DNA from: Stylophora pistillata
Taxonomy: Eukaryota
Length of the DNA stretch: 64,000 nucleotides
Assembly: GCF_002571385.2 (NCBI RefSeq)
Contig: NW_019218057.1
Coordinates: 354,995-418,994 of the forward strand
Reading direction: 5' to 3'
The translations under genes and the position numbers were made by a program. Below the pieces are notes generated by a model that saw nothing but the letters and a program-made list of their open reading frames with translations, did no database searches and had not been told where the DNA came from. Position 1 is the stretch's first letter, and each line of letters begins with the position of its first letter. Below are positions 1 through 64,000 of this stretch, one piece after another.

Positions 1-188
1 AGTTTGTGGTTTCTTGAGTATTTTTCCTTTACAATGGCAGATCTAGGTCAGGTTCAGAGTTCAGTTGCCCAAAACTGAAGTACCTCCAAAACAAAAAAAA
101 GAAAGAAAAAAGGTTGTCATCACCTTTGCGCTCAATTCTCGTTATCGGATCTTGTTAACTATTTACATCCCAACATTAATATACAAGT

Positions 189-376
189 TCCCTATACTAT
201 TCCCTGTGCATTCCCCATACTATCCCTGTGCATTCCCCATACTATTCCCTGTGCATTCCCCATACTATTCCCTGCGCATTCCCCATACTATTCCCTGCAC
301 ATTCCCCATACTATTCTCTGTGCATTCCCCATACTATTCCCTGTGCATTCCCCATACTATTCCCTGTGCATTCCCC
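189..376. repeat. 23-bp minisatellite, ~8 copies (CCCCATACTATTCCCTGTGCATT)
   Basis: Direct tandem repetition; accounts for the repetitive ORFs 65..418 and 228..452. Confidence 0.95.
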
Positions 377-842
377 TTTGCTACTCACATCAATAATTTA
401 TCTAACAATCAAGAGTGATCATTTCTTGTATTCTCATTACCATAATGTGTAATTCAGGGGTTATATTGTAAGGAGACACTAGATGCTGGTCTCTCTTACA
501 GGTTAAAGGGTTAAAGTGGAGTCTGATTTCCATCAACAGGTCCTAAGATAAACGTACCAGCTGCAGTCGGAATTGTGGAATGGCACAGCGGGCAGCAGAA
601 GTCAATTGTCTTTTCATGTAATGTTGCACGAGGTACTCCGAGGCTACAATTTAAGTGGTACATAAGATATAGGCAGTTTTTTTTACAAAGTGGGTGGTTA
701 TCCATTAACAATCCATTTTTCCACGGGTGTTTCAGTCAAACAGACAAGGCAAGAAGCAGCAGCCTAGAAACACCTGGGAAACAAGTATCTTCGTGTTTCA
801 GCATATGCGAGTACTATAAACCTTGCGAAATAGGCTGCTCCG

Positions 843-955
843 TGGAAAATGATTATGGAAAGGATGAAAAGGTGCTTTTTGAAGTTCGCAAAAAAAAGGA
901 AAATGGAAAATGATTATGTAAAGGATGATAAGGTGCTTTTTAAAGTTCGCAATAA
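843..955. repeat. ~62-bp tandem duplication
   Basis: GGAAAATGATTATG..AAGGATGA.AAGGTGCTTTTT.AAGTTCGCAA present twice. Confidence 0.85.
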
Positions 956-1349
956 ATCATAAGAATTTGTTTGCTTTCAAGTCTTCCTAGGCTTTACATC
1001 TTTACGCGTGGTGCTTACTAGGTAAGACTCTGGCATGCGTGCTTAGTGGTAAACAATTAAGCAGTTGAGTTGCTTGTACAGGGCTGCTTCTAAAAATTTT
1101 GTCCTACAAAAGCGTACGCGCCAACGGGCTGCGTGGCTCAACGAGCACCTGAATGTAGTTCAGTGGATCGAAGTTCTCGTTGCCCTCACAGTAGATCACT
1201 TAAACGCTTTTATTTCCTCTAGATAATCCTCTTTAAAGGCTAAAAGCCCGTGAACTTTCATCAATGAAACAGTTACTACCCATCAAATTTTCGTTACTCT
1301 CGTGAGCGCGCGAGATCACGCTTTTGTAGGAAAAACTTTAGTTAAACAC

Positions 1350-1500
1350 CAGGCTCCGGTTGTTCAAAGCGCAGATAGCGCTATCCAACGGATAAATCAC
1401 TATCCAGCGGATAAGTGTTACCAGAATGTACTGCGCTATCCACCGGATAGAGATTTATCCAGTGTATAGCGTTATCCATCCTTCGAACAACCGGGGCCTG
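1350..1500. mobile_element. Palindromic MITE
   Basis: TIRs CAGGCTCCGGTTGTTCAAAG / CTTCGAACAACCGGGGCCTG; internal GGATA/TATCC repeats. Confidence 0.85.
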
Positions 1501-2523
1501 TTTGACACGGAAGGAATTCATTACGCGATATACTCAAACTGTAGATCAGCTTTTGTTGGTTGGCTGAGTGTCATAAAATCTTGATGCTTTTGCATTATCA
1601 GTAACTAATCCTAGTTTTTAAACTTTTACAAATGTGGCTTTTTATTGCAGTGCTATTGTAATGTTCCGAAATTTTCCGAAAACTGAAAATGTATCTCGCT
1701 GATAAGCTTCAGTTTGTTACCTTCATTGATTCTTTAATCGATATCAAATGTGTTATACGTCACATGTGTATTTATCCATGTAAAGTGCGCTCTTTCAGCG
1801 ACACAAACTGCGTTTGTTACAAAACCATTCGTGTAGTCGGCATCCAAGACAAATCGCTGCACGTAGTTCTTTTATGGCTGCGATCTTTTCGAAAATTCCA
1901 ACCATCTCATTTTTGTGCGCTTGTGGGGGGGGGGGAGAGGGAGGACAAAATTCTGCCGTTAAATCAAAGATTTTCGTAAACTTCCACTGATCAAAGGACG
2001 CAGTTAGCTATGGGTGCGTTGAGGAGTGTTTTTTTTTTTTCCTCATTTGGAATGAAAACGAACAACTGAATGTGCAGTGGTTTATGGTTGTCGAAATCTG
2101 ATATGGCATTTACTTTCCTCGACTTAGCTTTCACATTGAATTCACTCTTTCTCTTAACCTTTTTTTTTTTTTTTTTGGTTTGAAGTGATTAGTGAAAACG
2201 ATTGACATAGAACTCAAACCTCGTTTGTTCGTCCAATGTGCTTACTACTAAGGCCGTGAAAGTGTCTACGACTAGCTAGTAAAGTAAAGTTTTTTAAGTA
2301 ATTTAACCTCACATTGAGGGTTTCATTGTAAAGCAGTATATGCTATTTCCTCGTCTATTTGTATTTACCACTTGTTTGTTGTCGAAATAATCAATGAAAT
2401 TTTCATCAAGGTTATTTACTTGTGCATGAGATCAGATTTTTCAAGATTGCTGTGTTAATTCTGAATGTATCTGAATAAAGACCATTTACTGACAGAAGTA
2501 TATCATTACTTGAAATTGTTCGA

Positions 2524-2732
2524 TCCTTTTCGGTGAAGTCAGTCGCGCGGGTCCAAAAAAATCAGGGGAAAAAAGCTGATGTTAGCGCGCCGCGGGAAGA
2601 GAGACGCCCAAAAAGCGTCTCGGCGTCTCTCCAAGAGTTCCCCGTGGCACTCAAACAGCAATTTCTTTCCACTGATTTTTTTTTGGTTCGCGCAACGGAC
2701 TTCGTCGAAAAGGAGGGACTGTTCGTACTCTA
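2524..2732. mobile_element. Hairpin MITE, left terminus truncated
   Basis: TCCTTTTTCGGTGAAGTCAGTCGCGCG..CCAAAAAAATCAG is the inverted match of CTGATTTTTTTTTGGTTCGCGCAACGGACTTCGTCGAAAAGGA; right end GGGACTGTTCGTACTCTA. Confidence 0.7.
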
Positions 2733-3045
2733 TTCATAGCCCCTCGAAAAGGGAGAAAAGTGCTGCACTGAGGGGTGGAAACCAACTACTCAGCTTTTTT
2801 TCTCTTTTTGTTTTACTTTTAAAGTTGGACCCCACTGGTCGTGAAATACTTTCAAAAGTAATCTCTCGTGATAGCAAGGTAAAATAGAAACTTTCTGATG
2901 ATAATTAGGACAATTTCTAAACATTTGACATTTTGTCCATAAATGATTTTCCAAATGAATACGATTGAACAACGACGGAGTATATTTGACAACCTTGCGG
3001 TGTCACGACAGATGCTATTACTACAGAGCGGGAGTTTAGATTGTG

Positions 3046-3335
3046 TATTAGTATAATTTTAGAGCTGAACAAAGAGTTTCCAGCAATCTGATTGGTCGAG
3101 CGGTTCCTTGCATGACGCTATATAAACCGCTCCACGCGGTTTATATAAAATGTTAAAATAAAATGTTAATAAATGTTACTAAAATGTTATGATTTTAGAA
3201 ATTTCTCTGTTGTTCAGCTCTGAAATTATACTTAAACAATTATTCGCCCCAGGTTCGGTGAATATTGTCGAATAATCCCCTCGACTTCGTTTCGGGGACG
3301 TTATTCACCTCGCCTTCGGCAATTAATAGTTAAAT
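3046..3335. mobile_element. Non-autonomous Helentron/HINE-like element, copy 1
   Basis: Near-identical to 34202-34500; asymmetric inverted repeat (TATAATTTTAGAGCTGAACAAAGAG / CTCTGTTGTTCAGCTCTGAAATTATA) plus a terminal hairpin. Class assignment is inference. Confidence 0.7.
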
Positions 3336-3723
3336 GTTATTCGGAAATTGTGCAGAGTCTGACTCATTCCCAGTCGACTCCAAATTCTGCACGGTGTTAA
3401 AGTGGGTGTGATAGGGGTGATGGGAAGGAGAAATTGAAGGAGACTCTATGGTAAGCAAAGCACTTACCAGGTTCATTTGTGACATTGCGTACTGCATGCC
3501 ACTACGATCAGCATTGACTTGGACGCTGTTTGAGAAATATATATCCTCTATAGATTTCTCCGAAACTCATTGGTGAGGGATCGTACCGCAGACTTCGAAG
3601 GGTCTGGGTTCGATTGCTCCTCAGGGACGCAAATGTTTTCTTTATTTAATGCTTGTGACAAAACAGCATCTTTCTTTATTGTTTGTTGGATGCTACAATG
3701 ATCGAACTCTCGATGGAATCTTA

Positions 3724-4821
3724 CTAGGATTTGACACAAATGGTAGAAGCAGTTTCTCCGCGCACATACGCAGTCATAACAACTTTGCCCTGTCCGTGCG
3801 ATGAGCCGACACGCCTATTAGCATGTCCAATCACACGAAATTTTTCATAAAAGAAGTAGTAAACCTGAAGGCTCATGTTCTTCAATGCCTGGTGGTAATT
3901 TGAACTAAATAAAAACAGAATGACAGGGTTGATTGCTGTACTAAAAGATGGAAACAGGTAGAAAAACAAAGCTAGAAAAACCAAGCACTTGTCTTTCGCG
4001 AAGAGGTCCCGATGAAACATTTTCAGCGACAGATAGATACAGAGTGGCGTCCAGCAGACAAAAAATGCTACAACAATCGATATCAATATTTTCGTGATCT
4101 TCTGCTGCTGTTTTTGTCTCTTGCTGTTCATCTGGTCTTGTGTCTTATCTGCTGCATTTGGACGATTCCTAACAGTTTTTACCACGCGAACATAAAGGAT
4201 TGTCATTACAAAAAGCGGTGCGCAATAAAATATGACAAAACCTATAAAGTTAAAGACAACTTTCAGCAATCTGCTCCAAACAGTTCTGCAGAAAGTTTTA
4301 TCGTCAACTTTGACAACTTCCGTATAAAACACGTATGGAGAACCACAGACTATCGGTATAATCCATGTAAGAACCAAGAAAGTAAGGCGCAGTCCTCTAC
4401 GATCCAACATTACGATCTTCAATGGGAACACAATAGCCACATATCTGTCCACAGAGATAAGAACCAAGCTCAACACAGATACCACTTGTGATATTCCTCT
4501 GAAGTACATTCCCAGTTTGCAAACAACTGAAGCCAAATGATCACTGATAAACTGCCGACTCGTCAACATTCCTTCAGCTGCGAACAGCGGCCAATTAAAG
4601 CATGCGCAAAAAAGGTCGGACACTGCCATGTTGACTATGTAGTAATTAGTACTGGTTTTAAGGTTTGGGGTTTTGATGAAGGATACTATAACAACAAAGT
4701 TTCCGATAAAGGCCGCCAGTGTTACAATGGATAGAAGTACTGTAAATAACGTGGTGACCGCATCAGAGCAAGACGGATCCTGATCTAAAATGTTCGTCGG
4801 TTGAACAGAAGAATTGATCAT
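3724..4821 (-). CDS. Class A (rhodopsin-like) GPCR, neuropeptide receptor-like, single coding exon, 365 aa
   Basis: 7 hydrophobic segments; GN (TM1), MAVSD (TM2), TM3 Cys, DRY, TM4 W, CWTP, NPVIL. Confidence 0.93.
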   Translation of the reverse strand: MINSSVQPTNILDQDPSCSDAVTTLFTVLLSIVTLAAFIGNFVVIVSFIKTPNLKTSTNYYIVNMAVSDLFCACFNWPLFAAEGMLTSRQFISDHLASVVCKLGMYFRGISQVVSVLSLVLISVDRYVAIVFPLKIVMLDRRGLRLTFLVLTWIIPIVCGSPYVFYTEVVKVDDKTFCRTVWSRLLKVVFNFIGFVIFYCAPLFVMTILYVRVVKTVRNRPNAADKTQDQMNSKRQKQQQKITKILISIVVAFFVCWTPLCIYLSLKMFHRDLFAKDKCLVFLALFFYLFPSFSTAINPVILFLFSSNYHQALKNMSLQVYYFFYEKFRVIGHANRRVGSSHGQGKVVMTAYVRGETASTICVKS

Positions 4822-7800
4822 TGTTCAGACCAAACTCGATTTGAGGACAGAAAAATATTTTGAATCTTGTTCTCCGTTGCTTAATGTTAATCAGCTAATC
4901 CAGAGGCACGATGCTTGGCTGAATGATTGCTGGTGGCAAATATGAAAACAAAACAGTGATTAGTTTATTGACCATCGATGAAGAACATTTTTGACTATGA
5001 GTTAAAAGTAATCCTGGACTTTTTTTAGTTCTTAATAGCTCCGTGTATTTCTTTAGTTTTAGGACACTCCTAGGCGAGAACTCTTCCCTCGCCGTGCTCT
5101 AGAGTAAATAACAACTACCAGATAACGGACGTGCACTATGCTTTCACTGTGAACATCAATCAGGAAACGCGCTTCCCAGCGTGCTTTCATTACTTTGCGT
5201 GAGTCTGGCTGTCTTGTGGTACTTTGGGCAGCGGAGTCTCCAACTGGCGCGGGCTGCCGTGTCGCACGCAATTTTTGAACTTTTTCCCTCCAAGATCTAT
5301 TAAGACATTCTCCTTGGAGCGTCAAACGCTTTGTTAGAGATTAGGTATGAGAAGTCCCGACAAGATCGATTCAATATCTCCATCCTATAATTTCCTCAGT
5401 TAATTGTCGTAATCTATTTACTTGACTGCAGTTAGACCGTTTGAAAGGAGAAGTTGCATACAGATCGCTTCTGCCAAGTGAAAGGATCTATGAACTTTAA
5501 TTTGGGTGCGTCCGAACTATAGAACATTTTAAATCTACGCACAGTTATTTTGTTTGTGCAAAACAATTGCGAAGGAGTATCGTTAAGCGCTTGCTGTTAC
5601 CTAACTTTCATCCCGAACGGCAGAAGTTTCGCTCTAGTTATCAACGTCAGCAAAATAAAGACAAATAAACTAGTGGAAACTTCCTGCGGCTTAAGTCACG
5701 AAAACGAACGTGTCCAGTCAGTCACCATAGAGACCTGGTCTTCTCTACAGTCAGCTCAAACATCATTTATTGAATTAAGCGTCGAGTGAAACTTTGTTTG
5801 CGTAAATTTCTGCCTTTCTGTAAATCGAAGTTTTTCTTTTTACGAGGCAGTGTTTTCTTGCTGCTAGGCTTACAAACGCAAAGTAGCGAAACTATGCGTC
5901 TCCCAGATGATGTATCATAAATCACAAAAGACCTCAAATAATTTGTGAATTTGTTATAATAGAATGAAACAGTCAAATAACCAGTCAACCATTGCAATAT
6001 TCTCAGGTAGCACTTTAGTTTTCATGTCTCTGTAATATTTTTGCCAGGCTGAAATCCTTTTCTAACCACTTTTGACAATAGACATGGACTGCACTCCGCG
6101 TTTTCATTCTCCTAAACCATTAACTTGAAAAAAGATTGTTTTAAAATTCTCTGACTAATTTCAAGGGTCGATCATCTAGAAATTTATTGAGGTTTATGCA
6201 TATTTGATAAATTCACATCAAAGCTTTTACCGATGAAACCACAGGCATTGATTTCACCCGGGCTCCAACGCACTCAGCATTGCGTTTTCATTGCTTTATA
6301 CCAACTAGTCGCTTTCCATCTGTGCATAGGTCTATTTGTTCCGTTTGATTCATTTTTGACCACGTTTTAACAAAAAACCGAAGCCTTTGAACGTTACATG
6401 TGCAGTCGTAAAACGTTCAAAATAAATACAACCAGCACAGTCAGACCTTCAGACAAGTTGAGTCGATTTCGTAGATCAACTACTTTCGAGTATTGTAATG
6501 AACTTAAAATTTATAGAGAAACGTAAATTTTACCCCTTTAAGCGGGGAAAGCTGCCATCAATCTCGTTCAATGCACTGTTTAGGTTTGTTCGAGTTTTTG
6601 TTTTCGGATTTGAAAGGCCCATTGATGACGAGGCAACAAACTGAAAATTGTTACAGACCTTTGAAGCATCTCGTGCCGTGTAAGCAAAACCCTCTTTTAA
6701 TTTTATGCGAACTACTCCATTCACACTCGGTAAATTCTTGAGTAAATTGTAACATTAATATTTTAAAACACATGAGTTCTTGAGCAATTAAACTGGCACT
6801 GAACTATAGGACCAAGCTGTTTAGTCATTATTACAAGCTTATTACAGAACCATTTTCAAATTGATAAAATTCTTAGATTTTGGCGAACTGTGTGTTTCTT
6901 TAACCACATCACGTTTTGGTTAATTCGAAGTTTTCAAAAATTTCTTGTCAACTTCAACAGACGTTTTTGTAATGAAATTTCTCAGCGGGCGCCAAACGAT
7001 CAAACACAACGTTTTTGGGTAAATTAAGTCCTTCTGAAATTGTTCATCGCAGAATTTTTCAAGAGATGCGAAATCTCTGGCAATCAAGTGAAAGAACATT
7101 TTAGCGAATTCTTACCTTTTAAACTCCGTGAATTGAGAGGTGAAGATTTTTCTGGTGTTCTCAGTCAGTGTGTATCTTCGTAAACACTTAATGCATGGTA
7201 GATTATTTAATGATTGGTGGGTCTCTGTTATGTTATTACCCCCCGCCGTTCGCCTCAGGAAAGAGTAACACTTGTAGCTTGAAAAACAAGTGCTGTACTA
7301 CAATTTGGCTGGATGAGAATACAATGGCTCTTTTTAAAGGTAATGCCTAATTGAACAAATTGTATAGGTTATTCGTCATATCTGACATTTTGTTATTGAA
7401 TGTGGAAAGGTGCTTTGAAGCATAACACCTCCTTCAAAATTGGCTCTGTGAATGAAAACAATACATTCCTCTTTTAAAAATGCTATCGCGTGACTAAAGC
7501 CGCTGCAGATCTAAATAGAGATTTACTGTTTCATGATAATTTTATCCTTTTTTAGACAGTTCTGTTTATTTACCATAGAGAATGGAAAATTGAATTTTGA
7601 TTAAGTTTGCTCGCAACAAAGGCAAGAAAATTCATGCAGATTTGATGAAAATGATTTTTAGATTTTCTTTCTTTGAAAGCGCCACTTGAAATCAAACCAT
7701 TGTCTTTTTTCTCCAACATGAAATTGACAAGAACGCAAAATATCAAAATGCGGTATAAATAAAGAAAATATAGTTGTAGAATTACTGTTTGCTTTACTAT

Positions 7801-10800
7801 TTTTTTTTATTTACACTTTGCACAAAATCATATTTTGTCCAAAAAATTGTAAAATTGCGTTTTGCGTTCTCTTACGTGCTTCATCAAGTACATATTGCAT
7901 ACCAAGGTTTAACCCGATTTATTGTTTTTACTTTAGAAACTGATGTCTGAGCTGATTTTCAGGTTCAGGCAAATCTTAAACCAAAAACTTTTTACAATGG
8001 ATCTAAAGCCAGTAAACCGAGAACAACAGATGGTGTGGAATAAATAAAACAAGGTGTACTTCAAATTCATTCGAGTCTTTCTTTGCCAAGAAAAAATGAC
8101 AGTTGAAGATAATCTAAAAGAACTTGGTGCTAGTTACAACTGTTCTGCCCCCTCCCCCTCAGTAAATACAACAGTATCGCCTAAGCCGCGAAAAGGCCTC
8201 GAGGTGTGGCAAGGGAATTTGATATTGATTAATTGTTTTTCTCACAGAGTTATTTTATGATAAAAATTACCTTCGTATTCGGTATTCCTAAAACTCCAAA
8301 GTAACATCAAATTTGCATACATCTTGGGTTGTGAAACGCTGAGCTGATTGAGTAATCCACACTAAAATAAACAAGAACAAAGTGAATTTCACGAAATTCA
8401 AAGTGCTTTTCCAGCATTTTCAGATCTTTTCGTTGCAGATTTCGGATAAAAATTGTTGTAAAAAAGAGAGGCTTTCAATTACAGTTCCTTCGGTTAATCC
8501 AACTCCAACAGGGGTAGTTACCCTACAACACGCTGCCTCCACACAAATCCTGTCGTTTAACCATTTTCAGTTGAGTTTGCTTTAGGGCGCGGAGAGTTGT
8601 TGCTCTCGAGGAAACTACTAAGACCATTCGTTCTCAGGGAAGGTTTCTTTTTCATCACTGTGAGTCAATAATGAAACAACTCAACTGGAAGATCTTGTGG
8701 GGCATAAATTGACATCGATCTCCTTAATTTTTAATTTCCGATATGGGCAAGGCGTTCTTGAGGTAATTAATTGTGAGACTCAGCTAGGATCGATCAGTAA
8801 AACCTAATGAACTTTCCCAGGGTCTCAGACCAAAATGTTCATATGAGCTCTATACTTGCCTGGTAGATCTCATGATGATTGACGATATGAAATTGAGAGA
8901 AGTGAAATTCGTAGGATAAAGCCTGGGTGTTTAGAAGAGAGAGGACAAGAGAAAAAGGAATTATATTTTTTATTTATCTGAAGCCGCCAGGTGTGATCTT
9001 ATTGAGACAGTAAGCTTGACAAGGAGATATATGTAATTAGCTCAGATTGTTACTCACACAAACATAACAGCCGCTTGGTATTAGCAAAAAGTTATTCAGT
9101 TATTCTTTTAATTCAAAAGTTTATAGCGTCATTAATATTGTTGTACTCAGATGTGATTTTTGTTCTTGGCGCATGCTACCGATATGGTAGTTTTTTTTTA
9201 AGGCGCTCTCGTCAGATTTTACTTGCGTCTTCGAGGAAAATGTCAAATATCACAGGTGTGCAAGAAAATTGTGAAACAAAATACTCTTTATTTGTTTTGG
9301 CATAATCAAAGTGTTCAAAACAGTGATCTGAGGCAGAATTAATTTGAAGCGTAGACGCGTAATGGGAGAAAATTGTAGAAAAACAGCTTTCTGGAACGCC
9401 GACCAAGAGAAAACAGCTTTACTGCGAGCGAAAATGTCTTCTTGTAAGTAGCTCCGAAAGGGAACAAGCCAACGATATCTACACAAAAACTTTACTTTAT
9501 ACTTTTTTCATTCTTCTCAATATTTTGTGTAATTAAGCAGCAAAATTAATGTTATTAGCCAGTGAGGTTAATCTACATAGCCCCGGGAGAAAAATTTAGG
9601 AAAAAAAAATTTTTTTGATGATTAACAACCGTTTGACACATGACTCAAAAGCAACTTCAGGCGTGCGACATTTTGACGTTAAAACCCCTATAAAAAACTC
9701 AACCTGCACGACGTCGCTGTGAAAAGTGTAAAAAAGGAAATTGTGCGCAGTAAAAGATGCTAATCATAGTTATTCTAATGTCATCCTTCGTCAATTTTTG
9801 GACGATACCAAAAATATTGCGCTTTTTGAAATGTTACGTTATAGTAAAAGATTGCAGTTTACCTATCTGGTCCATTTGTACCTCTGGGATTACAACGCCC
9901 GCACTGTAAGGATTCAAACATAAGTGCTAATTAGGATAGGATGGACGTGTAATAAGAATAAACCTTTTTACGAGTTGATGAGAAGATATGTTAGAATTCT
10001 TGATCCAGCCATATATTTCACCCTGCGTTCGTTCGCCGGTTCTCCATGAAAGTCTAGTCATAAGGCTAGCTAGTTAGTGTTTCTGTGCTAACTTGGTGGT
10101 ACCATTATCATCAAAAATGTAAGTCCTGTTATCGTTCTTAAACTGTGGAATTTAGCATTTTCAGATCTCAGTTCGTCTTAGAAGCCTTTACTTGGAGTTA
10201 TCCCGCACCAAAATTCTGCATCAAATCCTAGTCACATCCTAACAGGAGCAAATTTGAGTCAAAACCAATAGATGATCTCTTGGTCAAAACAAGATGTAAG
10301 ACGTTCCATAGAGACACTCTGGACATTTTTAAACAATAAACTACGAGTTTATCGAAGTATTTTTGGAGCTGGAGTTGTTGAGTTGTAATCGTTAATGATC
10401 CTTGCTTGTTGAACTAGTTAGTTCGTAGCTTACAATTTGCTCTTGCGGCTTCTGAAAGTGAAGAAAATGAAGTTCGTTCAGGTGCAAGTCTGTCTTCTTG
10501 CATTTGAACTTACCATGATTTCTGCCAGAAGAGGAAAAGACAGAGGGGGCTAGAAAGACAGAGAGGAGCCTGAGAACGAAAGAAAACCACCTGAGCCATT
10601 AGCGAGACTTTGCACTCCTGCAAGCTATGGCTTAACATTTGTTAATGGCTCACCAGTTCAAGTTTGACGCCCATGCACGTGCAAAGAAAAGTTTTTAGAA
10701 ACATGGCTTGTGTCCATTTTATCCTTTCAGTAAACCTTCTTTCGTGACCAGGGAATTTAAGTTAGTAGGCAAATAATGGTGATTTTTAAAGAAATTGATG

Positions 10801-10840
10801 TCATTCTACACCTCGCCTACCCTGCGTATAAAGGCTGATA

Positions 10841-10983
10841 GTTTCTAAAGAAACTGTTTGGGGCTGCGTCGGTGGGGGTAACGAAATAATTTGGATATAT
10901 CGACAAAGTTGAAATGGTAAATTGGCCACCGTAACTATTACAAAAGCTGACGTTTCGAGCGTTAGCCCTTCGTCGGAGCGAAT
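10841..10983 (-). mobile_element. Penelope-like element terminal fragment with a degenerate minimal hammerhead motif
   Basis: Homologous to 35707-35760 plus 36010-36126; minus strand reads GCT-CCGACGA-A-GGGCTAACGCTC-GAAAC-GTC-AGC (core CUGA changed to CCGA). Confidence 0.65.
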
Positions 10984-12785
10984 AGTGGAATCAGTTGTGG
11001 GTTGTGTGTGCTTTTAAAGGCAGAAAATGGAGCTACGTTATTGGTGGGAACGTGGCAACGAGAAAAACACGAATAAATTAGTGGAATGAGAAGCGTTCGT
11101 TGATACCTGTGGGATTTGTTTTTTTGCTTACACCTGCAGTGTTTGGTTTTCCCTCCCCTGCCCTTATCCATTTTTGTCATCTTTTATCTCCAATCTTCCT
11201 GGCGTAGCAATAATTTTTATCTAACCACCTTCCTTTTATTCAATGTTATGACTCGGAAATCAAATTATAGTGAAGACTGGGTATAAAATCGAGGATATGG
11301 CAAAATAAAACTTCTCCACATGATCTTAAAACTTCCTGTTTGAAGAGATGACTTCCTCAATTGAAACAATTCCCTGTGATTCGGCTAGATACCATAAACC
11401 GTGTTGGTTCGATTCTAGGAACGATGCTGAAACCAGTTTAAAATGTCCTTTTAAAGCTTTCACGCTTGCAATTTTAGTTCTCAGAACGACAGACAAAGGT
11501 GTACGTGATCAAAATGTTATGCTGTAATATGTATATACGTGCGAAATTTCGATGGCCGATTAAGAAGATTAAAATTGACAAACAGTAAAATTGCATTTGC
11601 TCCTGTTGTGTTGTTTCAGCTTTTGGAAGAGCTACAAAAATGGTCTTTTCATTTTTTTTTACATTGAGTTTCTATACGTGTATTTGTTCAAAACTTGAAA
11701 AACTATAGCTGGGTTTATCAGAATGACAGGTTTAGTGACAAGTGAGTTTACATAATAGGCAACCATTGGTTTACTTTGATTGCGTTCAGATGACCTACTT
11801 TTTCGTTAAATAACAAAAACCTTTTCCTGGTATTTGCACAATCAAGGCTAAAATATTATTAAACTTGTAAATTTTCTGAACCTATAATTGGTTTTTCAAT
11901 CCTAAAGCAATTATATAAGAAAAATGTAAACAATTAGGTAAAAAAAACAACACCGCTCTTCTCAACGATTTGAAAGTAGATAACTGGTAGGATAATGTAG
12001 ATAAAGGAAGAATGCTATCAATCAGTTTGTGTGGCACTGTTAGAAAAGAAGAATGTAATATGATAATAAAAAGGGAAATATCGCTGCAGTAATCACATAA
12101 ATGCATCGGGGAAACGTGCGGACTCACGAAAGGGTGTTGAGTCACTTCGCGGCGAAATCTCTCGGCTAATTATGAGATGAACGGACGATTGCAGCTTTGG
12201 CTGAGAGTGAGAGGTTTGTGTTTCAGTTTTATAATATACTTAGAGCAGTACACAACGAGAAAAAGAGTTAAAATATCTAACAAGCACTAATGACGGTAAC
12301 TATGTCTTATTTAAACGAGCTCCGAGAGCTAGCCTGCACAAGAAAAAAATATCGACATTGTAACTTTTGTGACACGGAGACGTTTTATTCTTCCTAGATT
12401 TTGGACTTCGATTTATCCGAAGTTGATTATTTTCTTGATTGCTTTATCATCTTTCTAAGCCATCGGTTTTTCAGGCAGCATGTAACTTGGCCTTTCGTAT
12501 GATCAGACAACCTAATTGTCTTGACTTTAGTTATAGTTTGATCATCACCTCGTCACCTTACAGTTCTGGTACTATCTGGTACTGGCTTTTATAAGCCATC
12601 GTATCATCTAGGAGCCAGACGAAGGAAAGCTACTTTTGTTACCTTTTTTTCTAATAAACAACACCTTTTTTTCTAATAAACAACACCTTTTTTCCTTTTG
12701 TCATTCATACTATTGGGTACCTCTTCCTTATAGTTCCCACAGAAAAAAAGGAAAGTATCGTCACAGCTGTGGGCCAGACGTAAGA

Positions 12786-13751
12786 ATGAATAATTCTAGT
12801 TTTGCAACGCCTACTCTTTACAGTCCAAGCCTGCCCTGTTCTAACGTGGTGTCCACGCTATTTACAGTGATTATATCCACTGTCACATTCGCGGCTCTGA
12901 TTGGCAATGTTCTTGTCATTGCAAGTTTTCTCATAACTCCTAACTTAAGGACAAGCACTAATTATTACATAATCAACATGGCCATTTCTGACCTCCTTTG
13001 CGCATGCTTCAATTGGCCACTATATGCAGTTGAAGGAATGCTGACAAGAGCCGAGTTCTTCAACCAACGTTCGGCCTTAATTCTCTGTAAACTGGGAATT
13101 TGCTTCAGGGAAATTTCACAAGTGGTGTCCGTGTTATGCTTGGTTCTAACATCCGCAGACAGATATGCTGCTATCGTCCACCCTATGAGGCCAACGGTAA
13201 TGAGAAATGGCAAAGTTAGAGTTATTTTATTGTTGCTTACTTGGATTATACCTTTTGGCTTTGCTTACCCGTATTACATGTTCACTGAAGTTGTAAAAGT
13301 AAACAACCAAACTTTCTGTAGAGTAATTTGGAATATATCAACACACACAGTTTTTAATGCTGTTGGATTTGTTATATTCTATTGTATACCTCTTAGTGTC
13401 TTAATTATTCTACATACTCGCATCACAAAGACACTTAAAAATCGCCCAGATATAGAAAACACAGTCCAAGAACAGCAAATCAGAAGAAGAAGAGAGCAGC
13501 ATCAGAAAATTATGAAAATCTTGACATCGATTGTTGCCGGCTTCTTTATTTGTTGGACACCCCTTTGCGTTTATTTGGCATTGAAAATGTTTTATCCAGG
13601 GTTGTTTCTTCAAGATAGATGCTTCTTACTGTTGGGTTTGTTTTTCTACGTGTTTCCCTCACTCAGCACAGCAATCAATCCTTTTATTCTTTTCCAGTTT
13701 AGTTCAAAATTTCGACTGGCGATGAAAAAAATTTCGTTTTCCTTTTGTTGA
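12786..13751 (+). CDS. Class A GPCR, neuropeptide receptor-like, ~321 aa (probable start MNNSS at 12786)
   Basis: 7TM; DRY, CWTP, NPFIL; start chosen by alignment with the paralog ATG at 20468. Confidence 0.9.
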   Translation: MNNSSFATPTLYSPSLPCSNVVSTLFTVIISTVTFAALIGNVLVIASFLITPNLRTSTNYYIINMAISDLLCACFNWPLYAVEGMLTRAEFFNQRSALILCKLGICFREISQVVSVLCLVLTSADRYAAIVHPMRPTVMRNGKVRVILLLLTWIIPFGFAYPYYMFTEVVKVNNQTFCRVIWNISTHTVFNAVGFVIFYCIPLSVLIILHTRITKTLKNRPDIENTVQEQQIRRRREQHQKIMKILTSIVAGFFICWTPLCVYLALKMFYPGLFLQDRCFLLLGLFFYVFPSLSTAINPFILFQFSSKFRLAMKKISFSFC

Positions 13752-14104
13752 TTTCAGCAAATATTGCAGTTTCTCAGAATGCTCAGGAATAGGGTTAGAA
13801 CGCTTAAATATATAGACCGTGTTGGTATGGCAGGGTTGCGTTAGATGTCTCTGATGTATGAGGGATTTGGGGGCGACTTTGCATCGCAATGATTCAGTAA
13901 CAAAATGCTGCAGATCACAAAAGTAAAAAAAGGATGGTAACTTCTAAATCTAACAAAGATTGCAAAATATTGTGTGGGGATATAGAGTAAACAGATTTAG
14001 GATGTGTATGTGCACAAAAAGTGGTCATTGCGTCTTATCCTGACTACGTTTTCAGATACGAGAGTTACACATAGTCTGAGTCGTGCGTGAGATCCCTCGG
14101 GCAA

Positions 14105-14295
14105 CTTTTAGCTTGTAGCTCCAATATTATCATAGGTAATATTTATCTCTTGTGAAATAACAATGTTAATTACGACCATTATAGTGATAGAGAGCCCTCT
14201 GACAATTTTATTTTGTAGCTCCAATATTATCATAGGTAATAGTTATCTCTTGTGAAATAACAAGGTTAATTACTACCATCATAGTGATAATTTTC
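14105..14295. repeat. ~100-bp tandem duplication
   Basis: TGTAGCTCCAATATTATCATAGGTAATA.TTATCTCTTGTGAAATAACAA present twice. Confidence 0.85.
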
Positions 14296-15440
14296 AGTTT
14301 CATTAGCAGGGAAAAATCACGAAATAAGATGATGGACAGCTACGAGTGTTAAGAAAATCAAAGAGAGAAAAACAAGAAAGAGAGTAACACAAAAAAGATT
14401 ATTGAGAAACTCACTTATTTGTGGTTTCGGTCTGAGTATTATAAAAATATATATTCTAATGTAAATACACATATTGTAAAATACATATTTCAAATGCTTC
14501 TCCGTCGTCAACAAATTCGCGACTTTTCTTGACCTATCTGTAATCATTCAAATCCATACCAGTTATAAATGTTGAACAAGAAATGCCGGGTTTTAGCCCT
14601 CGTAAGCCAACAAAGTCGGGAATTCAAAAAAGAGGTATGAACTAAAGTGTGGTCGCTTACGAGAGCGCCGGCTCTCTGACGTAAGCGACCACGCGATGAA
14701 ACGATAGTCTTTAATCTGACAAGAAAATATAACTTGTGAGCTGTCATTAGCTGTTGGTAGTCTAATGGCCATTAGAATAATAATCACTTAATCTTTGCTT
14801 GCCTCCGGTTCACAAATGTACAGCTAGCTCAGTAATCCACATGGACCGAAAACTTCCCAGAGTTACTTTTGTTCAGAAAACAATGTCTCATAAATGAAAA
14901 CAACTTCCTTATCTTAAAGAAAACACGTTTTCAATCCCCATAGTGTTTGTTTTTCCCTCCCCTGCGGTTATCCACCTTCTTGTTTGTGTAGCATTAACTT
15001 CCTGGCATCGTTGTCATCTCCTTTCCCCTGTTTCTCATTCTCTCTTTTTTCGTTTTAAATCTTCCTGGCCTAGCAAGAAGTTTTATCTGACCACCTTCCT
15101 TTTATTCAATGTCACGACTCGGAAATCAAGTTATAGCGAAGACTGAACATAAAATAATGGATAGGAAAAACACCATTCTGCACCCTGAGACTTTTTGTTA
15201 CAAAAGATGACTTCGTTAATTAATTTGGCTAGATAGCGTAACCGTGTTGTCTCGATATATTTAAGTTCACGCAGCGATTCTAGGAACTATACTGAAAACC
15301 TGTTCAAAATGACCTTTAAAAGCTTTTTTGGCTGGCAATTTTAGCTCTCATGACGACAGACGAAGGTGTGCGTGATCAAAATAATATTGTCCATATCCTA
15401 CCATATCCATAACGTGAACATTGCATGCGCTATCCCCGTA

Positions 15441-16210
15441 ACAACAACAACAACAACAACAACTTTATTAGGTACTTCTATAAGTAGTACATGGCATTAC
15501 CTAAGTAAGAATAAGTAACAATAATTATTTAATATCATTTTGTCTTTAACAGAACTTCTTGTCTGATATTCATTATTTGGAATATAAAAGCAGAAATGAA
15601 TCTACATATAGACGGATTAGCGTTATTAAAAAGGAATAACACTTTAGAGTTATGATCAAAGTTTTCAAAGCAAGGATACTTTCTTGCGATTTTGTTGTTA
15701 AGTTCTAATCGAAAACTATCATACAAAGGACAACAAAAAAGCACATGTTTTTCATCTTCAATTTCATTTGAATGGCAGAAAGAACAGATTCTTTGATTGA
15801 CTGCGGTCTTTGGAGTCTTGTATCTTCCCGTTTGAATGTGTAATTTATGATTGCCTAGACGGAATTTATTAATGGCAATTTGTGTTGTGGATTGTTTATT
15901 AGATCTAAAAATTCTGTTTTCTTAGTGTCTTTTTTGAATGAGGAGTAAAAGTCTAATTTTCTGTTTGCGTTGATTAACATTAATTGGTGGTCCTCATAGA
16001 TCTTCCTCTTTAACTTTAAATGAGTAGTTCTCATATTTGTATCGTTATTTTTCAAGTTTATACAACTTGGATCACATCTTTTCAATAAGTTATTAATTCT
16101 CACCGTCAAACTTAAGAGGTTTCTATCAGCCAATTCTTCGGAGAGGAATAAGCATTGTTTTGCAATATCAGTGTCTGGTAAGTTGCGTAGATGAATCCAG
16201 AACTTTCAGT
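15441..16210 (-). mobile_element. 5'-truncated non-LTR retrotransposon 3' end (RTE-X-like), frameshifted
   Basis: Minus-strand translation FRLGNHKLHIQTGRY..RICSFCHSNEIEDEKHVLFCCPLYDSFR (C-terminal CxxC..HxxxxC knuckle of LINE ORF2); AATAAA followed by a (TTG)n tail at 15441-15468. Confidence 0.8.
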
Positions 16211-19008
16211 AAAAGGAACACTGATTTCGGACATTTGATTTAATTTCATAATTTTTGCCATTGAAAAGAATGGGAGCTTATTCTTTTACGGTGACACGTT
16301 TTACAAGGTAAGTTTATTTGAACACGTATTTAAATCAACACGACTTGAAAATTTAAGGGGGTGTCGGTGTTTGCTTACATGAAGACGTTTCCGCTTCGCT
16401 CTCATGAAGGCTGTTATCCAATCACCTTAGAGCAAGTCATTTGACGCTGTTTAGCCTGTCGGCGCTGGTGCATGCTAGGAAGCAAAAAGCTGACAGCCGG
16501 ACACAATTTGTCAGGAGTTAGGTCGAGAAGGTTGAGTGTAACACGCTCGAATATGAAGTTGTTTGTTCGATATGGAAGGTACCTCAACCAGCAAAAAGAG
16601 GAGGAAAGGGGTAAGGCAGAAGAAGAGGAGCTACTCTAGAAACTCAACACCGCTTTTCAATGATCGATGCTCCAAGTGCAATGCTACGCGAATGACGATG
16701 AAGGGTCTCTTACAATTTTTACGTGAAGCTATTTGGCGATTTTATTTTCTCGTGAATCGTGATTTAATTTTTTCTCTATTAGTTAACTATGATTAAAGAT
16801 GATGTTACCGCCACATGGCTGTATTTGTTTCATTTGTTTGTTTTCTCGTTTGTAAGCGCATTTTTTCCCCTCATTATCGCATTCTTTGTCCCTTTTTCTC
16901 ACTTTTACGTAATCAATATTTTGTTAGGTATTTTCGCATAATTTCGTCTCGTTAAGGCCTTTTATGCATGCGTTTTTGTTCAGTTGACTTGTGCTTTGCC
17001 ATTGCTACGTTTCATTGATCCAGTCCGCTTACCGTCTTCTCCGCTTTTGGTTTCCGTGTTCCTAGCCGTCCTAGTCATACAACGTTTCTATCGCTTGCTT
17101 CGTATCGCCTTACGCTTATTGTATATTTCGAGAAATAGATTAAAGAACATGTAGCGCGTCGGAAGTTTGACTACAATAGATGATAAGATCTTTTTTTTGT
17201 CCATATGTGAACTTATTTTTCTTTATTAACGTGACTCGTGAAAGAAGAGCTGAATTAAAAGTGATTCGTGAACCAATTGTTTTTTTTTTTTGCGTGATGT
17301 ATTCCTGGCTTTTTAATGGTTTTGGAAATGAACGTGTTGTTTTCGAACGGTTGTGGTTAGGTTTTCACCAGAGTTTCGACCTGACATGGCCTTTATATGG
17401 ATCGATAATTCGTGAATTTGGTTTTTCATTTTTATGTGAAACGTGATCGTCTCAAATTTATAGACTACCTAAACAGCACATTATATTTTTATTATTCATA
17501 GCCATATAATTATGTATTTTAGGCTAGTGATATTTTTTCATAAAAGGGAATTGTTACTTGCAAGATTTTTTTACTTTTTATACACTTTCATGTTAGTTTC
17601 CGGGTTGTATTAAGCTACTCAATATAGGTTATTTTCTAAAAAAAAATCAGTAACCCCTGTCACTATCAGTGAAAAGTATTTCCGCTCCGATGCAAGCTAC
17701 GAAAGAATCTTCATTTCTCTCACTGGAGCGGAAAAAGAGACTTTAATTCCAAAAACAATCACTAACTTTCAGAAAGAACTACACCCCAGTTTTGTCCTTC
17801 AAGAACGCAAGATAAATGTTCATTAGCGCCACTTCAAAGTTAAGTAACACGGAAGTGTTATCAAGTAAGCGAGAAGACAATCATTAGGAAGGTTTTAAGT
17901 TTCATTTAAGCTGTTTGCATAAATACGAAAATTCATTTACACCAATATACTTTCATTTTAATGTAAGTATATATTTTTTTTTTTTTTTGCTGACTTGATC
18001 ACACTTTGACGTTAATTAACTATCCATTGAACTTACTGAAAATTTATCTTGTGTTCTTGAAGGGAAAAAGGTGTAATGTTAGTAGAGTTGATAACGAATG
18101 AGCGATTTCGGAACTATACAAAACGGTACAGAGTGCAAAATCAATACTGGTTTTGAAACCGTTAATTAGGTTGACATGAAGTGTCGTCAATCTCACGCCT
18201 TCCGTTCTACTCTCAAACTACTTTTTGCTTTATATCTCCGAAAGAAAAAAAACAAAATAGAATTTTCAGAAGTTGATAGATCTTAAATTTTTCTATGAAA
18301 TCAGGAAATTGGAAATAATGATTTTTTTCCTTCTGTAATACTTTAAGAAAACTAAACTTGACACAAAGTAAAATTACATTTGCTCCTGTTGTTGGTTCAG
18401 CTTTTGAGAGAGCTACAACAGTTTCCTTTTCATTTTTCCACTTTGAATTTCTTGATAGTTGAGTTTAAACTATGGACAACCATTGGTTTATTTTAATTGC
18501 GTTCAAACAACAATGTTTTTTATGACAACAAAATCATTTGAGATATCATTAAACTTAAAATTTTCTAGATCCATGACTCTTTTTTTCAATAATAAAAGAA
18601 AACTGTAAACAATTAGTTAAAATAAAACAATCAGTGAAATAGATATGTTAAGTGCTTCTCTTGATGATTTGAAAGAAAAGGAGCCAAGGAAAGATCCTAT
18701 CACTCTGTTCTTGTGGCACTGCTAGAAAAGAAGAATACAATAATAGAAAGGTAAATATCGCTGCAGTAATGATATAAATTCCTCGAGGAAACTTGTGGAC
18801 TCACGAAAGGATGTTTAGTCACTTCGTGGCGAAATCTCCCGGCTAATTATATGTTAAAATACGACTGTAACTTTGACTGAGAGGAAAGGTTAGTGTTTCA
18901 GTTGTATAATATACTTCGAGCAGTACAACATGAGAATAACAAACATCAATAACGGTAGCAAGGTATTTATTACAAGAACTGCGAAAACTTGCTTACGTAA
19001 GAAAGAAA

Positions 19009-20097
19009 CAGGCATCCGGGGCATGCATGAGTTTGCAAAATACGATGAAAACATAAAAAAAAAATACTTTTAAGATGGAATGGAAACAAGCAGTGTTGCT
19101 GTACTTTTGGTTTTTTCGGGGAAAAATATGTAGGGATAAACAAATCAAAGAACTATGAGGATATAAATAGAAAATGCGCTGATGCTAAAATACTTGAAAT
19201 TATCCTTATGCTGAAAAAATGAAAACACTGCCCAAATGCTGTGCCTGGTTGCTTGTTCAAAAGTAGTACAAAACATTGTTAACCCATTGACACTTGGGTG
19301 TAATGCGTGCTTTTGCAAAAGTTGACATTTTGGAGAAACCAGAAAAGCAAACACAATGCGCAGAAAATTTTTGTAAATTATCTTTTCCCAAAGTACAAGC
19401 TCCAGTGAAGACCAATTAAACAACTAATTTGCATCGAAAAGCGACAGATACATATTAAGTTTTTACTCAGCGGAAATTGAGATAAAAGATAGAAATCGCT
19501 AGATTTTTCTGCATGTTATGCGGATTGGATTTCGCAGTGAATATGCAAGTTTATTTCTGTGCCGGAAGATCTCATTTTAAATGGAACCTACATGGAAGCA
19601 AGACGAAAGTGACCAAGACATGTTTCGTGTAGAGACTGCTGTGGGAAGGGAAAGACGTATGAATTTCTCACGTCTACGAAACCCACGCAGTAGACTTCAT
19701 CATGCTTAGATCGTTGTTTACTTGACTTCATGGCCAGAAAATTGCTTAGCGTTATGATGAAAATTTTGAAAGTTCTACGTTTTGGCTCAAAACATTCTAT
19801 TAAACAATACGTTTTGGACACATCATTACTCGAACATAATATTTACCGCCTCTTAGAATTTTCAGGTTGTTGTTAGGCCTTGCTTGAAGTCCGAAAGTTT
19901 GATGTACACTTTTCGGCCACAATTCGCATCTCTTCCGAGATTCGTAGTATCGCACGAGTCCAACCATCACGTGGGTCACGAAAAATGATCGGAAAAAGTA
20001 TCATTTTTTTTCACTGTAACACGAAAGAAAGTCGCTAGAGCTCGGGGTTTATTGTATACTGAAAAACCCGCCAGCGAAGAGTGGGTGTTGCCCACTC
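19009..20097. mobile_element. ~1.09-kb non-coding insertion with terminal hairpin, putative rolling-circle (Helentron-type) element
   Basis: Absent from the paralogous empty site at ~12340 (CAAGAAAAAAATATCGAC); inserted in an A-tract; ends GAGTGGG-TGTTG-CCCACTC. Confidence 0.6.
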
Positions 20098-20467
20098 AAA
20101 AATATCGACGTTGTTACTTTCGTAATACGGCGAAGCTTTGTTCTTCCTAGCTTTTTTATTTATCTGAAGTTGATTATTTACTAGATACCGTTATTTTACA
20201 TAGATGGTCACCTTTCAAGCTAAGCTCAGTATCGGTTTTTCAGCATTCAACTTCTGTCCATTCACTGATCGGACAGCCTGACGGTCTTGAATCCTAGTTA
20301 GTTCGATCATCACCTAGCAACGTGAGTTAATATTGTTGCCCCTCAGCTTGTTATAGACGACACGTCAATTTACTAGATCTCTTTTTCATTCATTCTAATT
20401 TCACCTTTTCTTTGTGGTACCCACAAAAAAAGGAAGGTAGTATCACAATTCTGGGCGAGACGTATGA

Positions 20468-21482
20468 ATGAATAATTCCGGTTTTGCAACGCCTTCTATT
20501 TACAGTCCAAGCCTGCCCTGTTCTAACGTGGTGTCCACGCTATTTACAGTGATTAAATCCATTGTCACATTCGCGGCTCTGATTGGCAATGTTCTTGTCA
20601 TTGCAAGTTTTCTCAAAACTCCTAACTTAACGACAAGCACTAATTATTACATAATCAACATGGCCATGTCTGACCTCCTTTGCACATGCTTCAATTGGCC
20701 ACTATACGCAGTTGGAATGCTGACAAGAGCTGAGTTCTTCAACCAACGTTCGGCCTTAATTCTCTGTAAACTGGGAATTTTCTTCAGGGTAATTTCACAA
20801 GTAGTGTCCGTGTTATGCTTGGTTCTAACATCCGCAGAGAGATATGTTGCTATCGTTCACCCGATGAGCACAACGGTAATGAGAAATGGCAAAGTTAGAG
20901 TTATTTTATTGTTGCTTACTTGGATTATACCTTTTGGCTTTGCTTACCCGTATTACATGTTCGCTGAAGTTGTGAAAGTAAACAACCAAACTTTCTGTAG
21001 AGTAATTTGGAATATATCAGCACACGCAGATTTTAATGCTGCTGGATTTGTTATATTCTATTGTATACGTCTTATTCTCATAATTATTCTATATACTCGC
21101 ATCACAAAGACACTTCAAAATCGCTCAGATATAGAAAACGCAACCCAAGAACAGCAAATCAGAAGAAGAAGAGAGCAACATCAGAAAGTTTATGAAAATC
21201 TTGACATCTATTGTTGTCGGTTTCTTTATTTGTTGGACACCCCTTTACGTTTATTTGGCATTGAAAACGTTTTATTCAGGGTTGTTTCTTCAAGATAAAC
21301 GCTTCCTACTGGCAGGCTTGTTTTTCTACTTATTTCCCTCACTCAGCACAGCAATCAATCCTTTTATTCTTTTCCAGTTTAGTTCAAAATTTCGACTGGC
21401 GATGAAAAACGTTCGTATTCCTTTTGTTGATTTCAGTAAATATGGCCGGTTTCTGAGCATGCCCAGGAATCATGAGGGTTAG
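20468..21482 (+). pseudogene. Frameshifted GPCR paralog of 12786-13751
   Basis: One extra base at ~21189 (CAGAAAGTTTATG vs CAGAAAATTATG) splits TM1-5 from TM6-7; also TM5 Pro>Arg, ECL3 Cys>Arg and a one-codon deletion. Confidence 0.85.
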
Positions 21483-21629
21483 ATCACTTAAAATAGATCG
21501 TGTTGGTATGGCGGAGTTGCAATAAATGTCTCTGATATACGATGGATTCGGAATAACACTGATAAATAATAACAGGTCATACGAAAAAGCGACAAGTCTG
21601 CATTACAAAAATCTATAAAAAAATCCTGC

Positions 21630-22265
21630 AGTTCCAAAAGAAAAAGGAAATTTCTAAGTCTTACCTGGCTGGCAAAATATTGTGTGGTGACACAGAGTAC
21701 ACAGAGTAAAAATAGAGTCCAAACTTGCGTGGAGTAGATAAGGATTTAATAAGTGTATACGTACAAAAAAAAACCATCTTTGAGCTCGTACGTTTTCAGA
21801 TGCGAGAGTTACGCATCATAAGCCTTGCGAGAGAGCCCTCGGGAAAATTTCAGTTCTTAGTTCCAATATTATCATAGTTAATAGTTAAATAACATTGTTA
21901 ATTACGACCATCATGGTGATAATGATCAGTTTCAGGGAGAGAGTTCGAAAAGAAAAAGGAAACTTCTAAATCTCGCATGGATTGCGAAATATTGTTTGGT
22001 AATACAGAGAGCAAACAGAGTAATAATAGACTCAAAATTTGCTTGGAGTAGATAAGGATTCAATAACTGTATGAGCACAAAAAACGATCTTTGCGTTTAA
22101 TACTAATTACGCGTACGTTTTCAGATACGAGAGGTACACATGGTAAGCCGTACGAGAGAGCCCTGGGGCAAATTTCAGTTTGTAGCCCCAGTATTATCAT
22201 AGTAATAATTATCTGAAATAACAATGTTAATTACGACCATTATAGTGATGACGATCAGTTTTTCA
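21630..22265. repeat. ~315-bp tandem duplication in the GPCR 3' flank
   Basis: GGAGTAGATAAGGATT..CGTACGTTTTCAGAT..GAGAGAGCCC..TGTTAATTACGACCAT present twice. Confidence 0.8.
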
Positions 22266-24804
22266 GTCTATTCCTCAGCTGAGAAATATCATGAAATGAG
22301 AAGTAGACAGCTGGAGTTCGATAAGGCTTGCAGCGCATTCAATGTAAATATCATTCTTTATGCTAGCGATAAACTTTAGTATCTAGAATTATAAAAATGT
22401 CAAATAAATAAAAATGAATTACCTTTAGGTATTCCATTTCAACCCTAACTTCGTCATTCCTTCCTAAAAAAGGAAAAGGTATTGGGTAGAACGTAAACAG
22501 GAAACCCGTCAGTGAAACGTCGGACAGTATTTTTCATTGTCTCAAATACAAAGTCGCCCGAACCTCCGATAGGGAGTGATAAAACACTTTACAAAAAGAA
22601 TGAATTTCGGCCTGAATATCACACTCCGGTGACGAAAGTTAAGGCCACCTAGCACAGTGAAGAGCTGTATCACTTACAGCCAAAATAGAGCTCAGCAAAG
22701 TCGTAGCTAACATCATAGCTAACGTCATAGCTAACGAAACGTGACTGTAAGCTACACCCGGCCGTGATCAAAATATATCCTCAGCACAAATTAGCCGTCA
22801 ATGCTCATTTGATGCCATTTTTGCCCATAGTGGTATTTACGATGAACAACCTTGGCGAGTTCTCTCAATTATTTCCATATTTTTCTGATCCAAAAGAGTT
22901 CAGATTCATCAAAAATTCATTAGGAAATTTAAAATGAAGATTGACAAAAACAGGATGATTGCCACTATAAATCTCTTACCACACATCATCTCTAAACCTC
23001 AAAGAGGAAACGCAAGAAGCAGATATTAGAGCTGTTATAATTCAAAATAACAGAGCTAGTAAATATCCCTAATGAGTCACTGTCAAGTTGTTTGTTCCTT
23101 ATCGTGCATGACTAACATCCTTGCATCCAATAACATATGTGGAGTGGCTGACAGTTTCGTATAGATTTCCAACCATATACGCGTTAATTTGCGACTCAAG
23201 TTTTGCGGGTTGGTATCAATATACCATTCAGTTAAGCTTGAAGTCGGTAAGAAATAACTTATAAGAAATTAACAAGAGAGAGTATAAGCTGAGAGATGTT
23301 TTCTCTTTCGATAAGAAATTTTGTCGCGCTGTTGCCTTTCTCCTTCGACTTATACTCCATTTCATAACTCTATTTTATTGTTCAATTGGATTCAATTCCA
23401 ATTTTTTGTTTTGAGTTACACTCAGGTTTCATGTTTGACTTTACTGACACAATATTGAGAGATTCTTAGAAGATCGTCCGCTGAAAATTTGAACAGGTAC
23501 GTTAGATGTAGGACTGAAATTTGAGCAAGTCTTCTCAAGCTTCAGTTAAGTAACATTTCGTTTTTTTTTTATGTATGAAAGCAGTGATGTAAGCGAAAGA
23601 AATACATGGATAAGCCATTCTTTATTGTGCTACTGTGTAATGAATATAGAACGCAAACGTGACTCGGTAACCGAACCCTAATTAATGCAAAATATTGCTC
23701 GTGTGCCAACTGTTTGTTGGGGGTTTTTCGTTATTAAAATATCTCGACGTTTTATCTAAGGTAAGTTTTCCTTATACTTTCATTAGCCTTGTCCTATATG
23801 TGTAATACGAAACAGAAGCTGATCCATAGAATATTATCATTTTTAAGCAAATGGCAAAAAGATTCGAAAAAGTTATTATCCTCATTATGTTTGCGAAAAA
23901 TTTAATTCAAATATTGCACTCGTTCAAAGATTCACGTAGGTAAATGTTTTGGAGTTTTAATTGCATTTGAAGCTCAAATTTTATCTTAGAGCAGCATAAA
24001 TATTGCTTTCATGTTTCTTACAGTTTGCTGTAGTCCAATAGAACTATTGGGCAATACTCATTATCTCGTGATGGCCATTATAAACTAATCAGTTTGCAAG
24101 TTAGTCGCTGTTCCGGTAAAATGTGATATTCAATTTACTGTAGATGTTTGCCATAATCAATTCCAAACATCACATCATGGGATACGGTGACCAAAATTAA
24201 TGAACAACTACTCCGGCATTTTTACTTGTCTATTTATTAAGTTCGTAAAGAAAGTTTTTAAGAATCATTTGCCGCGATATAATTTGCGAAGCAGAAAGGT
24301 TAGTCGCTCTGGCCCATGGTTGAAGTCTTCGTGATATCGTATAAATTGACTGGGCACGTACAGGAAACGCCACCAACCTTAAGAAAGTTGTTGACATTAC
24401 TATTAGGGTGAACTGAGGTTCCCTTTCGCAACTTTTGCATTTTGTTGAAAACCACTTCGACGAAAAGATATTTTCCCGTAGGTGTAGGTAAATACTACCT
24501 TTTTATTATTCATGTAATGCTAATCAGTGTCGGAGGTAAGATTATTCTTTGGCTTAAAAATCTCAATTTTATCGTGCACTTTTCATTTATGACATTTAAT
24601 TACAATTTGCACGTACGACGAGAAACCTCTTTTTCTTATAGCGGTTTATGAACGTATCTCGGGTATATTCAAACTTGTAAATACTTCTTTACGTTTTCAG
24701 TCAAGTGGAAATTGTGAAGCTAGCCAGCGGAGTGGTTTACAACGACGAACAAACAAAACATTTGCCTCAAGACTGAACTTATCAGGAAAAAGAACAGCAG
24801 CCAT

Positions 24805-25833
24805 TTGATGATGAGTTCAAGTGATAGTGATGCGCCATGCCCCAACACCATTTCCATATTTTTCACAACATCTATGGTCTTAGTAAGCATGGTTGCTGTG
24901 CTCGGAAATATTTTAGTGATCGTCGCAGTGTACAAAACTCAAAGTCTTAGGACCAGTAGGAATTACTACTACGTCAACATGGCCATTTCTGATTTCCTTT
25001 CAAGCCTCGCTATTTGGCCGCTTTACCTTACAGACGAAATCATAACAAGCAAAGGAAGTCTGTTCAAAGGGTCTCTGGCAACTGCTGGCTGCAAAGTGGG
25101 TGTATTTTTCAGAATGACGTCAGTTATTGTGTCAATTCTGAGCCTGGTGTTGATCGCTGTTGATAGATTTATCGCTACTGTCTTTCCATTAAAATCAACG
25201 TTGATCGTTGGGAAAGTCAGGGCATTTCTACTCTTTGCGACATGGACGATATCAATGGCATACTGCATCCCAATGCTGTATTATTCAAGAGCCGAAGACT
25301 TTGGTCAGGAAACTTATTGCAAATTTGCATGGAATAGCATTGCTCTCATGATTTATTACATCATTGGTTTGGTGTTGTTTGAAATCGCGCCGATTATTGT
25401 CATTGTCATTCTTTACACGCGCGTTATGAGGGTTTTGCATCAGAGGATTAAACCAGGAACTGGTGAGAGGGGCAGTAGTTCCTATCAAAATCGGAGAAAT
25501 GAGCAAAACCGAAACTTTATGAAGATATTCAAATCAATTGTTGTTACTTTTTTCGTTTCTTTTTCTTTCTTTTTCGTTTACTTGATTTTTAAGATGTCAT
25601 TTCCTGAACTTTTCGACAAAGACAAATGCAAGTGGATTCTTGGGTTCGCTTATTTCGTGTTTCCATCGCTCAGTTCAGTAATTAATCCTATTATTTTATT
25701 TGCATTCAGCACGAATTTCCGACAAGCTCTGCGTACATTGTGGATGTTTTCTTTAAGGAGATTCTTTTTATGTGGCAGAAAAGAGAAAAGAGAACGAGAT
25801 AAAACTGAAGGCCCTTCAGCAGAAGAAACATAA
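24805..25833 (+). CDS. Class A GPCR, neuropeptide receptor-like, ~342 aa (ATG at 24808)
   Basis: 7TM; GN, MAISD, DRF, NPIIL; TM6 CWxP motif absent. Confidence 0.9.
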   Translation: MMMSSSDSDAPCPNTISIFFTTSMVLVSMVAVLGNILVIVAVYKTQSLRTSRNYYYVNMAISDFLSSLAIWPLYLTDEIITSKGSLFKGSLATAGCKVGVFFRMTSVIVSILSLVLIAVDRFIATVFPLKSTLIVGKVRAFLLFATWTISMAYCIPMLYYSRAEDFGQETYCKFAWNSIALMIYYIIGLVLFEIAPIIVIVILYTRVMRVLHQRIKPGTGERGSSSYQNRRNEQNRNFMKIFKSIVVTFFVSFSFFFVYLIFKMSFPELFDKDKCKWILGFAYFVFPSLSSVINPIILFAFSTNFRQALRTLWMFSLRRFFLCGRKEKRERDKTEGPSAEET

Positions 25834-26212
25834 TTAAAGCCAATGGTGCGTAGAATATATGATATGAAACGAGGAATTTAATTAAAGCGATATAAGTTTG
25901 CAGAGTTTTTCAAAACATTTATCTCATTTTATAATTTTGAGCTTATACTGAGCTGATTTCATTCTTAACATACGTTGGGGTTTCATCACTTCAATTAAGC
26001 ACAGACTCTTGAAAAAAATTATCCGTTATTTTATCCTTCAGACAGAGTCTTCAGAGAAATCCCGCCTGCCTTCAGGTAAAGTTATATGCCTATGACTTCA
26101 CATACATGGAATATCACACACATGTTTAAATTAAAAAAAATTAAATATTTTTCCTTTGTGACGCTTGTCCAACTCATGCTTTCGGTACACACTTCCAAAT
26201 CACACAAGATTT

Positions 26213-26497
26213 TAGAGCGCCTTTTGATTGGGTGTGTCATATGAGCAAAGCCAAACTAACCACAACGGTCAATCAGAAGAAAGAAAATACCTTAAGAGCC
26301 AATGAGAGCTCAAAATAAAAACGAGCAAATTGCCTGAAGTGGGAAAAAATGCGCACGACCAAATCGTGATTGGCTTTAGTTTTGTATCTGATTGGTCGAG
26401 ATTATGGTGTGAGTTTTCTGGACCAATCACAGAGCGAAGTAAAGCAAAACCAACGCAATCTCGGAGGACTTTCGACACTGAATTGAAGATTGCTCCT
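26213..26497. mobile_element. Degenerate MITE rich in CCAATCA/TGATTGG
   Basis: Imperfect TIRs TAGAGCGCCTTTTGATTGGGTGT / ACACTGAATTGAAGATTGCTCCT; interrupts the 38-bp repeat tract. Confidence 0.6.
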
Positions 26498-26499
26498 TG

Positions 26500-26820
26500 G
26501 TTGTAGCGTACTCCCCCAAATCATACACACTCAAATTATGCTTTTGACACACCTTCCAAGTTTCACTAGAGCTCGTCACACGCATACTCCAAACTACATC
26601 ACAGGTCGCTCATGCTTTAGGTAATCACTCTTAAGTCACATCGCTTCTCATACTTTTACATCACACGAGATATTATACTTCGAACACACACTTCTGAATC
26701 ACACAAGATATCATACTTAGAGTACACACCTCTGAATCACACAAGATATCATACTTAGAGCAGACACTTCTAAATCACACGAGAGATTGTGCTTCAGGCA
26801 CACTCTTTCACACAATCATA
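26500..26820. repeat. Degenerate 38-bp minisatellite (CACACCTCTGAATCACACAAGATATCATACTTAGAGTA)
   Basis: Clear 38-bp period at 26693/26731; degenerate copies on both sides. Confidence 0.75.
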
Positions 26821-26896
26821 AGAGTTCGCTGTTCAAACAGAGGAATTTGACCGAATATTCTATCTGACTGAGAAGTCTCAATCATCATTGAGTTTC

Positions 26897-28006
26897 TTAA
26901 AGTTCATCACGAACCATAGCCAGCGTGAGTTTATCAGTGATGTCAACAAAACCACCAATGCATTCACTCATTTTCATCTTCAGCTTTTGGCCTTTCTTAG
27001 CGTCAGCCATGTGAAGTACACAAATGGTAAGGTCTTTGTAGACTCGGAAATAAAGCGATTTTGATTTCAAGTCTTTGACGACAGACCACACTGTATAATC
27101 AGAGGACGTTCCTCGGGGTATATCGACTGTATTCAAGATGTGGAAAGCCTTGATAACTGCTTCTTTACCTGTCTTGACTGGATCAGAAAAATGCGCCATA
27201 ATAGCCGCGCGTACAAATCTCGATGGCGGTGTGAAGTCACCGGGTATTCCCAGAAGTCCACTTCCTTGACCAGTAGGTTTGAACGTCACTTTGCCCAACT
27301 CCAGGGCATCATGGGCCGATTTGGAAAGTTCAACATAATTGCGAATGTTTATTAGATGGAAATCATATGGCGGGGAATTGGTTACGACGCCAAGAGTGTT
27401 GTTGAACACCATTCTCCCCTGTTCAGTAAACTCAATAACGATAGCATCTCCGGAAGCGTCCACGATCGAGTAGTGTAGTTGAAAGATTCCCTTTAACCAC
27501 TCTGGGACATTGGCTTCCCATACGAGAGGGAAAGAATCCTTCTCCAAAGCATCCCTTAATTCCTGGACTGTCCCAAAGTTTCCAAGAATCCACAACGGAA
27601 ACTGCAAAGAAGACACCGCCATGTGGCATTTTTCAACTGGAATTTTCTGGAATTGGGCGAAGCCAACGAAGAGGTTTGCAGCAAGAGAAAGACCAACTTC
27701 ATTTAAACCATCGGTAGCTATGGGCATGTCTAAATCATTCAAAACGTCTAAAACGTCGACGTATGCGATGATATATTTATTCTGCCAATGCAAAGACGAA
27801 TGAAGGAAGCATTCTTTGCTAGGAACCGATGTATGAGAATACTCCCTGGGTTCTACAACGAGGTAATAACCCAAAGCACCGATGAACTCCATACTCCGAC
27901 CGACGACCACTGAGTCATCTTCGGAAGACAAGCTGAATTCAGTGCATGCGTTTGAAACGAAAAACTTGCACTGTATCACGAAGACCATGAAAAGAACCTT
28001 CATCAT
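26897..28006 (-). CDS. Ntn hydrolase, choloylglycine hydrolase/penicillin V acylase family (bacterial type), 369 aa, signal peptide and C-terminal RDEL
   Basis: MMKVLFMVFVIQCKFFVSNA|CTEF (Cys1 at 27946); motifs GRSMEF, DGLNEVGLS, HYSIVDASG, VTNSPPYDFH, GIPGDFTPPSRFVRA, AFHILNTVDIP; no introns in the CDS. Confidence 0.92.
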   Translation of the reverse strand: MMKVLFMVFVIQCKFFVSNACTEFSLSSEDDSVVVGRSMEFIGALGYYLVVEPREYSHTSVPSKECFLHSSLHWQNKYIIAYVDVLDVLNDLDMPIATDGLNEVGLSLAANLFVGFAQFQKIPVEKCHMAVSSLQFPLWILGNFGTVQELRDALEKDSFPLVWEANVPEWLKGIFQLHYSIVDASGDAIVIEFTEQGRMVFNNTLGVVTNSPPYDFHLINIRNYVELSKSAHDALELGKVTFKPTGQGSGLLGIPGDFTPPSRFVRAAIMAHFSDPVKTGKEAVIKAFHILNTVDIPRGTSSDYTVWSVVKDLKSKSLYFRVYKDLTICVLHMADAKKGQKLKMKMSECIGGFVDITDKLTLAMVRDEL

Positions 28007-28023
28007 CAAGAGGAGATCTAAAC

Positions 28024-28269
28024 CTACAATTAAACAAAATTTAATATCAAGTTTACATAAATATTTATAGCATGTAGCATGTAGCATGTTTTTGTTGCCG
28101 TTTGAAGATCGAACGAATTAAGAAGATTAAGTTGATACGTACCTCGTTTCCTTCCTTTCGAAGACTGTTTAAAAAGAAATTTAAGTATTCTGCGGGTAAA
28201 ATGATGTGAAGTAACTAGAAACTTTTTCATAAACAGGAACTTATAAGGCTGATTTATTGGATGACGTCA
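28024..28269 (-). promoter_or_regulatory. Putative Pol II promoter (CRE, CCAAT, TATAA) and 5'-UTR intron of the Ntn hydrolase
   Basis: TGACGTCA 28262-28269; CCAAT 28256-28260; TATAA 28241-28245; donor GAG|GTACGT at 28142 and acceptor TTGTAG| at 28024. Confidence 0.5.
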
Positions 28270-29714
28270 GATCCAAGTGACCGTGAAGGTATGAAGTGCA
28301 ACGAAGTTTAAGGTTTAAGGTTCATTTATTTCACACTATTTACTAAAAATTAACATAGAATAAAGTACAGATTATAAAAATGAGTGTGAAGGTCAAAGTA
28401 GCGAAGGCTTTCTAGTTGGCCACCACCTACTTATAGATAAACAAGGAAATGGCACTGAGCTTTATTAACGTTTGTGGGTAACAGCCCTGGGGCTTAGGCA
28501 CAATGAATTATCGTGTGGAAAATTATTCTGATCGTCTTTTGTGGTGCGGCGTTATCTCTCAAATTTGTGGTGCTTCGAAATTTCCAAAACTAAGTACACA
28601 AGGCTTTGGTTTGAATCTCTCACCTTCCTTGCGCCACGGGGAGAGACCTGACTTTTGGTAGCCTTGACACTCTTTCTTAAATATTCCCGAAGTCAGTTCA
28701 ATGAAACTGGTCTCACGTCCCTCTATGACTAAGGTTTTAACCTCATTCGAAAGCTGCGGATCTTAAAAGATGATCGAGTCATCGATCGGAACCGGGAATA
28801 ATCCTTCAGGTTAATCCGTACCTGTTAATTTGCTCAGTTTCTCTGGCTTGGCGTCAACATTTTATATCTATTTCAGTCAGTGTTATTTGTATTATTCAGT
28901 ACAACAGCTATCAAAACTAATGTAGTTTCTAATTGAACAACTTGTTTTCATCGTTGTATGCTTGTGAAGCCAAAACTGGGGAGAATGAGAGTATCCGCTG
29001 GCCATCTGGACAAGTAAAAGAGAATTTCCAGAATCGTTGCACTTATTGTTATCTAGCATACAAATTCTAAGTTAGATTTAAAAGAGTGGTTTCCAGCCTC
29101 ACAATTTCGTTTTGTAAAGCAAGGCGATGACTCTTTAAGGAACAATAGATAAAATGTCACCGACACCGGAAATTAATTCGTTTTACAAATTTGAATTGCG
29201 TCAACGAAATCTCTAGAACTTCCTGCTTTTGGTCTCAGCCCACTCAAACTTATACCATTCTCTGTGCCTTTTCATAGTCGCAGAATTTACTTACTCCGTA
29301 TCATTTTATCAACTAATCAATGCATCTGATTTCCGCTATACTTGTCCCTTCTAAACTACATTCAACCAAACTGAGCATCCAACAGTAAAATGGCATTTAT
29401 CATTGTGATAAACCAAGTCATTCCTGTTTGGTTTGAACTCTAAACTCATGTAAATACTTTCTCTATTCCCATGAATTTGTATATACAGCTGATAAATGTC
29501 ACAATTTTTGATAGTATTTGATAATATACCGCTGTAAGCCAGTGGATGTGACACCATTATGCAGCGCACATCAATCCGCGCGCCAAATATCAGGAATAAC
29601 GTTTCCTAAATTGTTTATTCTTATTTTTTGTTTTATCTTTCATAACGTCGAAGGATAGCAGGTGCAGTGTGAAAATTCAAGCCTCTGTTTTTAGGCCTCC
29701 ATTTAAACCAAGCA

Positions 29715-30704
29715 ATGGATAACTCGAGTTACTATGTTCTTGAGGGTCAGCCGAATTGCTCCCCTATCGCCTCTACTTTGATCACAACAACTATTTCTGT
29801 TGTTAGCATGTTTGCGTTTGTCGGCAATATTTTGGTGACTGCAGTTTTTCTGATAAACAAAACCCTCAGGACAAGTACAAATTATTTCATCGTTAACATG
29901 GCCGTCGGGGATCTATTGTCCACTGCATGTGTTCACATGGCCCGCCGCTGTACGCCACTGAGGGGATGCAGTCCGATAGACATTTCATCGATGATCCAGT
30001 GGCTACAGCTGTTTGTAAAATAAGTCTGTATTTCAGAGGCGTGTCACAGGTTATTTCAGTTTTCGGCCTGGTCGGTATAGTCGTGAGAGGTTCATTGCCG
30101 TAGTTCATCCACTCAAGGCTAAAGCTCTGATGGAAAGGACTCTACCTCGAGCTGTTTTATTGCCACTGACCTGGATCATCCCTTCAGCACTTGCTGTGCC
30201 ATACCTCAGATTCTTAAAGATCGTTACAGTTGATGAGAATCAACCACTTTGCTCGTTTTCGTGGGGAGCAAAGAACCGCTATGTAGTCTTTGCGATTGGA
30301 TTGTCATGTTCTACTGTACTCCCTTGATTTTGATCATCCTTCTTTATACCAAAATCATAAAACGTTTGAAGCAATCAAGACGCGTCACTGATGAACAAGA
30401 CCAAGCGCTGAAAAAGATAAGAAGAAGGCATCGCAAACAAAACCAAATGTTATGAAGGTCTTCGGATCAATTGTCGCGGTCTTTTCCGTCGGCTGGACTT
30501 CAATATCTGTGTATCTAATATCACTTGAAGTGCTTCACCCATCACAAGACACTGAGAGACTCTTGTTTGCTCGTTTTGGCTTTATTATTTTACATACCGC
30601 CATCTTTACCAGCAGCAATTAACCCCGTCATTCTTTTCGTGTCGAGCACCAATTTCCTTAATGCTCTGAAAGTTATGTTCAATCGTTTTTCGCGCCCAAA
30701 GTAG
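29715..30704 (+). pseudogene. Degraded GPCR paralog with several frameshifts
   Basis: Fragments VGN..LRTSTNYFIVNMAVGDL, VCKISLYFRGVSQV, LTWIIP, FYCTPL and AINPVILF lie in shifting frames. Confidence 0.88.
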
Positions 30705-33700
30705 TGGACAAGAGGCTCTCACTGAGCCAGATTTAATGATGAACACAGAGTGATGATTTTACTTTCGATATCAAATAACATTTGACCAAAAGCTTCTAAA
30801 TTCAACAAAATTAAATGGAAAAATTTCCTTGGCTGCAAGAAGGAGCGTGACTTTTCTTTGCATACTGATGATAAAGGCGGATTGAAACAGTTCCGACAAT
30901 ATCCGCGAATATTTCCAACCCTGTCAAAGCATTTCATTCATTCGAATAATAATCATTATTAGAACCTGCGGTTTTAGTTACTATTTGAACACATACAGAC
31001 ATTGAAAATAAACTTAAAATAAAGTCTTTGATGTGAAAATGTAAAACTTGAGAAGTAAAAGAAAACCGTCGTGGGTAAGCTTGACTTATTTGACGACACT
31101 TCACAAAAGGTTATCATGGTCGGGTCATTTAGTTCGTTGAAATGGTTGCAAGAGCGTAGTTTTTCATTTCTTTTATCTGATGGAAAAAGAATTCCGCTAC
31201 CCTTAAATATGACACAATATAAGCAGAAAATCATGTTTAAGCCTTTTAAACTCCACTATTTTTCGCACAAACAGTGAAAAGTGACAGTTTGTCATAACAA
31301 ATCTCGGTAAAATTAAAGCTATGGCAAGAGACCGCATCTAACAGTGGTACCGAATTCGAATAGCTTAAAACGATAAGTTCGATGTACGTAAATATGACTT
31401 ATTTACGGGGAATCGCATCACAATTGTCAACAAAAACGGGTCATGTAAGAAACTGAGTCACGTAGTTTTCGTACGTGCTGCCTTTTTGGCTGGAGAATTA
31501 CTTGAAAAATCTTTCTTTTTGTAAATTGGGCAAAGCTGGAATGTAATTCTTAATGCCTGGAATCAAGATACCAGTTCATATGCTGCTTTTTTGTCATAGT
31601 TATGAAAGCCTGTGAAGGATGCGCGTGCTGTGAAGAGGACATTTTATCCCGTCATCAACTACTGAGAAGCGGAAATTACTCAGTGGTTCCTTTCTTGTGT
31701 TCATATCTGTAAATTCAAATAAAATTTCAACCAAAGGACGATTTTATCTATATTTATCTATACAAGCCTTTTCTTTTCTCGCCAAAAAGTGTCCCTTTTT
31801 GCTGAGAAAATTAAAGGTATGTACATTCAATATATATTTTCAAATTTGCAACGTATTTGAAAATGGGTGTATTTATTTTTGTTTGAAATTTTGACTTTTG
31901 TTTAATCAAGAACAAAACTGCCCACCTGCCATGTTGATTGTCAGCTATATTTCTCGGCAGTAAAGACAAGTCGGGTAATACAATTTTCTGGTTGTCACGT
32001 TCGAACCATATGAATTAAAAATTACTCAACGAGCTTGTAATTTCAAACGCTTGATACTGAGTTGACGAAGGCGAAGTTCGAATAAATCGAGAACGAATAA
32101 CGACTTCTACTAGTCGTTTAAAACCTGATATGACAATCTCATGTTTTTATTTACTTTGTTAACAACCGCCCAGTGTTAGATTATTCACTTTATTCAAACA
32201 TCTATCACGAAATAGATGGTAAAGAGCGTTTCCAAACAGATTGCAGCTTTTGTGATAGAAAGCCGGCGCAGTAGAGCACCAATGTTATGCACAGGGATAC
32301 AATATGCAATGTTCACAAATACTCTCGTCCATTAATATCAATTCTATGCATACCCCGTACTTTTTCAAAAGTAGGGTTTAAAATTATACCTTTTACAAAA
32401 GTTTAGTTTTGTGACTTTAATATTTGGGGCACTCGTTTTCAAGTGATTTATTGTGAAGCAGCGTTCTTGGAGCGGAGACTGAAGTTTTCAATAGTGCGTG
32501 GAGATATACGTGGAGCGTAAGTCCAGATAGATCACTGCGAAAAAATACTTAACAGGTAACATACCGAAATGGTGCATCCATAGCAAAAGGTTAGGATGTT
32601 TGATGAGCATTTTTCTAAAACGCATCTTACAAGAAAACGAACATCGGCCCTATTTGAAGTACGAGCGTATTTTGAACATCCTGTCAGTTCTGAACTTCAA
32701 ACATGGTTGGCAGGCACAAACAGTGCTAAATGAAAAGTCAGGCATATTATATGACTAGCACGTTTCATTTCATTTAGAGCGTGAAGTTTATTCAACAGAG
32801 GTCCACGTTCAGATGTTGTCAATTTGGTTTATAAATGCTCCTTTTGATGGTAAGTGAATAGAAACTTTGCCAGCTTTCAAAGAGAAACATAAAGTTGTTT
32901 CTTTTTCTTTTAAGGACTTGCCTTTTTGTTACGTATTTTTACCAAATTTTGGTCGAAAGGTCTCAAACAACTGTTATTTGAGAAATTTGGGCAAACGTGG
33001 ATATCAACAAAACACCCTATTATTGTCAGTACTCATGTGAAGTTGGGTTACACGTCCAGGTGACGTATTTTTTGTCATGGCAAAAGCAAATTTGTCATTT
33101 GCAATGGCAAATTGCGTCAGCTCCGAAGTCATGAGAATGACCACAATTGCTTTACTCTTGCAAACTTTGTAAGTCAATTTGACATATTTGCTAAGAGTGA
33201 GAACAAGTTTGACTGCCTTGTCAAAGATATGCTTTGAATACGCTGGCTCGGCCTCGACTGAAGAATTTACGCCAAGGTCGTTGTTTGATGCGTCATGGTA
33301 ACAATTTCTTCAACTCCACTGGGTCTTCTGGCTCTCTCAGAATAATCATCTTTCTCTTGATAACGGCGCCATTTGACACTGATACGTCGAGTTTTTAATT
33401 TAAGTTATGTATTTAATGAGTCCCAATGGTTACAAACTTAGAATTACATGATTTTGTTGGACCTATTGTAAAAATGGAGTTGTGTAACTTCGTCAGTAAC
33501 CTCGAATCACTGTCATATTAACTCTTATTCGATACGCGAACAACTCGTTGTATCGCATCCACTAGAACAAGAAAACTGAATTTCTTATGAGTAAAGTACG
33601 GATAGGCGATAAAACCGACCTAATTTATTCATCAACCGTGGGTGAGTATGAGCAGCAAAGACTCGCGGGGCTGATGGTAATCAGAGAACATAATCAGAAC

Positions 33701-33754
33701 TCAGTAATATTCGGTCATGTTGGACAGTAGCGTGCGAGCAGGCCCGTATCATTA

Positions 33755-34119
33755 GGGACCTTAAGAAACCACGACGGCGACGCCAAGGAAGACTTCGATT
33801 AAAAAATGAATTTCTACTCTTAGTTAGAATTTCAAAAATGGTTGCAGGAGCTTACTGTCTCATTTAGCGCCACAGCTCAACTTCAGCATGATGTATAAAG
33901 TAGCCGTTGAGTTCCAAGTGGAAATTAAAATAATTTGCCGTCGCGGTTTCGGTTCGCAGACGACGCAGATTTTGGCGATTTCACGTTATCGTTTTGCATA
34001 GGACGGCTAAGAAATGTACAAAGTTTCAAAACGCACGTGCTGAGCTATTGTTCTACCAATTAGATCTCTTGTTTTTCCACGTCCTCGTTCCAGTCGCCGT
34101 CGTGGTTTCTTAAGGTCCC
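33755..34119. mobile_element. MITE with perfect 27-bp TIRs and TA flanks
   Basis: GGGACCTTAAGAAACCACGACGGCGAC / GTCGCCGTCGTGGTTTCTTAAGGTCCC. Confidence 0.92.
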
Positions 34120-34201
34120 TATTAGCGCCGCAAGACGTGCTTTGCTCCGCCTGCGGAAGATGGGAAGAGGCTAGCCGGGGGGACCCAACTCTAATAATAA
34201 C

Positions 34202-34500
34202 TATTAGTATAATTTCAGAGCTGAGCAAAGAGTTTCCAGCAATCTGATTGGTCGAGCGGTTCCTTATATGACGCTATATAAACCGCTCCACGCGGCTTAT
34301 ATAAAATGTTAAAATAAAATGTTAATAAATGTTACTAAAATGTTATGATTTTAGAAATTTCTCTGTTGCTCAGTTCTGAAATTATACTAAAACAATTATT
34401 CGCCTCAGGTTCGGTGATTATTGTCGAATATTCCCCTCGACTTTGTCTCGGGGATTATTCGACAATATTCACCTCGCCTTCGGCGAATAATTGTTAATTA
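34202..34500. mobile_element. Non-autonomous Helentron/HINE-like element, copy 2
   Basis: Near-identical to 3046-3335; complete terminal hairpin AACAATTATTCGCC...GGCGAATAATTGTT. Confidence 0.72.
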
Positions 34501-34717
34501 GTGTTAAATCCATTGCAGGTCTCAAGGCTGATAATATGGGTATATCCGCAGGTTGTAGTTATAAAGGTAATCCATCGAACTTAAAGCTAGCTTAAGATTA
34601 TGTCTACCAGACTTTTAGAGCCAACTTCGTATTAGACTTCAGAGATCTTTACGACACTTAGAAAATGAGTTTGGGACCAGACGAGCTAAGGAGACGGCCA
34701 CTGTCATTTCACCATTT

Positions 34718-35037
34718 TCAGTTGTTGCTAACCGTGATCTCAACAGACTTCATATTCGTCTTTTCAAATACCCTTAGCACACATTGGTAGACTCCGCTGT
34801 CCTCCATTTGAGCGTTTGTTATCCTTAGGACAGCTTGCACCCGGTTGGTGGACTTGTCTTTCACTATACTGACCATTCTATCCTGGACTGACGCACCACC
34901 ATTACTGATATCTCCTTTCTTCCATTGCAGCTGAGTCACTGACACGCCTTCTGATTCACACGTGACATTTGTGCTTCCGCCTGTCGACACTTTGATTGGA
35001 TTGGCTGGTTCCAATTCAAAATAGTCAGGGAGTCGAG
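34718..35037 (-). CDS. Terminal exon, Ig domain type B
   Basis: NVTCES..LQWKK..DSGVYQC; ends at TGA with no donor at the position homologous to the other B exons. Confidence 0.85.
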
Positions 35038-35706
35038 CTGCAAATTAAACAAAGAGATTACTACACCTCAGCCTTTTAGAACTACCTCAACAACTTGAAT
35101 CTTATGAACATTGGTATGCGGTCCACATTTACTCGGGCGACTATAGAGGCCTGTTACTTCCAGAGCTTATTCAGATTTCTGCAGATGAAGTACCTCTAGT
35201 CCATTGCAGGGGACTACCTTGCACTGACGTATAATCCTAAATCTATCGAAATCCTGTATCTGAAAGAACCATCGTTTTGCTAATCCAAATTTCATTTGTA
35301 AATTTGTACCGCTAGATAACAACAAGTGCAACGATTCTAGAAATTCTCTTTACCTTGGCTGACGATTAAATAACCTCGTCCAGATGGCCAGCGAATAATC
35401 TCATTTTCCTCAGTTTTGGCCTCACAAGCATACAATCCCTGGTCCTTTTGACTTAAATTCAGAAGTGTAAACACTTGACCCTTTAACATAAGCTTCTTTG
35501 CGTCGATTTTTCTCTCCCTAAAAGGTGCCAGGGGATGGCGTCTGTAATAAAGAGATGCTGTAGCATTTCTGTCGTTAGTGGAACAGTTTATCATCAACCT
35601 CCGGCCCTGGTATCCGTGCAAAATCACATTTGGTTTGACGAGGAAAGTTAATGGTTCTGCAAAAAAGTTGACAACTAAACAAAAGTAGAATGAATAAAGG
35701 GTGAAC

Positions 35707-35740
<34 letters not shown>

Positions 35741-38700
35741 GGTAACAAGGTAATTGGTTATACAATGAATATATGAAGTTCATATATTTTGAACTGCGGT
35801 TCATCGTATTTGATTTATCATCACGGGTTTATTACGAAACAACTTAATGGCCTGCTCCCAGTCGGCTTGTTAGCTCAATTGGTAGAGCGCTGCACTAGTA
35901 TCGCAGAGGTCAGTGGTTCGAATCCCGTACAGGCCTGATTTTTTTCGGGTCTGATTTTCGCTATTGCATAAATTGCGCTATCTACTGCGAAGGATCGTGC
36001 ATCATACGTGTAATTGGCTACATCAACTAAGTTGAAACTGTAAATTTGCCACCGTAACGAGTTAAAAAGCTGACGTTTCGAGCGTTAGTCCTTCTTCGCT
36101 CTGACGAAGGGCTAACGCTCGAAACGAAAACAAAAGTAGGTTTGCTGGTGGTCTACAACTGAAAAGCCTTTTGGACATAAGAAGTCTCGTAAGCTTTTCT
36201 TTCCTTGGGAACTTGAGGCCATGAGAAAAGATTCTTCATCGGCCTTCGAAATAATGAATGCAACATAGGAGGCGTATTTTGTAAAAAAAAATTATAGTTC
36301 AATTGAAAAAAAATCTGCAATGATGATAAAATGAACAAGGGAACCCTCGTAGGCCGTAGGATTTATTTAAAATACCTCTAACATGTAATGACGTCATCTT
36401 GTGGTCTGTCTTGTCAAACACCCTCAACACACATTTGTAAACACCAGCATCTTCTGGCTGAACATTTGAGATCTTAAGGATGGCTCTAACTTGATTTGTG
36501 GACCTGTCCTTATCAACAGTAACAAGGTTACTTGGGACAGAAACATCCTCTTTGTTGGTTTGTTTTACCCACTGTAGTTTGGTTTCTGACACACCCTCTG
36601 ATTCACAAGTAATAGTTACTTGTTGTCCTTGTCGTACAGTAACAGCTGTTTTAGGCCTTAAAACGAAGTGATTTGGTAATCCACCTGCAACAAAATAAGG
36701 GAAAAATACAAGATTCATATTTGACAGGAAAGTGCCCAGACTGTGCGTGTTTGTGCCGCTGGAGCTCAAAGTCACAGGTCTCCCACTGGAATATTTCATA
36801 ACCATGTGCTATTTACTATGACCAATTCTGAGTAACGAGTCAACAACATATTATCCGTTATGACCGCTTCTATATAAAATGGCCTTTTTTTTATTCAATT
36901 TCTCATAATTTTTCAAGTCACGGGAAAGTTGATGTTTTGTTTGGAGACAAATCAATTGGCTAAAATCCTGTGAATTACCTTACCTCGAATAGGAATCAAA
37001 TATCCTCTGCCATGTGGCCATCGAATGTTCCAACCACCCCGATTACTCGCCTGGCAGGAATATATTCCAGCATCTCTGCGTTCAACATTTAGAAGAGTAA
37101 AAACTTTTCCTTTCCTCAATAGTTTATTTTCTCTAAGATTCAGCTCATGGAAGGAAGCAAGCGGATGCTGTTTGTATAGAAGAGACACTGTTGCTTCCCG
37201 ATCATTTGTCGAACAGTTAATGACTACATTCTGGCTCAGATATCCTCGTATGATTACTGGTGACTGGTCGAGAAATTCTAACGGTTCTGTTGGGAAAACC
37301 AAGAATACGCACATGCACAACTTTGACGAATTACAGAAATTTTAGAGTCTCAATGAGATAGGGTGAGTAATATCATTGGCAGTCCAGACTTAAGGTGTAG
37401 CTATCTTGGGTTCTAATGCAATTATAGAACCCTTTTGTTGCCTTTTAAGGCTGCTCAGATATGAATTTTTATCTGATACACGTGTTTATTGTTTATCAGC
37501 AATCTTACAATAAGAATAGTTTCAGTTCTGGGCCCTTTGTTCCTTCTGCCCATCCTACTCTGAGAATGTTAGCTCATGAGACACCTAAACTTGCACAGAG
37601 ACTTAAACTGGTCCAAGTCTGTCTTCATCTAACATGTCCGCTAAGATGCACGTGCACATGTCTGCATCGCCAAACAAGCATTCCATCACGTGGGCTTACT
37701 TCTCACACTCCTTATTCAATCTACTCGTTTCTTTAATCTCGTAAACTATTGTAATCAGGTTTCCTTTAGTATCAAGAAAGGGAATTGAATTCACTTCACC
37801 TTCATTAATAATCAAATATCCTGTTCCCGGAGGCCACCGAATCTTGTCATTTGCTTCGTTTTTAGCCTCGCAGATGTAGAATCCAGCATCTCTTAAACCG
37901 ACGTTGAGAAGTTCGAACGCCTGTCCTTTCTTTAAAAGTTTTTTTTCTTCTGGCTTCAGTTCGGCAAAGGCCACAAAGGGATGGCGCCTGTAAAAAAGGG
38001 ACACTGTAGCATCTTGGTCATTGGTGGAACAATTTATCAGTATTTCTTTGCCCAGGTATCCTTTTAAAATATTCTGTGGTTTTTTAACAAAGGCCAAGGG
38101 TTCTGCCGAGAAAAACAAGTGCAGTAGATGAGGAAATGTCAAAATAATTCTTATGAAATTTGAATAACTTCCGAAAAATTAAGAATAATAAAATAGTACA
38201 AATTTCTTACCACTTCGAACAAGTTTGATGATATGAAAATCACTTCCCAGTTTATTAGACGCCAGACATCTGAAGCTCGCAGTTGGTTGATTACTTTGAA
38301 CTTTGACCACACTCTTTTTTATCGGTAAGTTTGGAGGAGACATAAGTAGACTTTCAGGTACGGGCATCCATTGACTTTCAACTGGCTCACAAGCGCTTGT
38401 GTTCAAAGTGAAACAATCCATGTTTTGATATTCCCACTTGAATGTTGGCAGAGGATTCCCTTTGTTCACCACACAAGACACTTTCGACCCCTTGCCGTTA
38501 CCACTGAGCACCTTGTATGGTTTTTGTATTAATCTGGGCGGAGCTATAAAGGATAATTAACACGTGGTGTTTTAGTTTTACAGAATATAAAAATTAATGA
38601 TTTGGGTAAAGGGGTAAAGAAAGGCGACTTTGCTGGAGAATTGCATTTGCAGTAACATTGCCAAACCAGAAAAAGTGAGCAATGAACAAGACAAGGCCCC

Positions 38701-41700
38701 AGAAATCTGCTTCTTTTCATAAACAAACATGATTTTTGTTTACTTTCCGGACCGTTGGGCCACCGACGTGAGTGTCAGGTAACCAAATTTTGAGTGCAAA
38801 TACAAAAGTTAACATCGCTTTAAGTTTAATCATACCTAAGACGTTTAGATTGATGATTAATTTTGCAGGTTGGGCGTGACCGTTTGTTGCAACACATTCA
38901 AATTTTCCTTGATCTCTTGAGTATACTGCACTTCGTATTTTAAGAACTTTTATAGTCCTAGTATTCTTTCCCCGAAACTTGCGTTCTTTAGGCTCTTCGT
39001 AAACTTCATACGCAATTCCCTGGCATCTGACATCACTTAAATTGGAACACTTCATCGTAGGCAGCTTCTTGCCGTTTCTGTACCAGTCTACGTCAGGTTT
39101 GTGGATTGCTGTTGCTATGCATTTGATGACCTTTATCGAGCCTTCTCTTACGGTTTTTTCTCTGACAATGGTTGGCAGTTCGTCTGTTGAAATGTTAGAA
39201 CAACCATTTATTGCAATTTTCTGCTAATAATCATTACACGATCTTTGTTTCCACACGAATCATTTTCATTAATCCAAAACAGAAAAAAGAAAACAGAATT
39301 GTACACAGAGAAATGTTTCGACAACCCCTTTTTAAAAATTATACCTCGAAATAGCTTTTCACTGATCACTATGTTCAGTTTAGCTGTTTAAATGAGGCTT
39401 GATTGAAGTGGAATATGGGTCTTTAAAAATGAATTTGTAACTTCCTCTTTCCGATAACTTTTTTTTTTTTTAATTTTCTACGGCTGTTTGCTGCGGTTGG
39501 TAACCTTAGTGAAAAGGATAATCAGAGAAATTAAGATTTCAAACCTCGATGCTGGACATCTGGTGCTGTTGTGATAAGCAGAGGAGTTGTAAAGTCTGAG
39601 GTGACGTCTGGGAAACTAGTGATTTCTCTAGTTGGGTTGTAAGGAGGTTCTGTGGCGTCCGATGTTGTTATGACTTCTCGTACTGCTGTGGCGTATTGAT
39701 TTGCCACAGTGACAGTCTTCGTAGTTGTAGCCTCTACTGTTGGTGCAGCATCTTTCGCAGCTGAAAAATATGGATGTTTTGTGGAATCTGTGGGCGCTGA
39801 AGCTCTTGTGGAATCCACCATTGCCGTGGAAGCTGGGGTTTCAGAGATACCTTGGATTACTGTCATGAGTACAGCAACTGTACTATCTGAAGCTGGGGTA
39901 GAATCTGATGTTGCTGTTATAACTTCGGCTGTTGAAATATCTGAGATTGACTCGGTAACTGGCACCGTTGTAGTCTCTGAAGCTAATGTTATATCTGTAT
40001 TCGTTGAGGTCTCTAAGGGTGTTGTCATGTGTGGCTCTGCCGTGGTGTACGATGGTGATGCGGTATTCTGGGCTATCTTAGTATCTGAGACAGATGTTGT
40101 GGCGTGTGGAATCGCTGAAGTATCTGAAACCATTGTAATTTTCCGTGTCTCTTTAGTTTCCACGGTTGTTGTGATAGCTGAAGTTGTTGTGGTATCTGAG
40201 AATTCTGCGCTACTGCGAGGGAAAGTTGTTGGAACGATACCTGCTACTTCTGATGAATCAGCAGTAGTGTCTGGAATGGAAGAGATGCTCACTACAGCAT
40301 CGGTATTTGAGATTGGCGCTGTATTTGAAACAGTAGTGGAAGCGGTTGACCCTGGGACTGCTGTAACTGGGGTTATTGCTGATGTGGTGACTGAGGTTTC
40401 TATGGTATAGGGGTTAAAGTTATCAGAGCTTGTTGAAGTGTCTGAAGAAGAAACAGCATTCGTGACTGAAGCGTTATCTGAGGTTGACGCCAACTTAGAA
40501 GTTAATTTTGAATCTTGGGTTGACGTGCTACTTATGGAAACTTTGCTCTCTGCAGTAGAAATGGTAAAAGGGGTAGCTGTGGTGTCCGTGGCAGCTGCTG
40601 ATGTGATATCAGGGGCAGCTTTGGCAGTGGCAGAACCCGAAGCATCAGTTGTACCTGTGACTGTAGTAGGATCTAGGGTCGTTAGTGTATCAGGATCTTT
40701 AGCGTTGTTACCTAAGGTTGGAGAAGCAGCTAAGTTGGGTCTGGTATCTGCGGTGACTGCTGATGTGGCATCAGAAGTTTCTGTGGCAGGTAAAGTAGCA
40801 CTAGTGTAAGGAGCTGTTTTATCACCTGAAGCAGTGGTACTTTCTCCGACTGAAGAATGATGAAATGTTGATGTCGAATCATCCGGAGACGCTGTGGTAG
40901 CTCTGATCGACGAGGTAGGTTGGGAACTTTCGGAGTCAAGGGCTGTTGTGGTATCTTCAGTGGTAATGCTATCAAGGGCTGTTGTCCTATCGGAAGCAGC
41001 AGTAGTCTTCAGGATTGAAACAGTTTTTAAAGTTTGTTTTGTGGCTGAAGTCACTGTTGTATGAAAAGTTGCTGAGGTAACTGGGGTGGCTGCGGTATTT
41101 AGGGTACCCTCGGTATCTAAAGTGGTAGTTGTTTTAGGGACCAGCGTAGGATGTGATTTCGATGAAAGATCTGATGTTGATGTGGTGACTGGGCCAAAAG
41201 TGGTACTTTCAGCTCCAGCGGCAAACGAGCCAGGTGTGCTATCTGGAGTCTCTGCATTAGGGGCAGTTGTGGTATGTATTGATGGAAGAGGTTGGCCTAT
41301 GTGACAATGATTTAAAAGTTACATAAGTAATTTATTAAGGATAATTAATTGATAAACAGAAGTGGTCAATTATAACCTTGAGTTTGAGATAAAAGATTAA
41401 CATGTTATTACATACCTTCCATGTAAACGTTAAGTTCTGCAGTGGCCTGTATTTTTCCCAAGTAGTTTTCTGCAAAGCACTGATAAGGTCCCATGTCGGA
41501 CAGCACAAGCATCTTGACCAGCAAGTATCCGTCTCCAATATCGTTGAAATAAGATTCCTCAATCACGTCTCCATTTCGACTCCATGTGATAACCGGTTTG
41601 GGTATTCCGTCAGCAAAGCATTCAAACAGTGCATTGGAATCGGAGTAAGCATGGACATTATTTGGTTTCTTGATGAATACAGGGGGATCTGTGGAATAAA

Positions 41701-44700
41701 ACAAAAACCTTGATCATATACCATGTTTACTCGTCTAAGCCTGCCGTCGGTTATCAGAGCCTCTTTCGATTTTTTCAGTCGGTGAACAGGCGCAGAATAC
41801 AATTGTAGAGCAAGAAAGGAAAGGACGTTTTGGATGAGTCACGCAAACCTCTACCATTTTTTTTGTGCCACGTTCACCCACTGAACACGTGGAATAAGCT
41901 TTGTTTATTTAATATTTAAAACTCGGATAAGGCAGTTTTTTCGGGTGGCGGTTGCCCAAAAATCACCAATCTGAAAAATGATTTATTTCCCCTTTATGTG
42001 GAGATGCATGTTAATAACCTGTTCGAACTGATATAACTTACGATGTACTTCTAGCTTGATTGAAGCTTCTTTAATGCCGTTTCGTGAAATTGCGCGACAG
42101 GTGTATGTTCCTGCCTGTTCCTCAGTTACTGATTCAATCATAAGGTTGTTCTCCCCAACAACAGAATAACCACTCCCGAGCACCACAGGCAACCCATCTA
42201 ATAGCCATGTGACTCTTGGCTTAGGAAATCCGTTTGCAATGCATTCGAGTATGAAAATATCTCCAGCGATGACTCTTCTCTCGTCAGATGTGACGGAAAC
42301 AGTTGGACCTCGAGGAAACTCGCTATCTATGCACCGGAAGAAGGGAAAATATAGCATAATAACGCACTCAACCAGGATACGACAACAAAAGAAATCGAAT
42401 TTCAGCCATGTAACTAACTGACGTATTGACTTACTATGATTCCTCGTAAAACACCCGTGCAATACAAGGCATTGGTGTGTTATCTAACGAATGACCAACC
42501 TAACAATCAATATAAAGGCTGTTACTCTTTCTCAGCAGCAGGGGACTTCTTCCATGTTTCTAGAACCTCATCTGAAAACTTGTGTGGTTTGAAATTAGTT
42601 TGTCGACAGTCCTCTCAACCTCCCTGAGTGTTTGATGACTGGTACAGAGCCTGATGTGACATTAAATGTCTCTTTCCCCAAACATAAGGACAGCCTTATT
42701 TTGGGGTTATTTGAAAAGTACGATAGAAACACCTCCTCCTTATAGGACCAGTTTACGAATGGGATGATAAACTACTGATACGCTGAGTAGAAAAGGACTT
42801 TCCATTTAATTTTGCGGGCCAACTTTTGGCGCACTAGCATAAGAAATGGTCAACGATGACATGCTACCCATATATATCCTAAATATATCTTATATGTCCT
42901 ACCCGTTATGACTTTAAGTGACGCTGTGATTGTACTCGTGTAACTCGTTTTAGTCACAGTATTTTCTGCCGTACATTCATAGTCTCCTTGGTCATTAAAA
43001 CTGCTCTCGGCGATCTGTAAGGCTCCATCGGAAGTTGTTGTAAAACGTCCTCTAGACTCAATGAAGTTATTTTCTCCAAGCTTTCTCCATCTAACAACGG
43101 CTTTCGGTGTTGAATCGTTTACGTTGCAATAAAACCTTGATGTGTCTCCAAATGAAACTTGTAATTTGGATGGAGTAACAGCCACCTTGGATGAAATTTC
43201 TGTTGATCAAAAGCACATGCCATTTGATATTCTTACAGTCACTTTTGTCTTTGTTTCTTTCTTTAGTTCTTTTATGTGTTGATTCAAGACATTCAAGATG
43301 AATAGCTGCTCGGTCATTTTATCAACCGGAGGCAAATTCACCCCACGGCACGACTTCACTTCTTATCTTTGAAGTGTTCTCCAATGACGTTTTTCATAGA
43401 CGCACTAGGAGCGAAGATACTGTACCGCATTCGAAATGCAGCACTCCACAAACTTCCCGATTCGCCTTCAGGTTTCTGTAAGTTTGACTCACTACGAATG
43501 CTAGATTACCTATTAAACATCATTTGCTACCCGTTTTTTCGGTATAAATAAAACCTCAAGCAATGTCATGGCAATTTTTTCTGACGGAGACGAGTTTCCT
43601 TTTCAATTTAGTAACAGAGGCTTGATGTGACTTACCAGCAACAACGAGACGAGCAGTTCTGCTCAAAATCTGGAAATCTAGATCCATGTCATTACGTGTT
43701 AACGCCTCGCACTGGTAGATTCCTTCATCTGAATTTTCAGTAGTGTTATGATTAACTTTCGAAAAATACAAAGACCCGTCCGGCCTTATCATTCTCCGGT
43801 CATCTTGCGATAAATCGAGTACAATACCATTTCTCCTCCATGCTATAGCGGCCTTAAGGTTTCCGCCTACCAAACAGTCCAGGACAGCGGATTTACCCCG
43901 CTGCGCATACGTGTCTCTCGGCTCCTTGATGAAATACGGTGCTCCTGTTGACCCCAATACTTCTAAATACATAGAATGATTAAAAAGACATGAAAATAAG
44001 ATAGAATGAATAAATAAATGAGTACATAAGTGAACATGAACACACGTATTAGTGTAACTGTGTTTATTTCAAGCCTTGGTCCTATTCCTTCTTTCTACTC
44101 ATACGTCCACTAAGATAACGCCACAATGTGAACTTAGCTTAACATTATAAAATTTTCTCGGCTGATTTTCTCCGCTGCAGTATTGATTACTAAAAAACAT
44201 ATTCAGTATACCTCTGAACTAATAATGAAATTTTCCTTTGTTCTGCAACGAGATAAAGTCTTAAACAGAAGACTGAATCCAATATAAGTTTGACTGAAAC
44301 CTTGATTCGTTCAGCTGGATGAAAGGTAAATGTCGAAGAAAAAAAGAAGCGAATTGTTTAGAGGACTGCTTCATGAAGCAAGCCAAAAAGTAAATATATT
44401 GCATTACCAATACTAACGGCCAGAATTTGTGATGCAATTACTTCTGAAAATAAATCAATTAAAGAATCAACTATGAATAAAAAAGAGTCGAGACCCTTCA
44501 CTTTAACATTTACAGTCGAAATAGTTCATTGCACAAGACCTACATAATCGTTTGCTTTTACGTTAAATATTGAATTTTAATTGCCTCGAATTGCTTGGCT
44601 GTAATATGCTTTACATTTGCTCACCCGACGACACCGGAAATTGCAAGCTATTCGTACCCTGCAGTGGAATAAGGATAGTTCGCCAAACTCGTCAAATTTT

Positions 44701-45624
44701 TTTCGGATATGTTACATCTCACCCCACGGGCAAGACAACTGCACTGTTTTCCCAGGTGAACAATTTAATCTAAGACAACGTTATCTCAGGACCATTGATA
44801 GCCATAACAAGAGTTTATGACCTGAGATTCGGCGAGACTGGCACAATTATCAACCGATCAGCTGTAAATGCAAACGACTACTTTGCTGTTTCTCTCCAGT
44901 CTCTGCTCGGATATGAATTGATATTAAAGCTTAGCTGCTTTACATCTTGCAATTACGAAGATAAGACGCTTGGCGCCTTGGAAAGACGTTGAACATTTCC
45001 GAATACCATCGCTTTAGAACAATCACGGAGCCAAAATACGTATTTTTTTGTTCCATTTCTTTTCAGGGACTGCTGGATTGTTAAGAGAGAGTCCTGGTTA
45101 TTTCAACTTTAAAACTACACTACAGTTTCTCCTCTGATATCTAAAAAAAGCCTGTCGTGTTAACATCTGAAAAACATATTTTTTCAGTGTGACCCTAAAT
45201 TATACTAGCCGATAATGTTTTTGATAAACAAACCTACCTCTTAAAGCTGCCTAATTAGATTATAATCTTTGTCGAGCTACATAAAAAAATTAGAAAGAAA
45301 CCTTCATGACCCTTCTCGATGCAACCCAACACAATCTGTGAATAGCTTGTTTACAGGGGTGTGCCTTCGAAAACATTTGCCTGTTGAGAGCAAACAACGT
45401 TGCCCTACATGGATCGCAAAACATAAGAAATTACACCTCAGGTGGATTTCTCATGCTGCTAGGTCGATTATTATTTTGCAAAAAGAATTTTGTATAAATA
45501 TATAGTACTGCCAATAAGACATGTCGGCTAAGATAGAGAGACATCATTTTACGGACTAACCTGGCATTACAGCGAGACCCAAAATACCAATGAGAGTACT
45601 GCGGAGAACATAAAGGTTAACCAT
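34718..45624 (-). CDS. Multi-exon secreted Ig-superfamily protein (~1750 aa): signal peptide, 4 DCC/neogenin-like Ig, Ser/Thr mucin region, 7 VEGFR/PDGFR-like Ig, no TM seen
   Basis: Exons, all joined in phase 1 with GT-AG: 45624-45561 (MVNLYVLRSTLIGILGLAVMP), 44443-44408 (possible microexon), 43962-43636, 43199-42903, 42326-42042, 41688-41416, 41296-39545, 39183-38836, 38543-38211, 38102-37800, 37286-36984, 36684-36376, 35656-35354, 35037-34718 (stop); total 5253 nt, in frame. Confidence 0.8.
35354..35656 (-). CDS. Exon, Ig domain type A (303 bp)
   Basis: INCSTNDRNATASL..DQGLYAC; AG/GT boundaries. Confidence 0.88.
35707..36126. mobile_element. Penelope-like terminal fragment with an inverted hammerhead pair, interrupted by the tRNA-like element
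   Basis: Homolog of 10841-10983; + strand GCT-CTGACGA-A-GGGCTAACGCTC-GAAACG at 36098-36126. Confidence 0.65.
35761..36009. mobile_element. tRNA-Thr-like retroelement insertion with internal inversion
   Basis: tRNA-like core on the + strand; 40-bp inverted end piece at 35761-35800; TSD GTAATTGGTTA / GTAATTGGCTA. Confidence 0.85.
36376..36684 (-). CDS. Exon, Ig domain type B
   Basis: VTITCES..LQWVK..DAGVYKC. Confidence 0.88.
36984..37286 (-). CDS. Exon, Ig domain type A (303 bp)
   Basis: INCSTNDREATVSL..DAGIYSC. Confidence 0.88.
37800..38102 (-). CDS. Exon, Ig domain type A (303 bp)
   Basis: INCSTNDQDATVSL..DAGFYIC. Confidence 0.88.
38211..38543 (-). CDS. Exon, Ig domain with an extra internal Cys pair (VEGFR D5-like)
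   Basis: VSCVV..GNPLPTFKW..DC......AC..FRCLASNKLG. Confidence 0.85.
38836..39183 (-). CDS. Exon, Ig domain
   Basis: IKCIA..PDVDWYRNG..DQGKFECVATN. Confidence 0.85.
39545..41296 (-). CDS. Exon, 584-aa Ser/Thr/Ala/Asp-rich mucin-like region
   Basis: Open 1752-nt exon in frame with ORF 39531..41054; acceptor CATAG| at 41297. Confidence 0.85.
41416..41688 (-). CDS. Exon, I-set Ig domain (DCC/neogenin Ig4-like)
   Basis: PPVFIKKP..FECFADGIPKPVITWSRNG..SDMGPYQCFAEN. Confidence 0.9.
42042..42326 (-). CDS. Exon, I-set Ig domain (Ig3-like)
   Basis: LECIANGFPKPRVTWLLDG..AGTYTCRA. Confidence 0.9.
42903..43199 (-). CDS. Exon, I-set Ig domain (Ig2-like)
   Basis: GDTSRFYC..VRWRK..GALQI..DQGDYECTAEN. 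Confidence 0.9.
43636..43962 (-). CDS. Exon, I-set Ig domain (DCC/neogenin Ig1-like)
   Basis: FIKEPRD..RGKSAVLDC..WRRNG..DGSLYF..SDEGIYQCEA..SRTARL. Confidence 0.9.
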
Positions 45625-46396
45625 TGCTAAAACTGCTCTAAACTTCAGTTTTTTTGCTTTGCCCTGACTATTCCTGCAACCTGCGAATGAATTAGCTAAG
45701 ACAAGTATACCTCCTTCATAGAACACCAGGAGTTTTGATCACTCAGCCAATCAGGCTACGGAATTGCGAGTTCTCGATTACTGTTGACGGCAATTTCGTC
45801 AACCGGGTATGTTAAATATTTGTACCCTTAGAGGCATGTCATGACTTTACTGATTCTCGCCTGGCGACGAAACAAGGAATGTTTATGGTCCGAATTATGT
45901 CATGATTTCAGTTTTTATTGACGGGCGGTAGTTTTTGTCATTAGGCGGAATATTTAAGGTATCTGTACATCGCGTGATGTGTATGGAACAGCTACAGTCA
46001 GCACTTGACTGGCGGGAAACAGGACACGCGAATGTCGTAGAATGACGTTAATGTTACAGAGCAGCTTCCTTAAAGGGCCGGTAAACCCAACAATCGTACA
46101 TTTTCTTTTCACATAGCTGTTTAAAAAATATATCAAGTACTTAAAATGTGCAATTCGTTTTTTCTCAAAAGTCCATTTTCACCTTGAAAAAGCCCTTGCA
46201 AATTCGAAACATTCGCCATCTTGAATTGCGCCATCTTTCTTGTGACGTCACGGGTGGAACCTTCCTGTACTGAGGTCAAAAGCTTTCTTTTACGATCGTG
46301 TGAGATATGTGCAAGTCTCCTTCGCAGCCCCTGTTTGCCGGTCTAGTCATGATTTTTTTACTTATAATTGGGTTGATTATATTAAAATGTTTTGTA

Positions 46397-46800
46397 ATGG
46401 TAAAGCATTGTGTAGTCCAGTTTTGTAGTAATTCAAACAAAACCGGGCATACAATGCATAAATTTCCAAAAGAAGCAAATATGAAGCGACAATGACAATT
46501 TGTTCAAGTTAAAAGAGCCGATTTTGACGAGCCGTCCGAACATTCTGTTGTCTGTAGCAGTCATTTGTCTCCCGATTGCTATGAGAAAAGCTATATGGTC
46601 GAAATGGGTCTTTAAAAGCTAGCAAAAGCTACTTCTTCCTATTGCTGCGCTGACGATTCAGGCCCTACCAGAAAAAAATTCTTCGGAGGTAAAAAAGCGA
46701 CCTTTGCATTCAGCAGACAGCGAAGATCCAGGGGTGACTGACAGTACTGAGAAACGACCGAGGAGAAGTAGAGGTCTTCAAAAGTTGGAAGTTAACAGGG
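46397..46800 (+). pseudogene. THAP-domain N-terminus of the Kolobok transposase (stops and frameshifts)
   Basis: MVKHCVVQFCSN..HKFPK..FVQVKR..VCSSH..DCY matches the C2CH THAP signature; donor AGG|GTGAGT at 46801. Confidence 0.82.
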
Positions 46801-48111
46801 TGAGTACCGAACTGATTTACGCGGAAACCTCCAGATTTTAGGTTCTCTTAAAACACCTTTCTCAGCTGTTAAAATATTATGGGGAAACCAGTTGTTCGGG
46901 AGCCAGTGATGAGCCCAAAAAAGGCATTGACCTGTTTGAACCTTTGCCGGAAACCGAAACAAGTATTAAGAAAGAGTTCGTTGATGTCGGTATACAATGC
47001 GATCTGGAATTTAGTTGGTTAAATATTCCCTGAACATCTACGGCGAGTGTGGGAGAGACAAAAATCTGTCTAAAGAAATCTTCGTAGAGAATCTTTGCCA
47101 GCCCCGCTTGCTGCTTTCTTTGAGAAACCCTGCAAAGAAGTAGCAGTTAGACAATTTGTGTCACGGCTTACACAGCGGTGGATTTGTAATCAAAGGTCCT
47201 TAGAGAAACATTTTTTTACTTTGAATAGAAATTAAAAGATCCAGAGATCAGNNNNNNNNNNNNNNNNNNNNNNNNNNNNNNNNNNNNNNNNNNNNNNNNN
47301 NNNNNNNNNNNNNNNNNNNNNNNNNNNNNNNNNNNNNNNNNNNNNNNNNNNNNNNNNNNNNNNNNNNNNNNNNNNNNNNNNNNNNNNNNNNNNNNNNNNN
47401 NNNNNNNNNNNNNNNNNNNNNNNNNNNNNNNNNNNNNNNNNNNNNNNNNNNNNNNNNNNNNNNNNNNNNNNNNNNNNNNNNNNNNNNNNNNNNNNNNNNN
47501 NNNNNNNNNNNNNNNNNNNNNNNNNNNNNNNNNNNNNNNNNNNNNNNNNNNNNNNNNNNNNNNNNNNNNNNNNNNNNNNNNNNNNNNNNNNNNNNNNNNN
47601 NNNNNNNNNNNNNNNNNNNNNNNNNNNNNNNNNNNNNNNNNNNNNNNNNNNNNNNNNNNNNNNNNNNNNNNNNNNNNNNNNNNNNNNNNNNNNNNNNNNN
47701 NNNNNNNNNNNNNNNNNNNNNNNNNNNNNNNNNNNNNNNNNNNNNNNNNNNNNNNNNNNNNNNNNNNNNNNNNNNNNNNNNNNNNNNNNNNNNNNNNNNN
47801 NNNNNNNNNNNNNNNNNNNNNNNNNNNNNNNNNNNNNNNNNNNNNNNNNNNNNNNNNNNNNNNNNNNNNNNNNNNNNNNNNNNNNNNNNNNNNNNNNNNN
47901 NNNNNNNNNNNNNNNNNNNNNNNNNNNNNNNNNNNNNNNNNNNNNNNNNNNNNNNNNNNNNNNNNNNNNNNNNNNNNNNNNNNNNNNNNNNNNNNNNNNN
48001 NNNNNNNNNNNNNNNNNNNNNNNNNNNNNNNNNNNNNNNNNNNNNNNNNNNNNNNNNNNNNNNNNNNNNNNNNNNNNNNNNNNNCAGATTAAAATAAAAC
48101 ATTTCGCTTAC

Positions 48112-48698
48112 TCGTTTTGGGTGTGATTATCTGCACCGTATTGCTGCCTGTACGCGTAATAGGCCGTCTCCAGCACCCAGACATCGAGGCAGGTTGACTG
48201 AAAACCTGGATACTCAGTAATACAAGTCATTTGGGTTTCAGGCCTTTGTTCCTCCACCTTTTGCCACACTTGCCCGATTTCCGCACAACAAACACTTTCA
48301 TGTGTTGTCGGCATTGGCTGACAAGTTCCACACTCGCACCTTTGACAATTTTATATAAAACACCCACGGACGCTCAATTTAAAAAACTTCTGTTGCATTC
48401 TTTTAGATTGGAAACTTGCTTTATTAAGTTTTCAGGTCAAAAACAAATAAATTACACAATGAATTAAATACCAGTCTGTGTTTACGAGACGATCGGCATC
48501 GCTATCAACCGGTTCTGTGTTGTCTTCGTGCGGATCATTCCGGTGAACTCTACGCAGCTCATATTGATAAGGACGTGGCCCAGACTCTCCTAAAGGTTCT
48601 GAGTTATCCCCATCGCTGTCATATAAGTTTAAGGCATTCGAGTCGCTTCCCTCTGATAAAACATCGTCCGAACTACAGCTACTTGAACGAGCTGCCAT
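48112..48698 (-). CDS. Kolobok second gene (KolX), P2X7 intracellular ballast/nanor-like Cys-rich domain; exons 48698-48472 and 48339-48112, remainder in gap
   Basis: Spliced product ..PRPYQYE..TDWCECGTCQPMPTTHESVCCAEI..CITEYPGFQSTCLDVWVLETAY. Confidence 0.78.
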
Positions 48699-50423
48699 AC
48701 CAATGTCACTGTGAAGTCCGTGTTGCGCAATATTTTAGTTCCACCGCTTACGTCACGACCTCTCTCTATTGTTTTCACCGGAAGTGAAATTTCAGTATAA
48801 AATGCCGATTTCTCCTTAAATAAGTCGAATTGGGCAAAACCAATTGCAGATTCGTTTTCTATGACACTTTTTACATGGAATAAGAAAAACATGTATTCTT
48901 GGGTTTACAGGCCCTTTAAGTTTGGCCATCAAGCTTAGGGATCAGAGGTTAATTCCTTCTTGGCGCGTTGCCTTTCCTGAAGGTTGTGAGTTTTGAGGTT
49001 CCAAATTCTCAGTGTGCCAGAGTCACTTAGGCTAATTTCTACTTAAGACATGTTCGTTCCTCTGTTTATTTTATTTTCTGGAATTTTAGTGATTTGTCAG
49101 TAATTTTAGTAATGGGTTAATTGTGTTAGTAATGTGTTAACTGTATTATTCCTGTACCTGCACTTGTCCTGTTGTGTAAGAGTAAACACCGATTTCCCTT
49201 ATGTAATTCCTGTTTAATTGACCGCTCCTAGCTCATATTTGGTTTTGAGTTATTTTCCCCTTTTCCTGTATCTTACTATAAGTTACAACCGTTTGCTCAG
49301 TAAGTTCAGTTGATTTGTTGCCTTCCAGAGAGTGCCCTTAAAGCGGATTCCGAGCTATACTAGCTTTTGGTATGTTTCAGTATTTTATGTTTGTTTTGAG
49401 CCCTAAGCTTAGCATGTATTTGTTTCCATTTGTATTTTTGTAGTGATTTTCGGGTTAGAATTTGCTTAGTTTAGCCACATATTCCTTTTATCTTACTACT
49501 GTATTTTATTTATTTACTCTGACCTTTGTCACACAGCAAGTAATTTCTCTGCTATATAAACTGGAATTGTTTTCGTATTAGCAGCTGTAATATTTTGCTT
49601 ATCTGCTTCCAATTCAACGTTGCTGTGTTTTCAGTACCAAATTATGGGTTCATTACACTGGTAATTTCATTTTCCCCTTTCACTGTTTTATACTGTATTA
49701 GCTCAAGTTGTAATATTAAGCCTAGCTCGTAGTCTTTGTTGAATTCATGCCTCGTGTAGCTATCACTATTTTTGATAGTTTCTGTCACACAATTTCCTGT
49801 TTTCAAGTACTTTGTTTGTTTCCTTTCTTTTACTGAATTATTTCTGTCTGTAGGTTATCTTTTAGTGTTAAGTACTTTCTCCTAATCCATTTTAATCTTG
49901 TTACATCATTTAGCTCATTGGAGCTTTGTTTTCTTATTTATTGTTTAGTGTCACTCGTTCCCGTTTTTTTGTACCGTTGCATCTATTGCTGTGTAATAAA
50001 CTTGTAAATCTTCCCTCGGATCTTTTGTTCTTATGTCGACCGTTTTGGCCGTCTTTCATCAGTTGGCTGACTACCGTAATCCTTAGACAACACGCACGTC
50101 TTTATCGTTTTGAGGCAAAGTGAATTACAAACTCAGGGTCAGGCAGGATTTCAGTCACATCCTGTTGGAACGTGAGGTGTACTCTGTAAATAAGGTATAA
50201 AATGAGTTCCTTAAACTATCTTGTTCAAACTCCCTGACGAGATCTGTGTAGTCAAACGAAACCGGTTGGAGAAATAAATCAAGTTGACAATATTTGTTGC
50301 TGTGTGTGAAAATCTCAAAGAAAAAAGAATTTTTCTTAGAGTTATTATTGCATAATTTTCTTTGATATTACCGTTTCTAGGAAAAGGAGAGGAACTTTTT
50401 AGCACCCGTCGAGCTGTTTGAAA

Positions 50424-53400
50424 ATGGAGTGCAACTTTTTAGTTGTTTGCTTTATTTCCATGTTTACTTTTCTCTTGCCATCTCGTCCTGGTATGTACAA
50501 TATTTCTAACTTTTATAACTTTGAGCATAAAATTGCAGTATCGTGAAGAAAATTGTAATATCATGTAAACTTACTCCAAAGATTGTTACTCTAACGAACG
50601 TCACGTATAGATATTAAAGGGAAATCATCCAATCTCTCTACCTGTGGTTTCAGGGAAATCTTGAGGTCCATACGAAATGAAAGCAAAAATTCACAATCAC
50701 GTACATTTTAGGAGGCAAACCACGCCTCATGCTGGTTTATAAATTGACGAATCATGCTCGCTTTTCCGTAAAATTCCCGGGTCACATTAATTTCTGACAT
50801 AATCACACGTCGAGCATAAACCCATTGACACCGGTTACGAAATAAGTCGTAGTCATCAAGTCACCTAGAGCAATTGATATTAGTATGTTGTAGAAAACTT
50901 ATTTTCACTTTTAACTTGGGAAGATGAAGAAAGTGTGTTGTATGACCCATCTACGTAACATCTTCTGGCGGCTTGTTGGCGTCATCAACAAGAAACTGTA
51001 GAGGTCAATCCATAACTTTAAGCACAGTAAGATTAATCAAGTGATCATTTAATAATAGCACACTGAGTTAATCTCAGAATTAAAGCACGCGAAAACTCAC
51101 CGTACCGGCAGGTTAACTTTAAACCAAAGTGGAACATTTTCATTCAAGTAAAAATCTATTGGGCAGTGAAAAATAACTTCAATTGCGTTAATGTTTTGTG
51201 GTCTGGATTTCAACATTTTGCCCCGGACGAAATATAATAAGCTTAATATCAGCTTACGTCTACGTCGCCGAGACTTCTCACAGGAAACATCATTTTTAAG
51301 TTACTGCTCTTCTCTTCTTCAAACACAAGACTTTTAAGGTGGCTGGTACTAGTTTTCATCTTTTTGATGGCTTGTCACTTTGAAGAATACAACAAAAAGA
51401 CTGACCGAAGCCAATTGGACACTTCTACTGGGTTGAATTATATAATCATTGGTTATCCAAAAACAGGAGTCATTTCGTCACTAGCAGTTTCCATGGCAAC
51501 GCTTTCAAAGGATTCTTCAAACGTATTTTTTAGCTTATGGCTCAAATAATTTGAAAACTAACTCAGTGACCCCATGAATTTTCTTAGTGATTGCTTTCGT
51601 CACTTGAAAAAGAAAATGCACAAAGATTTAAAAAAATTATACGGAGCGGAATTTCAGAAAATCTAGAAAAAGGCAATTTTCACGCATCGCAAATGTCGTT
51701 CCTATAATTTTCTAGGTTTTTTTTCTGACGATTCCTTTCAACGTTATTATCATATTGGAAAAATAAAAAGAAGGGGTCACTGGACTTGTTTTCATGCAAT
51801 AGCTTTCGTGAGTTTAGCAATTCCCACGCGCATTCTGGCGCATTTTAAAATCTGGATTCTATAAGATGGACATGTGCTCATGATCTGTTATAGCTACCGC
51901 TGACTATCGCGTGTGTTCGCGCGAGCACCTACGATCTGATGTTTACAGACGTTTATTGCTAGGAAAATAATTCAATAGCCGTCAAAGACCTACTCACAAG
52001 TTCTGGCTATAATATTTCATTTCCCTTTAAGTTTCACAGTCTTCTTGCACTTCAGGCAGATTATCCTTCCCTTTTTTAGTTCTTTTTTCGCCGTCGCAAG
52101 ATTGCATATCGGTTGGATGTTTCGTTTAGATACGAAGCAACCTTTATGTCTCCGAGATTCTTCTTCTTTATCTTCGTTTCTGTCTCCTGCATACACAATG
52201 GCCGTTCAACACATCAAATACACGCTGTTAGGTAAACTTATTTCAAAAGTAGAAAATAGCTTTCCGCCGCCATCTTTGTTTTGAATTTTCGTCTTTTAAC
52301 TGATCTCGCGCTTCTTTCGCAAGTTTCTCTCACGCGTGAAGCAAGAGTGTCCTGTTCCCCGCGCGAGGAATCTAGTACAAGCCACCTTAGGATGTCATTT
52401 TATTTCCTTGACATTGTAAGAGTATTTCTTTAGAAATCACTCCCTAAATCTACCATTAGTAACCTCTGCATACATCACACAGTTTGATTAGTTTGGTATT
52501 TTTGTTGGCTTGCAAATCTATTTGTGTTGTCTACATTATTTGTAGACAAGAACTGAGCGTTTTCACCTGTCCACGCCAAAAACGGAATAAGGTTCCACTG
52601 TTGAACCCTTTATTAAACGTCATTGCTATAGTTGAGTACGCAGAATCATATTCTACTATCTAGAGTGCTATCAAAATTTTATGTTTTAACGGCTAACGTT
52701 TTTCTTTTTAATGAAAGTTGTAATGTCTGTTTGGTTAAATGTACATGTAGCATGCAGGTCAGCATGGAGCTGGCAGGGGCATTTGGGTGACTTTGAGAGT
52801 AAGATTACTCCCTTTTCTCTCACAGTGTCCTACTCAACTCAGCAGTCTAAAGGGTTCCTAATTAGCTTTTAAGGAACCTGAAAAAGTATCGGTTATCCAC
52901 ATATTGAGGTCGATTGGAAAATTCCCGACAATCGGCAATGTCACTGTTTCCCGCCTGCTTTAGATTTTACCAATATATCGGGAGATCGACATATGTCTTT
53001 CCCAGATTATTTTACACGCCATTTTATTCAATACGCTTGGGTATTGTACTTAGCAAGTGGCTAAAGGACCAGCACGCTAGAGTTACAACTACTGATTTGT
53101 ACCTTACATGTCCCAAACGGTGAAAATAGAGGTTTTTATATATCTTGAATAATCGCCCGTCATCGCAGAAATCTGGCACGTGCTAGGAAAATAGAAACAT
53201 TCCTGATTTTCCCAATTTGTCGCTGACCATCCCAGACAGTCGGGAAATCTCTAAAATTTTGAGTTTTCATTTCTCAAAAAGGCCTGGCACCGTGGGGAAA
53301 CAGTCAAATCCCTGATTGTCCCGGGATTTTCCCGTCATGTGAAAACCAGGCTTAAAGCTTCATCTTGGCAATGTTTACTTTGCTGTAGGTGTGGAGGCCT

Positions 53401-56400
53401 TAAAGTTTCTCAATCCTCCATCCCAAGTGTTAAGTGGATTCATAGGTATGAACATTGATGTCAACTGTTCAACGAATGACCCATATGCAACAGTTCAGCT
53501 TTTCCACTCAAGAGACTTTGTAACATATACTGAAAGGACTTTGTCTCCTGAGAAACTTCACCTAAACAAACAAGTTTTCACATTGTTAAACCTTGGTGTA
53601 AAGGATTCTGGACAATATAAGTGTAAAGCAACAGATGGACAACAAACCATTGAATGGCCAAGCTCTCATGGATTCCTCTTCCTTTCTCAAGGTAGGTGGA
53701 ACACAAATACATCTTATGTTATGTATTATTTTGCAATTCTAAACCTAGCCGGCAGTATATTAGAAACTTAAGTGCAGAGTTCATTAGTGTTTCATCGTAA
53801 ATCATCCTTTTCAATTTCTTTAATGGCCATACAGGAGTTTCTCTTTCCCCAGAAAACCTTTATCGAGTTTAAGGAAAAAGGTGTCAAAAGGATATAACAT
53901 TATGTATTACATGCTATTTCTGTTTGAGTTCACTCCATATTCCCAAAACCTATCTTTTAAGAAATGCTTTTAGAAAACAGTTTGGTGAGTTCAAATTAGA
54001 TCTTTGGTGTATACAGGCTAATTTTCCGGTGAGATTGCATGAAATTCATGAGGTTGCTAAGATTAAAATGCTATGTGATTTGTAAGAGTTATCAATTAAT
54101 AAAATAATTTTATCTAAATGAAGTTTACGTATGATGCACGATCCTCGCAGTAGATAGCGCTATTTATGCAATAGCGAAAATCAGAACTGAAAAAAAACAG
54201 GCCTGTACGGGACTCGAACCACTGACCTCTGCGATACTAGTGCAGCGCTCTACCAATTGAGCTAACAAGCCAACTGGGAGCAGGCCGTTAAGTTGATTCG
54301 TAATAAACCCGTGAAAGTGATAAATGAGACAATGAATATATGAAGTTCATATATTTTGAACTGCGGTATTAGATACGTATGATGCACCGTACAGGCCTGA
54401 TTTTTTTCAGGTCTGATTTTCGCTATTGCATAAATAGCGCTGTCTACTGCGAGGATCGTGCATCATACGTATCTAATACCGCAGTTCAAAATATATGAAC
54501 TTCATATATTCATTGTATCTCATAAATGAAGTTTATAGTAAACAACACATTTAACTGAAAAGGTCACTGGGGTAGACAGTTTTGACAATGTTGATGAACA
54601 TGTCATTTAAAAGTGCTGTGTTTTCTTACAGGAAAACTGCCAGATATTATATTTGATCCACCAAGACCAATCACTGTACAGCAAGGTCAAACTGGAAATG
54701 TCACATGTCAAACTGTTGGTTGGTCAGTCAGCAAACTGCTTTGGAAAAAGCGAAGTAACTCTGGTGACCAAACTGTTCCAGACAGCAAGGTTGTACATGT
54801 TATAGATAAAACTGAAAACATGGTAAAAGCAGTCCTTACCATCACTAATGCTCAAACTCAAGATAGCGGTGAATATAAATGTGTGCTGTCGGCTTTCAAC
54901 AAACAGGATTATAAGATTGCCAATATACGTGTGGATGGTAAGCTGTGAACTATTTTTATAAAGCAGCATTACGTAGCATTCTTATTAAGCCACTAACTTT
55001 GTATTCCGCGTGAAGCCATTACTATAGTTGAGTACACAGAATCATATTCTACTCTCTAGAGCGTTATCAAAGTTTTATGTTTAAATGGTTAACTTTTCTC
55101 TTTTTAATGAAGGTTGTAATGTCTACTTGGATAAATGTACATGTAGCATGCTGGTCAGCATGGTGCTGGCAGGGGCATTTGGTTGAGTTTGAGAGAAAGA
55201 TTACACCCTTTTCTATCACAGTGTCCTACTCCACTCAGCGGTCTAAAGGGCTCCTGGTTAGCTTTTAAGGAACCTGAAAAAATATTCGTTATCCACATAG
55301 TAATGTCGATTGGAAAATTCCCGACAATAGGCAATGTTACTGTTTCCCACCTGTCTCAGATTTTGCCTATATATCGGGAGAACAACAGATGTCTTTCCCA
55401 GATTATTCCACACGCTATTTTTCATTCAAAAGTCAGGGGTACGCTAATAAGCAACTAGCAGTAGGACTGGTAAGCTGGAGCCGGAGGAACAATGGGCACA
55501 GTGGACCAGTGGCACAATGAGTACAAGGACCAGTGGAACAGTGGAGAGAGAGGATCACAGGAACAGTAGGCACAGAGGACCGGTGGAACAGTGGGTAGAG
55601 AGGACCAGTGGGCACAGAGGACCAGAGGAACAGTGGGAAAATAGGACCAGAGGAACAGTGGGCACAGAAGACCAGAGGAACAGTGGGTACAGAGATTCAG
55701 ACTGTTCCTCTGGTCTACTGTACCCACTGGTCCTCTTTTCCCACTGTTCCTCTGGTCCTCTGTACCCACTGTTCCTCTGATCCTCAGTGTCCACTGTTCC
55801 TCAGTGTCCACTGTTCCTCTGGTCCTCTGTACTTACTGTTCCTTTGTTCCCACTGTTTCTCGGGTCCTCTCTGCCCACTGTTCCTCTGTGCCCACTTGTC
55901 CTCTGAACCCACTGTTCCTCTGTGGCCACTGGTCCTCTGAGCCCACCGTTCCTCTGGTCCTCTATACCCACTGTTCCACTGGTCCTCTGTACCCATTGTG
56001 CCACTGGTCCGCTGTGGCCACTGTTCCTCTGGTCCCCTGTGCCCACTGTTCACTGATCCTCTCTTCTTACTTTTCCACTGTACCACTGGTCCTCTGTATC
56101 CACTATTCCACTAGTTCTCTGTACCCACTCACTTTACCCTTCTGCTACATCTATATGTTAATTATTAGATATTTCAGAACCCAGTATATGAGAGACTACC
56201 CAATATATCTCGAATAATCGCCCTTCATCGCATAAGTCTGGGACGTGCTGGGAAAATAGAAACATTCCTGATTTTCCCAATTTGTCGCTGAACATCCCCA
56301 GACAGTTGGGGATCTGTACAATCTTGAGTTTTCATTTGCCAGAAAAGTCTGGCACTGTGGGGGAACAGTCAAATCACTGATTGTCTGGGATTTTCCCGTC

Positions 56401-59400
56401 ATGTGAAAACCAGGCTTAAAGCTTCATCTTGGCAATGTTTACTTTGCTGTAGGTGTGGAGGCCTTTAAGTTTCTCAATACTCCATCCCAAGTGTTAAGTG
56501 GATTCCTAGGCATGAACATTGATTTCAACTGTTCAACGAATGACCCATATGCAACAGTTCAGCTTTTCCACTCAAAAGACTTTGCAACATATACTGAAAG
56601 GACTTTGTCTCCTGAGAAACTTCACCTAAACAAACAAGTTTTTACACTGTTAAACCTTGATGTAAAGGATGCTGGACAATATAAGTGTAAAGCAACAGAT
56701 GGACAACAAACCATTGAATGGCCAAGCTCTCATGGATTCCTCTTCCTTTCTCAAGGTAGGTGGAACACAAATACATCTTATGTTATGTATTATTTGATTT
56801 ATCATCTACGGGTTTATGTCGAATTAATTTGATGGCCTGCTCCCAGTTGGCTTGTTAGCTCAATTGGTAGAGCGCTGCACTAGTATCGCAGAGGTCAGTG
56901 GTTCGAATCCCGTACAGGCCTGAAATTTTTTTCAGGTCTGATTTTCACTATTGCTCAAATAGTGCTTTACTGCGAAGGATCGTGCACATATACGTTTCAT
57001 AACCGCAGTTCATACATATGTTTCATATGTTTGTTGTTGTTTGATTTATCATCTACGGGTTTATGTCGAATTAATTTGATGGCCTGCTCCCAGTTGGCTT
57101 GTTAGCTCAATTGGTAGAGCGCTGCACTAGTATCGCAGAGGTCAGTGGTTCGAATCCCGTACAGGCCTGAAATTTTTTTCAGGTCTGATTTTCACTATTG
57201 CTCAAATAGTGCTTTACTGCGAAGGATCGTGCACATATACGTTTCATAACCGCAGTTCATACATATGTTTCATATGTTTGTTGTTGTTTGATTTATCATC
57301 TACGGGTTTATGTCGAATTAATTTGATGGCCTGCTCCCAGTTGGCTTGTTAGCTCAATTGGTAGAGCGCTGCACTAGTATCGCAGAGGTCAGTGGTTCGA
57401 ATCCCGTACAGGCCTGAAATTTTTTTCAGGTCTGATTTTCACTATTGCTCAAATAGTGCTTTACTGCGAAGGATCGTGCACATATACGTTTCATAACCGC
57501 AGTTCATACATATGTTTCATATGTTTGTTGTTGTTTGATTTATCATCTACGGGTTTATGTCGAATTAATTTGATGGCCTGCTCCCAGTTGGCTTGTTAGC
57601 TCAATTGGTAGAGCGCTGCACTAGTATCGCAGAGGTCAGTGGTTCGAATCCCGTACAGGCCTGAAATTTTTTTCAGGTCTGATTTTCACTATTGCTCAAA
57701 TAGTGCTTTACTGCGAAGGATCGTGCACATATACGTTTCATAACCGCAGTTCATACATATGTTTCATATGTTTGTTGTTGTTTGATTTATCATCTACGGG
57801 TTTATGTCGAATTAATTTGATGGCCTGCTCCCAGTTGGCTTGTTAGCTCAATTGGTAGAGCGCTGCACTAGTATCGCAGAGGTCAGTGGTTCGAATCCCG
57901 TACAGGCCTGAAATTTTTTTCAGGTCTGATTTTCACTATTGCTCAAATAGTGCTTTACTGCGAAGGATCGTGCACATATACGTTTCATAACCGCAGTTCA
58001 TACATATGTTTCATATGTTTGTTGTTGTTTGATTTATCATCTACGGGTTTATGTCGAATTAATTTGATGGCCTGCTCCCAGTTGGCTTGTTAGCTCAATT
58101 GGTAGAGCGCTGCACTAGTATCGCAGAGGTCAGTGGTTCGAATCCCGTACAGGCCTGAAATTTTTTTCAGGTCTGATTTTCACTATTGCTCAAATAGTGC
58201 TTTACTGCGAAGGATCGTGCACATATACCTTTCATAACCGCAGTTCATACATATGTTTCATATGTTTGTTGTTGTTTAACATATCTTATGTTATGTATTA
58301 TTTTGCAATTCTAAATCTAGCAGTATCCATTACAAACTTAAGTGCAGTATTCATTAGTGTTTCATCCTATAACCTTTTCAATGTCTGGAATGGCTATACA
58401 AGAGTTTCTCTTTCCTCAGAAAACTTTTTCCAGTTTGAGGATAAAGGTGTCAAAAGGAAATAGAATTATGCAGGTTATTTCTGTTTGACTTCAAACAATA
58501 TTGCGCACTTTCTGTGCTATGTCAAATCGTGTGGTGCGGATATTTTCGCAATTACTGAAACCTGGTTCACCGAAAGGGACTCAGCTCATAGAGCGGAGGT
58601 GACTCCGTCAGGCTTCGTGTTATATGATCACGCGAGATCTGGAAGCTCCGGGGATTGTACAGCCTTATTGTGCCGTGACAGTATTAGCGTGACGAAAATC
58701 GCGGCCGGCGAGAAAAAGTCATTCGAGTTCTCTGAGTGGATAATTCTTGGTCGGGGCTCTCGGAAAGTCCGCGTCATTGTTATGTATCGCCTGCAGTATT
58801 CTTCTTCTCGTCCTGTGACTGTTGAGTCAATCATTCTTTCCTCAGAGCCGTTGCTGATAATGGGCGACTTTAATATTCACGTAGATGTTGTCGGGGATCC
58901 TGTTTGCACGAGATTTCTTGATCTACTCGAAGTGATGGATCAGCTGCAGCATGTTACTACGCCAACTCACGAGTCGGGGCACACATTAGATCTAATTATC
59001 ACACGGCAATGCGGCGCCCTGGTCAAGGATCCACCTGTTAGAGATTGTCATAGATCTGATCACTGGTCTGTTACTTGTCTGCTCAATCTCGACAAGCCAA
59101 TAATCACCAGGAAGACGAAAACGTTCAGAAAGATTAAGAATATCGACACTGCTGCACTGCCTAATGAGCTTGCTGCTTTAGATTTGTGTAGTTACACTCC
59201 AGACGATCTCAACGATCTGGTGCACTGTTATAACACCACTCTTGCGTCTGCATTAGACCGTCATGCTCCACTTGTTACCAGATCTATACCAGTGCGTCCT
59301 CTGGTTCCTTGGTTTAACAACGATATTAAGGTAGTGAAAAAGGAGAGGCGTAAGGCAGAGAGAATATGGCGGCGCACTAGCCTCCTTTCTGATTTACGGA

Positions 59401-62400
59401 GTTATAAGGACTTGAGAAATAAAACTAACAACCTTATGACGGAGGCGCGCAGGACGTTTTACAGAGAACTCGTCGACGAGAACTGTGGCGACCAGAAGAG
59501 ATCATTCTCGGTAACAAAGCGATTGCTTGGTGGCGGTCGTGAAACTCAATTTCCACCTTTTAAGGATAAAGCTGCTCTTGCCAATAAGTTCGATGAATTT
59601 TTCACCCGGAAAATTGTCACTATTCAGGATAAACTCGATGAAATGTCAGTTGATGTGTAACCTCGTAACACTGAACCCCAGCCCGAAGGATCTTTGATTG
59701 AGCCAATGATCAGTTTCACCCAGCTCACTGAACATCAAGTAAGGAAATTGATTGAGACCGCGCCCAAGAAGTCGTGTGCGATTGATCCTATACCAACTCC
59801 CCTTCTTGTTGCCTGTATTGACACTCTGCTCCCTGTTATAACCAAGATCATTAATCTTTCACTGCAGAATGGTATAATTGCTGACCAGTGGAAATGTGCC
59901 TTGGTCCATCCCCTGTTGAAGAAGCTCCATCGGACTGGAACCGATTTTTCAGAATTTCAGACCAGTCAGTAATCTACAATATATTTCCAAACTTACAGAA
60001 AAGGTTGTGTTCATACAGACGCATGGTCAGATGCTCACCAATAACATCTATCCAGAGGTGCAGTCGTCTTATCGTGTACACCATAGCACAGAGACGGCCT
60101 TGCTCAAAGTTATGAATGATGTTCTTTTGAAAATGAACTCGCAACACGTGTCTCTGTTGATCCTTTTGGATCTTAGTGCGGCGTTTGACACGGTTGATCA
60201 TTTCATCTTGCTAGATCGGCTTACCAAGGTTGTTGGCTTGCAGGGTAAAGCGCATGACTGGCTCCGCTCGTACCTGTCTGGTCGGAGTCAACGAGTTGCA
60301 ATTGATGGATCGATGTCAAGGGAATTTTCTCTGGACTGCGGTGTTCCCCAGGGTTCCTGCCTGGGTCCACTGTTGTTCGTTATTTACACCACTTCCCTCT
60401 TTAAGGTCATTGAACGTCACCTTCCTCAAGCCCACTGCTACGCCAATGACACCCACCTCTACCTCAGTTTCAGGCCGTGTTTCAACATGTAGGAAGCGAA
60501 TGAGAGTGTAGAAGTGTATTTATTTAAATCACCAAATAAGGTAATGCCCAAATACGGCAAGTAGCACATGGCGTGTCACACAACATCGTAACAGGCCGGG
60601 AGATGATGATGCCCAGGATGTCGCGCACCGCGCTATGGAAGTATGCATTAAGGACATTCAAAAGTGGATGACTGATGGGCGGCTGCTACTTAACGACATG
60701 AAGACTGAGTTTCTTGCTATCGGAACTCGTCAGCAGTTAAGCAAACTTCGTTCTTCTAGCATAGAAGTTGGCAACCAGAAGATTGATCGTTCTCCCGGCG
60801 TTAGGAAGCTTGGCGTTACGTTAGACGAATCTCTCGGGATGAACAGCCATATTATCCAGATATGCAAGGCCTCCTTATATTACATTCATAACATTGGGCG
60901 TATACCGAAATACCTATCCAAGGAATGCAGACAATCATTAATCCATGCTTACGTAACTTCAAGGCTGGATTATTGCAATAGCATATTATATGGGTTACCC
61001 AAGTACCAGCTATCGAAATTACAACGCATACAGAATATGGCAGCCAGGCTTATAACGGACACAATGAAATTCGATCATATTAAGCCTGTACTATTCAACC
61101 TTAATTGGCTGCCAGTAAATTATCGTATTCAATTCAAGATCTTGATGAACACTTTTAAGGCGATTCATGGCATGGCTCCTAGTTATTTAGGTAACCTGAT
61201 CTGTATTAGATCATCGTCTAGATATTCGTTACGCAATAATAATACTATATTTTTAGACCGTCCAAAAGGGGTTATGCGCACAACTTTAGGTGCTCGCTCG
61301 TTTCCTGCCTCTGCGCCTGCGCTGTGGAACAGCTTGCCTGCGCATATCCGCACGATTGATTAGCTAGAGCTATTTAAGAAGTCTCTTAAGACTTATCTTT
61401 TTAAGCTAGCGTTTTACATTTGCACTACAATCTTATCAGTATTTTGTATTTATTTATTTACTTTTTATTCATTCATTCATTTATTGTAATTATTTATTGT
61501 AAATAGTATTTTTATTGTAATTATTTACTGTAAATGTTAATTCTCCTGCATTGTAAAGCGCCTTTGATCATCCTATAAGGTTAAAAGGCGCCATCTACGT
61601 AAAATTATTATTATTAATTATTATAACAAATAATCATATTAAACAACAACAAACATATGAAACATATGTGTGAACTGCGGTTATGAGACGTATATGAGCA
61701 CGATCCTTCGCAGTAAAGCACTATTTGAGCAATAGTGAAAATCAGACCTGAAAAAAATTTCAGGCCTGTACGGGATTCGAACCACTGACCTCTGCGATAC
61801 TAGTGCAGCGCTCTACCAATTGAGCTAACAAGCCAACTGGGAGCAGGCCATCAAATTAATTCGACATAAACCCGTAGATGATAAATCAAACAACAACAAA
61901 CATATGAAACATATGTATGAACTGCGGTTATGAAACGTATATGTGCACGATCCTTCGCAGTAAAGCACTATTTGAGCAATAGTGAAAGAATCATATTCTA
62001 CTCTCTGGAGCGTTATCACAGTGTTTTGTTTTAATTGCTGACTTTTATCTTTTGAATGAAAGCTATAATGTCCGCTTGCTTAGATATACATGTACCATAC
62101 TGGTCAGCGTGGAGCTGGCAGGGGCATTCGGTTGAGTTTGAGAGCCGGAAACGATTATACCCTTTTCTCTCACAGTGTCCTACCCCACTGACTCGGCAGT
62201 CTAAAGGGGTCCTAATTAGCTTTGATGGAACCTGAAAAAGCATTGGTTATTCACATAATAAGGTCGATAGGAAAGTTCCCGACAATCGGCAATGTCACTG
62301 TTTTCCGCCCGCCTTAGATTTCTCCTATATATATCGGGAGATCGACAGATGTCTTTCCCAGAGAATTCTACACACTATTTTTTATTCAAAACTCAGGGGT

Positions 62401-63898
62401 ACTATAATAAGCAACTAGCGCAAGGACCGGTAGGCCGGAGCCACAAGTACTGATTTGTATCTTAGATGCCGCAGACGGTGAAAATCATTTTAGAATGTAC
62501 TTTTGTATTGTGAATCGTCATCGCCCGTCATCGCCGAAATCTTCAACGTCCTAGGAAGCTAATAATATTCTTGACTTTCCTAATTTGTCGCCGCTGACCA
62601 CCCTAGATAGTCGGGTGATATCTACAATTTTTAGTTTTTATTTGCCATAAAAGTTTGGCACTGTGGGGGAACAGTCAAATCACTGATTGTCCGAAGATTT
62701 TCCCGTCAATGTGAAAACCAGGCTTAAAGCTTCAGCTTGGCCATGTTTACTTTGCTGTAGGTATGGAGGCCTTTAAGTTTCTTAATATTCCATCCCAAGT
62801 GTTAAGTGGATTCCTAGGCATGAACATTGATTTCAACTGTTCAACGAATGACCCATATGCAACAGTTCAGCTTTTCCACTCAAAAGACTTTGCAACATAT
62901 ACGGAAAGGACTTTGTCTCCTGAGAAACTTCACCTGAACAAACAAGTTTTTACACTGTTAAACCTTGATGTAAAGGATGCTGGACAATATATATGTAAAG
63001 CAACAGAAGGACAACAAACCATTGAATGGCCAAGCTCGCATGGATTGCTCTTCCTTTCTCGAGGTAGGTGGAACACAAGTACATGTACAATATATCTTAT
63101 ATTATATATTTTTTTGCAATTTTAAACCTAGCGGTAGCCATTAGAAACTTAAGTGCAGTGTTCATTAGTGTTTCACCATACAACCTGTTCAATGTCTGGA
63201 ATGGCCATACAGGAGTTTCTCTTTCCTCAGAAAACCTTATTCAAGTTTAGAATAAAGGTGTCAAGGGAAATATAATTATGCAAGTTATTTCTGTTTGAAT
63301 TCACATCATATTCCCAAAACGTATCGTTTAAGGAATGCTTAGCAGACTGTTTGGTGAGCTGATATTAGATCTTTGGGGTAAATGGGTTAATTCTCCAGTG
63401 ACATTGCATGAAATTCATGAGGTTCGTAAGACTAAAATGGTATGTCTTTTGCAAGAGTTATTACTGACTAAAAGCATTTTACTTAAATGAACTCTAAAGT
63501 AAACAACACGTTTAACTAAAAAAGTCAATAGGGTGTACAGTTTTGACGGTGTTGACGAACATGTCATTTAAAAGTGCTTTGTTTTCTTACAGGAAAATTG
63601 CCAGATATTATCCTTGATCCACCAAGACCAATTATTGTACAGCGAGGTCAAACTGGAAATGTCACATGTCAAACTGTTGGTTGGTCAGTCAGCAAACTGC
63701 TTTGGAAAAAGCGAAGTAACTCTGGTGACCAAACTGTTCCAGACAGCAAAGTTGTACATGTTATAGATAAAACTGAAAACATGGTAAAGGCAGTGCTTAC
63801 TCTCACTAATGCTCAAACTCAAGATAGCGGTGAATATAAATGTGTGCTGACGGCTTTCAACAAACAGGATTATAAAATTGCCAATATACGTGTGGATG
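50424..63898 (+). CDS. Multi-exon, probably secreted, tandem-Ig protein (signal peptide + A-B-A-A-B...), 3' end probably beyond the window
   Basis: Phase-1 exons 50424-50490 (MECNFLVVCFISMFTFLLPSRP, joining GVEA|LKF), 53389-53691, 54632-54937, 56453-56755, 62761-63063, 63593-63898; TATAAAA near 50196. Confidence 0.8.
51338..52386. mobile_element. Non-autonomous Kolobok-type element in intron 1
   Basis: TTAA|GGTGGCTGGTACTAG ... CTAGTACAAGCCACC|TTAG (14/15 TIR match; one TSD mutated). Confidence 0.78.
52890..53355. mobile_element. Old MITE co-duplicated in every tandem unit (also ~55288-56418 and ~62245-62726)
   Basis: Inverted arms GGAAAATTCCCGACAATC..ACTGTTTCCC / GGGAAACAGT..GATTGTCCCGGGATTTTCC; right end ATGTGAAAACCAGGCTTA. 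Confidence 0.6.
53389..53691 (+). CDS. Exon A1, Ig domain (303 bp)
   Basis: VNCSTNDPYATVQL..DSGQYKC; TAG| acceptor and |GTAGG donor. Confidence 0.9.
54128..54522. mobile_element. tRNA-Thr-like retroelement: more than one unit on the minus strand plus an inverted partial unit
   Basis: 13-bp TSD TAAATGAAGTTTA at 54115-54127 and 54523-54535; empty site in the paralog at ~63484. Confidence 0.92.
54632..54937 (+). CDS. Exon B1, Ig domain (306 bp)
   Basis: NVTCQT..LLWKK..DSGEYKC. Confidence 0.9.
55483..56130. repeat. 25-bp minisatellite (GAGGAACAGTGGGCACAGAGGACCA) with an orientation switch at ~55695
   Basis: Purine-rich units followed by their reverse complement; absent from the paralogous introns. 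Confidence 0.92.
56453..56755 (+). CDS. Exon A2, Ig domain (303 bp)
   Basis: Near-identical to A1 and A3. Confidence 0.88.
56794..58277 (+). mobile_element. Six head-to-tail 247-bp units, each with a tRNA-Thr(AGT)-like core, flanked by a ~21-bp TSD
   Basis: Unit starts at 56794, 57041, 57288, 57535, 57782, 58029; ATCTTATGTTATGTATTATTT at 56775-56795 and 58283-58303; single copy at the empty site ~53711. Confidence 0.93.
56849..56921 (+). pseudogene. tRNA-Thr(AGT)-like core (first of the six array copies; further copies near 35865, 54200 and 61765)
   Basis: Acceptor stem GGCTTGT/ACAGGCC, D arm GCTC/GAGC, A and B boxes, loop CTAGTAT; T-stem AGTGG/CCCGT mispaired; a T7 run follows. Confidence 0.75.
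58488..61630 (+). mobile_element. L2/CR1-group LINE, 5'-truncated ORF2 (APE endonuclease + RT), inactivated
   Basis: AITETW, MGDFNIH, GHTLDL, SDH (endonuclease); LLDLSAAFDTVDH, GVPQGSCLGPLLF, YANDT (RT); SRLDYCNS; 3' stem-loop and (TAT)n tail; stops and frameshifts. Confidence 0.95.
60478..60593 (-). mobile_element. 116-bp solo LTR (TRIM-like) nested in the LINE RT
   Basis: TG...CA ends, 5-bp TSD GGCCG, AATAAA on the minus strand; removing it restores the frame FRPGDDDAQDVAHRAMEVC. Confidence 0.85.
61641..61987 (-). mobile_element. 1.4 units of the 247-bp tRNA-like element
   Basis: Reverse complement of the array unit; TSD AATCATATT at 61632-61640 and 61989-61997. Confidence 0.9.
62761..63063 (+). 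CDS. Exon A3, Ig domain (303 bp)
   Basis: Near-identical to A2. Confidence 0.88.
63593..63898 (+). CDS. Exon B3, Ig domain (306 bp)
   Basis: Near-identical to B1; followed by a GTAAG donor. Confidence 0.88.
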
Positions 63899-64000
63899 GT
63901 AAGCTGTNNNNNNNNNNNNNNNNNNNNNNNAAAGCAGCATTACGTAGCATTCTTATTAACTGACCACTAAGTTTTGTAGTCCGCGTGAAGCCATTGCTAT

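What the first reader, a model, noticed from the sequence alone, without database searches (positions are those of the whole stretch)
26897..26911. The Ntn hydrolase ends in RDEL, an ER-retrieval signal on a bacterial-type enzyme
Seen: C-terminus ..LTLAMVRDEL-stop, plus a 20-aa signal peptide whose cleavage (VSNA|C) would directly expose the nucleophilic Cys. Known: RDEL is a functional KDEL-receptor variant. Inference: the enzyme was retargeted to the ER lumen rather than secreted. That would point to an intracellular role (detoxifying membrane-permeant acyl amides, or lipid signalling) or to regulated release.
Basis: partly seen in the sequence, partly recalled or inferred. Interest (0 to 1): 0.7.

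Follow-up and report, generated by a model that had tools for sequence, protein, structure and literature searches.

The report
Coral bacterial-derived acylase with ER tag
A coral enzyme of bacterial-type descent, from the family reported to destroy bacterial communication signals, ends in an endoplasmic-reticulum retrieval-type tag that most of its coral relatives share and its bacterial relatives lack, so it likely works inside coral cells rather than in the mucus.

Summary
The minus-strand ORF 28006-26897 encodes a 369-aa penicillin V acylase-type Ntn hydrolase, identical to a Stylophora pistillata protein. It ends VRDEL-stop, and the catalytic Cys is residue 21. The tail was unchanged in 8 of 8 sequencing runs laid, and a 5' intron was spliced in 4 of them.

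In the clade that holds all named cnidarian homologues, 86 of 124 hits end in a KDEL-receptor-type tetrapeptide, against 1 of 204 outside it (a cercozoan). Among named stony-coral proteins the count is 29 of 31. Fifteen variants occur (HTEL, HDEF, HDEL, RTEL, RDEL, KEEL and others). They vary as the mammalian receptor code allows, which points to selection on the signal.

The signal peptide ending just before the Cys is inherited from bacteria, not new. The family is known (AmNtNH1, coral quorum quenching), and one citing paper places it in mucus. The likely AmNtNH1 isoform ends in KEEL.

Best reading: an ER-retrieved lumenal acylase that cleaves membrane-permeant N-acyl amides. Localisation and substrate are untested, and the primary paper could not be read.

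The parts
26897..28006 (-). Coding sequence without introns, 369-aa choloylglycine hydrolase / penicillin V acylase-family Ntn hydrolase (P0001)
   Evidence: PF02275 E 4.5e-59; 100% identical to Stylophora pistillata PFX21497.1, same cluster as XP_022797102.1
26897..26911 (-). RDEL + TAA: KDEL-receptor-type retrieval motif at the extreme C-terminus
   Evidence: unchanged in 8 of 8 runs; model residues 367-369 have pLDDT under 50, consistent with a flexible end
26912..26944 (-). D-I-T-D block and linker before the motif; the close bacterial-type relatives end 7-10 residues from the start of this block, clade members 11-21
27947..28006 (-). Predicted 20-residue signal peptide ending S-N-A, inherited in type from bacteria
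   Evidence: no predictor run
27944..27946 (-). Cys21, the N-terminal nucleophile of the mature enzyme
   Evidence: aligns with Cys1 of 3pva; invariant in 39 of 39 rows
27626..27811 (-). Span from Cys66 to Cys127, a clade-specific cysteine pair (likely a disulfide)
   Evidence: both present in 98 of 101 clade rows that cover both sites, both absent in 194 of 198 outside rows; the bond itself was not tested
28024..28142 (-). GT-AG spliceosomal intron upstream of the main ATG
   Evidence: splice sites; skipped in contigs of X2, X10 (polyA RNA on record), X6 and X11 (RNA guessed), 3 studies; retained in X1, X4, X15; not reached in X3
28143..28230 (-). Upstream exon part with an in-frame ATG (35-residue basic extension if used)
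   Evidence: RefSeq model P0279

Best explanation
This gene encodes a penicillin V acylase-type cysteine amidase ending in RDEL, which is likely imported into the ER, likely activated there when the signal peptide is cut off in front of Cys21, and likely held in the ER and early Golgi by the KDEL receptor, where it would cleave membrane-permeant N-acyl amides, most likely bacterial acyl-homoserine lactones that have diffused into the cell. Shown: the gene, its splicing, the fold family, the tail, the tail's family-wide conservation and its absence from bacterial relatives. Inferred: import, cleavage, retrieval in coral cells, one gain of the tail at the base of the clade with later losses, and the substrate. 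ER retrieval alone I put at about 0.8; AHLs as the working substrate of this paralogue at about 0.55.
For: The tail ends 86 of 124 clade hits versus 1 of 204 outside; 86 of 107 versus 1 of 139 among rows that reach the last conserved block; 29 of 31 named stony-coral proteins from 11 species. Fifteen different tetrapeptides occur, with H/R/K/Q at -4, D/T/E/N/S at -3, E (D twice) at -2 and L/F at -1. That fits the tolerance measured for human receptors, and RDEL, HDEF and HTEL bound ERD21 as well as KDEL (PMC2140024). Entropy is 1.6-1.8 bits at -1/-2 against 3.2-3.8 at -5 to -12, while linker length varies. The motif is found on both sides of the clade's first split, in trees built without the last 12 residues. 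The genome has a KDEL receptor gene. Catalytic Cys21, Arg37, Asn210 and Arg263 are kept. A relative, AmNtNH1, is described as inactivating AHL (PMC12496222 passage). Human PON2, a lactonase, is mainly intracellular, on nuclear envelope and ER, although that paper calls the localisation data controversial (PMC6209399 passages).
Against: No localisation data in any coral were found. One citing paper suggests these hydrolases work in the mucus, and another that they filter the local biofilm (PMC12960093). 38 of 124 clade hits lack the motif. Some are cut gene calls, but others are full length: the Hydractinia proteins, an H-D/T-E-L-R group, P0068/P0082, P0081/P0092 and others. At 70% identity only 17 of 34 clusters, and at 60% only 9 of 22, hold a member with the motif. 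The protein is only 48% identical to the likely AmNtNH1 isoform, so AHL activity is not shown for it. The receptor code comes from human cells.
Confidence: 0.55

Rival explanations
1. The tail holds an active enzyme in the ER as a store that is released to the surface on demand, through ER calcium loss, saturation of the receptor after strong induction, or cell rupture. The enzyme then quenches quorum signals outside the cell.
For: Release of KDEL-tailed proteins on ER calcium depletion (exodosis) is described for mammalian cells (search listing and abstract starts only). AmNtNH1 is induced by immune challenge and rises around settlement. Receptor saturation is offered as a cause of mixed localisation in PMC2140024.
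Against: No coral data. The family keeps motifs of the efficient type (81 of 86), where weak ones would suit easy release.
Confidence: 0.22
2. The enzyme is ER-resident but works on the coral's own or its algal symbiont's acyl amides (N-acylethanolamines, ceramides, N-acyl amino acids), not on bacterial signals.
For: The ER is a site of lipid-amide metabolism, and the family includes NAAA and acid ceramidase (recalled; a UniRef name reads 'Choloylglycine hydrolase/NAAA'). This paralogue has lost a loop near residue 300 that most relatives keep and is 48% identical to the AmNtNH1-like protein.
Against: The only activity reported for the family in the passages seen is AHL inactivation, and the reported expression follows immune challenge and settlement.
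Confidence: 0.13
3. The tail only slows transit so the oligomer can fold, or is hidden in it, and the enzyme is secreted constitutively, as the citing papers assume.
For: Bacterial relatives carry signal peptides. Several full-length clade members lack the motif or carry one extra Arg after it, so retrieval is dispensable in some lineages.
Against: The motif is held at the exact C-terminus across paralogues about 40-50% identical and across 15 variants. The tail is low-confidence, probably free, in the monomer model; an oligomer was not modelled.
Confidence: 0.1

Closest known systems
AmNtNH1, the Acropora millepora quorum-quenching Ntn hydrolase (Mason et al. 2024 Curr Biol, PMID 38942019; paper not held, known here from citing passages, and from recall)
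   Same: Same cnidarian clade and anatomy. The A. millepora protein P0313 (XP_029207487.2/XP_029207489.2, accession numbers next to AmNtNH1's XP_029207486.1) lies in the clade and ends in KEEL.
   Different: A different paralogue, 48% identical. Citing papers treat the enzyme as acting in mucus or on biofilm and the passages seen mention no retrieval motif. That P0313 is an AmNtNH1 isoform is inferred from adjacent accession numbers only.
Bacterial penicillin V acylases and bile salt hydrolases (PF02275; 3pva, 2bjf)
   Same: Fold (Foldseek E 3.8e-28), N-terminal Cys, conserved Arg/Asn/Arg. The closest bacterial-type relatives also have a signal peptide ending A|C.
   Different: Below the NCBIfam cut-offs for both equivalogs. 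It adds a C-terminal linker with a KDEL-type motif and a Cys66/Cys127 pair, and sits in a spliced nuclear gene.
Mammalian ER-lumen detoxifying hydrolases with HXEL tails (carboxylesterases CES1/CES2; recalled) and intracellular lactonase PON2 (PMC6209399)
   Same: Hydrolases of lipophilic small molecules kept inside the secretory pathway; HTEL is the commonest tail in the coral family (37 of 86).
   Different: Unrelated folds and chemistry, and of ancient animal origin. PON2 is held by a transmembrane segment, not a KDEL tail.
Plant KDEL-tailed defence enzymes stored in ER bodies and ricinosomes (recalled, no call)
   Same: Defence hydrolase with a KDEL-type tail; precedent for the store-and-release rival.
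   Different: Other enzyme classes, plants, not gained by transfer from bacteria.

Membership tests
Choloylglycine hydrolase / PVA Ntn hydrolases (PF02275) | Profile match over the curated cut-off, whole domain | tested here: met
   201 bits versus cut-off 20.4, profile positions 1-305 of 316
Choloylglycine hydrolase / PVA Ntn hydrolases (PF02275) | N-terminal Cys nucleophile with conserved Arg, Asn and Arg; Ntn fold | tested here: met
   C21, R37, N210, R263; model matches PVA structures. Glu40 replaces PVA Asp20, as in close bacterial-type relatives. Roles of the residues partly recalled.
Bacterial BSH or PVA equivalogs (NF038245, NF058572) | Score over the curated cut-off | tested here: not met
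   186 versus 350 and 172 versus 600 bits
Cnidarian NtNH (AmNtNH1) family | Falls in the cnidarian clade, nested among bacterial-type sequences | tested here: met
   44-row clade, SH-aLRT 100, holds all named cnidarian rows. Quick trees without bootstrap; the donor lineage was not resolved.
Cnidarian NtNH (AmNtNH1) family | Hydrolyses acyl-homoserine lactones | not testable with these tools
   Reported for AmNtNH1 only
KDEL-receptor clients (soluble ER residents) | Receptor-compatible tetrapeptide at the extreme C-terminus | tested here: met
   RDEL-stop; fits the Prosite pattern; bound human ERD21 like KDEL
KDEL-receptor clients (soluble ER residents) | N-terminal signal peptide and no transmembrane helix | tested here: inconclusive
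   Hydropathy only: N-terminal 9-mer 2.8; best later 19-mer 1.4. No predictor; an upstream ATG is possible.
KDEL-receptor clients (soluble ER residents) | Motif conserved in orthologues and paralogues | tested here: met
KDEL-receptor clients (soluble ER residents) | Steady-state ER localisation that depends on the tail | not testable with these tools
   needs cell work

The most novel reading that the evidence does not exclude
After cnidarians took up a secreted bacterial acylase gene, they added an ER-retrieval tail and a new cysteine pair at the base of the family. This made an exported enzyme into an intracellular sink for bacterial quorum signals, so coral quorum quenching, AmNtNH1 included, happens inside host cells and not in the mucus. 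Some lineages later re-routed paralogues, for example to a membrane anchor in Hydractinia.
Probability: 0.4. Interest if true: 0.72.

Novelty: new variant of a known kind. Interest (0 to 1): 0.56.

Why it matters
The one described coral quorum-quenching enzyme family is read by citing papers as a mucus or surface defence. A retrieval tail kept across the family says the default location is probably inside the cell. That changes what the enzyme can do: shield host cells from signal molecules and drain them locally, or be released under stress such as heat, instead of constantly clearing the mucus. It is also a clear case of a transferred gene gaining a eukaryote-only address label, with natural variants (KDEL-type tail, extra Arg, hydrophobic tail, no tail) to compare. 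A tail-deletion experiment tests it directly.

Tried and rejected
Contamination: rejected. The gene has a spliced GT-AG intron, is found in polyA RNA contigs, and lies among GPCR-like and immunoglobulin-domain ORFs (by inspection); GC3 is 0.47 against 0.39-0.45 for three neighbours.

Chance motif: rejected. The Fisher p of 2e-47 is not used because the rows are related.

Signal cleavage exposing the Cys as a novelty: rejected, bacterial relatives have it.

Splice forms without RDEL: none seen in 8 runs, but contigs show presence only.

Mason et al. 2024 is not held, so whether it mentions the tail is unknown. Supplements of PMC12924552 were not available, so the AmNtNH1 accession could not be tied to P0313. 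The paper reader closed, so single-cell expression data for this gene were not seen.

Paper searches that found no report of the tail: 0 papers; 3 listed, passages read in 2 through; 4 listed, none on this family by title; KDEL + quorum quenching, 3 listed, unrelated by title. One search listed no coral mucus proteome naming the enzyme (25 of 1,025 listed; supplements not searched). One search found nothing.

The protein atlas gave no answer, so unnamed clade rows stay without an organism. The second KDEL-receptor exon was not compared. No complex was folded. Earlier-findings look-ups returned nothing.

Full report
Observation. The minus-strand ORF 28006-26897 gives a 369-residue protein, P0001. 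Its last codons, 26911-26897, read R-D-E-L-stop. It is a PF02275 hydrolase (E 4.5e-59), under the cut-offs of both NCBIfam equivalogs. Cys21 aligns with Cys1 of penicillin V acylase 3pva, and the AlphaFold model (mean pLDDT 82.7) matches PVA and bile salt hydrolase structures. It is 100% identical to Stylophora pistillata PFX21497.1.

It is a coral nuclear gene. A GT-AG intron lies at 28024-28142. Contigs of runs X2 and X10 (polyA RNA on record, one study), X6 and X11 (RNA guessed, two further studies) skip it; X1, X4 and X15 keep it; the X3 contig stops before it. All 8 runs laid (of 24 listed) cover the stop region without a listed difference, and none shows a joint in the coding region. An in-frame ATG at 28230 could add 35 residues, so the start is not settled. 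The genome holds three further matches on contig C482. The complete one ends in RTEL; of two 3' fragments one ends RTEL-stop and one has lost that stop and runs on eight residues.

The tail is a family trait. I examined 328 proteins: the listed hits (which show only the best 120, 150 and 120 of thousands), with P0001 standing for P0002, plus P0313. Trees built without the last 12 residues give one clade with all named cnidarian rows (43 of 166 rows, FastTree 100; 44 of 69 rows, SH-aLRT 100; no bootstrap). I assigned the other hits by best BLAST match to tree-placed rows, which may misplace fragments. Using the pattern [KRHNFWYQSA][not P][ED][LFM] at the C-terminus, 86 of 124 clade hits match and 1 of 204 others. 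That one is a cercozoan protein ending KDEL, outside the clade, so probably a separate gain. One more outside row, P0262, ends VTEL and does not match. With the strict Prosite pattern the counts are 21 of 124 and 1 of 204. Among rows that reach the last conserved block the counts are 86 of 107 and 1 of 139, and 28 of 41 after reduction to 80% identity. Of 31 named stony-coral proteins from 11 species, 29 match; the two others leave the family profile early and look like wrong last exons. The internal chance rate is about 1%.

The pattern fits selection on a signal. Fifteen tetrapeptides occur (HTEL 37, HDEF 15, HDEL 6, RTEL 6, RDEL 5, KEEL, QDEL and KTEL 3 each, KDEL 2, six singletons). Raykhel et al. 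2007 (PMC2140024; abstract and three results sections read) found K, R, H, N or an aromatic effective at -4, any residue but Pro at -3, E favoured at -2 and L or F at -1, and found RDEL, HDEF and HTEL equal to KDEL for ERD21. The coral variation stays inside those limits. Positions -1 and -2 have 1.6-1.8 bits of entropy and -5 to -12 have 3.2-3.8. The nine closest bacterial-type rows in the alignment end 7-10 residues from the D-V-T block; clade rows add a linker of variable length. The motif occurs on both sides of the clade's first split (P0089, P0126, P0389, P0390, P0393 on one side), so a single early gain with later losses is the simplest reading. The tree needs 12 changes in all and cannot itself tell gain from loss. 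A KDEL receptor gene is in the genome (one exon E 5e-39 to KDELR2).

Against. 38 of 124 clade hits lack the motif. Part are cut gene calls, but full-length lacks exist: the Hydractinia proteins, four rows with an extra Arg after H-D/T-E-L, and several unnamed rows. Only 17 of 34 clusters at 70% identity, and 9 of 22 at 60%, hold a member with the motif. So the trait is near-universal in named stony corals and patchy in deeper branches. No localisation was found or could be run.

What is inherited and what is new. Bacterial-type relatives have signal peptides ending just before the Cys, so activation by signal cleavage is inherited. New in the clade are the tail and a Cys66/Cys127 pair, present together in 98 of 101 clade rows covering both sites and in 0 of 198 such rows outside. 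A disulfide is likely but was not tested.

Mechanism. Inferred: the signal peptide brings the chain into the ER, cleavage frees Cys21, and the KDEL receptor returns escaped enzyme from the Golgi. An active amidase then sits in the ER lumen. The family's described activity is AHL inactivation by AmNtNH1 (passages in PMC12496222, PMC12924552 and PMC12960093). Longer-chain AHLs cross membranes (recalled), and the human lactonase PON2 is mainly intracellular (PMC6209399, passages). I therefore favour an intracellular sink for acyl-amide signals (0.55) over a stress-released store (0.22; exodosis papers seen as listings only), host lipid-amide metabolism (0.13) and constitutive secretion (0.10). 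P0001 is only 48% identical to the AmNtNH1-like P0313, so its substrate is open.

Known versus new. The family is published (Mason et al. 2024; not held; its bacterial-transfer claim is recalled). AmNtNH1 is XP_029207486.1. P0313 carries the adjacent accessions and ends in KEEL, and all 4 named A. millepora proteins seen carry a motif, so AmNtNH1 probably does too. My searches found no report of the tail, but the primary paper and its supplements are the likeliest place for one and were not seen. Verdict: a real, conserved feature and a new variant of a known kind; interest 0.56.

Noticed in passing
P0099, P0325, P0326 (Hydractinia symbiolongicarpus): These paralogues end in a strongly hydrophobic 11-residue tail (mean Kyte-Doolittle 3.5 for P0099) after small residues, like a GPI-anchor signal, instead of a KDEL-type motif. 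This suggests surface display in that lineage.
   Followed up: partly
P0221 (Cercozoa sp. M6MM): A protist homologue outside the cnidarian clade also has a signal peptide and ends in KDEL, likely an independent gain of the same tag. Unnamed P0262 ends in VTEL.
   Followed up: partly
P0070, P0093, P0122, P0391 (unnamed): One subgroup ends H-D/T-E-L-R, with one extra residue that may weaken or abolish retrieval; sister row P0067 ends HDEL.
   Followed up: no
L005:3505-3534 versus L005:6737-6742 (G000:C482): Two near-identical 3' fragments of a paralogue; one has the stop after RTEL, the other lacks it and runs on eight residues, masking the motif. The region is gappy.
   Followed up: partly
window 26897-28006; L002; L003/L004: This gene and the complete C482 paralogue have no intron in the coding region, whereas the partial C482 copies appear interrupted near residue 236; intron loss or retrocopying is possible.
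   Followed up: no
window 26976-27964: Of 12 coding differences seen in contigs of other individuals, 9 change the amino acid and 3 do not; none touches the catalytic residues, the Cys pair or RDEL. Several individuals also have a 9-base insertion just upstream of the ATG at 28006.
   Followed up: partly
window 28143-28230: The upstream in-frame ATG would add a basic 35-residue extension almost free of acidic residues; the extensions seen in paralogues do not resemble it.
   Followed up: partly
window 3724-4821, 12786-13751, 20468-21298, 24808-25833, 29715-30023: Cluster of intronless rhodopsin-like GPCR ORFs around the gene (by inspection; not scanned). The one at 24808 is convergent, and the two transcribed regions meet at a short repeated element near 26283-26462.
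   Followed up: no
window 35337-43972 and 53448-63125; 58782-61363: Immunoglobulin-domain exons with a Thr-rich stalk (an adhesion or receptor gene), and a broken non-LTR retrotransposon-like stretch (by inspection).
   Followed up: no
P0376 (Acropora cervicornis KAK2548013.1): A 1483-residue model ending QDEL, about four enzyme lengths; probably tandem paralogues fused by gene prediction.
   Followed up: no

What the first reader, a model, noticed from the sequence alone, without database searches (positions are those of the whole stretch)
26897..28006. Bacterial-type penicillin V acylase/bile salt hydrolase homolog inside an animal GPCR cluster: candidate horizontally acquired quorum-quenching enzyme
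Seen: intronless CDS with the catalytic residue pattern of the choloylglycine hydrolase family (Cys1; Arg in GRSME; Asn in TNSPP; Arg in SRFVRA), flanked by host genes and host repeats. Known: this family is mainly bacterial, and some penicillin V acylases cleave N-acyl homoserine lactones. From memory, unverified here: a laterally acquired Ntn hydrolase with such activity has been reported in Acropora, so the family may not be new. Inference: the host modulates microbiome signalling. Its position among orphan GPCRs could hint at a sense-and-degrade locus, but may be coincidental.
Basis: partly seen in the sequence, partly recalled or inferred. Interest (0 to 1): 0.8.

Follow-up and report, generated by a model that had tools for sequence, protein, structure and literature searches.

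The report
Coral copy of bacterial-type acylase gene
This is a real, expressed coral (Stylophora pistillata) gene for a bacterial-type amide-cleaving enzyme, a sister copy of the already published Acropora enzyme AmNtNH1 that destroys bacterial quorum signals, so it is a new member of a known family, and its place beside receptor genes looks coincidental.

Summary
Window 26897-28006 (-) is one open exon encoding a 369-aa choloylglycine-hydrolase-family (PVA/BSH) Cys-Ntn amidase (Pfam E 3.5e-59). It has Cys21 directly after a signal peptide, and R37, N210 and R263 are in place.

It is a genuine coral gene:
- DNA depth equals that of the flanks.
- A host SINE-like repeat and GPCR and Ig genes flank it.
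- polyA RNA contigs cover it and show a spliced 119-nt GT..AG intron in the 5' leader.
- GC3 is host-like.

The family is not new. NCBI already names this protein "Penicillin acylase [Stylophora pistillata]". A "penicillin amidase", probably this family, was listed as an anthozoan gene of bacterial origin in 2016. Mason et al. 2024 described the Acropora relative AmNtNH1 as an AHL-inactivating quorum-quenching enzyme.

In my trees all cnidarian copies form one clade nested among bacterial sequences. The window gene belongs to a different subclade from AmNtNH1 (48% identity), so it is a paralogue whose substrate is untested.

Nearly all cnidarian copies, including AmNtNH1's gene, carry a short C-terminal extension ending in a KDEL-type tail (RDEL here). 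They also share a cnidarian-specific cysteine pair. None of the bacterial relatives examined has either. This points to residence in the ER or early secretory pathway.

The "sense-and-degrade" link to the GPCRs has no support. Novelty: new member of a known kind.

The parts
26897..28006 (-). Single-exon CDS of 369 aa plus stop: choloylglycine-hydrolase-family Cys-Ntn amidase (PVA/BSH type)
   Evidence: It is 100% identical to NCBI 'Penicillin acylase [Stylophora pistillata]' except for that model's N-terminus.
27947..28006 (-). Predicted signal peptide MMKVLFMVFVIQCKFFVSNA. Cleavage after SNA would expose Cys21 as the N-terminal nucleophile.
   Evidence: Hydrophobic core with mean Kyte-Doolittle 2.2. 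Small residues at -3 and -1. The same layout is seen in all homologues. SignalP was not available.
27944..27946 (-). Codon of Cys21, the catalytic N-terminal nucleophile
   Evidence: Aligns to Cys1 of 3pva. Invariant in 34 sequences.
26900..26911 (-). C-terminal RDEL, a KDEL-type ER-retrieval motif, at the end of a tail of about 9 residues that the bacterial relatives lack
   Evidence: The tail has low pLDDT, so it is probably flexible.
27626..27811 (-). Span holding the cnidarian-specific cysteine pair Cys66 (ECF) and Cys127 (EKCH), a putative disulfide
   Evidence: Both Cys are present in the anthozoan and hydrozoan sequences and absent from the bacterial rows of alignment A1. The disulfide is inferred and not tested, because no model coordinates were available.
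27728..27754 (-). Stylophora-specific in-frame insertion (residues 85-93, VLDVLNDLD, a small tandem duplication) in the loop before the DGxNE motif
   Evidence: Alignment A1: six extra residues relative to all other rows. Sequence.
28024..28142 (-). Spliceosomal intron (119 nt, GT..AG) in the 5' leader
   Evidence: polyA RNA contig of run X2 (1743 nt, depth 46) joins 28143 to 28023. The aligner reported 28008/28141 with 22 intervening letters, which resolve to 28009-28021 plus a 9-nt allele insertion. The run X4 contig is unspliced.
28143..28285 (-). 5' exon 1 (minimum extent; the X4 contigs reach 28319-28359). It holds an upstream ATG at 28228-28230 that is in frame with the CDS after splicing.
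   Evidence: Frame arithmetic: 88 + 17 = 105 nt, open.
26433..26896 (-). 3' UTR, at least this far. The RNA contigs stop at the repeat.
   Evidence: X2 and X4 contigs.
26300..26466 (.). Host interspersed repeat (about 166 nt, SINE/MITE-like) just beyond or within the 3' UTR
   Evidence: At least 1960 first-look candidates genome-wide, the 39 other copies scored at 79-84% identity. DNA word depth of about 35,000 against about 137 in the gene.

Best explanation
The locus is a bona fide Stylophora pistillata nuclear gene for a cysteine N-terminal-nucleophile amidase of the choloylglycine hydrolase (penicillin V acylase / bile salt hydrolase) family. It descends from one ancient bacterium-to-cnidarian gene transfer that was followed by duplication. 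It belongs to a scleractinian subfamily (clade I, with Acropora XP_029192333 and XP_015754726-8) that is paralogous to the subfamily holding the published quorum-quenching enzyme AmNtNH1.

Proposed mechanism:
1. The mRNA, with a spliced 5' leader, is translated into the ER.
2. Signal peptidase cuts after SNA and exposes Cys21 as the free N-terminus.
3. The Cys thiol, activated by its own alpha-amine and helped by R37, E40, N210 and R263, attacks the amide bond of an N-acyl compound. This releases the amine and then the fatty or aryl acid through a thioester intermediate.
4. The RDEL tail keeps or recycles the enzyme in the ER and early secretory pathway.

The most likely substrates are membrane-permeant N-acyl homoserine lactones, by analogy with AmNtNH1. 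A shifted specificity is plausible because the pocket loops differ.

Shown: family, fold, catalytic residues, integration in the genome, transcription, splicing and phylogenetic position. Inferred: processing, localisation and substrate.

The confidence below is for the whole statement. The identity and origin part alone is about 0.9. AHL as the substrate is about 0.5.
For: Family and fold:
- Pfam CBAH E 3.5e-59.
- PDB PVA/BSH hits to E 2.9e-43, with the catalytic residues aligned.
- AF2 model with pLDDT 84 and pTM 0.85. Foldseek top hits are PVA/BSH, TM 0.66-0.86.

Host gene:
- DNA depth is even, 129-137, over the gene and flanks in a 2024 run, and its contigs match with 0 differences.
- polyA RNA contigs in two studies; GT..AG intron in the leader.
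- GC3 is 0.47, against 0.39-0.45 for the neighbouring GPCRs.
- The host repeat has at least 1960 candidate copies.

Phylogeny:
- Cnidarian sequences form one clade (SH-aLRT 99-100).
- With Firmicutes BSH as root, they nest inside bacteria; a 100* branch separates them from other bacterial groups.
- The window gene sits in a 100* clade with Acropora XP_029192333, away from AmNtNH1's gene.
- Identity to AmNtNH1's gene product is 48%.

Eukaryote-specific additions:
- 71 of 88 cnidarian-type sequences end in a [KRHQ]x[ED][LF]-type tail, against 0 of 80 genome-derived bacterial proteins.
- A Cys pair and an FPLVW insertion are cnidarian-specific.

Function of the relative:
- AmNtNH1 is described as an AHL-inactivating hydrolase, induced by immune challenge and expressed at settlement (PMC12496222, PMC12924552, both citing Mason et al. 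2024).
- A PVA-type protein was detected by mass spectrometry in Pocillopora acuta planulae (PMC12960093).
Against: - No assay exists for this paralogue. Loop 1 (MEFIGALGYY against SDYGKEMFSN in AmNtNH1's gene product) and a Stylophora-specific 6-residue insertion next to the pocket differ.
- The solved PVAs known to cleave AHLs (Gram-negative type, 4wl2 and 5j9r; which ones cleave AHLs is my own knowledge) are much more distant (E 2.8e-13 and 2e-17) than the Gram-positive PVA/BSH.
- An ER-retrieval tail fits poorly with action in external mucus.
- The translation start is ambiguous. An in-frame upstream AUG would add 35 basic residues before the signal peptide.
- The trees are quick searches with SH-aLRT support only. 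The branches joining cnidarians to their nearest bacteria score 90-91, which is not strong. The careful search did not finish.
- That XP_029207486.1 (AmNtNH1) is the same gene as XP_029207487.2/489.2 is inferred from adjacent isoform accession numbers.
Confidence: 0.6

Rival explanations
1. The enzyme is an ER-resident housekeeping amidase acting on endogenous lipid amides (N-acyl amino acids or taurines, ceramide-like or sterol conjugates), or an N-acyl transferase, and not a quorum-quenching enzyme.
For: - The RDEL tail is canonical and the tail is conserved family-wide.
- Several anciently diverged paralogues suggest sub-functionalisation.
- The pocket loops differ from AmNtNH1's gene product.
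- NCBI names some coral copies 'bile salt hydrolase/transferase-like'.
Against: - AmNtNH1's own gene product also ends in a KDEL-like KEEL, yet it is reported to inactivate AHLs (PMC12496222).
- No endogenous substrate is known.
- AHLs cross membranes, so an ER enzyme could still meet them.
Confidence: 0.25
2. The gene and the adjacent GPCRs form a functional 'sense-and-degrade' locus for bacterial signals.
For: Four rhodopsin-type GPCR ORFs lie within 24 kb, the nearest ending 1 kb away. That GPCR is also present in the same polyA library (X2 contig 9).
Against: - The nearest GPCR and the acylase are convergent, 3' end to 3' end, with separate transcripts and a SINE between them.
- The paralogues on contig C482 have no GPCR-like ORF within 40 kb. 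Their neighbours are coiled-coil and glycosyltransferase-like ORFs. This was judged by reading the ORFs, not by a Pfam scan.
- The GPCRs are tandem duplicates of each other, one of them truncated.
- Intronless class-A GPCR arrays are common in cnidarian genomes (my own knowledge).
Confidence: 0.03
3. The ORF is bacterial contamination or a misassembly, not coral DNA.
For: Bacterial-type protein; single-exon CDS.
Against: - DNA depth equals that of the flanks, and independent 2024 contigs match exactly up to the host repeats on both sides.
- polyA RNA with a spliceosomal intron.
- Nearest bacterial identity is only 34-40%, while coral orthologues reach 62-78%.
- A eukaryotic RDEL tail.
- The contig is 423 kb long and carries animal genes.
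Confidence: 0.01
4. The gene is a vertically inherited eukaryotic Ntn hydrolase related to NAAA or acid ceramidase.
For: The same Pfam family name covers NAAA-type proteins. An Atlas cluster is named 'Choloylglycine hydrolase/NAAA C-terminal domain'.
Against: - No NAAA or acid ceramidase chain appears among the 32 PDB hits at E <= 1e-3.
- The Cys follows the signal peptide directly, with no alpha-subunit.
- The clade nests within bacterial PVA/BSH-like sequences.
Confidence: 0.03

Closest known systems
AmNtNH1 of Acropora millepora (XP_029207486.1; Mason et al. 2024, Curr Biol 34:3226, doi 10.1016/j.cub.2024.05.073; the paper is not held here and is known only through citing papers)
   Same: - Same cnidarian clade of CBAH-family Cys-Ntn hydrolases.
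- Signal peptide followed by Cys.
- Same Arg/Asn/Arg constellation.
- Cnidarian Cys pair.
- KDEL-like C-terminus (KEEL against RDEL).
- Bacterial ancestry.
   Different: - Different subclade: 48% identity, separated by 100* branches.
- Glu40 instead of Asp.
- Pocket loop 1 is divergent, and there is a 6-residue insertion.
- No activity or expression-pattern data exist for the Stylophora gene.
Penicillin V acylase of Lysinibacillus sphaericus (PDB 3pva, 2pva) and bile salt hydrolase of Clostridium perfringens (2bjf)
   Same: - Fold: Foldseek E 1e-29, TM 0.7-0.8.
- Cys1 nucleophile, Arg17, Asn175, Arg228.
- Single-domain protein of about 330 residues.
   Different: - Only 28-30% identity.
- Position 82 (Tyr in PVA, Asn in BSH) is Leu here.
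- Asp20 is Glu here.
- The bacterial enzymes are cytoplasmic, with no signal peptide, Cys pair or ER tail.
- It scores below the NCBIfam equivalog cutoffs for both.
Exported choloylglycine-hydrolase family proteins of diverse environmental bacteria (Ectothiorhodospiraceae, Thermodesulfobacteriota, Planctomycetota, Chlamydiota, Omnitrophota MAGs)
   Same: - They are the closest non-cnidarian relatives, at 34-42% identity.
- Signal peptide directly before Cys.
- GRSME(F/W) with Glu.
- They end at the shared ...VD(V/I)TDKL motif.
   Different: - No C-terminal xDEL extension, no Cys pair and no FPLVW insertion.
- The donor lineage is not resolved, because the nearest relatives are spread over many phyla.
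Mammalian paraoxonase PON2 (an analogy from my own knowledge, not tested here)
   Same: An intracellular, ER-associated host enzyme that inactivates membrane-permeant AHLs. It is a precedent for quorum quenching from inside the secretory pathway.
   Different: Unrelated fold (a six-bladed propeller lactonase). It opens the lactone ring instead of cleaving the amide.

Membership tests
Choloylglycine hydrolase family (Pfam PF02275; PVA/BSH Cys-Ntn hydrolases) | Profile match above the curated threshold over the whole domain | tested here: met
   201.4 bits against a cutoff of 20.4; residues 21-335 match profile positions 1-305 of 316.
Choloylglycine hydrolase family (Pfam PF02275; PVA/BSH Cys-Ntn hydrolases) | Catalytic Cys that becomes residue 1 of the mature protein | tested here: inconclusive
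   Cys21 aligns to Cys1 and lies directly after a signal-peptide-like leader ending in SNA. Actual processing cannot be shown in silico, and the upstream in-frame AUG leaves the leader's length open.
Choloylglycine hydrolase family (Pfam PF02275; PVA/BSH Cys-Ntn hydrolases) | Arg17 / Asp20 / Asn175 / Arg228 constellation (L. sphaericus PVA numbering) | tested here: met
   R37, N210 and R263 are invariant. Asp20 is the conservative Glu40, which is shared by at least 90% of alignment A1, including the bacterial relatives.
Choloylglycine hydrolase family (Pfam PF02275; PVA/BSH Cys-Ntn hydrolases) | Alpha-beta-beta-alpha Ntn fold | tested here: met
   AF2 model with pLDDT 83.9. All top Foldseek PDB hits are PVA/BSH, with probability 1.00.
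Bile salt hydrolase equivalog (NF038245) / penicillin V amidase YxeI equivalog (NF058572) | Score above the NCBIfam equivalog cutoff | tested here: not met
   186 bits against 350, and 172 bits against 600. It should not be named either BSH or PVA in the strict sense.
Cnidarian NtNH hydrolases (AmNtNH1 family) | Membership of the monophyletic cnidarian clade | tested here: met
   SH-aLRT 99-100 for the cnidarian bipartition in three tree runs. It shares the Cys pair, the insertion and the xDEL tail.
Cnidarian NtNH hydrolases (AmNtNH1 family) | Orthology to AmNtNH1 itself | tested here: not met
   The window gene groups (100*) with Acropora XP_029192333 and XP_015754726-8. AmNtNH1's gene is in another 100* group with the Montipora and A. 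palmata copies. Identity is 48%.
Cnidarian NtNH hydrolases (AmNtNH1 family) | AHL acylase (quorum-quenching) activity | not testable with these tools
   Needs an enzyme assay. Reported only for AmNtNH1, through citing papers (PMC12496222, PMC12924552).
Eukaryotic NAAA / acid ceramidase | Detectable sequence kinship, and an internal autoproteolytic Cys that separates alpha and beta subunits | tested here: not met
   No NAAA or ASAH1 chain at E <= 1e-3 among the PDB hits. Only a 20-residue leader precedes the Cys.
Soluble ER-resident proteins with a KDEL-type retrieval signal | N-terminal signal peptide plus a C-terminal [KRHQSA][DENQ]EL | tested here: met
   Hydrophobic leader and a terminal RDEL. 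The tail is flexible in the model. The motif class is conserved in 71 of 88 cnidarian-type sequences.
Soluble ER-resident proteins with a KDEL-type retrieval signal | Actual ER localisation | not testable with these tools
   Needs imaging or fractionation.
Horizontally acquired gene of bacterial origin | Recipient clade nested within donor-domain diversity | tested here: met
   With Firmicutes BSH as root, the cnidarian clade lies several nodes inside bacteria, one of them a 100* branch. The nearest-neighbour nodes score only 90-91. No other eukaryote is named among the top 120 hits. Absence from other eukaryotes was not searched for exhaustively.

The most novel reading that the evidence does not exclude
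The whole cnidarian NtNH family, AmNtNH1 included, is held in the ER and early secretory pathway by a KDEL-type tail that was added after the transfer. It would then work as an intracellular filter that destroys membrane-permeant bacterial acyl-amide signals (PON2-like logic), or as a modifier of endogenous lipid amides, rather than as a secreted mucus enzyme. The clade I paralogue in this window would have shifted to a substrate other than the AHLs cleaved by AmNtNH1.
Probability: 0.3. Interest if true: 0.55.

Novelty: new member of a known kind. Interest (0 to 1): 0.3.

Why it matters
The locus is a clean example of a bacterial enzyme gene domesticated by an animal. It has gained a spliced leader, a signal peptide in eukaryotic context, a Cys pair and an ER-retrieval tail, and it has duplicated. 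It belongs to a family already implicated in how corals control their microbiome.

The practical value is modest. It identifies an uncharacterised paralogue, and a second intact one on contig C482, that should be included when coral quorum quenching is assayed. It also raises the family-wide KDEL-like tail as a question about where these enzymes act. It does not open a new kind of biology.

Tried and rejected
The GPCR-adjacency test therefore rests only on the paralogue locus in the same genome.
- The Atlas could not read the window sequence. The stored NCBI model gave only family-level neighbours.
- Mason et al. 2024 is not held. Its content is known only through citing papers, so I cannot say whether they already noted the KDEL-like tails or which cnidarian homologues they assayed.
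- The 'careful' IQ-TREE search did not finish in 449 s. All tree statements rest on quick searches with SH-aLRT support.
- Absence from non-cnidarian eukaryotes is therefore not established here.
- The NCBI model's first exon (MTGLIAAGKDG, 30602-30631) was checked and rejected. No RNA depth is seen there in three RNA runs.
- I looked for the 3' repeat elsewhere in the window and found none. The genome-wide search found many copies.
The splice lies only in the leader, and the reading frame across it was worked out by arithmetic on window coordinates.
- N runs (47252-48084 and 63908-63930, and those on C482) were left as they are.
- The broken third copy on C482 was described but not repaired.
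- No contig looked human.
Full report
**1. Observation**

The minus strand of the window holds an ORF at 26897..28087. From the ATG at 28006 it encodes 369 aa.
- Pfam assigns residues 21-335 to PF02275, the choloylglycine hydrolase family of linear amide C-N hydrolases: E 3.5e-59, 201 bits against a cutoff of 20.4.
- NCBIfam finds the bile-salt-hydrolase and penicillin-V-amidase equivalog models, but far below their cutoffs (186 against 350 bits; 172 against 600 bits). It is a family member, not a strict BSH or PVA.
- Thirty-two distinct PDB sequences match. The best are Lysinibacillus sphaericus PVA (3pva, E 2.9e-43) and Clostridium perfringens BSH (2bjf). No NAAA or acid ceramidase chain is among them.
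Cys21 aligns to Cys1, R37 to Arg17, N210 to Asn175 and R263 to Arg228. PVA Asp20 is Glu40.
- An AlphaFold2 model (pLDDT 83.9, pTM 0.85) finds only PVA/BSH structures at the top of a Foldseek PDB search (E to 6e-30, TM 0.66-0.86).

**2. It is coral DNA, and it is expressed**

The protein is 100% identical, apart from the N-terminus, to NCBI 'Penicillin acylase [Stylophora pistillata]', on a 423-kb contig. The window is G000:C273:354995-418994.

Neighbours:
- Four rhodopsin-type GPCR ORFs at 3.7, 12.8, 20.5 (truncated) and 24.8 kb.
- Ig-domain exons and a Ser/Thr-rich ORF at 35-42 kb.
- A LINE endonuclease/RT at 58-61 kb.

DNA evidence from a 2024 run (X18; library type not on record, read as DNA from its even depth over genes and intergenic stretches):
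- Word depth is 129-137 across the gene and its flanks.
- Contigs match with 0 differences at 26431-28420 and from 28403 onward.
- They break only at two repeats.
- The 3' repeat (26300-26466) has at least 1960 candidate copies at about 80% identity across the genome.

RNA evidence:
- polyA RNA-seq libraries from several studies hold 26-39% of the words of a 4.8-kb probe, about the size of one mRNA.
- A 1743-nt contig of run X2 (depth 46) covers 26433..28021. It then jumps to 28143..28285.
- After allowing for the GT ambiguity, this is a 119-nt GT..AG intron (28142..28024) in the 5' leader.
- The same contig carries a 9-nt insertion allele two bases upstream of the ATG.
- Run X4 has the unspliced form.
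- No RNA covers 30.5-30.7 kb, so the first exon of the NCBI model (MTGLIAAGKDG at 30602-30631) is unsupported.

After splicing, an upstream ATG at 28230 is in frame with the CDS (88 + 17 = 105 nt, open). It would add 35 basic residues. Orthologues start at the MMKV-equivalent Met, which I take as the likelier start, but this is open.

GC3 of the CDS is 0.47, against 0.39-0.45 for the neighbouring GPCRs and a window GC of 0.39. The gene therefore has host composition.

The CDS is one exon and was searched as it stands.

**3. The family in Cnidaria and beyond**

The word search returned 3311 relatives. The top hits are:
- Corals at 44-78% identity: Acropora, Montipora, Oculina, Desmophyllum and Pocillopora, several copies each.
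- Then Hydractinia, at 41%.
- Then metagenomic bacterial proteins at 39-43%.

The Stylophora genome has two more loci on contig C482. One is an intact single-exon copy at 14902-16005 (55% identity). The other is a decayed copy at 3.5-10.3 kb, with a TAA, microsatellite expansion and assembly gaps.

A scan of one genome per prokaryotic species found at least 590 relatives. The best 80 have only 34-40% identity. They are spread over Gammaproteobacteria, Thermodesulfobacteriota, Planctomycetota, Chlamydiota, Melainabacteria, Verrucomicrobiota, Omnitrophota, Acidobacteriota and one Methanosarcinales MAG. No donor can be named.

**4. Phylogeny**

- In an 88-row tree, the 43 cnidarian-type rows are one side of a branch with SH-aLRT 99.
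- I added Firmicutes BSHs (Ligilactobacillus, Bacillus, Enterococcus, Clostridium), enterobacterial 'linear amide C-N hydrolases', and Legionella and E. coli plasmid homologues, all taken from annotated plasmid records.
- With these, the cnidarian clade (100*) lies several nodes inside the bacterial radiation when rooted on the Firmicutes.
- One 100* branch separates it, plus 22 bacteria, from the Planctomycetaceae/Legionella/Parachlamydiaceae group. The nearest nodes score 90-91.
- Within the anthozoan sequences, the window gene sits in a 100* clade with unnamed pocilloporid-like sequences (P0002 at 78%, P0003) and Acropora XP_029192333, XP_015779110 and XP_015754726/8/690.
- The intact C482 copy groups with the Pocillopora, Oculina and Desmophyllum copies.
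- The gene of AmNtNH1 groups with the Montipora and A. palmata copies.

These are quick searches. The careful search did not finish.

**5. What is already known**

- Bhattacharya et al. 2016 (PMC4878875, Table 1, no. 27) list a 'penicillin amidase' (Seriatopora_10994) as an anthozoan-ancestor gene of bacterial origin with support 100. I could not verify that it is this family, but Seriatopora is a pocilloporid and the name fits.
- Mason et al. 2024 (Curr Biol 34:3226) is not held here. According to citing papers it describes AmNtNH1 (XP_029207486.1) of Acropora millepora as a quorum-quenching hydrolase. It is reported to inactivate AHLs, to be induced by immune challenge, and to be expressed around settlement (PMC12924552 and PMC12496222).
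- The 90% cluster of P0068/P0150 contains A. millepora XP_029207487.2 and XP_029207489.2, which I take to be isoforms of the same gene. Its product is 48% identical to the window protein.
- A PVA-type protein was detected by mass spectrometry in Pocillopora acuta planulae (PMC12960093).

**6. Eukaryote-specific features**

Alignment A1 shows that bacterial relatives end at a shared ...VD(V/I)TDKL motif. Cnidarian proteins continue for roughly 8-18 residues and end in a KDEL-type motif.
- Of 88 cnidarian-type sequences, 71 end in [KRHQ]x[ED][LF]: HTEL 31, HDEF 15, HDEL 6, RTEL 5, RDEL 3, KEEL 2 (the AmNtNH1 group), KDEL 1, and others.
- Most of the exceptions are truncated or odd gene models. 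The two Hydractinia proteins are full-length exceptions.
- None of 80 genome-derived bacterial proteins has such a tail.
- The tail is flexible in the model.
- Cnidarian sequences also share two cysteines (Cys66 and Cys127 here) and a three-residue insertion (D/xFPLVW) that the bacterial rows lack.

The shared features support a single origin of the cnidarian genes and adaptation to the oxidising secretory pathway. The disulfide is an inference.

I had seen it independently, and I extend it here to the whole family.

**7. Mechanism**

Shown: family, fold, catalytic residues, leader, tail, transcription.

Inferred, in order:
1. Co-translational entry into the ER.
2. Signal-peptidase cleavage after SNA, which exposes Cys21.
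3. Thioester (acyl-enzyme) catalysis on an N-acyl amide.
4. Retrieval by the KDEL receptor.

By analogy with AmNtNH1 the favoured substrate class is AHLs. These cross membranes, so they could reach an ER enzyme. This would resemble mammalian PON2 in logic (my own knowledge).

Cautions:
- Loop 1 and a Stylophora-specific six-residue insertion before the DGxNE motif differ from AmNtNH1's gene product.
- Position 82 (Tyr in PVA, Asn in BSH) is Leu here.
- The solved Gram-negative PVAs known to cleave AHLs are more distant than the Gram-positive PVA/BSH.

An endogenous lipid-amide role is the main rival.

**8. The GPCR idea**

- The nearest GPCR ORF (24805-25833, +) and the acylase (-) are convergent and separated by about 1 kb that contains the SINE. 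They have separate RNA contigs.
- The first 40 kb of C482, where the paralogues lie, has no ORF that reads as a GPCR. This was judged by inspection, without a Pfam scan.

I rate a functional link at about 3%.

**9. Verdict**

This is a real, expressed, domesticated gene of bacterial origin. It is an uncharacterised paralogue within the published cnidarian NtNH/PVA-like family, so it is a new member of a known kind. Interest is 0.3. The family-wide ER-retrieval tail is the one point that may add to what is published, and I could not check whether Mason et al. already discuss it.

Noticed in passing
window 30602-30631 (-): The first exon of the NCBI gene model (MTGLIAAGKDG) lies 2.6 kb upstream. 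It has no RNA depth in three RNA runs. The RNA-supported leader exon is at 28143-28285 or further. The public model's N-terminus is probably wrong.
   Followed up: partly
window 28008/28009: A 9-nt insertion allele (TGCGAGCTG on the minus strand), two bases upstream of the ATG, in the RNA contig of run X2. It keeps the frame with the upstream ATG at 28230.
   Followed up: partly
window 20468-21298 (+): The third GPCR ORF is truncated (276 aa; the 7tm_1 match stops at profile position 201 of 260). It is a near-copy of the ORF at 12786-13751 and is probably a pseudogene within the tandem array.
   Followed up: no
window 25900-26401 (+): A 1963-nt polyA RNA contig (run X2, depth 24) runs from the GPCR at 24.8 kb through its 3' UTR up to the SINE. 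This GPCR is transcribed, and its transcript converges on the acylase transcript at the repeat.
   Followed up: no
G000:C482:3500-10400 (L009, L011): A third, decayed copy of the acylase gene. Its N-terminal part is replaced by a (ICCSIFF)n-like microsatellite, it has a TAA after ...RSDG, its C-terminal part lies 5.7 kb away, and a further C-terminal fragment sits beside an assembly gap. It may be a pseudogene or a misassembled tandem array. I left it as it is.
   Followed up: partly
G000:C482:14902-16005 (+) (L011:4902-6005): An intact single-exon paralogue (368 aa, 55% identity, ends in RTEL) in the clade shared with Pocillopora, Oculina and Desmophyllum. It is a second candidate enzyme to assay.
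   Followed up: partly
loci L018, L019, L021, L023, L066, L068, L073, L084, L087, L091, L099: Many of the closer bacterial relatives come from Chlamydiota and Legionella, which are intracellular bacteria of eukaryotes. This may bear on the route of transfer, but in the tree they were not the nearest neighbours of the cnidarian clade.
   Followed up: no
window 28292-28475: A second, moderately repeated element (DNA word depth about 3300 against 130) just upstream of the leader exon. Short-read contigs break here.
   Followed up: no
P0098, P0101 (Hydractinia): The hydrozoan homologues lack the xDEL tail. One ends in a hydrophobic stretch (…IFIVFFLVIALF) that looks like a GPI-anchor signal or a tail anchor, so localisation may differ between cnidarian classes.
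   Followed up: no

What the first reader, a model, noticed from the sequence alone, without database searches (positions are those of the whole stretch)
34718..45624. Chimeric secreted protein: DCC/neogenin-like head, mucin stalk, and VEGFR-like Ig array with no TM or kinase
Seen: 13-14 phase-1 exons giving ~1750 aa, 11 Ig domains, and a stop directly after the last Ig. Known: DCC/neogenin have 4 Ig then FN3 repeats and a TM segment; VEGFR/PDGFR have Ig arrays, a TM segment and a kinase. Inference from motif resemblance by eye: exon shuffling fused two receptor ectodomains through a long O-glycosylated spacer, giving a bifunctional soluble bridge, decoy or mucus component. I do not recognise this architecture.
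Basis: partly seen in the sequence, partly recalled or inferred. Interest (0 to 1): 0.75.

Follow-up and report, generated by a model that had tools for sequence, protein, structure and literature searches.

The report
Secreted coral DCC-mucin-receptor-Ig chimera
This is a real, expressed and conserved coral gene for a large secreted protein that joins the four-domain head of a netrin-receptor (DCC/neogenin) relative, a long mucin-like stalk and seven immunoglobulin domains copied from the outer part of a receptor tyrosine kinase, with no membrane anchor or kinase; what it binds is unknown.

Summary
On the minus strand, 45624..34718, lie 13 exons, all joined in phase 1. They give 1,738 aa: signal peptide, 4 Ig, a 583-aa Ser/Thr-rich exon, 7 Ig, then a stop directly after the last Ig.

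RNA contigs from three studies each join the mucin exon to all seven tail exons and a 3'UTR, exactly at the predicted splice sites. The head-to-mucin junction was not covered by reads.

Each of the four head Ig exons is 51-61% identical to the same-numbered Ig exon of a canonical DCC/neogenin-type gene elsewhere in this genome. The tail exons are 36-49% identical to the first four Ig exons of Ig-ectodomain receptor tyrosine kinase genes of this genome, but in a permuted order.

No TM or kinase exon lies in the window or up to the contig end.

Metagenome contigs of other taxa carry the same order: Ig4, a mucin exon of 504 or 902 aa, then the tail. One of them has the same terminal stop. Tail dN/dS is 0.29.

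"VEGFR-like" is only indirectly supported. Function is inferred: a soluble two-ended bridge or decoy.

The parts
45561..45624 (-). Exon 1: ATG and 21 full codons of a hydrophobic signal-peptide-like leader; donor in phase 1
   Evidence: The maximum 19-aa Kyte-Doolittle window is 1.72, the only one of 1.6 or more in the protein. Donor is CAG|GTTAGT. No RNA evidence. No SignalP tool was available.
43636..43962 (-). Exon 2: Ig1 of the DCC/neogenin-type head
   Evidence: Ig_3 38.9 bits; top solved structure is DCC 3laf_A, query residues 7-108 on chain residues 21-119; 52.9% identical to Ig1 of the C354 DCC-type gene.
42903..43199 (-). Exon 3: Ig2 of the head
   Evidence: I-set 48.3 bits; aligns to DCC residues 112-181, but contactin-2 ranks first; 51.0% identical to C354 Ig2. 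The acceptor was read from the sequence printed.
42042..42326 (-). Exon 4: Ig3 of the head
   Evidence: Ig_3 55 bits. DCC residues 214-287 rank third; Dscam ranks first; 53.3% identical to C354 Ig3.
41416..41688 (-). Exon 5: Ig4 of the head
   Evidence: I-set 56.6 bits; top hit is DCC 5z5k_A, chain residues 292-378; 60.9% identical to C354 Ig4; 87% and 82% identical to the Ig4 exons of the orthologous loci L048 and L049.
39545..41296 (-). Exon 6: mucin-like Ser/Thr/Pro/Ala-rich stalk, 583 full codons
   Evidence: S+T 40%, no Cys; no Pfam hit. RNA contigs run from 39545 to the laid limit at 40299 and beyond, and are joined to exon 7; orthologues have 504- and 902-aa exons at the same place, with a conserved acceptor and donor.
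38836..39183 (-). Exon 7: Ig with 4 Cys, paralogue of the third Ig exon of kinase gene X on C777
   Evidence: I-set 38.3 bits; 46-47% identical to the C777 exon. RNA junctions 39545|39183 and 38836|38543.
38211..38543 (-). Exon 8: 4-Cys Ig of the VEGFR-D5 / PDGFR-D4-like kind
   Evidence: Ig_PDGFR_d4 26.6 bits against a cut-off of 27; 14 of 34 family members hit Ig_PDGFR_d4 and 4 of 34 hit Ig_VEGFR-1-like_5th; the best single-domain match of the family profile is VEGFR2 residues 401-539 (34.9 bits). RNA.
37800..38102 (-). Exon 9: 'A'-type Ig (first copy)
   Evidence: weak Ig hits; 57% identical to exon 12 and 41% to the first Ig exon of kinase X. RNA.
36984..37286 (-). Exon 10: 'A'-type Ig (second copy)
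   Evidence: ig 31.3 bits; 44% identical to kinase X exon A. RNA junction 37800|37286, so no 'B' exon lies between the two A exons.
36376..36684 (-). Exon 11: 'B'-type Ig
   Evidence: Ig_3 51.5 bits; 39-41% identical to kinase-type B exons. RNA.
35354..35656 (-). Exon 12: 'A'-type Ig (third copy)
   Evidence: weak Ig hits; 45-46% identical to kinase-type A exons. RNA.
34718..35037 (-). Exon 13: 'B'-type Ig, then the TGA stop (34718-34720) directly after the domain
   Evidence: Ig_3 43.7 bits; sequence read. RNA; orthologue L049 ends ...KIDNNQ* at the same point.
34472..34717 (-). 3'UTR, at least 246 nt, running into a high-copy repeat
   Evidence: the contigs of X1 and X2 start at 34472 and that of X5 at 34580. 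Depth rises about 1000-fold below 34500.

Best explanation
What it is. It is one conserved, expressed coral gene that encodes a secreted glycoprotein of about 1,738 aa.

Shown:
- An N-terminal leader and four Ig domains that are collinear paralogues of the DCC/neogenin Ig1-Ig4 module.
- A 583-aa mucin-like exon, whose length differs between taxa (504-902 aa).
- Seven Ig domains paralogous to the first four Ig exons of Ig-ectodomain receptor tyrosine kinases of the same genome, in the order D3-like, D4-like, D1, D1, D2, D1, D2.
- A stop directly after the last Ig.
- No FN3, TM, GPI-type tail or kinase.

Inferred origin. A duplicate of the 5' part of a DCC-type gene acquired duplicated kinase-ectodomain exons. 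The short Pro/Thr linker that follows Ig4 in the DCC-type gene is a possible source of the stalk. All exons are phase 1-1, which allows such shuffling. This happened before the sampled coral lineages split.

Inferred mechanism. The protein is secreted. The O-glycosylated stalk holds two receptor-derived binding modules far apart, on the order of 100 nm if extended. It would therefore work as a soluble two-ended bridge or decoy. The kinase-type end would bind the unknown ligand of the related kinases, or the kinases themselves. The horseshoe-type head would bind a cell-surface or matrix partner. It cannot bind netrin in the canonical way, because the netrin sites of DCC lie on FN4-FN6 and these domains are absent.

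My odds: one real conserved gene with this architecture 0.9; secreted 0.8; bridge or decoy mechanism about 0.3.
For: - Gene model and domains.
- RNA. One contig in each of X1 (4,012 nt), X2 (3,344 nt) and X5 (3,492 nt, polyA RNA-seq), from three studies, joins 3'UTR|E13|E12|E11|E10|E9|E8|E7|E6 at the predicted GT..AG sites. In the raw reads of X22 the first mates lie on + only in the exon bins, which fits a minus-strand RNA. 20 rows from 7 studies hold part of the stretch.
- Head. Each Ig exon matches best the same-numbered Ig exon of the C354 gene (52.9, 51.0, 53.3 and 60.9% identity, E 1e-31 to 1e-39). C354 has 4 Ig, FN3 repeats, a TM segment and a weak Neogenin_C start. DCC is the top solved structure for Ig1 and Ig4, and all four exons align to the same-numbered DCC domain.
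- Tail. Its paralogues sit in two kinase genes on C777, which carry TM and PK_Tyr_Ser-Thr exons.
- No TM or kinase homologue in the window plus the remaining 4 kb of the contig (best chance hits E >= 0.15).
- Conservation. L048 and L049 carry Ig4, a mucin exon, then E7, E8, A, A, B, A. L049 also carries the last B and a stop. L050-L053 carry E8 followed by A. The splice signals around the mucin exon are conserved. Tail dN/dS between L048 and L049 is 0.29 over 619 codons; for Ig4 it is 0.16.
- Netrin sites lie on DCC FN4-FN6 and Ig1-4 forms a horseshoe platform: passages read in PMC5871715.
Against: - The E5-E6 (head to mucin) junction and exons 1-5 were not seen in reads. The only read-laying run covered 34300-40299.
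- The share of words held by RNA runs (0.39-0.54) is only suggestive for the head, because a transcribed intronic repeat also contributes words.
- The tail exons give generic Ig matches to solved structures, so no ligand can be inferred.
- The tail order is permuted relative to the kinases, so it need not keep their ligand site.
- In L050 and L051 no E7-like exon lies within 2.3 and 1.9 kb upstream of E8.
- dS between this genome and L048/L049 is saturated (0.94-2.46).
- Nothing here bears on binding partners, localisation or phenotype.
Confidence: 0.6

Rival explanations
1. It is a passive structural component of surface mucus, glycocalyx or extracellular matrix. The mucin stalk is the working part. 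The Ig ends only cross-link or anchor it, or bind microbes, without any link to DCC-type or kinase signalling.
For: - The stalk has S+T 40% and no Cys.
- Orthologue L048 has 54-nt x 19 and 144-nt x 7 tandem repeats, and stalk length varies from 504 to 583 to 902 aa. This is typical of mucin domains.
- The protein is secreted by inference and has no anchor.
- The tail evolves faster than the head: dN/dS 0.25-0.43 in five of six tail exons (E7 0.10), against 0.16 for Ig4.
Against: - There are no VWD, CK, SEA or other mucin-assembly domains.
- Both ends are kept as intact receptor-type modules under purifying selection in several taxa.
- Ig4 is 82-87% identical between taxa.
Confidence: 0.25
2. 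It is a soluble member of a fast-evolving, immune-type or self/non-self recognition receptor family. This coral has many lineage-specific Ig-ectodomain kinases and kinase-less partners. This protein would be a secreted recognition or opsonin-like form of one of them.
For: - Earlier notes of this scan, which I did not check, describe many shuffled receptor kinase families in this genome, some with kinase-less or inhibitory-tail partners.
- The gene lies head-to-head with an array of kinase-type A/B Ig exons on the + strand.
- Tail exons are only 53-67% identical between taxa whose Ig4 is 82-87% identical.
Against: - dN/dS is below 0.45 in every tail exon, so there is no sign of diversifying selection at this resolution.
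- The gene is single-copy in this genome: E7 finds only itself and C777.
- No polymorphism data were examined.
Confidence: 0.1
3. The model merges two transcription units: a head (with or without the stalk) and a separate mucin-plus-tail RNA. Alternatively, a membrane-bound or kinase isoform exists through exons not seen here.
For: - The E5-E6 junction was not covered by reads.
- Reading through the exon-6 donor gives a stop after 3 more full codons. A head-plus-stalk isoform is therefore possible.
- The contig ends 4 kb beyond the window.
Against: - The Ig4 exon and the mucin exon are adjacent, on the same strand and phase-compatible, with a conserved acceptor and donor, in three taxa.
- The mucin exon has no leader of its own.
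- RNA contigs of three studies end in a 3'UTR after exon 13, and no joint leaves exon 12 or 13 for anything downstream.
- There is no TM or kinase homologue in 68 kb.
- The next downstream genes are unrelated: a CBAH hydrolase and a GPCR.
- The stop is conserved in L049.
Confidence: 0.05

Closest known systems
DCC / neogenin / UNC-40 / Frazzled netrin receptors (and the protogenin/Punc/Nope branch)
   Same: It has four N-terminal Ig domains collinear with DCC Ig1-Ig4, one Ig per phase-1 exon. These are 51-61% identical to the genome's own DCC-type gene.
   Different: It has no FN3 repeats, no TM and no P1-P3 tail. The canonical netrin sites (FN4-FN6) and the signalling tail are therefore absent. 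For the netrin sites I read passages of PMC5871715. Passages of PMC10084454 state that all DCC homologues have 4 Ig, 6 FN3, a TM and a tail.
Ig-ectodomain receptor tyrosine kinases (VEGFR/PDGFR/FGFR kind), here the two convergent genes on contig C777 of the same genome
   Same: The tail exons are paralogues of their first four Ig exons (36-49% identity). The E8 type resembles the VEGFR D5 / PDGFR D4 kind. Gene Y has seven Ig-type exons before the TM and kinase, as VEGFRs do.
   Different: It has no TM and no kinase. The domain order is permuted and partly triplicated. The class of the related kinases is unresolved: the kinase exon K1 hits FGFR4 best.
Soluble receptor decoys such as sFlt-1 (soluble VEGFR-1) and soluble PDGFR-beta
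   Same: It is a secreted protein made of receptor-kinase ectodomain Ig modules without TM or kinase. The known examples act as ligand traps. For these I saw abstracts only: PMC2663039, PMC5983705 and PMC10136073, in the listing.
   Different: Those decoys arise from the receptor gene itself, by alternative splicing, polyadenylation or shedding. This is a separate, old gene, fused to a DCC-type head and a mucin stalk. Ligand binding is untested.
Ig-mucin adhesion molecules (MAdCAM-1, TIM family); recalled from general knowledge, not from any call
   Same: Ig domains are combined with a long O-glycosylated mucin-like stalk.
   Different: Those proteins are membrane-anchored and have one to three Ig domains. 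This protein has 4 + 7 Ig domains on both sides of the stalk and no anchor.

Membership tests
DCC/neogenin family | Four N-terminal Ig domains collinear with DCC Ig1-Ig4 | tested here: met
   each exon aligns to the same-numbered DCC domain, and DCC is the top hit for 2 of 4; the best own-genome match of each exon is the same-numbered exon of C354.
DCC/neogenin family | Six (or two to five) FN3 repeats after the Ig head | tested here: not met
   no fn3 hit in any of the 12 exons scanned; the transcript goes from the mucin exon into Ig exons only.
DCC/neogenin family | Transmembrane helix and cytoplasmic P1-P3 / Neogenin_C tail | tested here: not met
   no hydrophobic window of 1.6 or more outside the leader; stop and 3'UTR directly after the last Ig.
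VEGFR/PDGFR-class receptor tyrosine kinases | Ig array with the characteristic membrane-proximal D4/D5-type domain | tested here: inconclusive
   E8 scores 26.6 bits for Ig_PDGFR_d4 against a cut-off of 27; 14 of 34 relatives hit it at E <= 0.01; the best single-domain match is VEGFR2 residues 401-539, but neuroplastin ranks first overall; the other tail exons give generic matches.
VEGFR/PDGFR-class receptor tyrosine kinases | Transmembrane segment and (split) tyrosine kinase domain | tested here: not met
   no TM or kinase homologue of the C777 genes in 68 kb; the transcripts end after exon 13.
VEGFR/PDGFR-class receptor tyrosine kinases | Ectodomain collinear with that of the related kinases | tested here: not met
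   the kinases run A,B,E7,E8,Ig5,Ig6(Ig7), which L054 and L056 confirm. This gene runs E7,E8,A,A,B,A,B.
Mucins (secreted gel-forming or membrane-tethered) | Pro/Thr/Ser-rich, often tandemly repeated, O-glycosylation domain | tested here: met
   S+T 40%, P 7%, no Cys; tandem repeats in orthologue L048. In this genome only one 35-nt repeat is left. Glycosylation itself is not testable here.
Mucins (secreted gel-forming or membrane-tethered) | VWD/CysD/CK assembly domains, or SEA plus TM | tested here: not met
   no such Pfam hit in any exon.
Soluble decoy receptors (sFlt-1 type) | Binds the ligand of the cognate signalling receptor | not testable with these tools
   The ligand of the related coral kinases is unknown.
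Soluble decoy receptors (sFlt-1 type) | Produced from the receptor gene by alternative processing | tested here: not met
   It is a separate locus. It is 36-49% identical to the kinase exons and is conserved as such in other taxa.

The most novel reading that the evidence does not exclude
Stony corals carry a dedicated, genome-encoded 'double-receptor' soluble organiser. A netrin-receptor-type horseshoe and a multi-copy receptor-kinase ligand-binding array are held apart by a length-variable mucin rod. The protein would physically couple two signalling systems, or trap their ligands in the mucus or glycocalyx layer. A ligand trap of this kind made as a separate, standing gene rather than by alternative splicing of the receptor gene, and fused to a DCC head, turned up in none of my searches.
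Probability: 0.15. Interest if true: 0.8.

Novelty: new variant of a known kind. Interest (0 to 1): 0.55.

Why it matters
- It is a clean, datable example of exon shuffling between two classic metazoan receptor families: a guidance receptor and a receptor tyrosine kinase. The product is a conserved secreted protein rather than a receptor.
- It shows a DCC-type Ig1-4 head kept under strong constraint without the FN3 domains that bind netrin. This points to a ligand or partner of the horseshoe itself in cnidarians, which could now be fished out with a natural soluble bait.
- If the tail traps the ligand of the related coral kinases, it would be a handle on orphan, lineage-specific kinase families that earlier notes of this scan report as numerous in this genome.
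- If it is only a mucus or matrix component, it is still a marker for coral mucus or matrix biology with a species-variable repeat stalk.

Tried and rejected
- Representative search with the E8 exon. It gave 113 hits at E <= 1e-3, 28 at E <= 1e-10 and none at E <= 1e-30. No full-length model of this gene appeared; the best hit is 53% identical over a 140-aa exon-sized fragment. The five long hits I scanned are generic Ig proteins. This says nothing about whether annotated coral proteomes hold the gene.
- Named relatives. Of 4 proteins looked up, only one cluster carries a name, a hypothetical protein of Oculina patagonica.
- Solved-structure searches of tail exons. The matches are generic Ig and not VEGFR-specific.
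- A-type exons against Pfam. Only 2 of 8 reach the VEGFR-1-like Ig model, with best E 1.2e-4.
- A lost 'B' exon between exons 9 and 10. None was found by tblastn, and the RNA joins 37800 to 37286 directly.
- Possible adjacency of the end of this contig with the end of C777, which would put the + strand A/B array upstream of kinase X. blastn finds only the A exon at 80-85% identity and no overlap. I dropped the idea.
- Descent of the mucin exon from the Pro/Thr linker of the DCC-type gene. It has the same position after Ig4, but the sequence is low-complexity. I keep it as a possibility only.
- Papers. Six searches found no description of this protein. Supplementary tables, such as coral skeleton, mucus or single-cell marker lists, were closed and may hold it under an automatic name.
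- The species name Stylophora pistillata comes from earlier notes of this scan. I did not verify it.
- I did not use the search for homologous proteins. Its length window (0.55-1.75x) cannot reach a 1,738-aa protein from any single exon.

Full report
The sequence. The window's minus strand between 45624 and 34718 carries a row of stop-free stretches that translate into Ig-like domains and one very long Ser/Thr-rich stretch. A scan for AG and GT sites consistent with the reading frames gives one model in which every junction is in phase 1. The exons are: E1 45624-45561 (ATG plus a hydrophobic leader), E2 43962-43636, E3 43199-42903, E4 42326-42042, E5 41688-41416, E6 41296-39545, E7 39183-38836, E8 38543-38211, E9 38102-37800, E10 37286-36984, E11 36684-36376, E12 35656-35354 and E13 35037-34718. 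The 10 internal exons listed are flanked by AG and GT and have lengths that are multiples of three. I placed the E3 acceptor by reading the sequence printed. The coding sequence is 5,217 nt, which gives 1,738 residues. TGA follows the last Ig domain directly.

Domains. All 11 putative Ig exons hit Pfam Ig families at E <= 0.01, and 8 of 11 score above a curated cut-off. The three that do not are E8, E9 and E12. E9 and E12 are 55-57% identical to E10, which passes. E8 belongs to a conserved four-cysteine Ig family. The 583-residue exon 6 has T 24.9%, S 15.3%, A 12.2%, P 7.2% and no cysteine. It has no Pfam hit and only a trace of tandem repeat. The only 19-residue hydrophobic window of 1.6 or more is the leader (1.72); the next highest is 1.34. 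The C-terminus is hydrophilic. I therefore see no TM segment or GPI-type tail. No dedicated predictor was available.

Transcripts. Twenty rows from seven studies hold part of 34700-44000. RNA-type runs hold 0.39-0.54 of its words and DNA-like runs hold 0.98. I laid four runs on 34300-40299; this was the only call allowed, and 6,000 letters was the limit.
- In each of the three contig runs, from three studies and one of them a polyA RNA-seq library, a single contig (4,012, 3,344 and 3,492 nt) covers 3'UTR-35037 | 35354-35656 | 36376-36682 | 36982-37286 | 37800-38102 | 38211-38543 | 38836-39183 | 39545-40299 and goes on. These are exactly exons 13 to 6.
- The skipped parts begin with CT and end with AC on the + strand, which is GT..AG on the minus strand.
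- Raw reads of a fourth run show three of the same joints, and their first mates lie on + only in the exon bins.
- No joint leaves exon 12 or 13 for anything downstream.
- The 3'UTR is at least 246 nt long and runs into a very high-copy repeat, where the contigs stop.
- I did not cover the head or the E5-E6 junction. The word shares are only suggestive for the head, because a transcribed repeat in the E11-E12 intron also adds words.

The head. Ig1 and Ig4 have DCC as the top solved structure, and they align to DCC Ig1 and Ig4 respectively. Ig3 has DCC third, aligned to Ig3. Ig2 has contactin-2 first, with DCC far down the list but aligned to Ig2. In the window's own genome the best non-self match of Ig1 is on contig C354 (53% identity, E 2e-30). 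That locus is a canonical DCC/neogenin-type gene. It has four Ig exons, a Pro/Thr linker, about six FN3 exons, a TM segment and a tail with a weak Neogenin_C start of 19.2 bits, below the cut-off of 25. Each head exon matches the same-numbered exon of that gene best, at 52.9, 51.0, 53.3 and 60.9% identity. So the head is a collinear paralogue of the DCC Ig1-4 module. According to passages read in PMC5871715, this module forms a horseshoe platform, while netrin-1 binds FN4-FN6. According to PMC10084454, all DCC homologues carry FN3 repeats, a TM and a tail. None of these is present here.

The tail.
- Own-genome searches with E7, E8, A and B exons lead to contig C777. Two convergent genes there carry Ig exons, a TM segment and tyrosine-kinase exons, with PK_Tyr_Ser-Thr scores of 73-95 bits.
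- Gene Y has seven Ig-type exons. Six of the seven hit Pfam Ig families at E <= 1e-3.
- Identity of the tail exons to these genes is 36-49%.
- The order differs. The kinases run A, B, E7-like, E8-like, Ig5, Ig6(Ig7), TM, kinase, which metagenome contigs L054 and L056 confirm. This gene runs E7, E8, A, A, B, A, B.
- Against solved structures the tail exons give generic Ig matches.
- Only the E8 type points to the VEGFR/PDGFR kind. It scores 26.6 bits for Ig_PDGFR_d4 against a cut-off of 27. Of 34 family members, 14 hit that model and 4 hit the VEGFR-1-like 5th-domain model. The best single-domain match of the family profile is VEGFR2 residues 401-539 (34.9 bits), although neuroplastin ranks first overall.
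- The first kinase exon of gene X hits FGFR4 best. I therefore call the relatives Ig-ectodomain receptor tyrosine kinases of the FGFR/VEGFR/PDGFR kind and leave the class open.

No anchor or kinase. A tblastn search with the TM and kinase exons of both C777 genes finds nothing better than E 0.15 in the window plus the 4 kb to the contig end. Downstream on the same strand lie an unrelated CBAH-family hydrolase and a GPCR.

Conservation.
- A scan of metagenome contigs with the E8 exon returned 9 loci.
- L048 (9.6 kb) and L049 (8.4 kb) carry, in one orientation, an Ig4 exon that is 87% and 82% identical to ours but only 58% identical to the DCC-type paralogue. Next comes a long stop-free Ser/Thr-rich exon: 902 aa with S+T 0.48 in L048, and 504 aa with S+T 0.40 in L049. 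Both begin with the same few residues as ours. Then follow E7 (67%), E8 (61% and 59%), A, A, B, A.
- In L049 a last B follows, ending in a stop directly after the domain. L048 ends before that point.
- The acceptor and donor around the mucin exon are conserved in all three.
- L048's stalk is a true tandem-repeat array, 54 nt x 19 and 144 nt x 7.
- L050-L053 show E8 followed by an A exon, which is the order of this gene and not of the kinases. In L050 and L051, however, no E7-like exon lies within 2.3 and 1.9 kb upstream.
- Between L048 and L049, counting only codons aligned to our exons, tail dN/dS is 0.29 (619 codons, dS 0.26) and Ig4 dN/dS is 0.16. Against our genome dS is saturated.
- One E8-like fragment carries a name, a hypothetical protein of the stony coral Oculina patagonica. 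Earlier notes of this scan call this genome Stylophora pistillata; I did not check that.

Reading. The gene is real, single-copy here, expressed, constrained, and older than the split of the sampled coral lineages. The phase-1 exon layout, the collinear DCC-type head and the kinase-type tail fit exon shuffling between a duplicate of the 5' part of a DCC-type gene and duplicated kinase-ectodomain exons. A related array of A/B exons still lies head-to-head on the + strand of the window. I infer that the product is secreted, and I infer the mechanism as a two-ended soluble bridge or decoy. It cannot act as a canonical netrin trap. A passive mucus or matrix role and a recognition-type role remain open.

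Limits. Six literature searches found no description of the protein, and supplements could not be read.

Noticed in passing
window 53343-64000 (+), continuing to the contig end about 4 kb beyond the window: An array of at least four 'A' and three 'B' Ig exons lies on the + strand, head-to-head with the gene studied. They are 66-78% identical in protein and 80-85% in DNA to the first two Ig exons of kinase gene X on contig C777. A LINE-type reverse-transcriptase ORF (58464-61360) and tandem repeats interrupt the array. No leader, TM or kinase exon was seen before the contig ends.
   Followed up: partly
window 35700-36300 and 34300-34500: A high-copy element lies in the E11-E12 intron and just past the 3'UTR. 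It is represented in RNA contigs and reads at depths 1,000 to 10,000 times those of the exons, with many joints and inverted joints. A related stretch occurs near 54265-54462.
   Followed up: no
window 26900-28117 (-): A single-exon 406-codon ORF scores 201 bits for the Pfam CBAH (choloylglycine hydrolase) family. It is the next gene downstream on the same strand. First-reader notes on this window already flag it.
   Followed up: no
window 3727-4824 (-): A single-exon rhodopsin-type GPCR ORF scores 158.5 bits for 7tm_1.
   Followed up: no
G000 contig C777, 82510-113477 (loci L043-L047): Two convergent Ig-ectodomain receptor tyrosine kinase genes lie here. Gene X shows local duplications of exons (two E8-like copies, two copies of the Ig5/Ig6 pair) and three copies of a unit of about 621 nt before its TM exon. 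These may be real or assembly redundancy.
   Followed up: partly
G000 contig C354, about 132000-167431 (loci L021-L025): A canonical DCC/neogenin-type gene lies here: 4 Ig, a Pro/Thr linker, about 6 FN3, a TM and a tail. Large transposon-derived ORFs sit in its introns.
   Followed up: partly
L048 1669-4374 against L049 984-2495 against window 39545-41296: The mucin exon differs nearly two-fold in length between two fairly close taxa (902 against 504 codons, at dS about 0.26). It is a clean 54-nt and 144-nt tandem array in L048, but has lost detectable repeats in this genome.
   Followed up: partly
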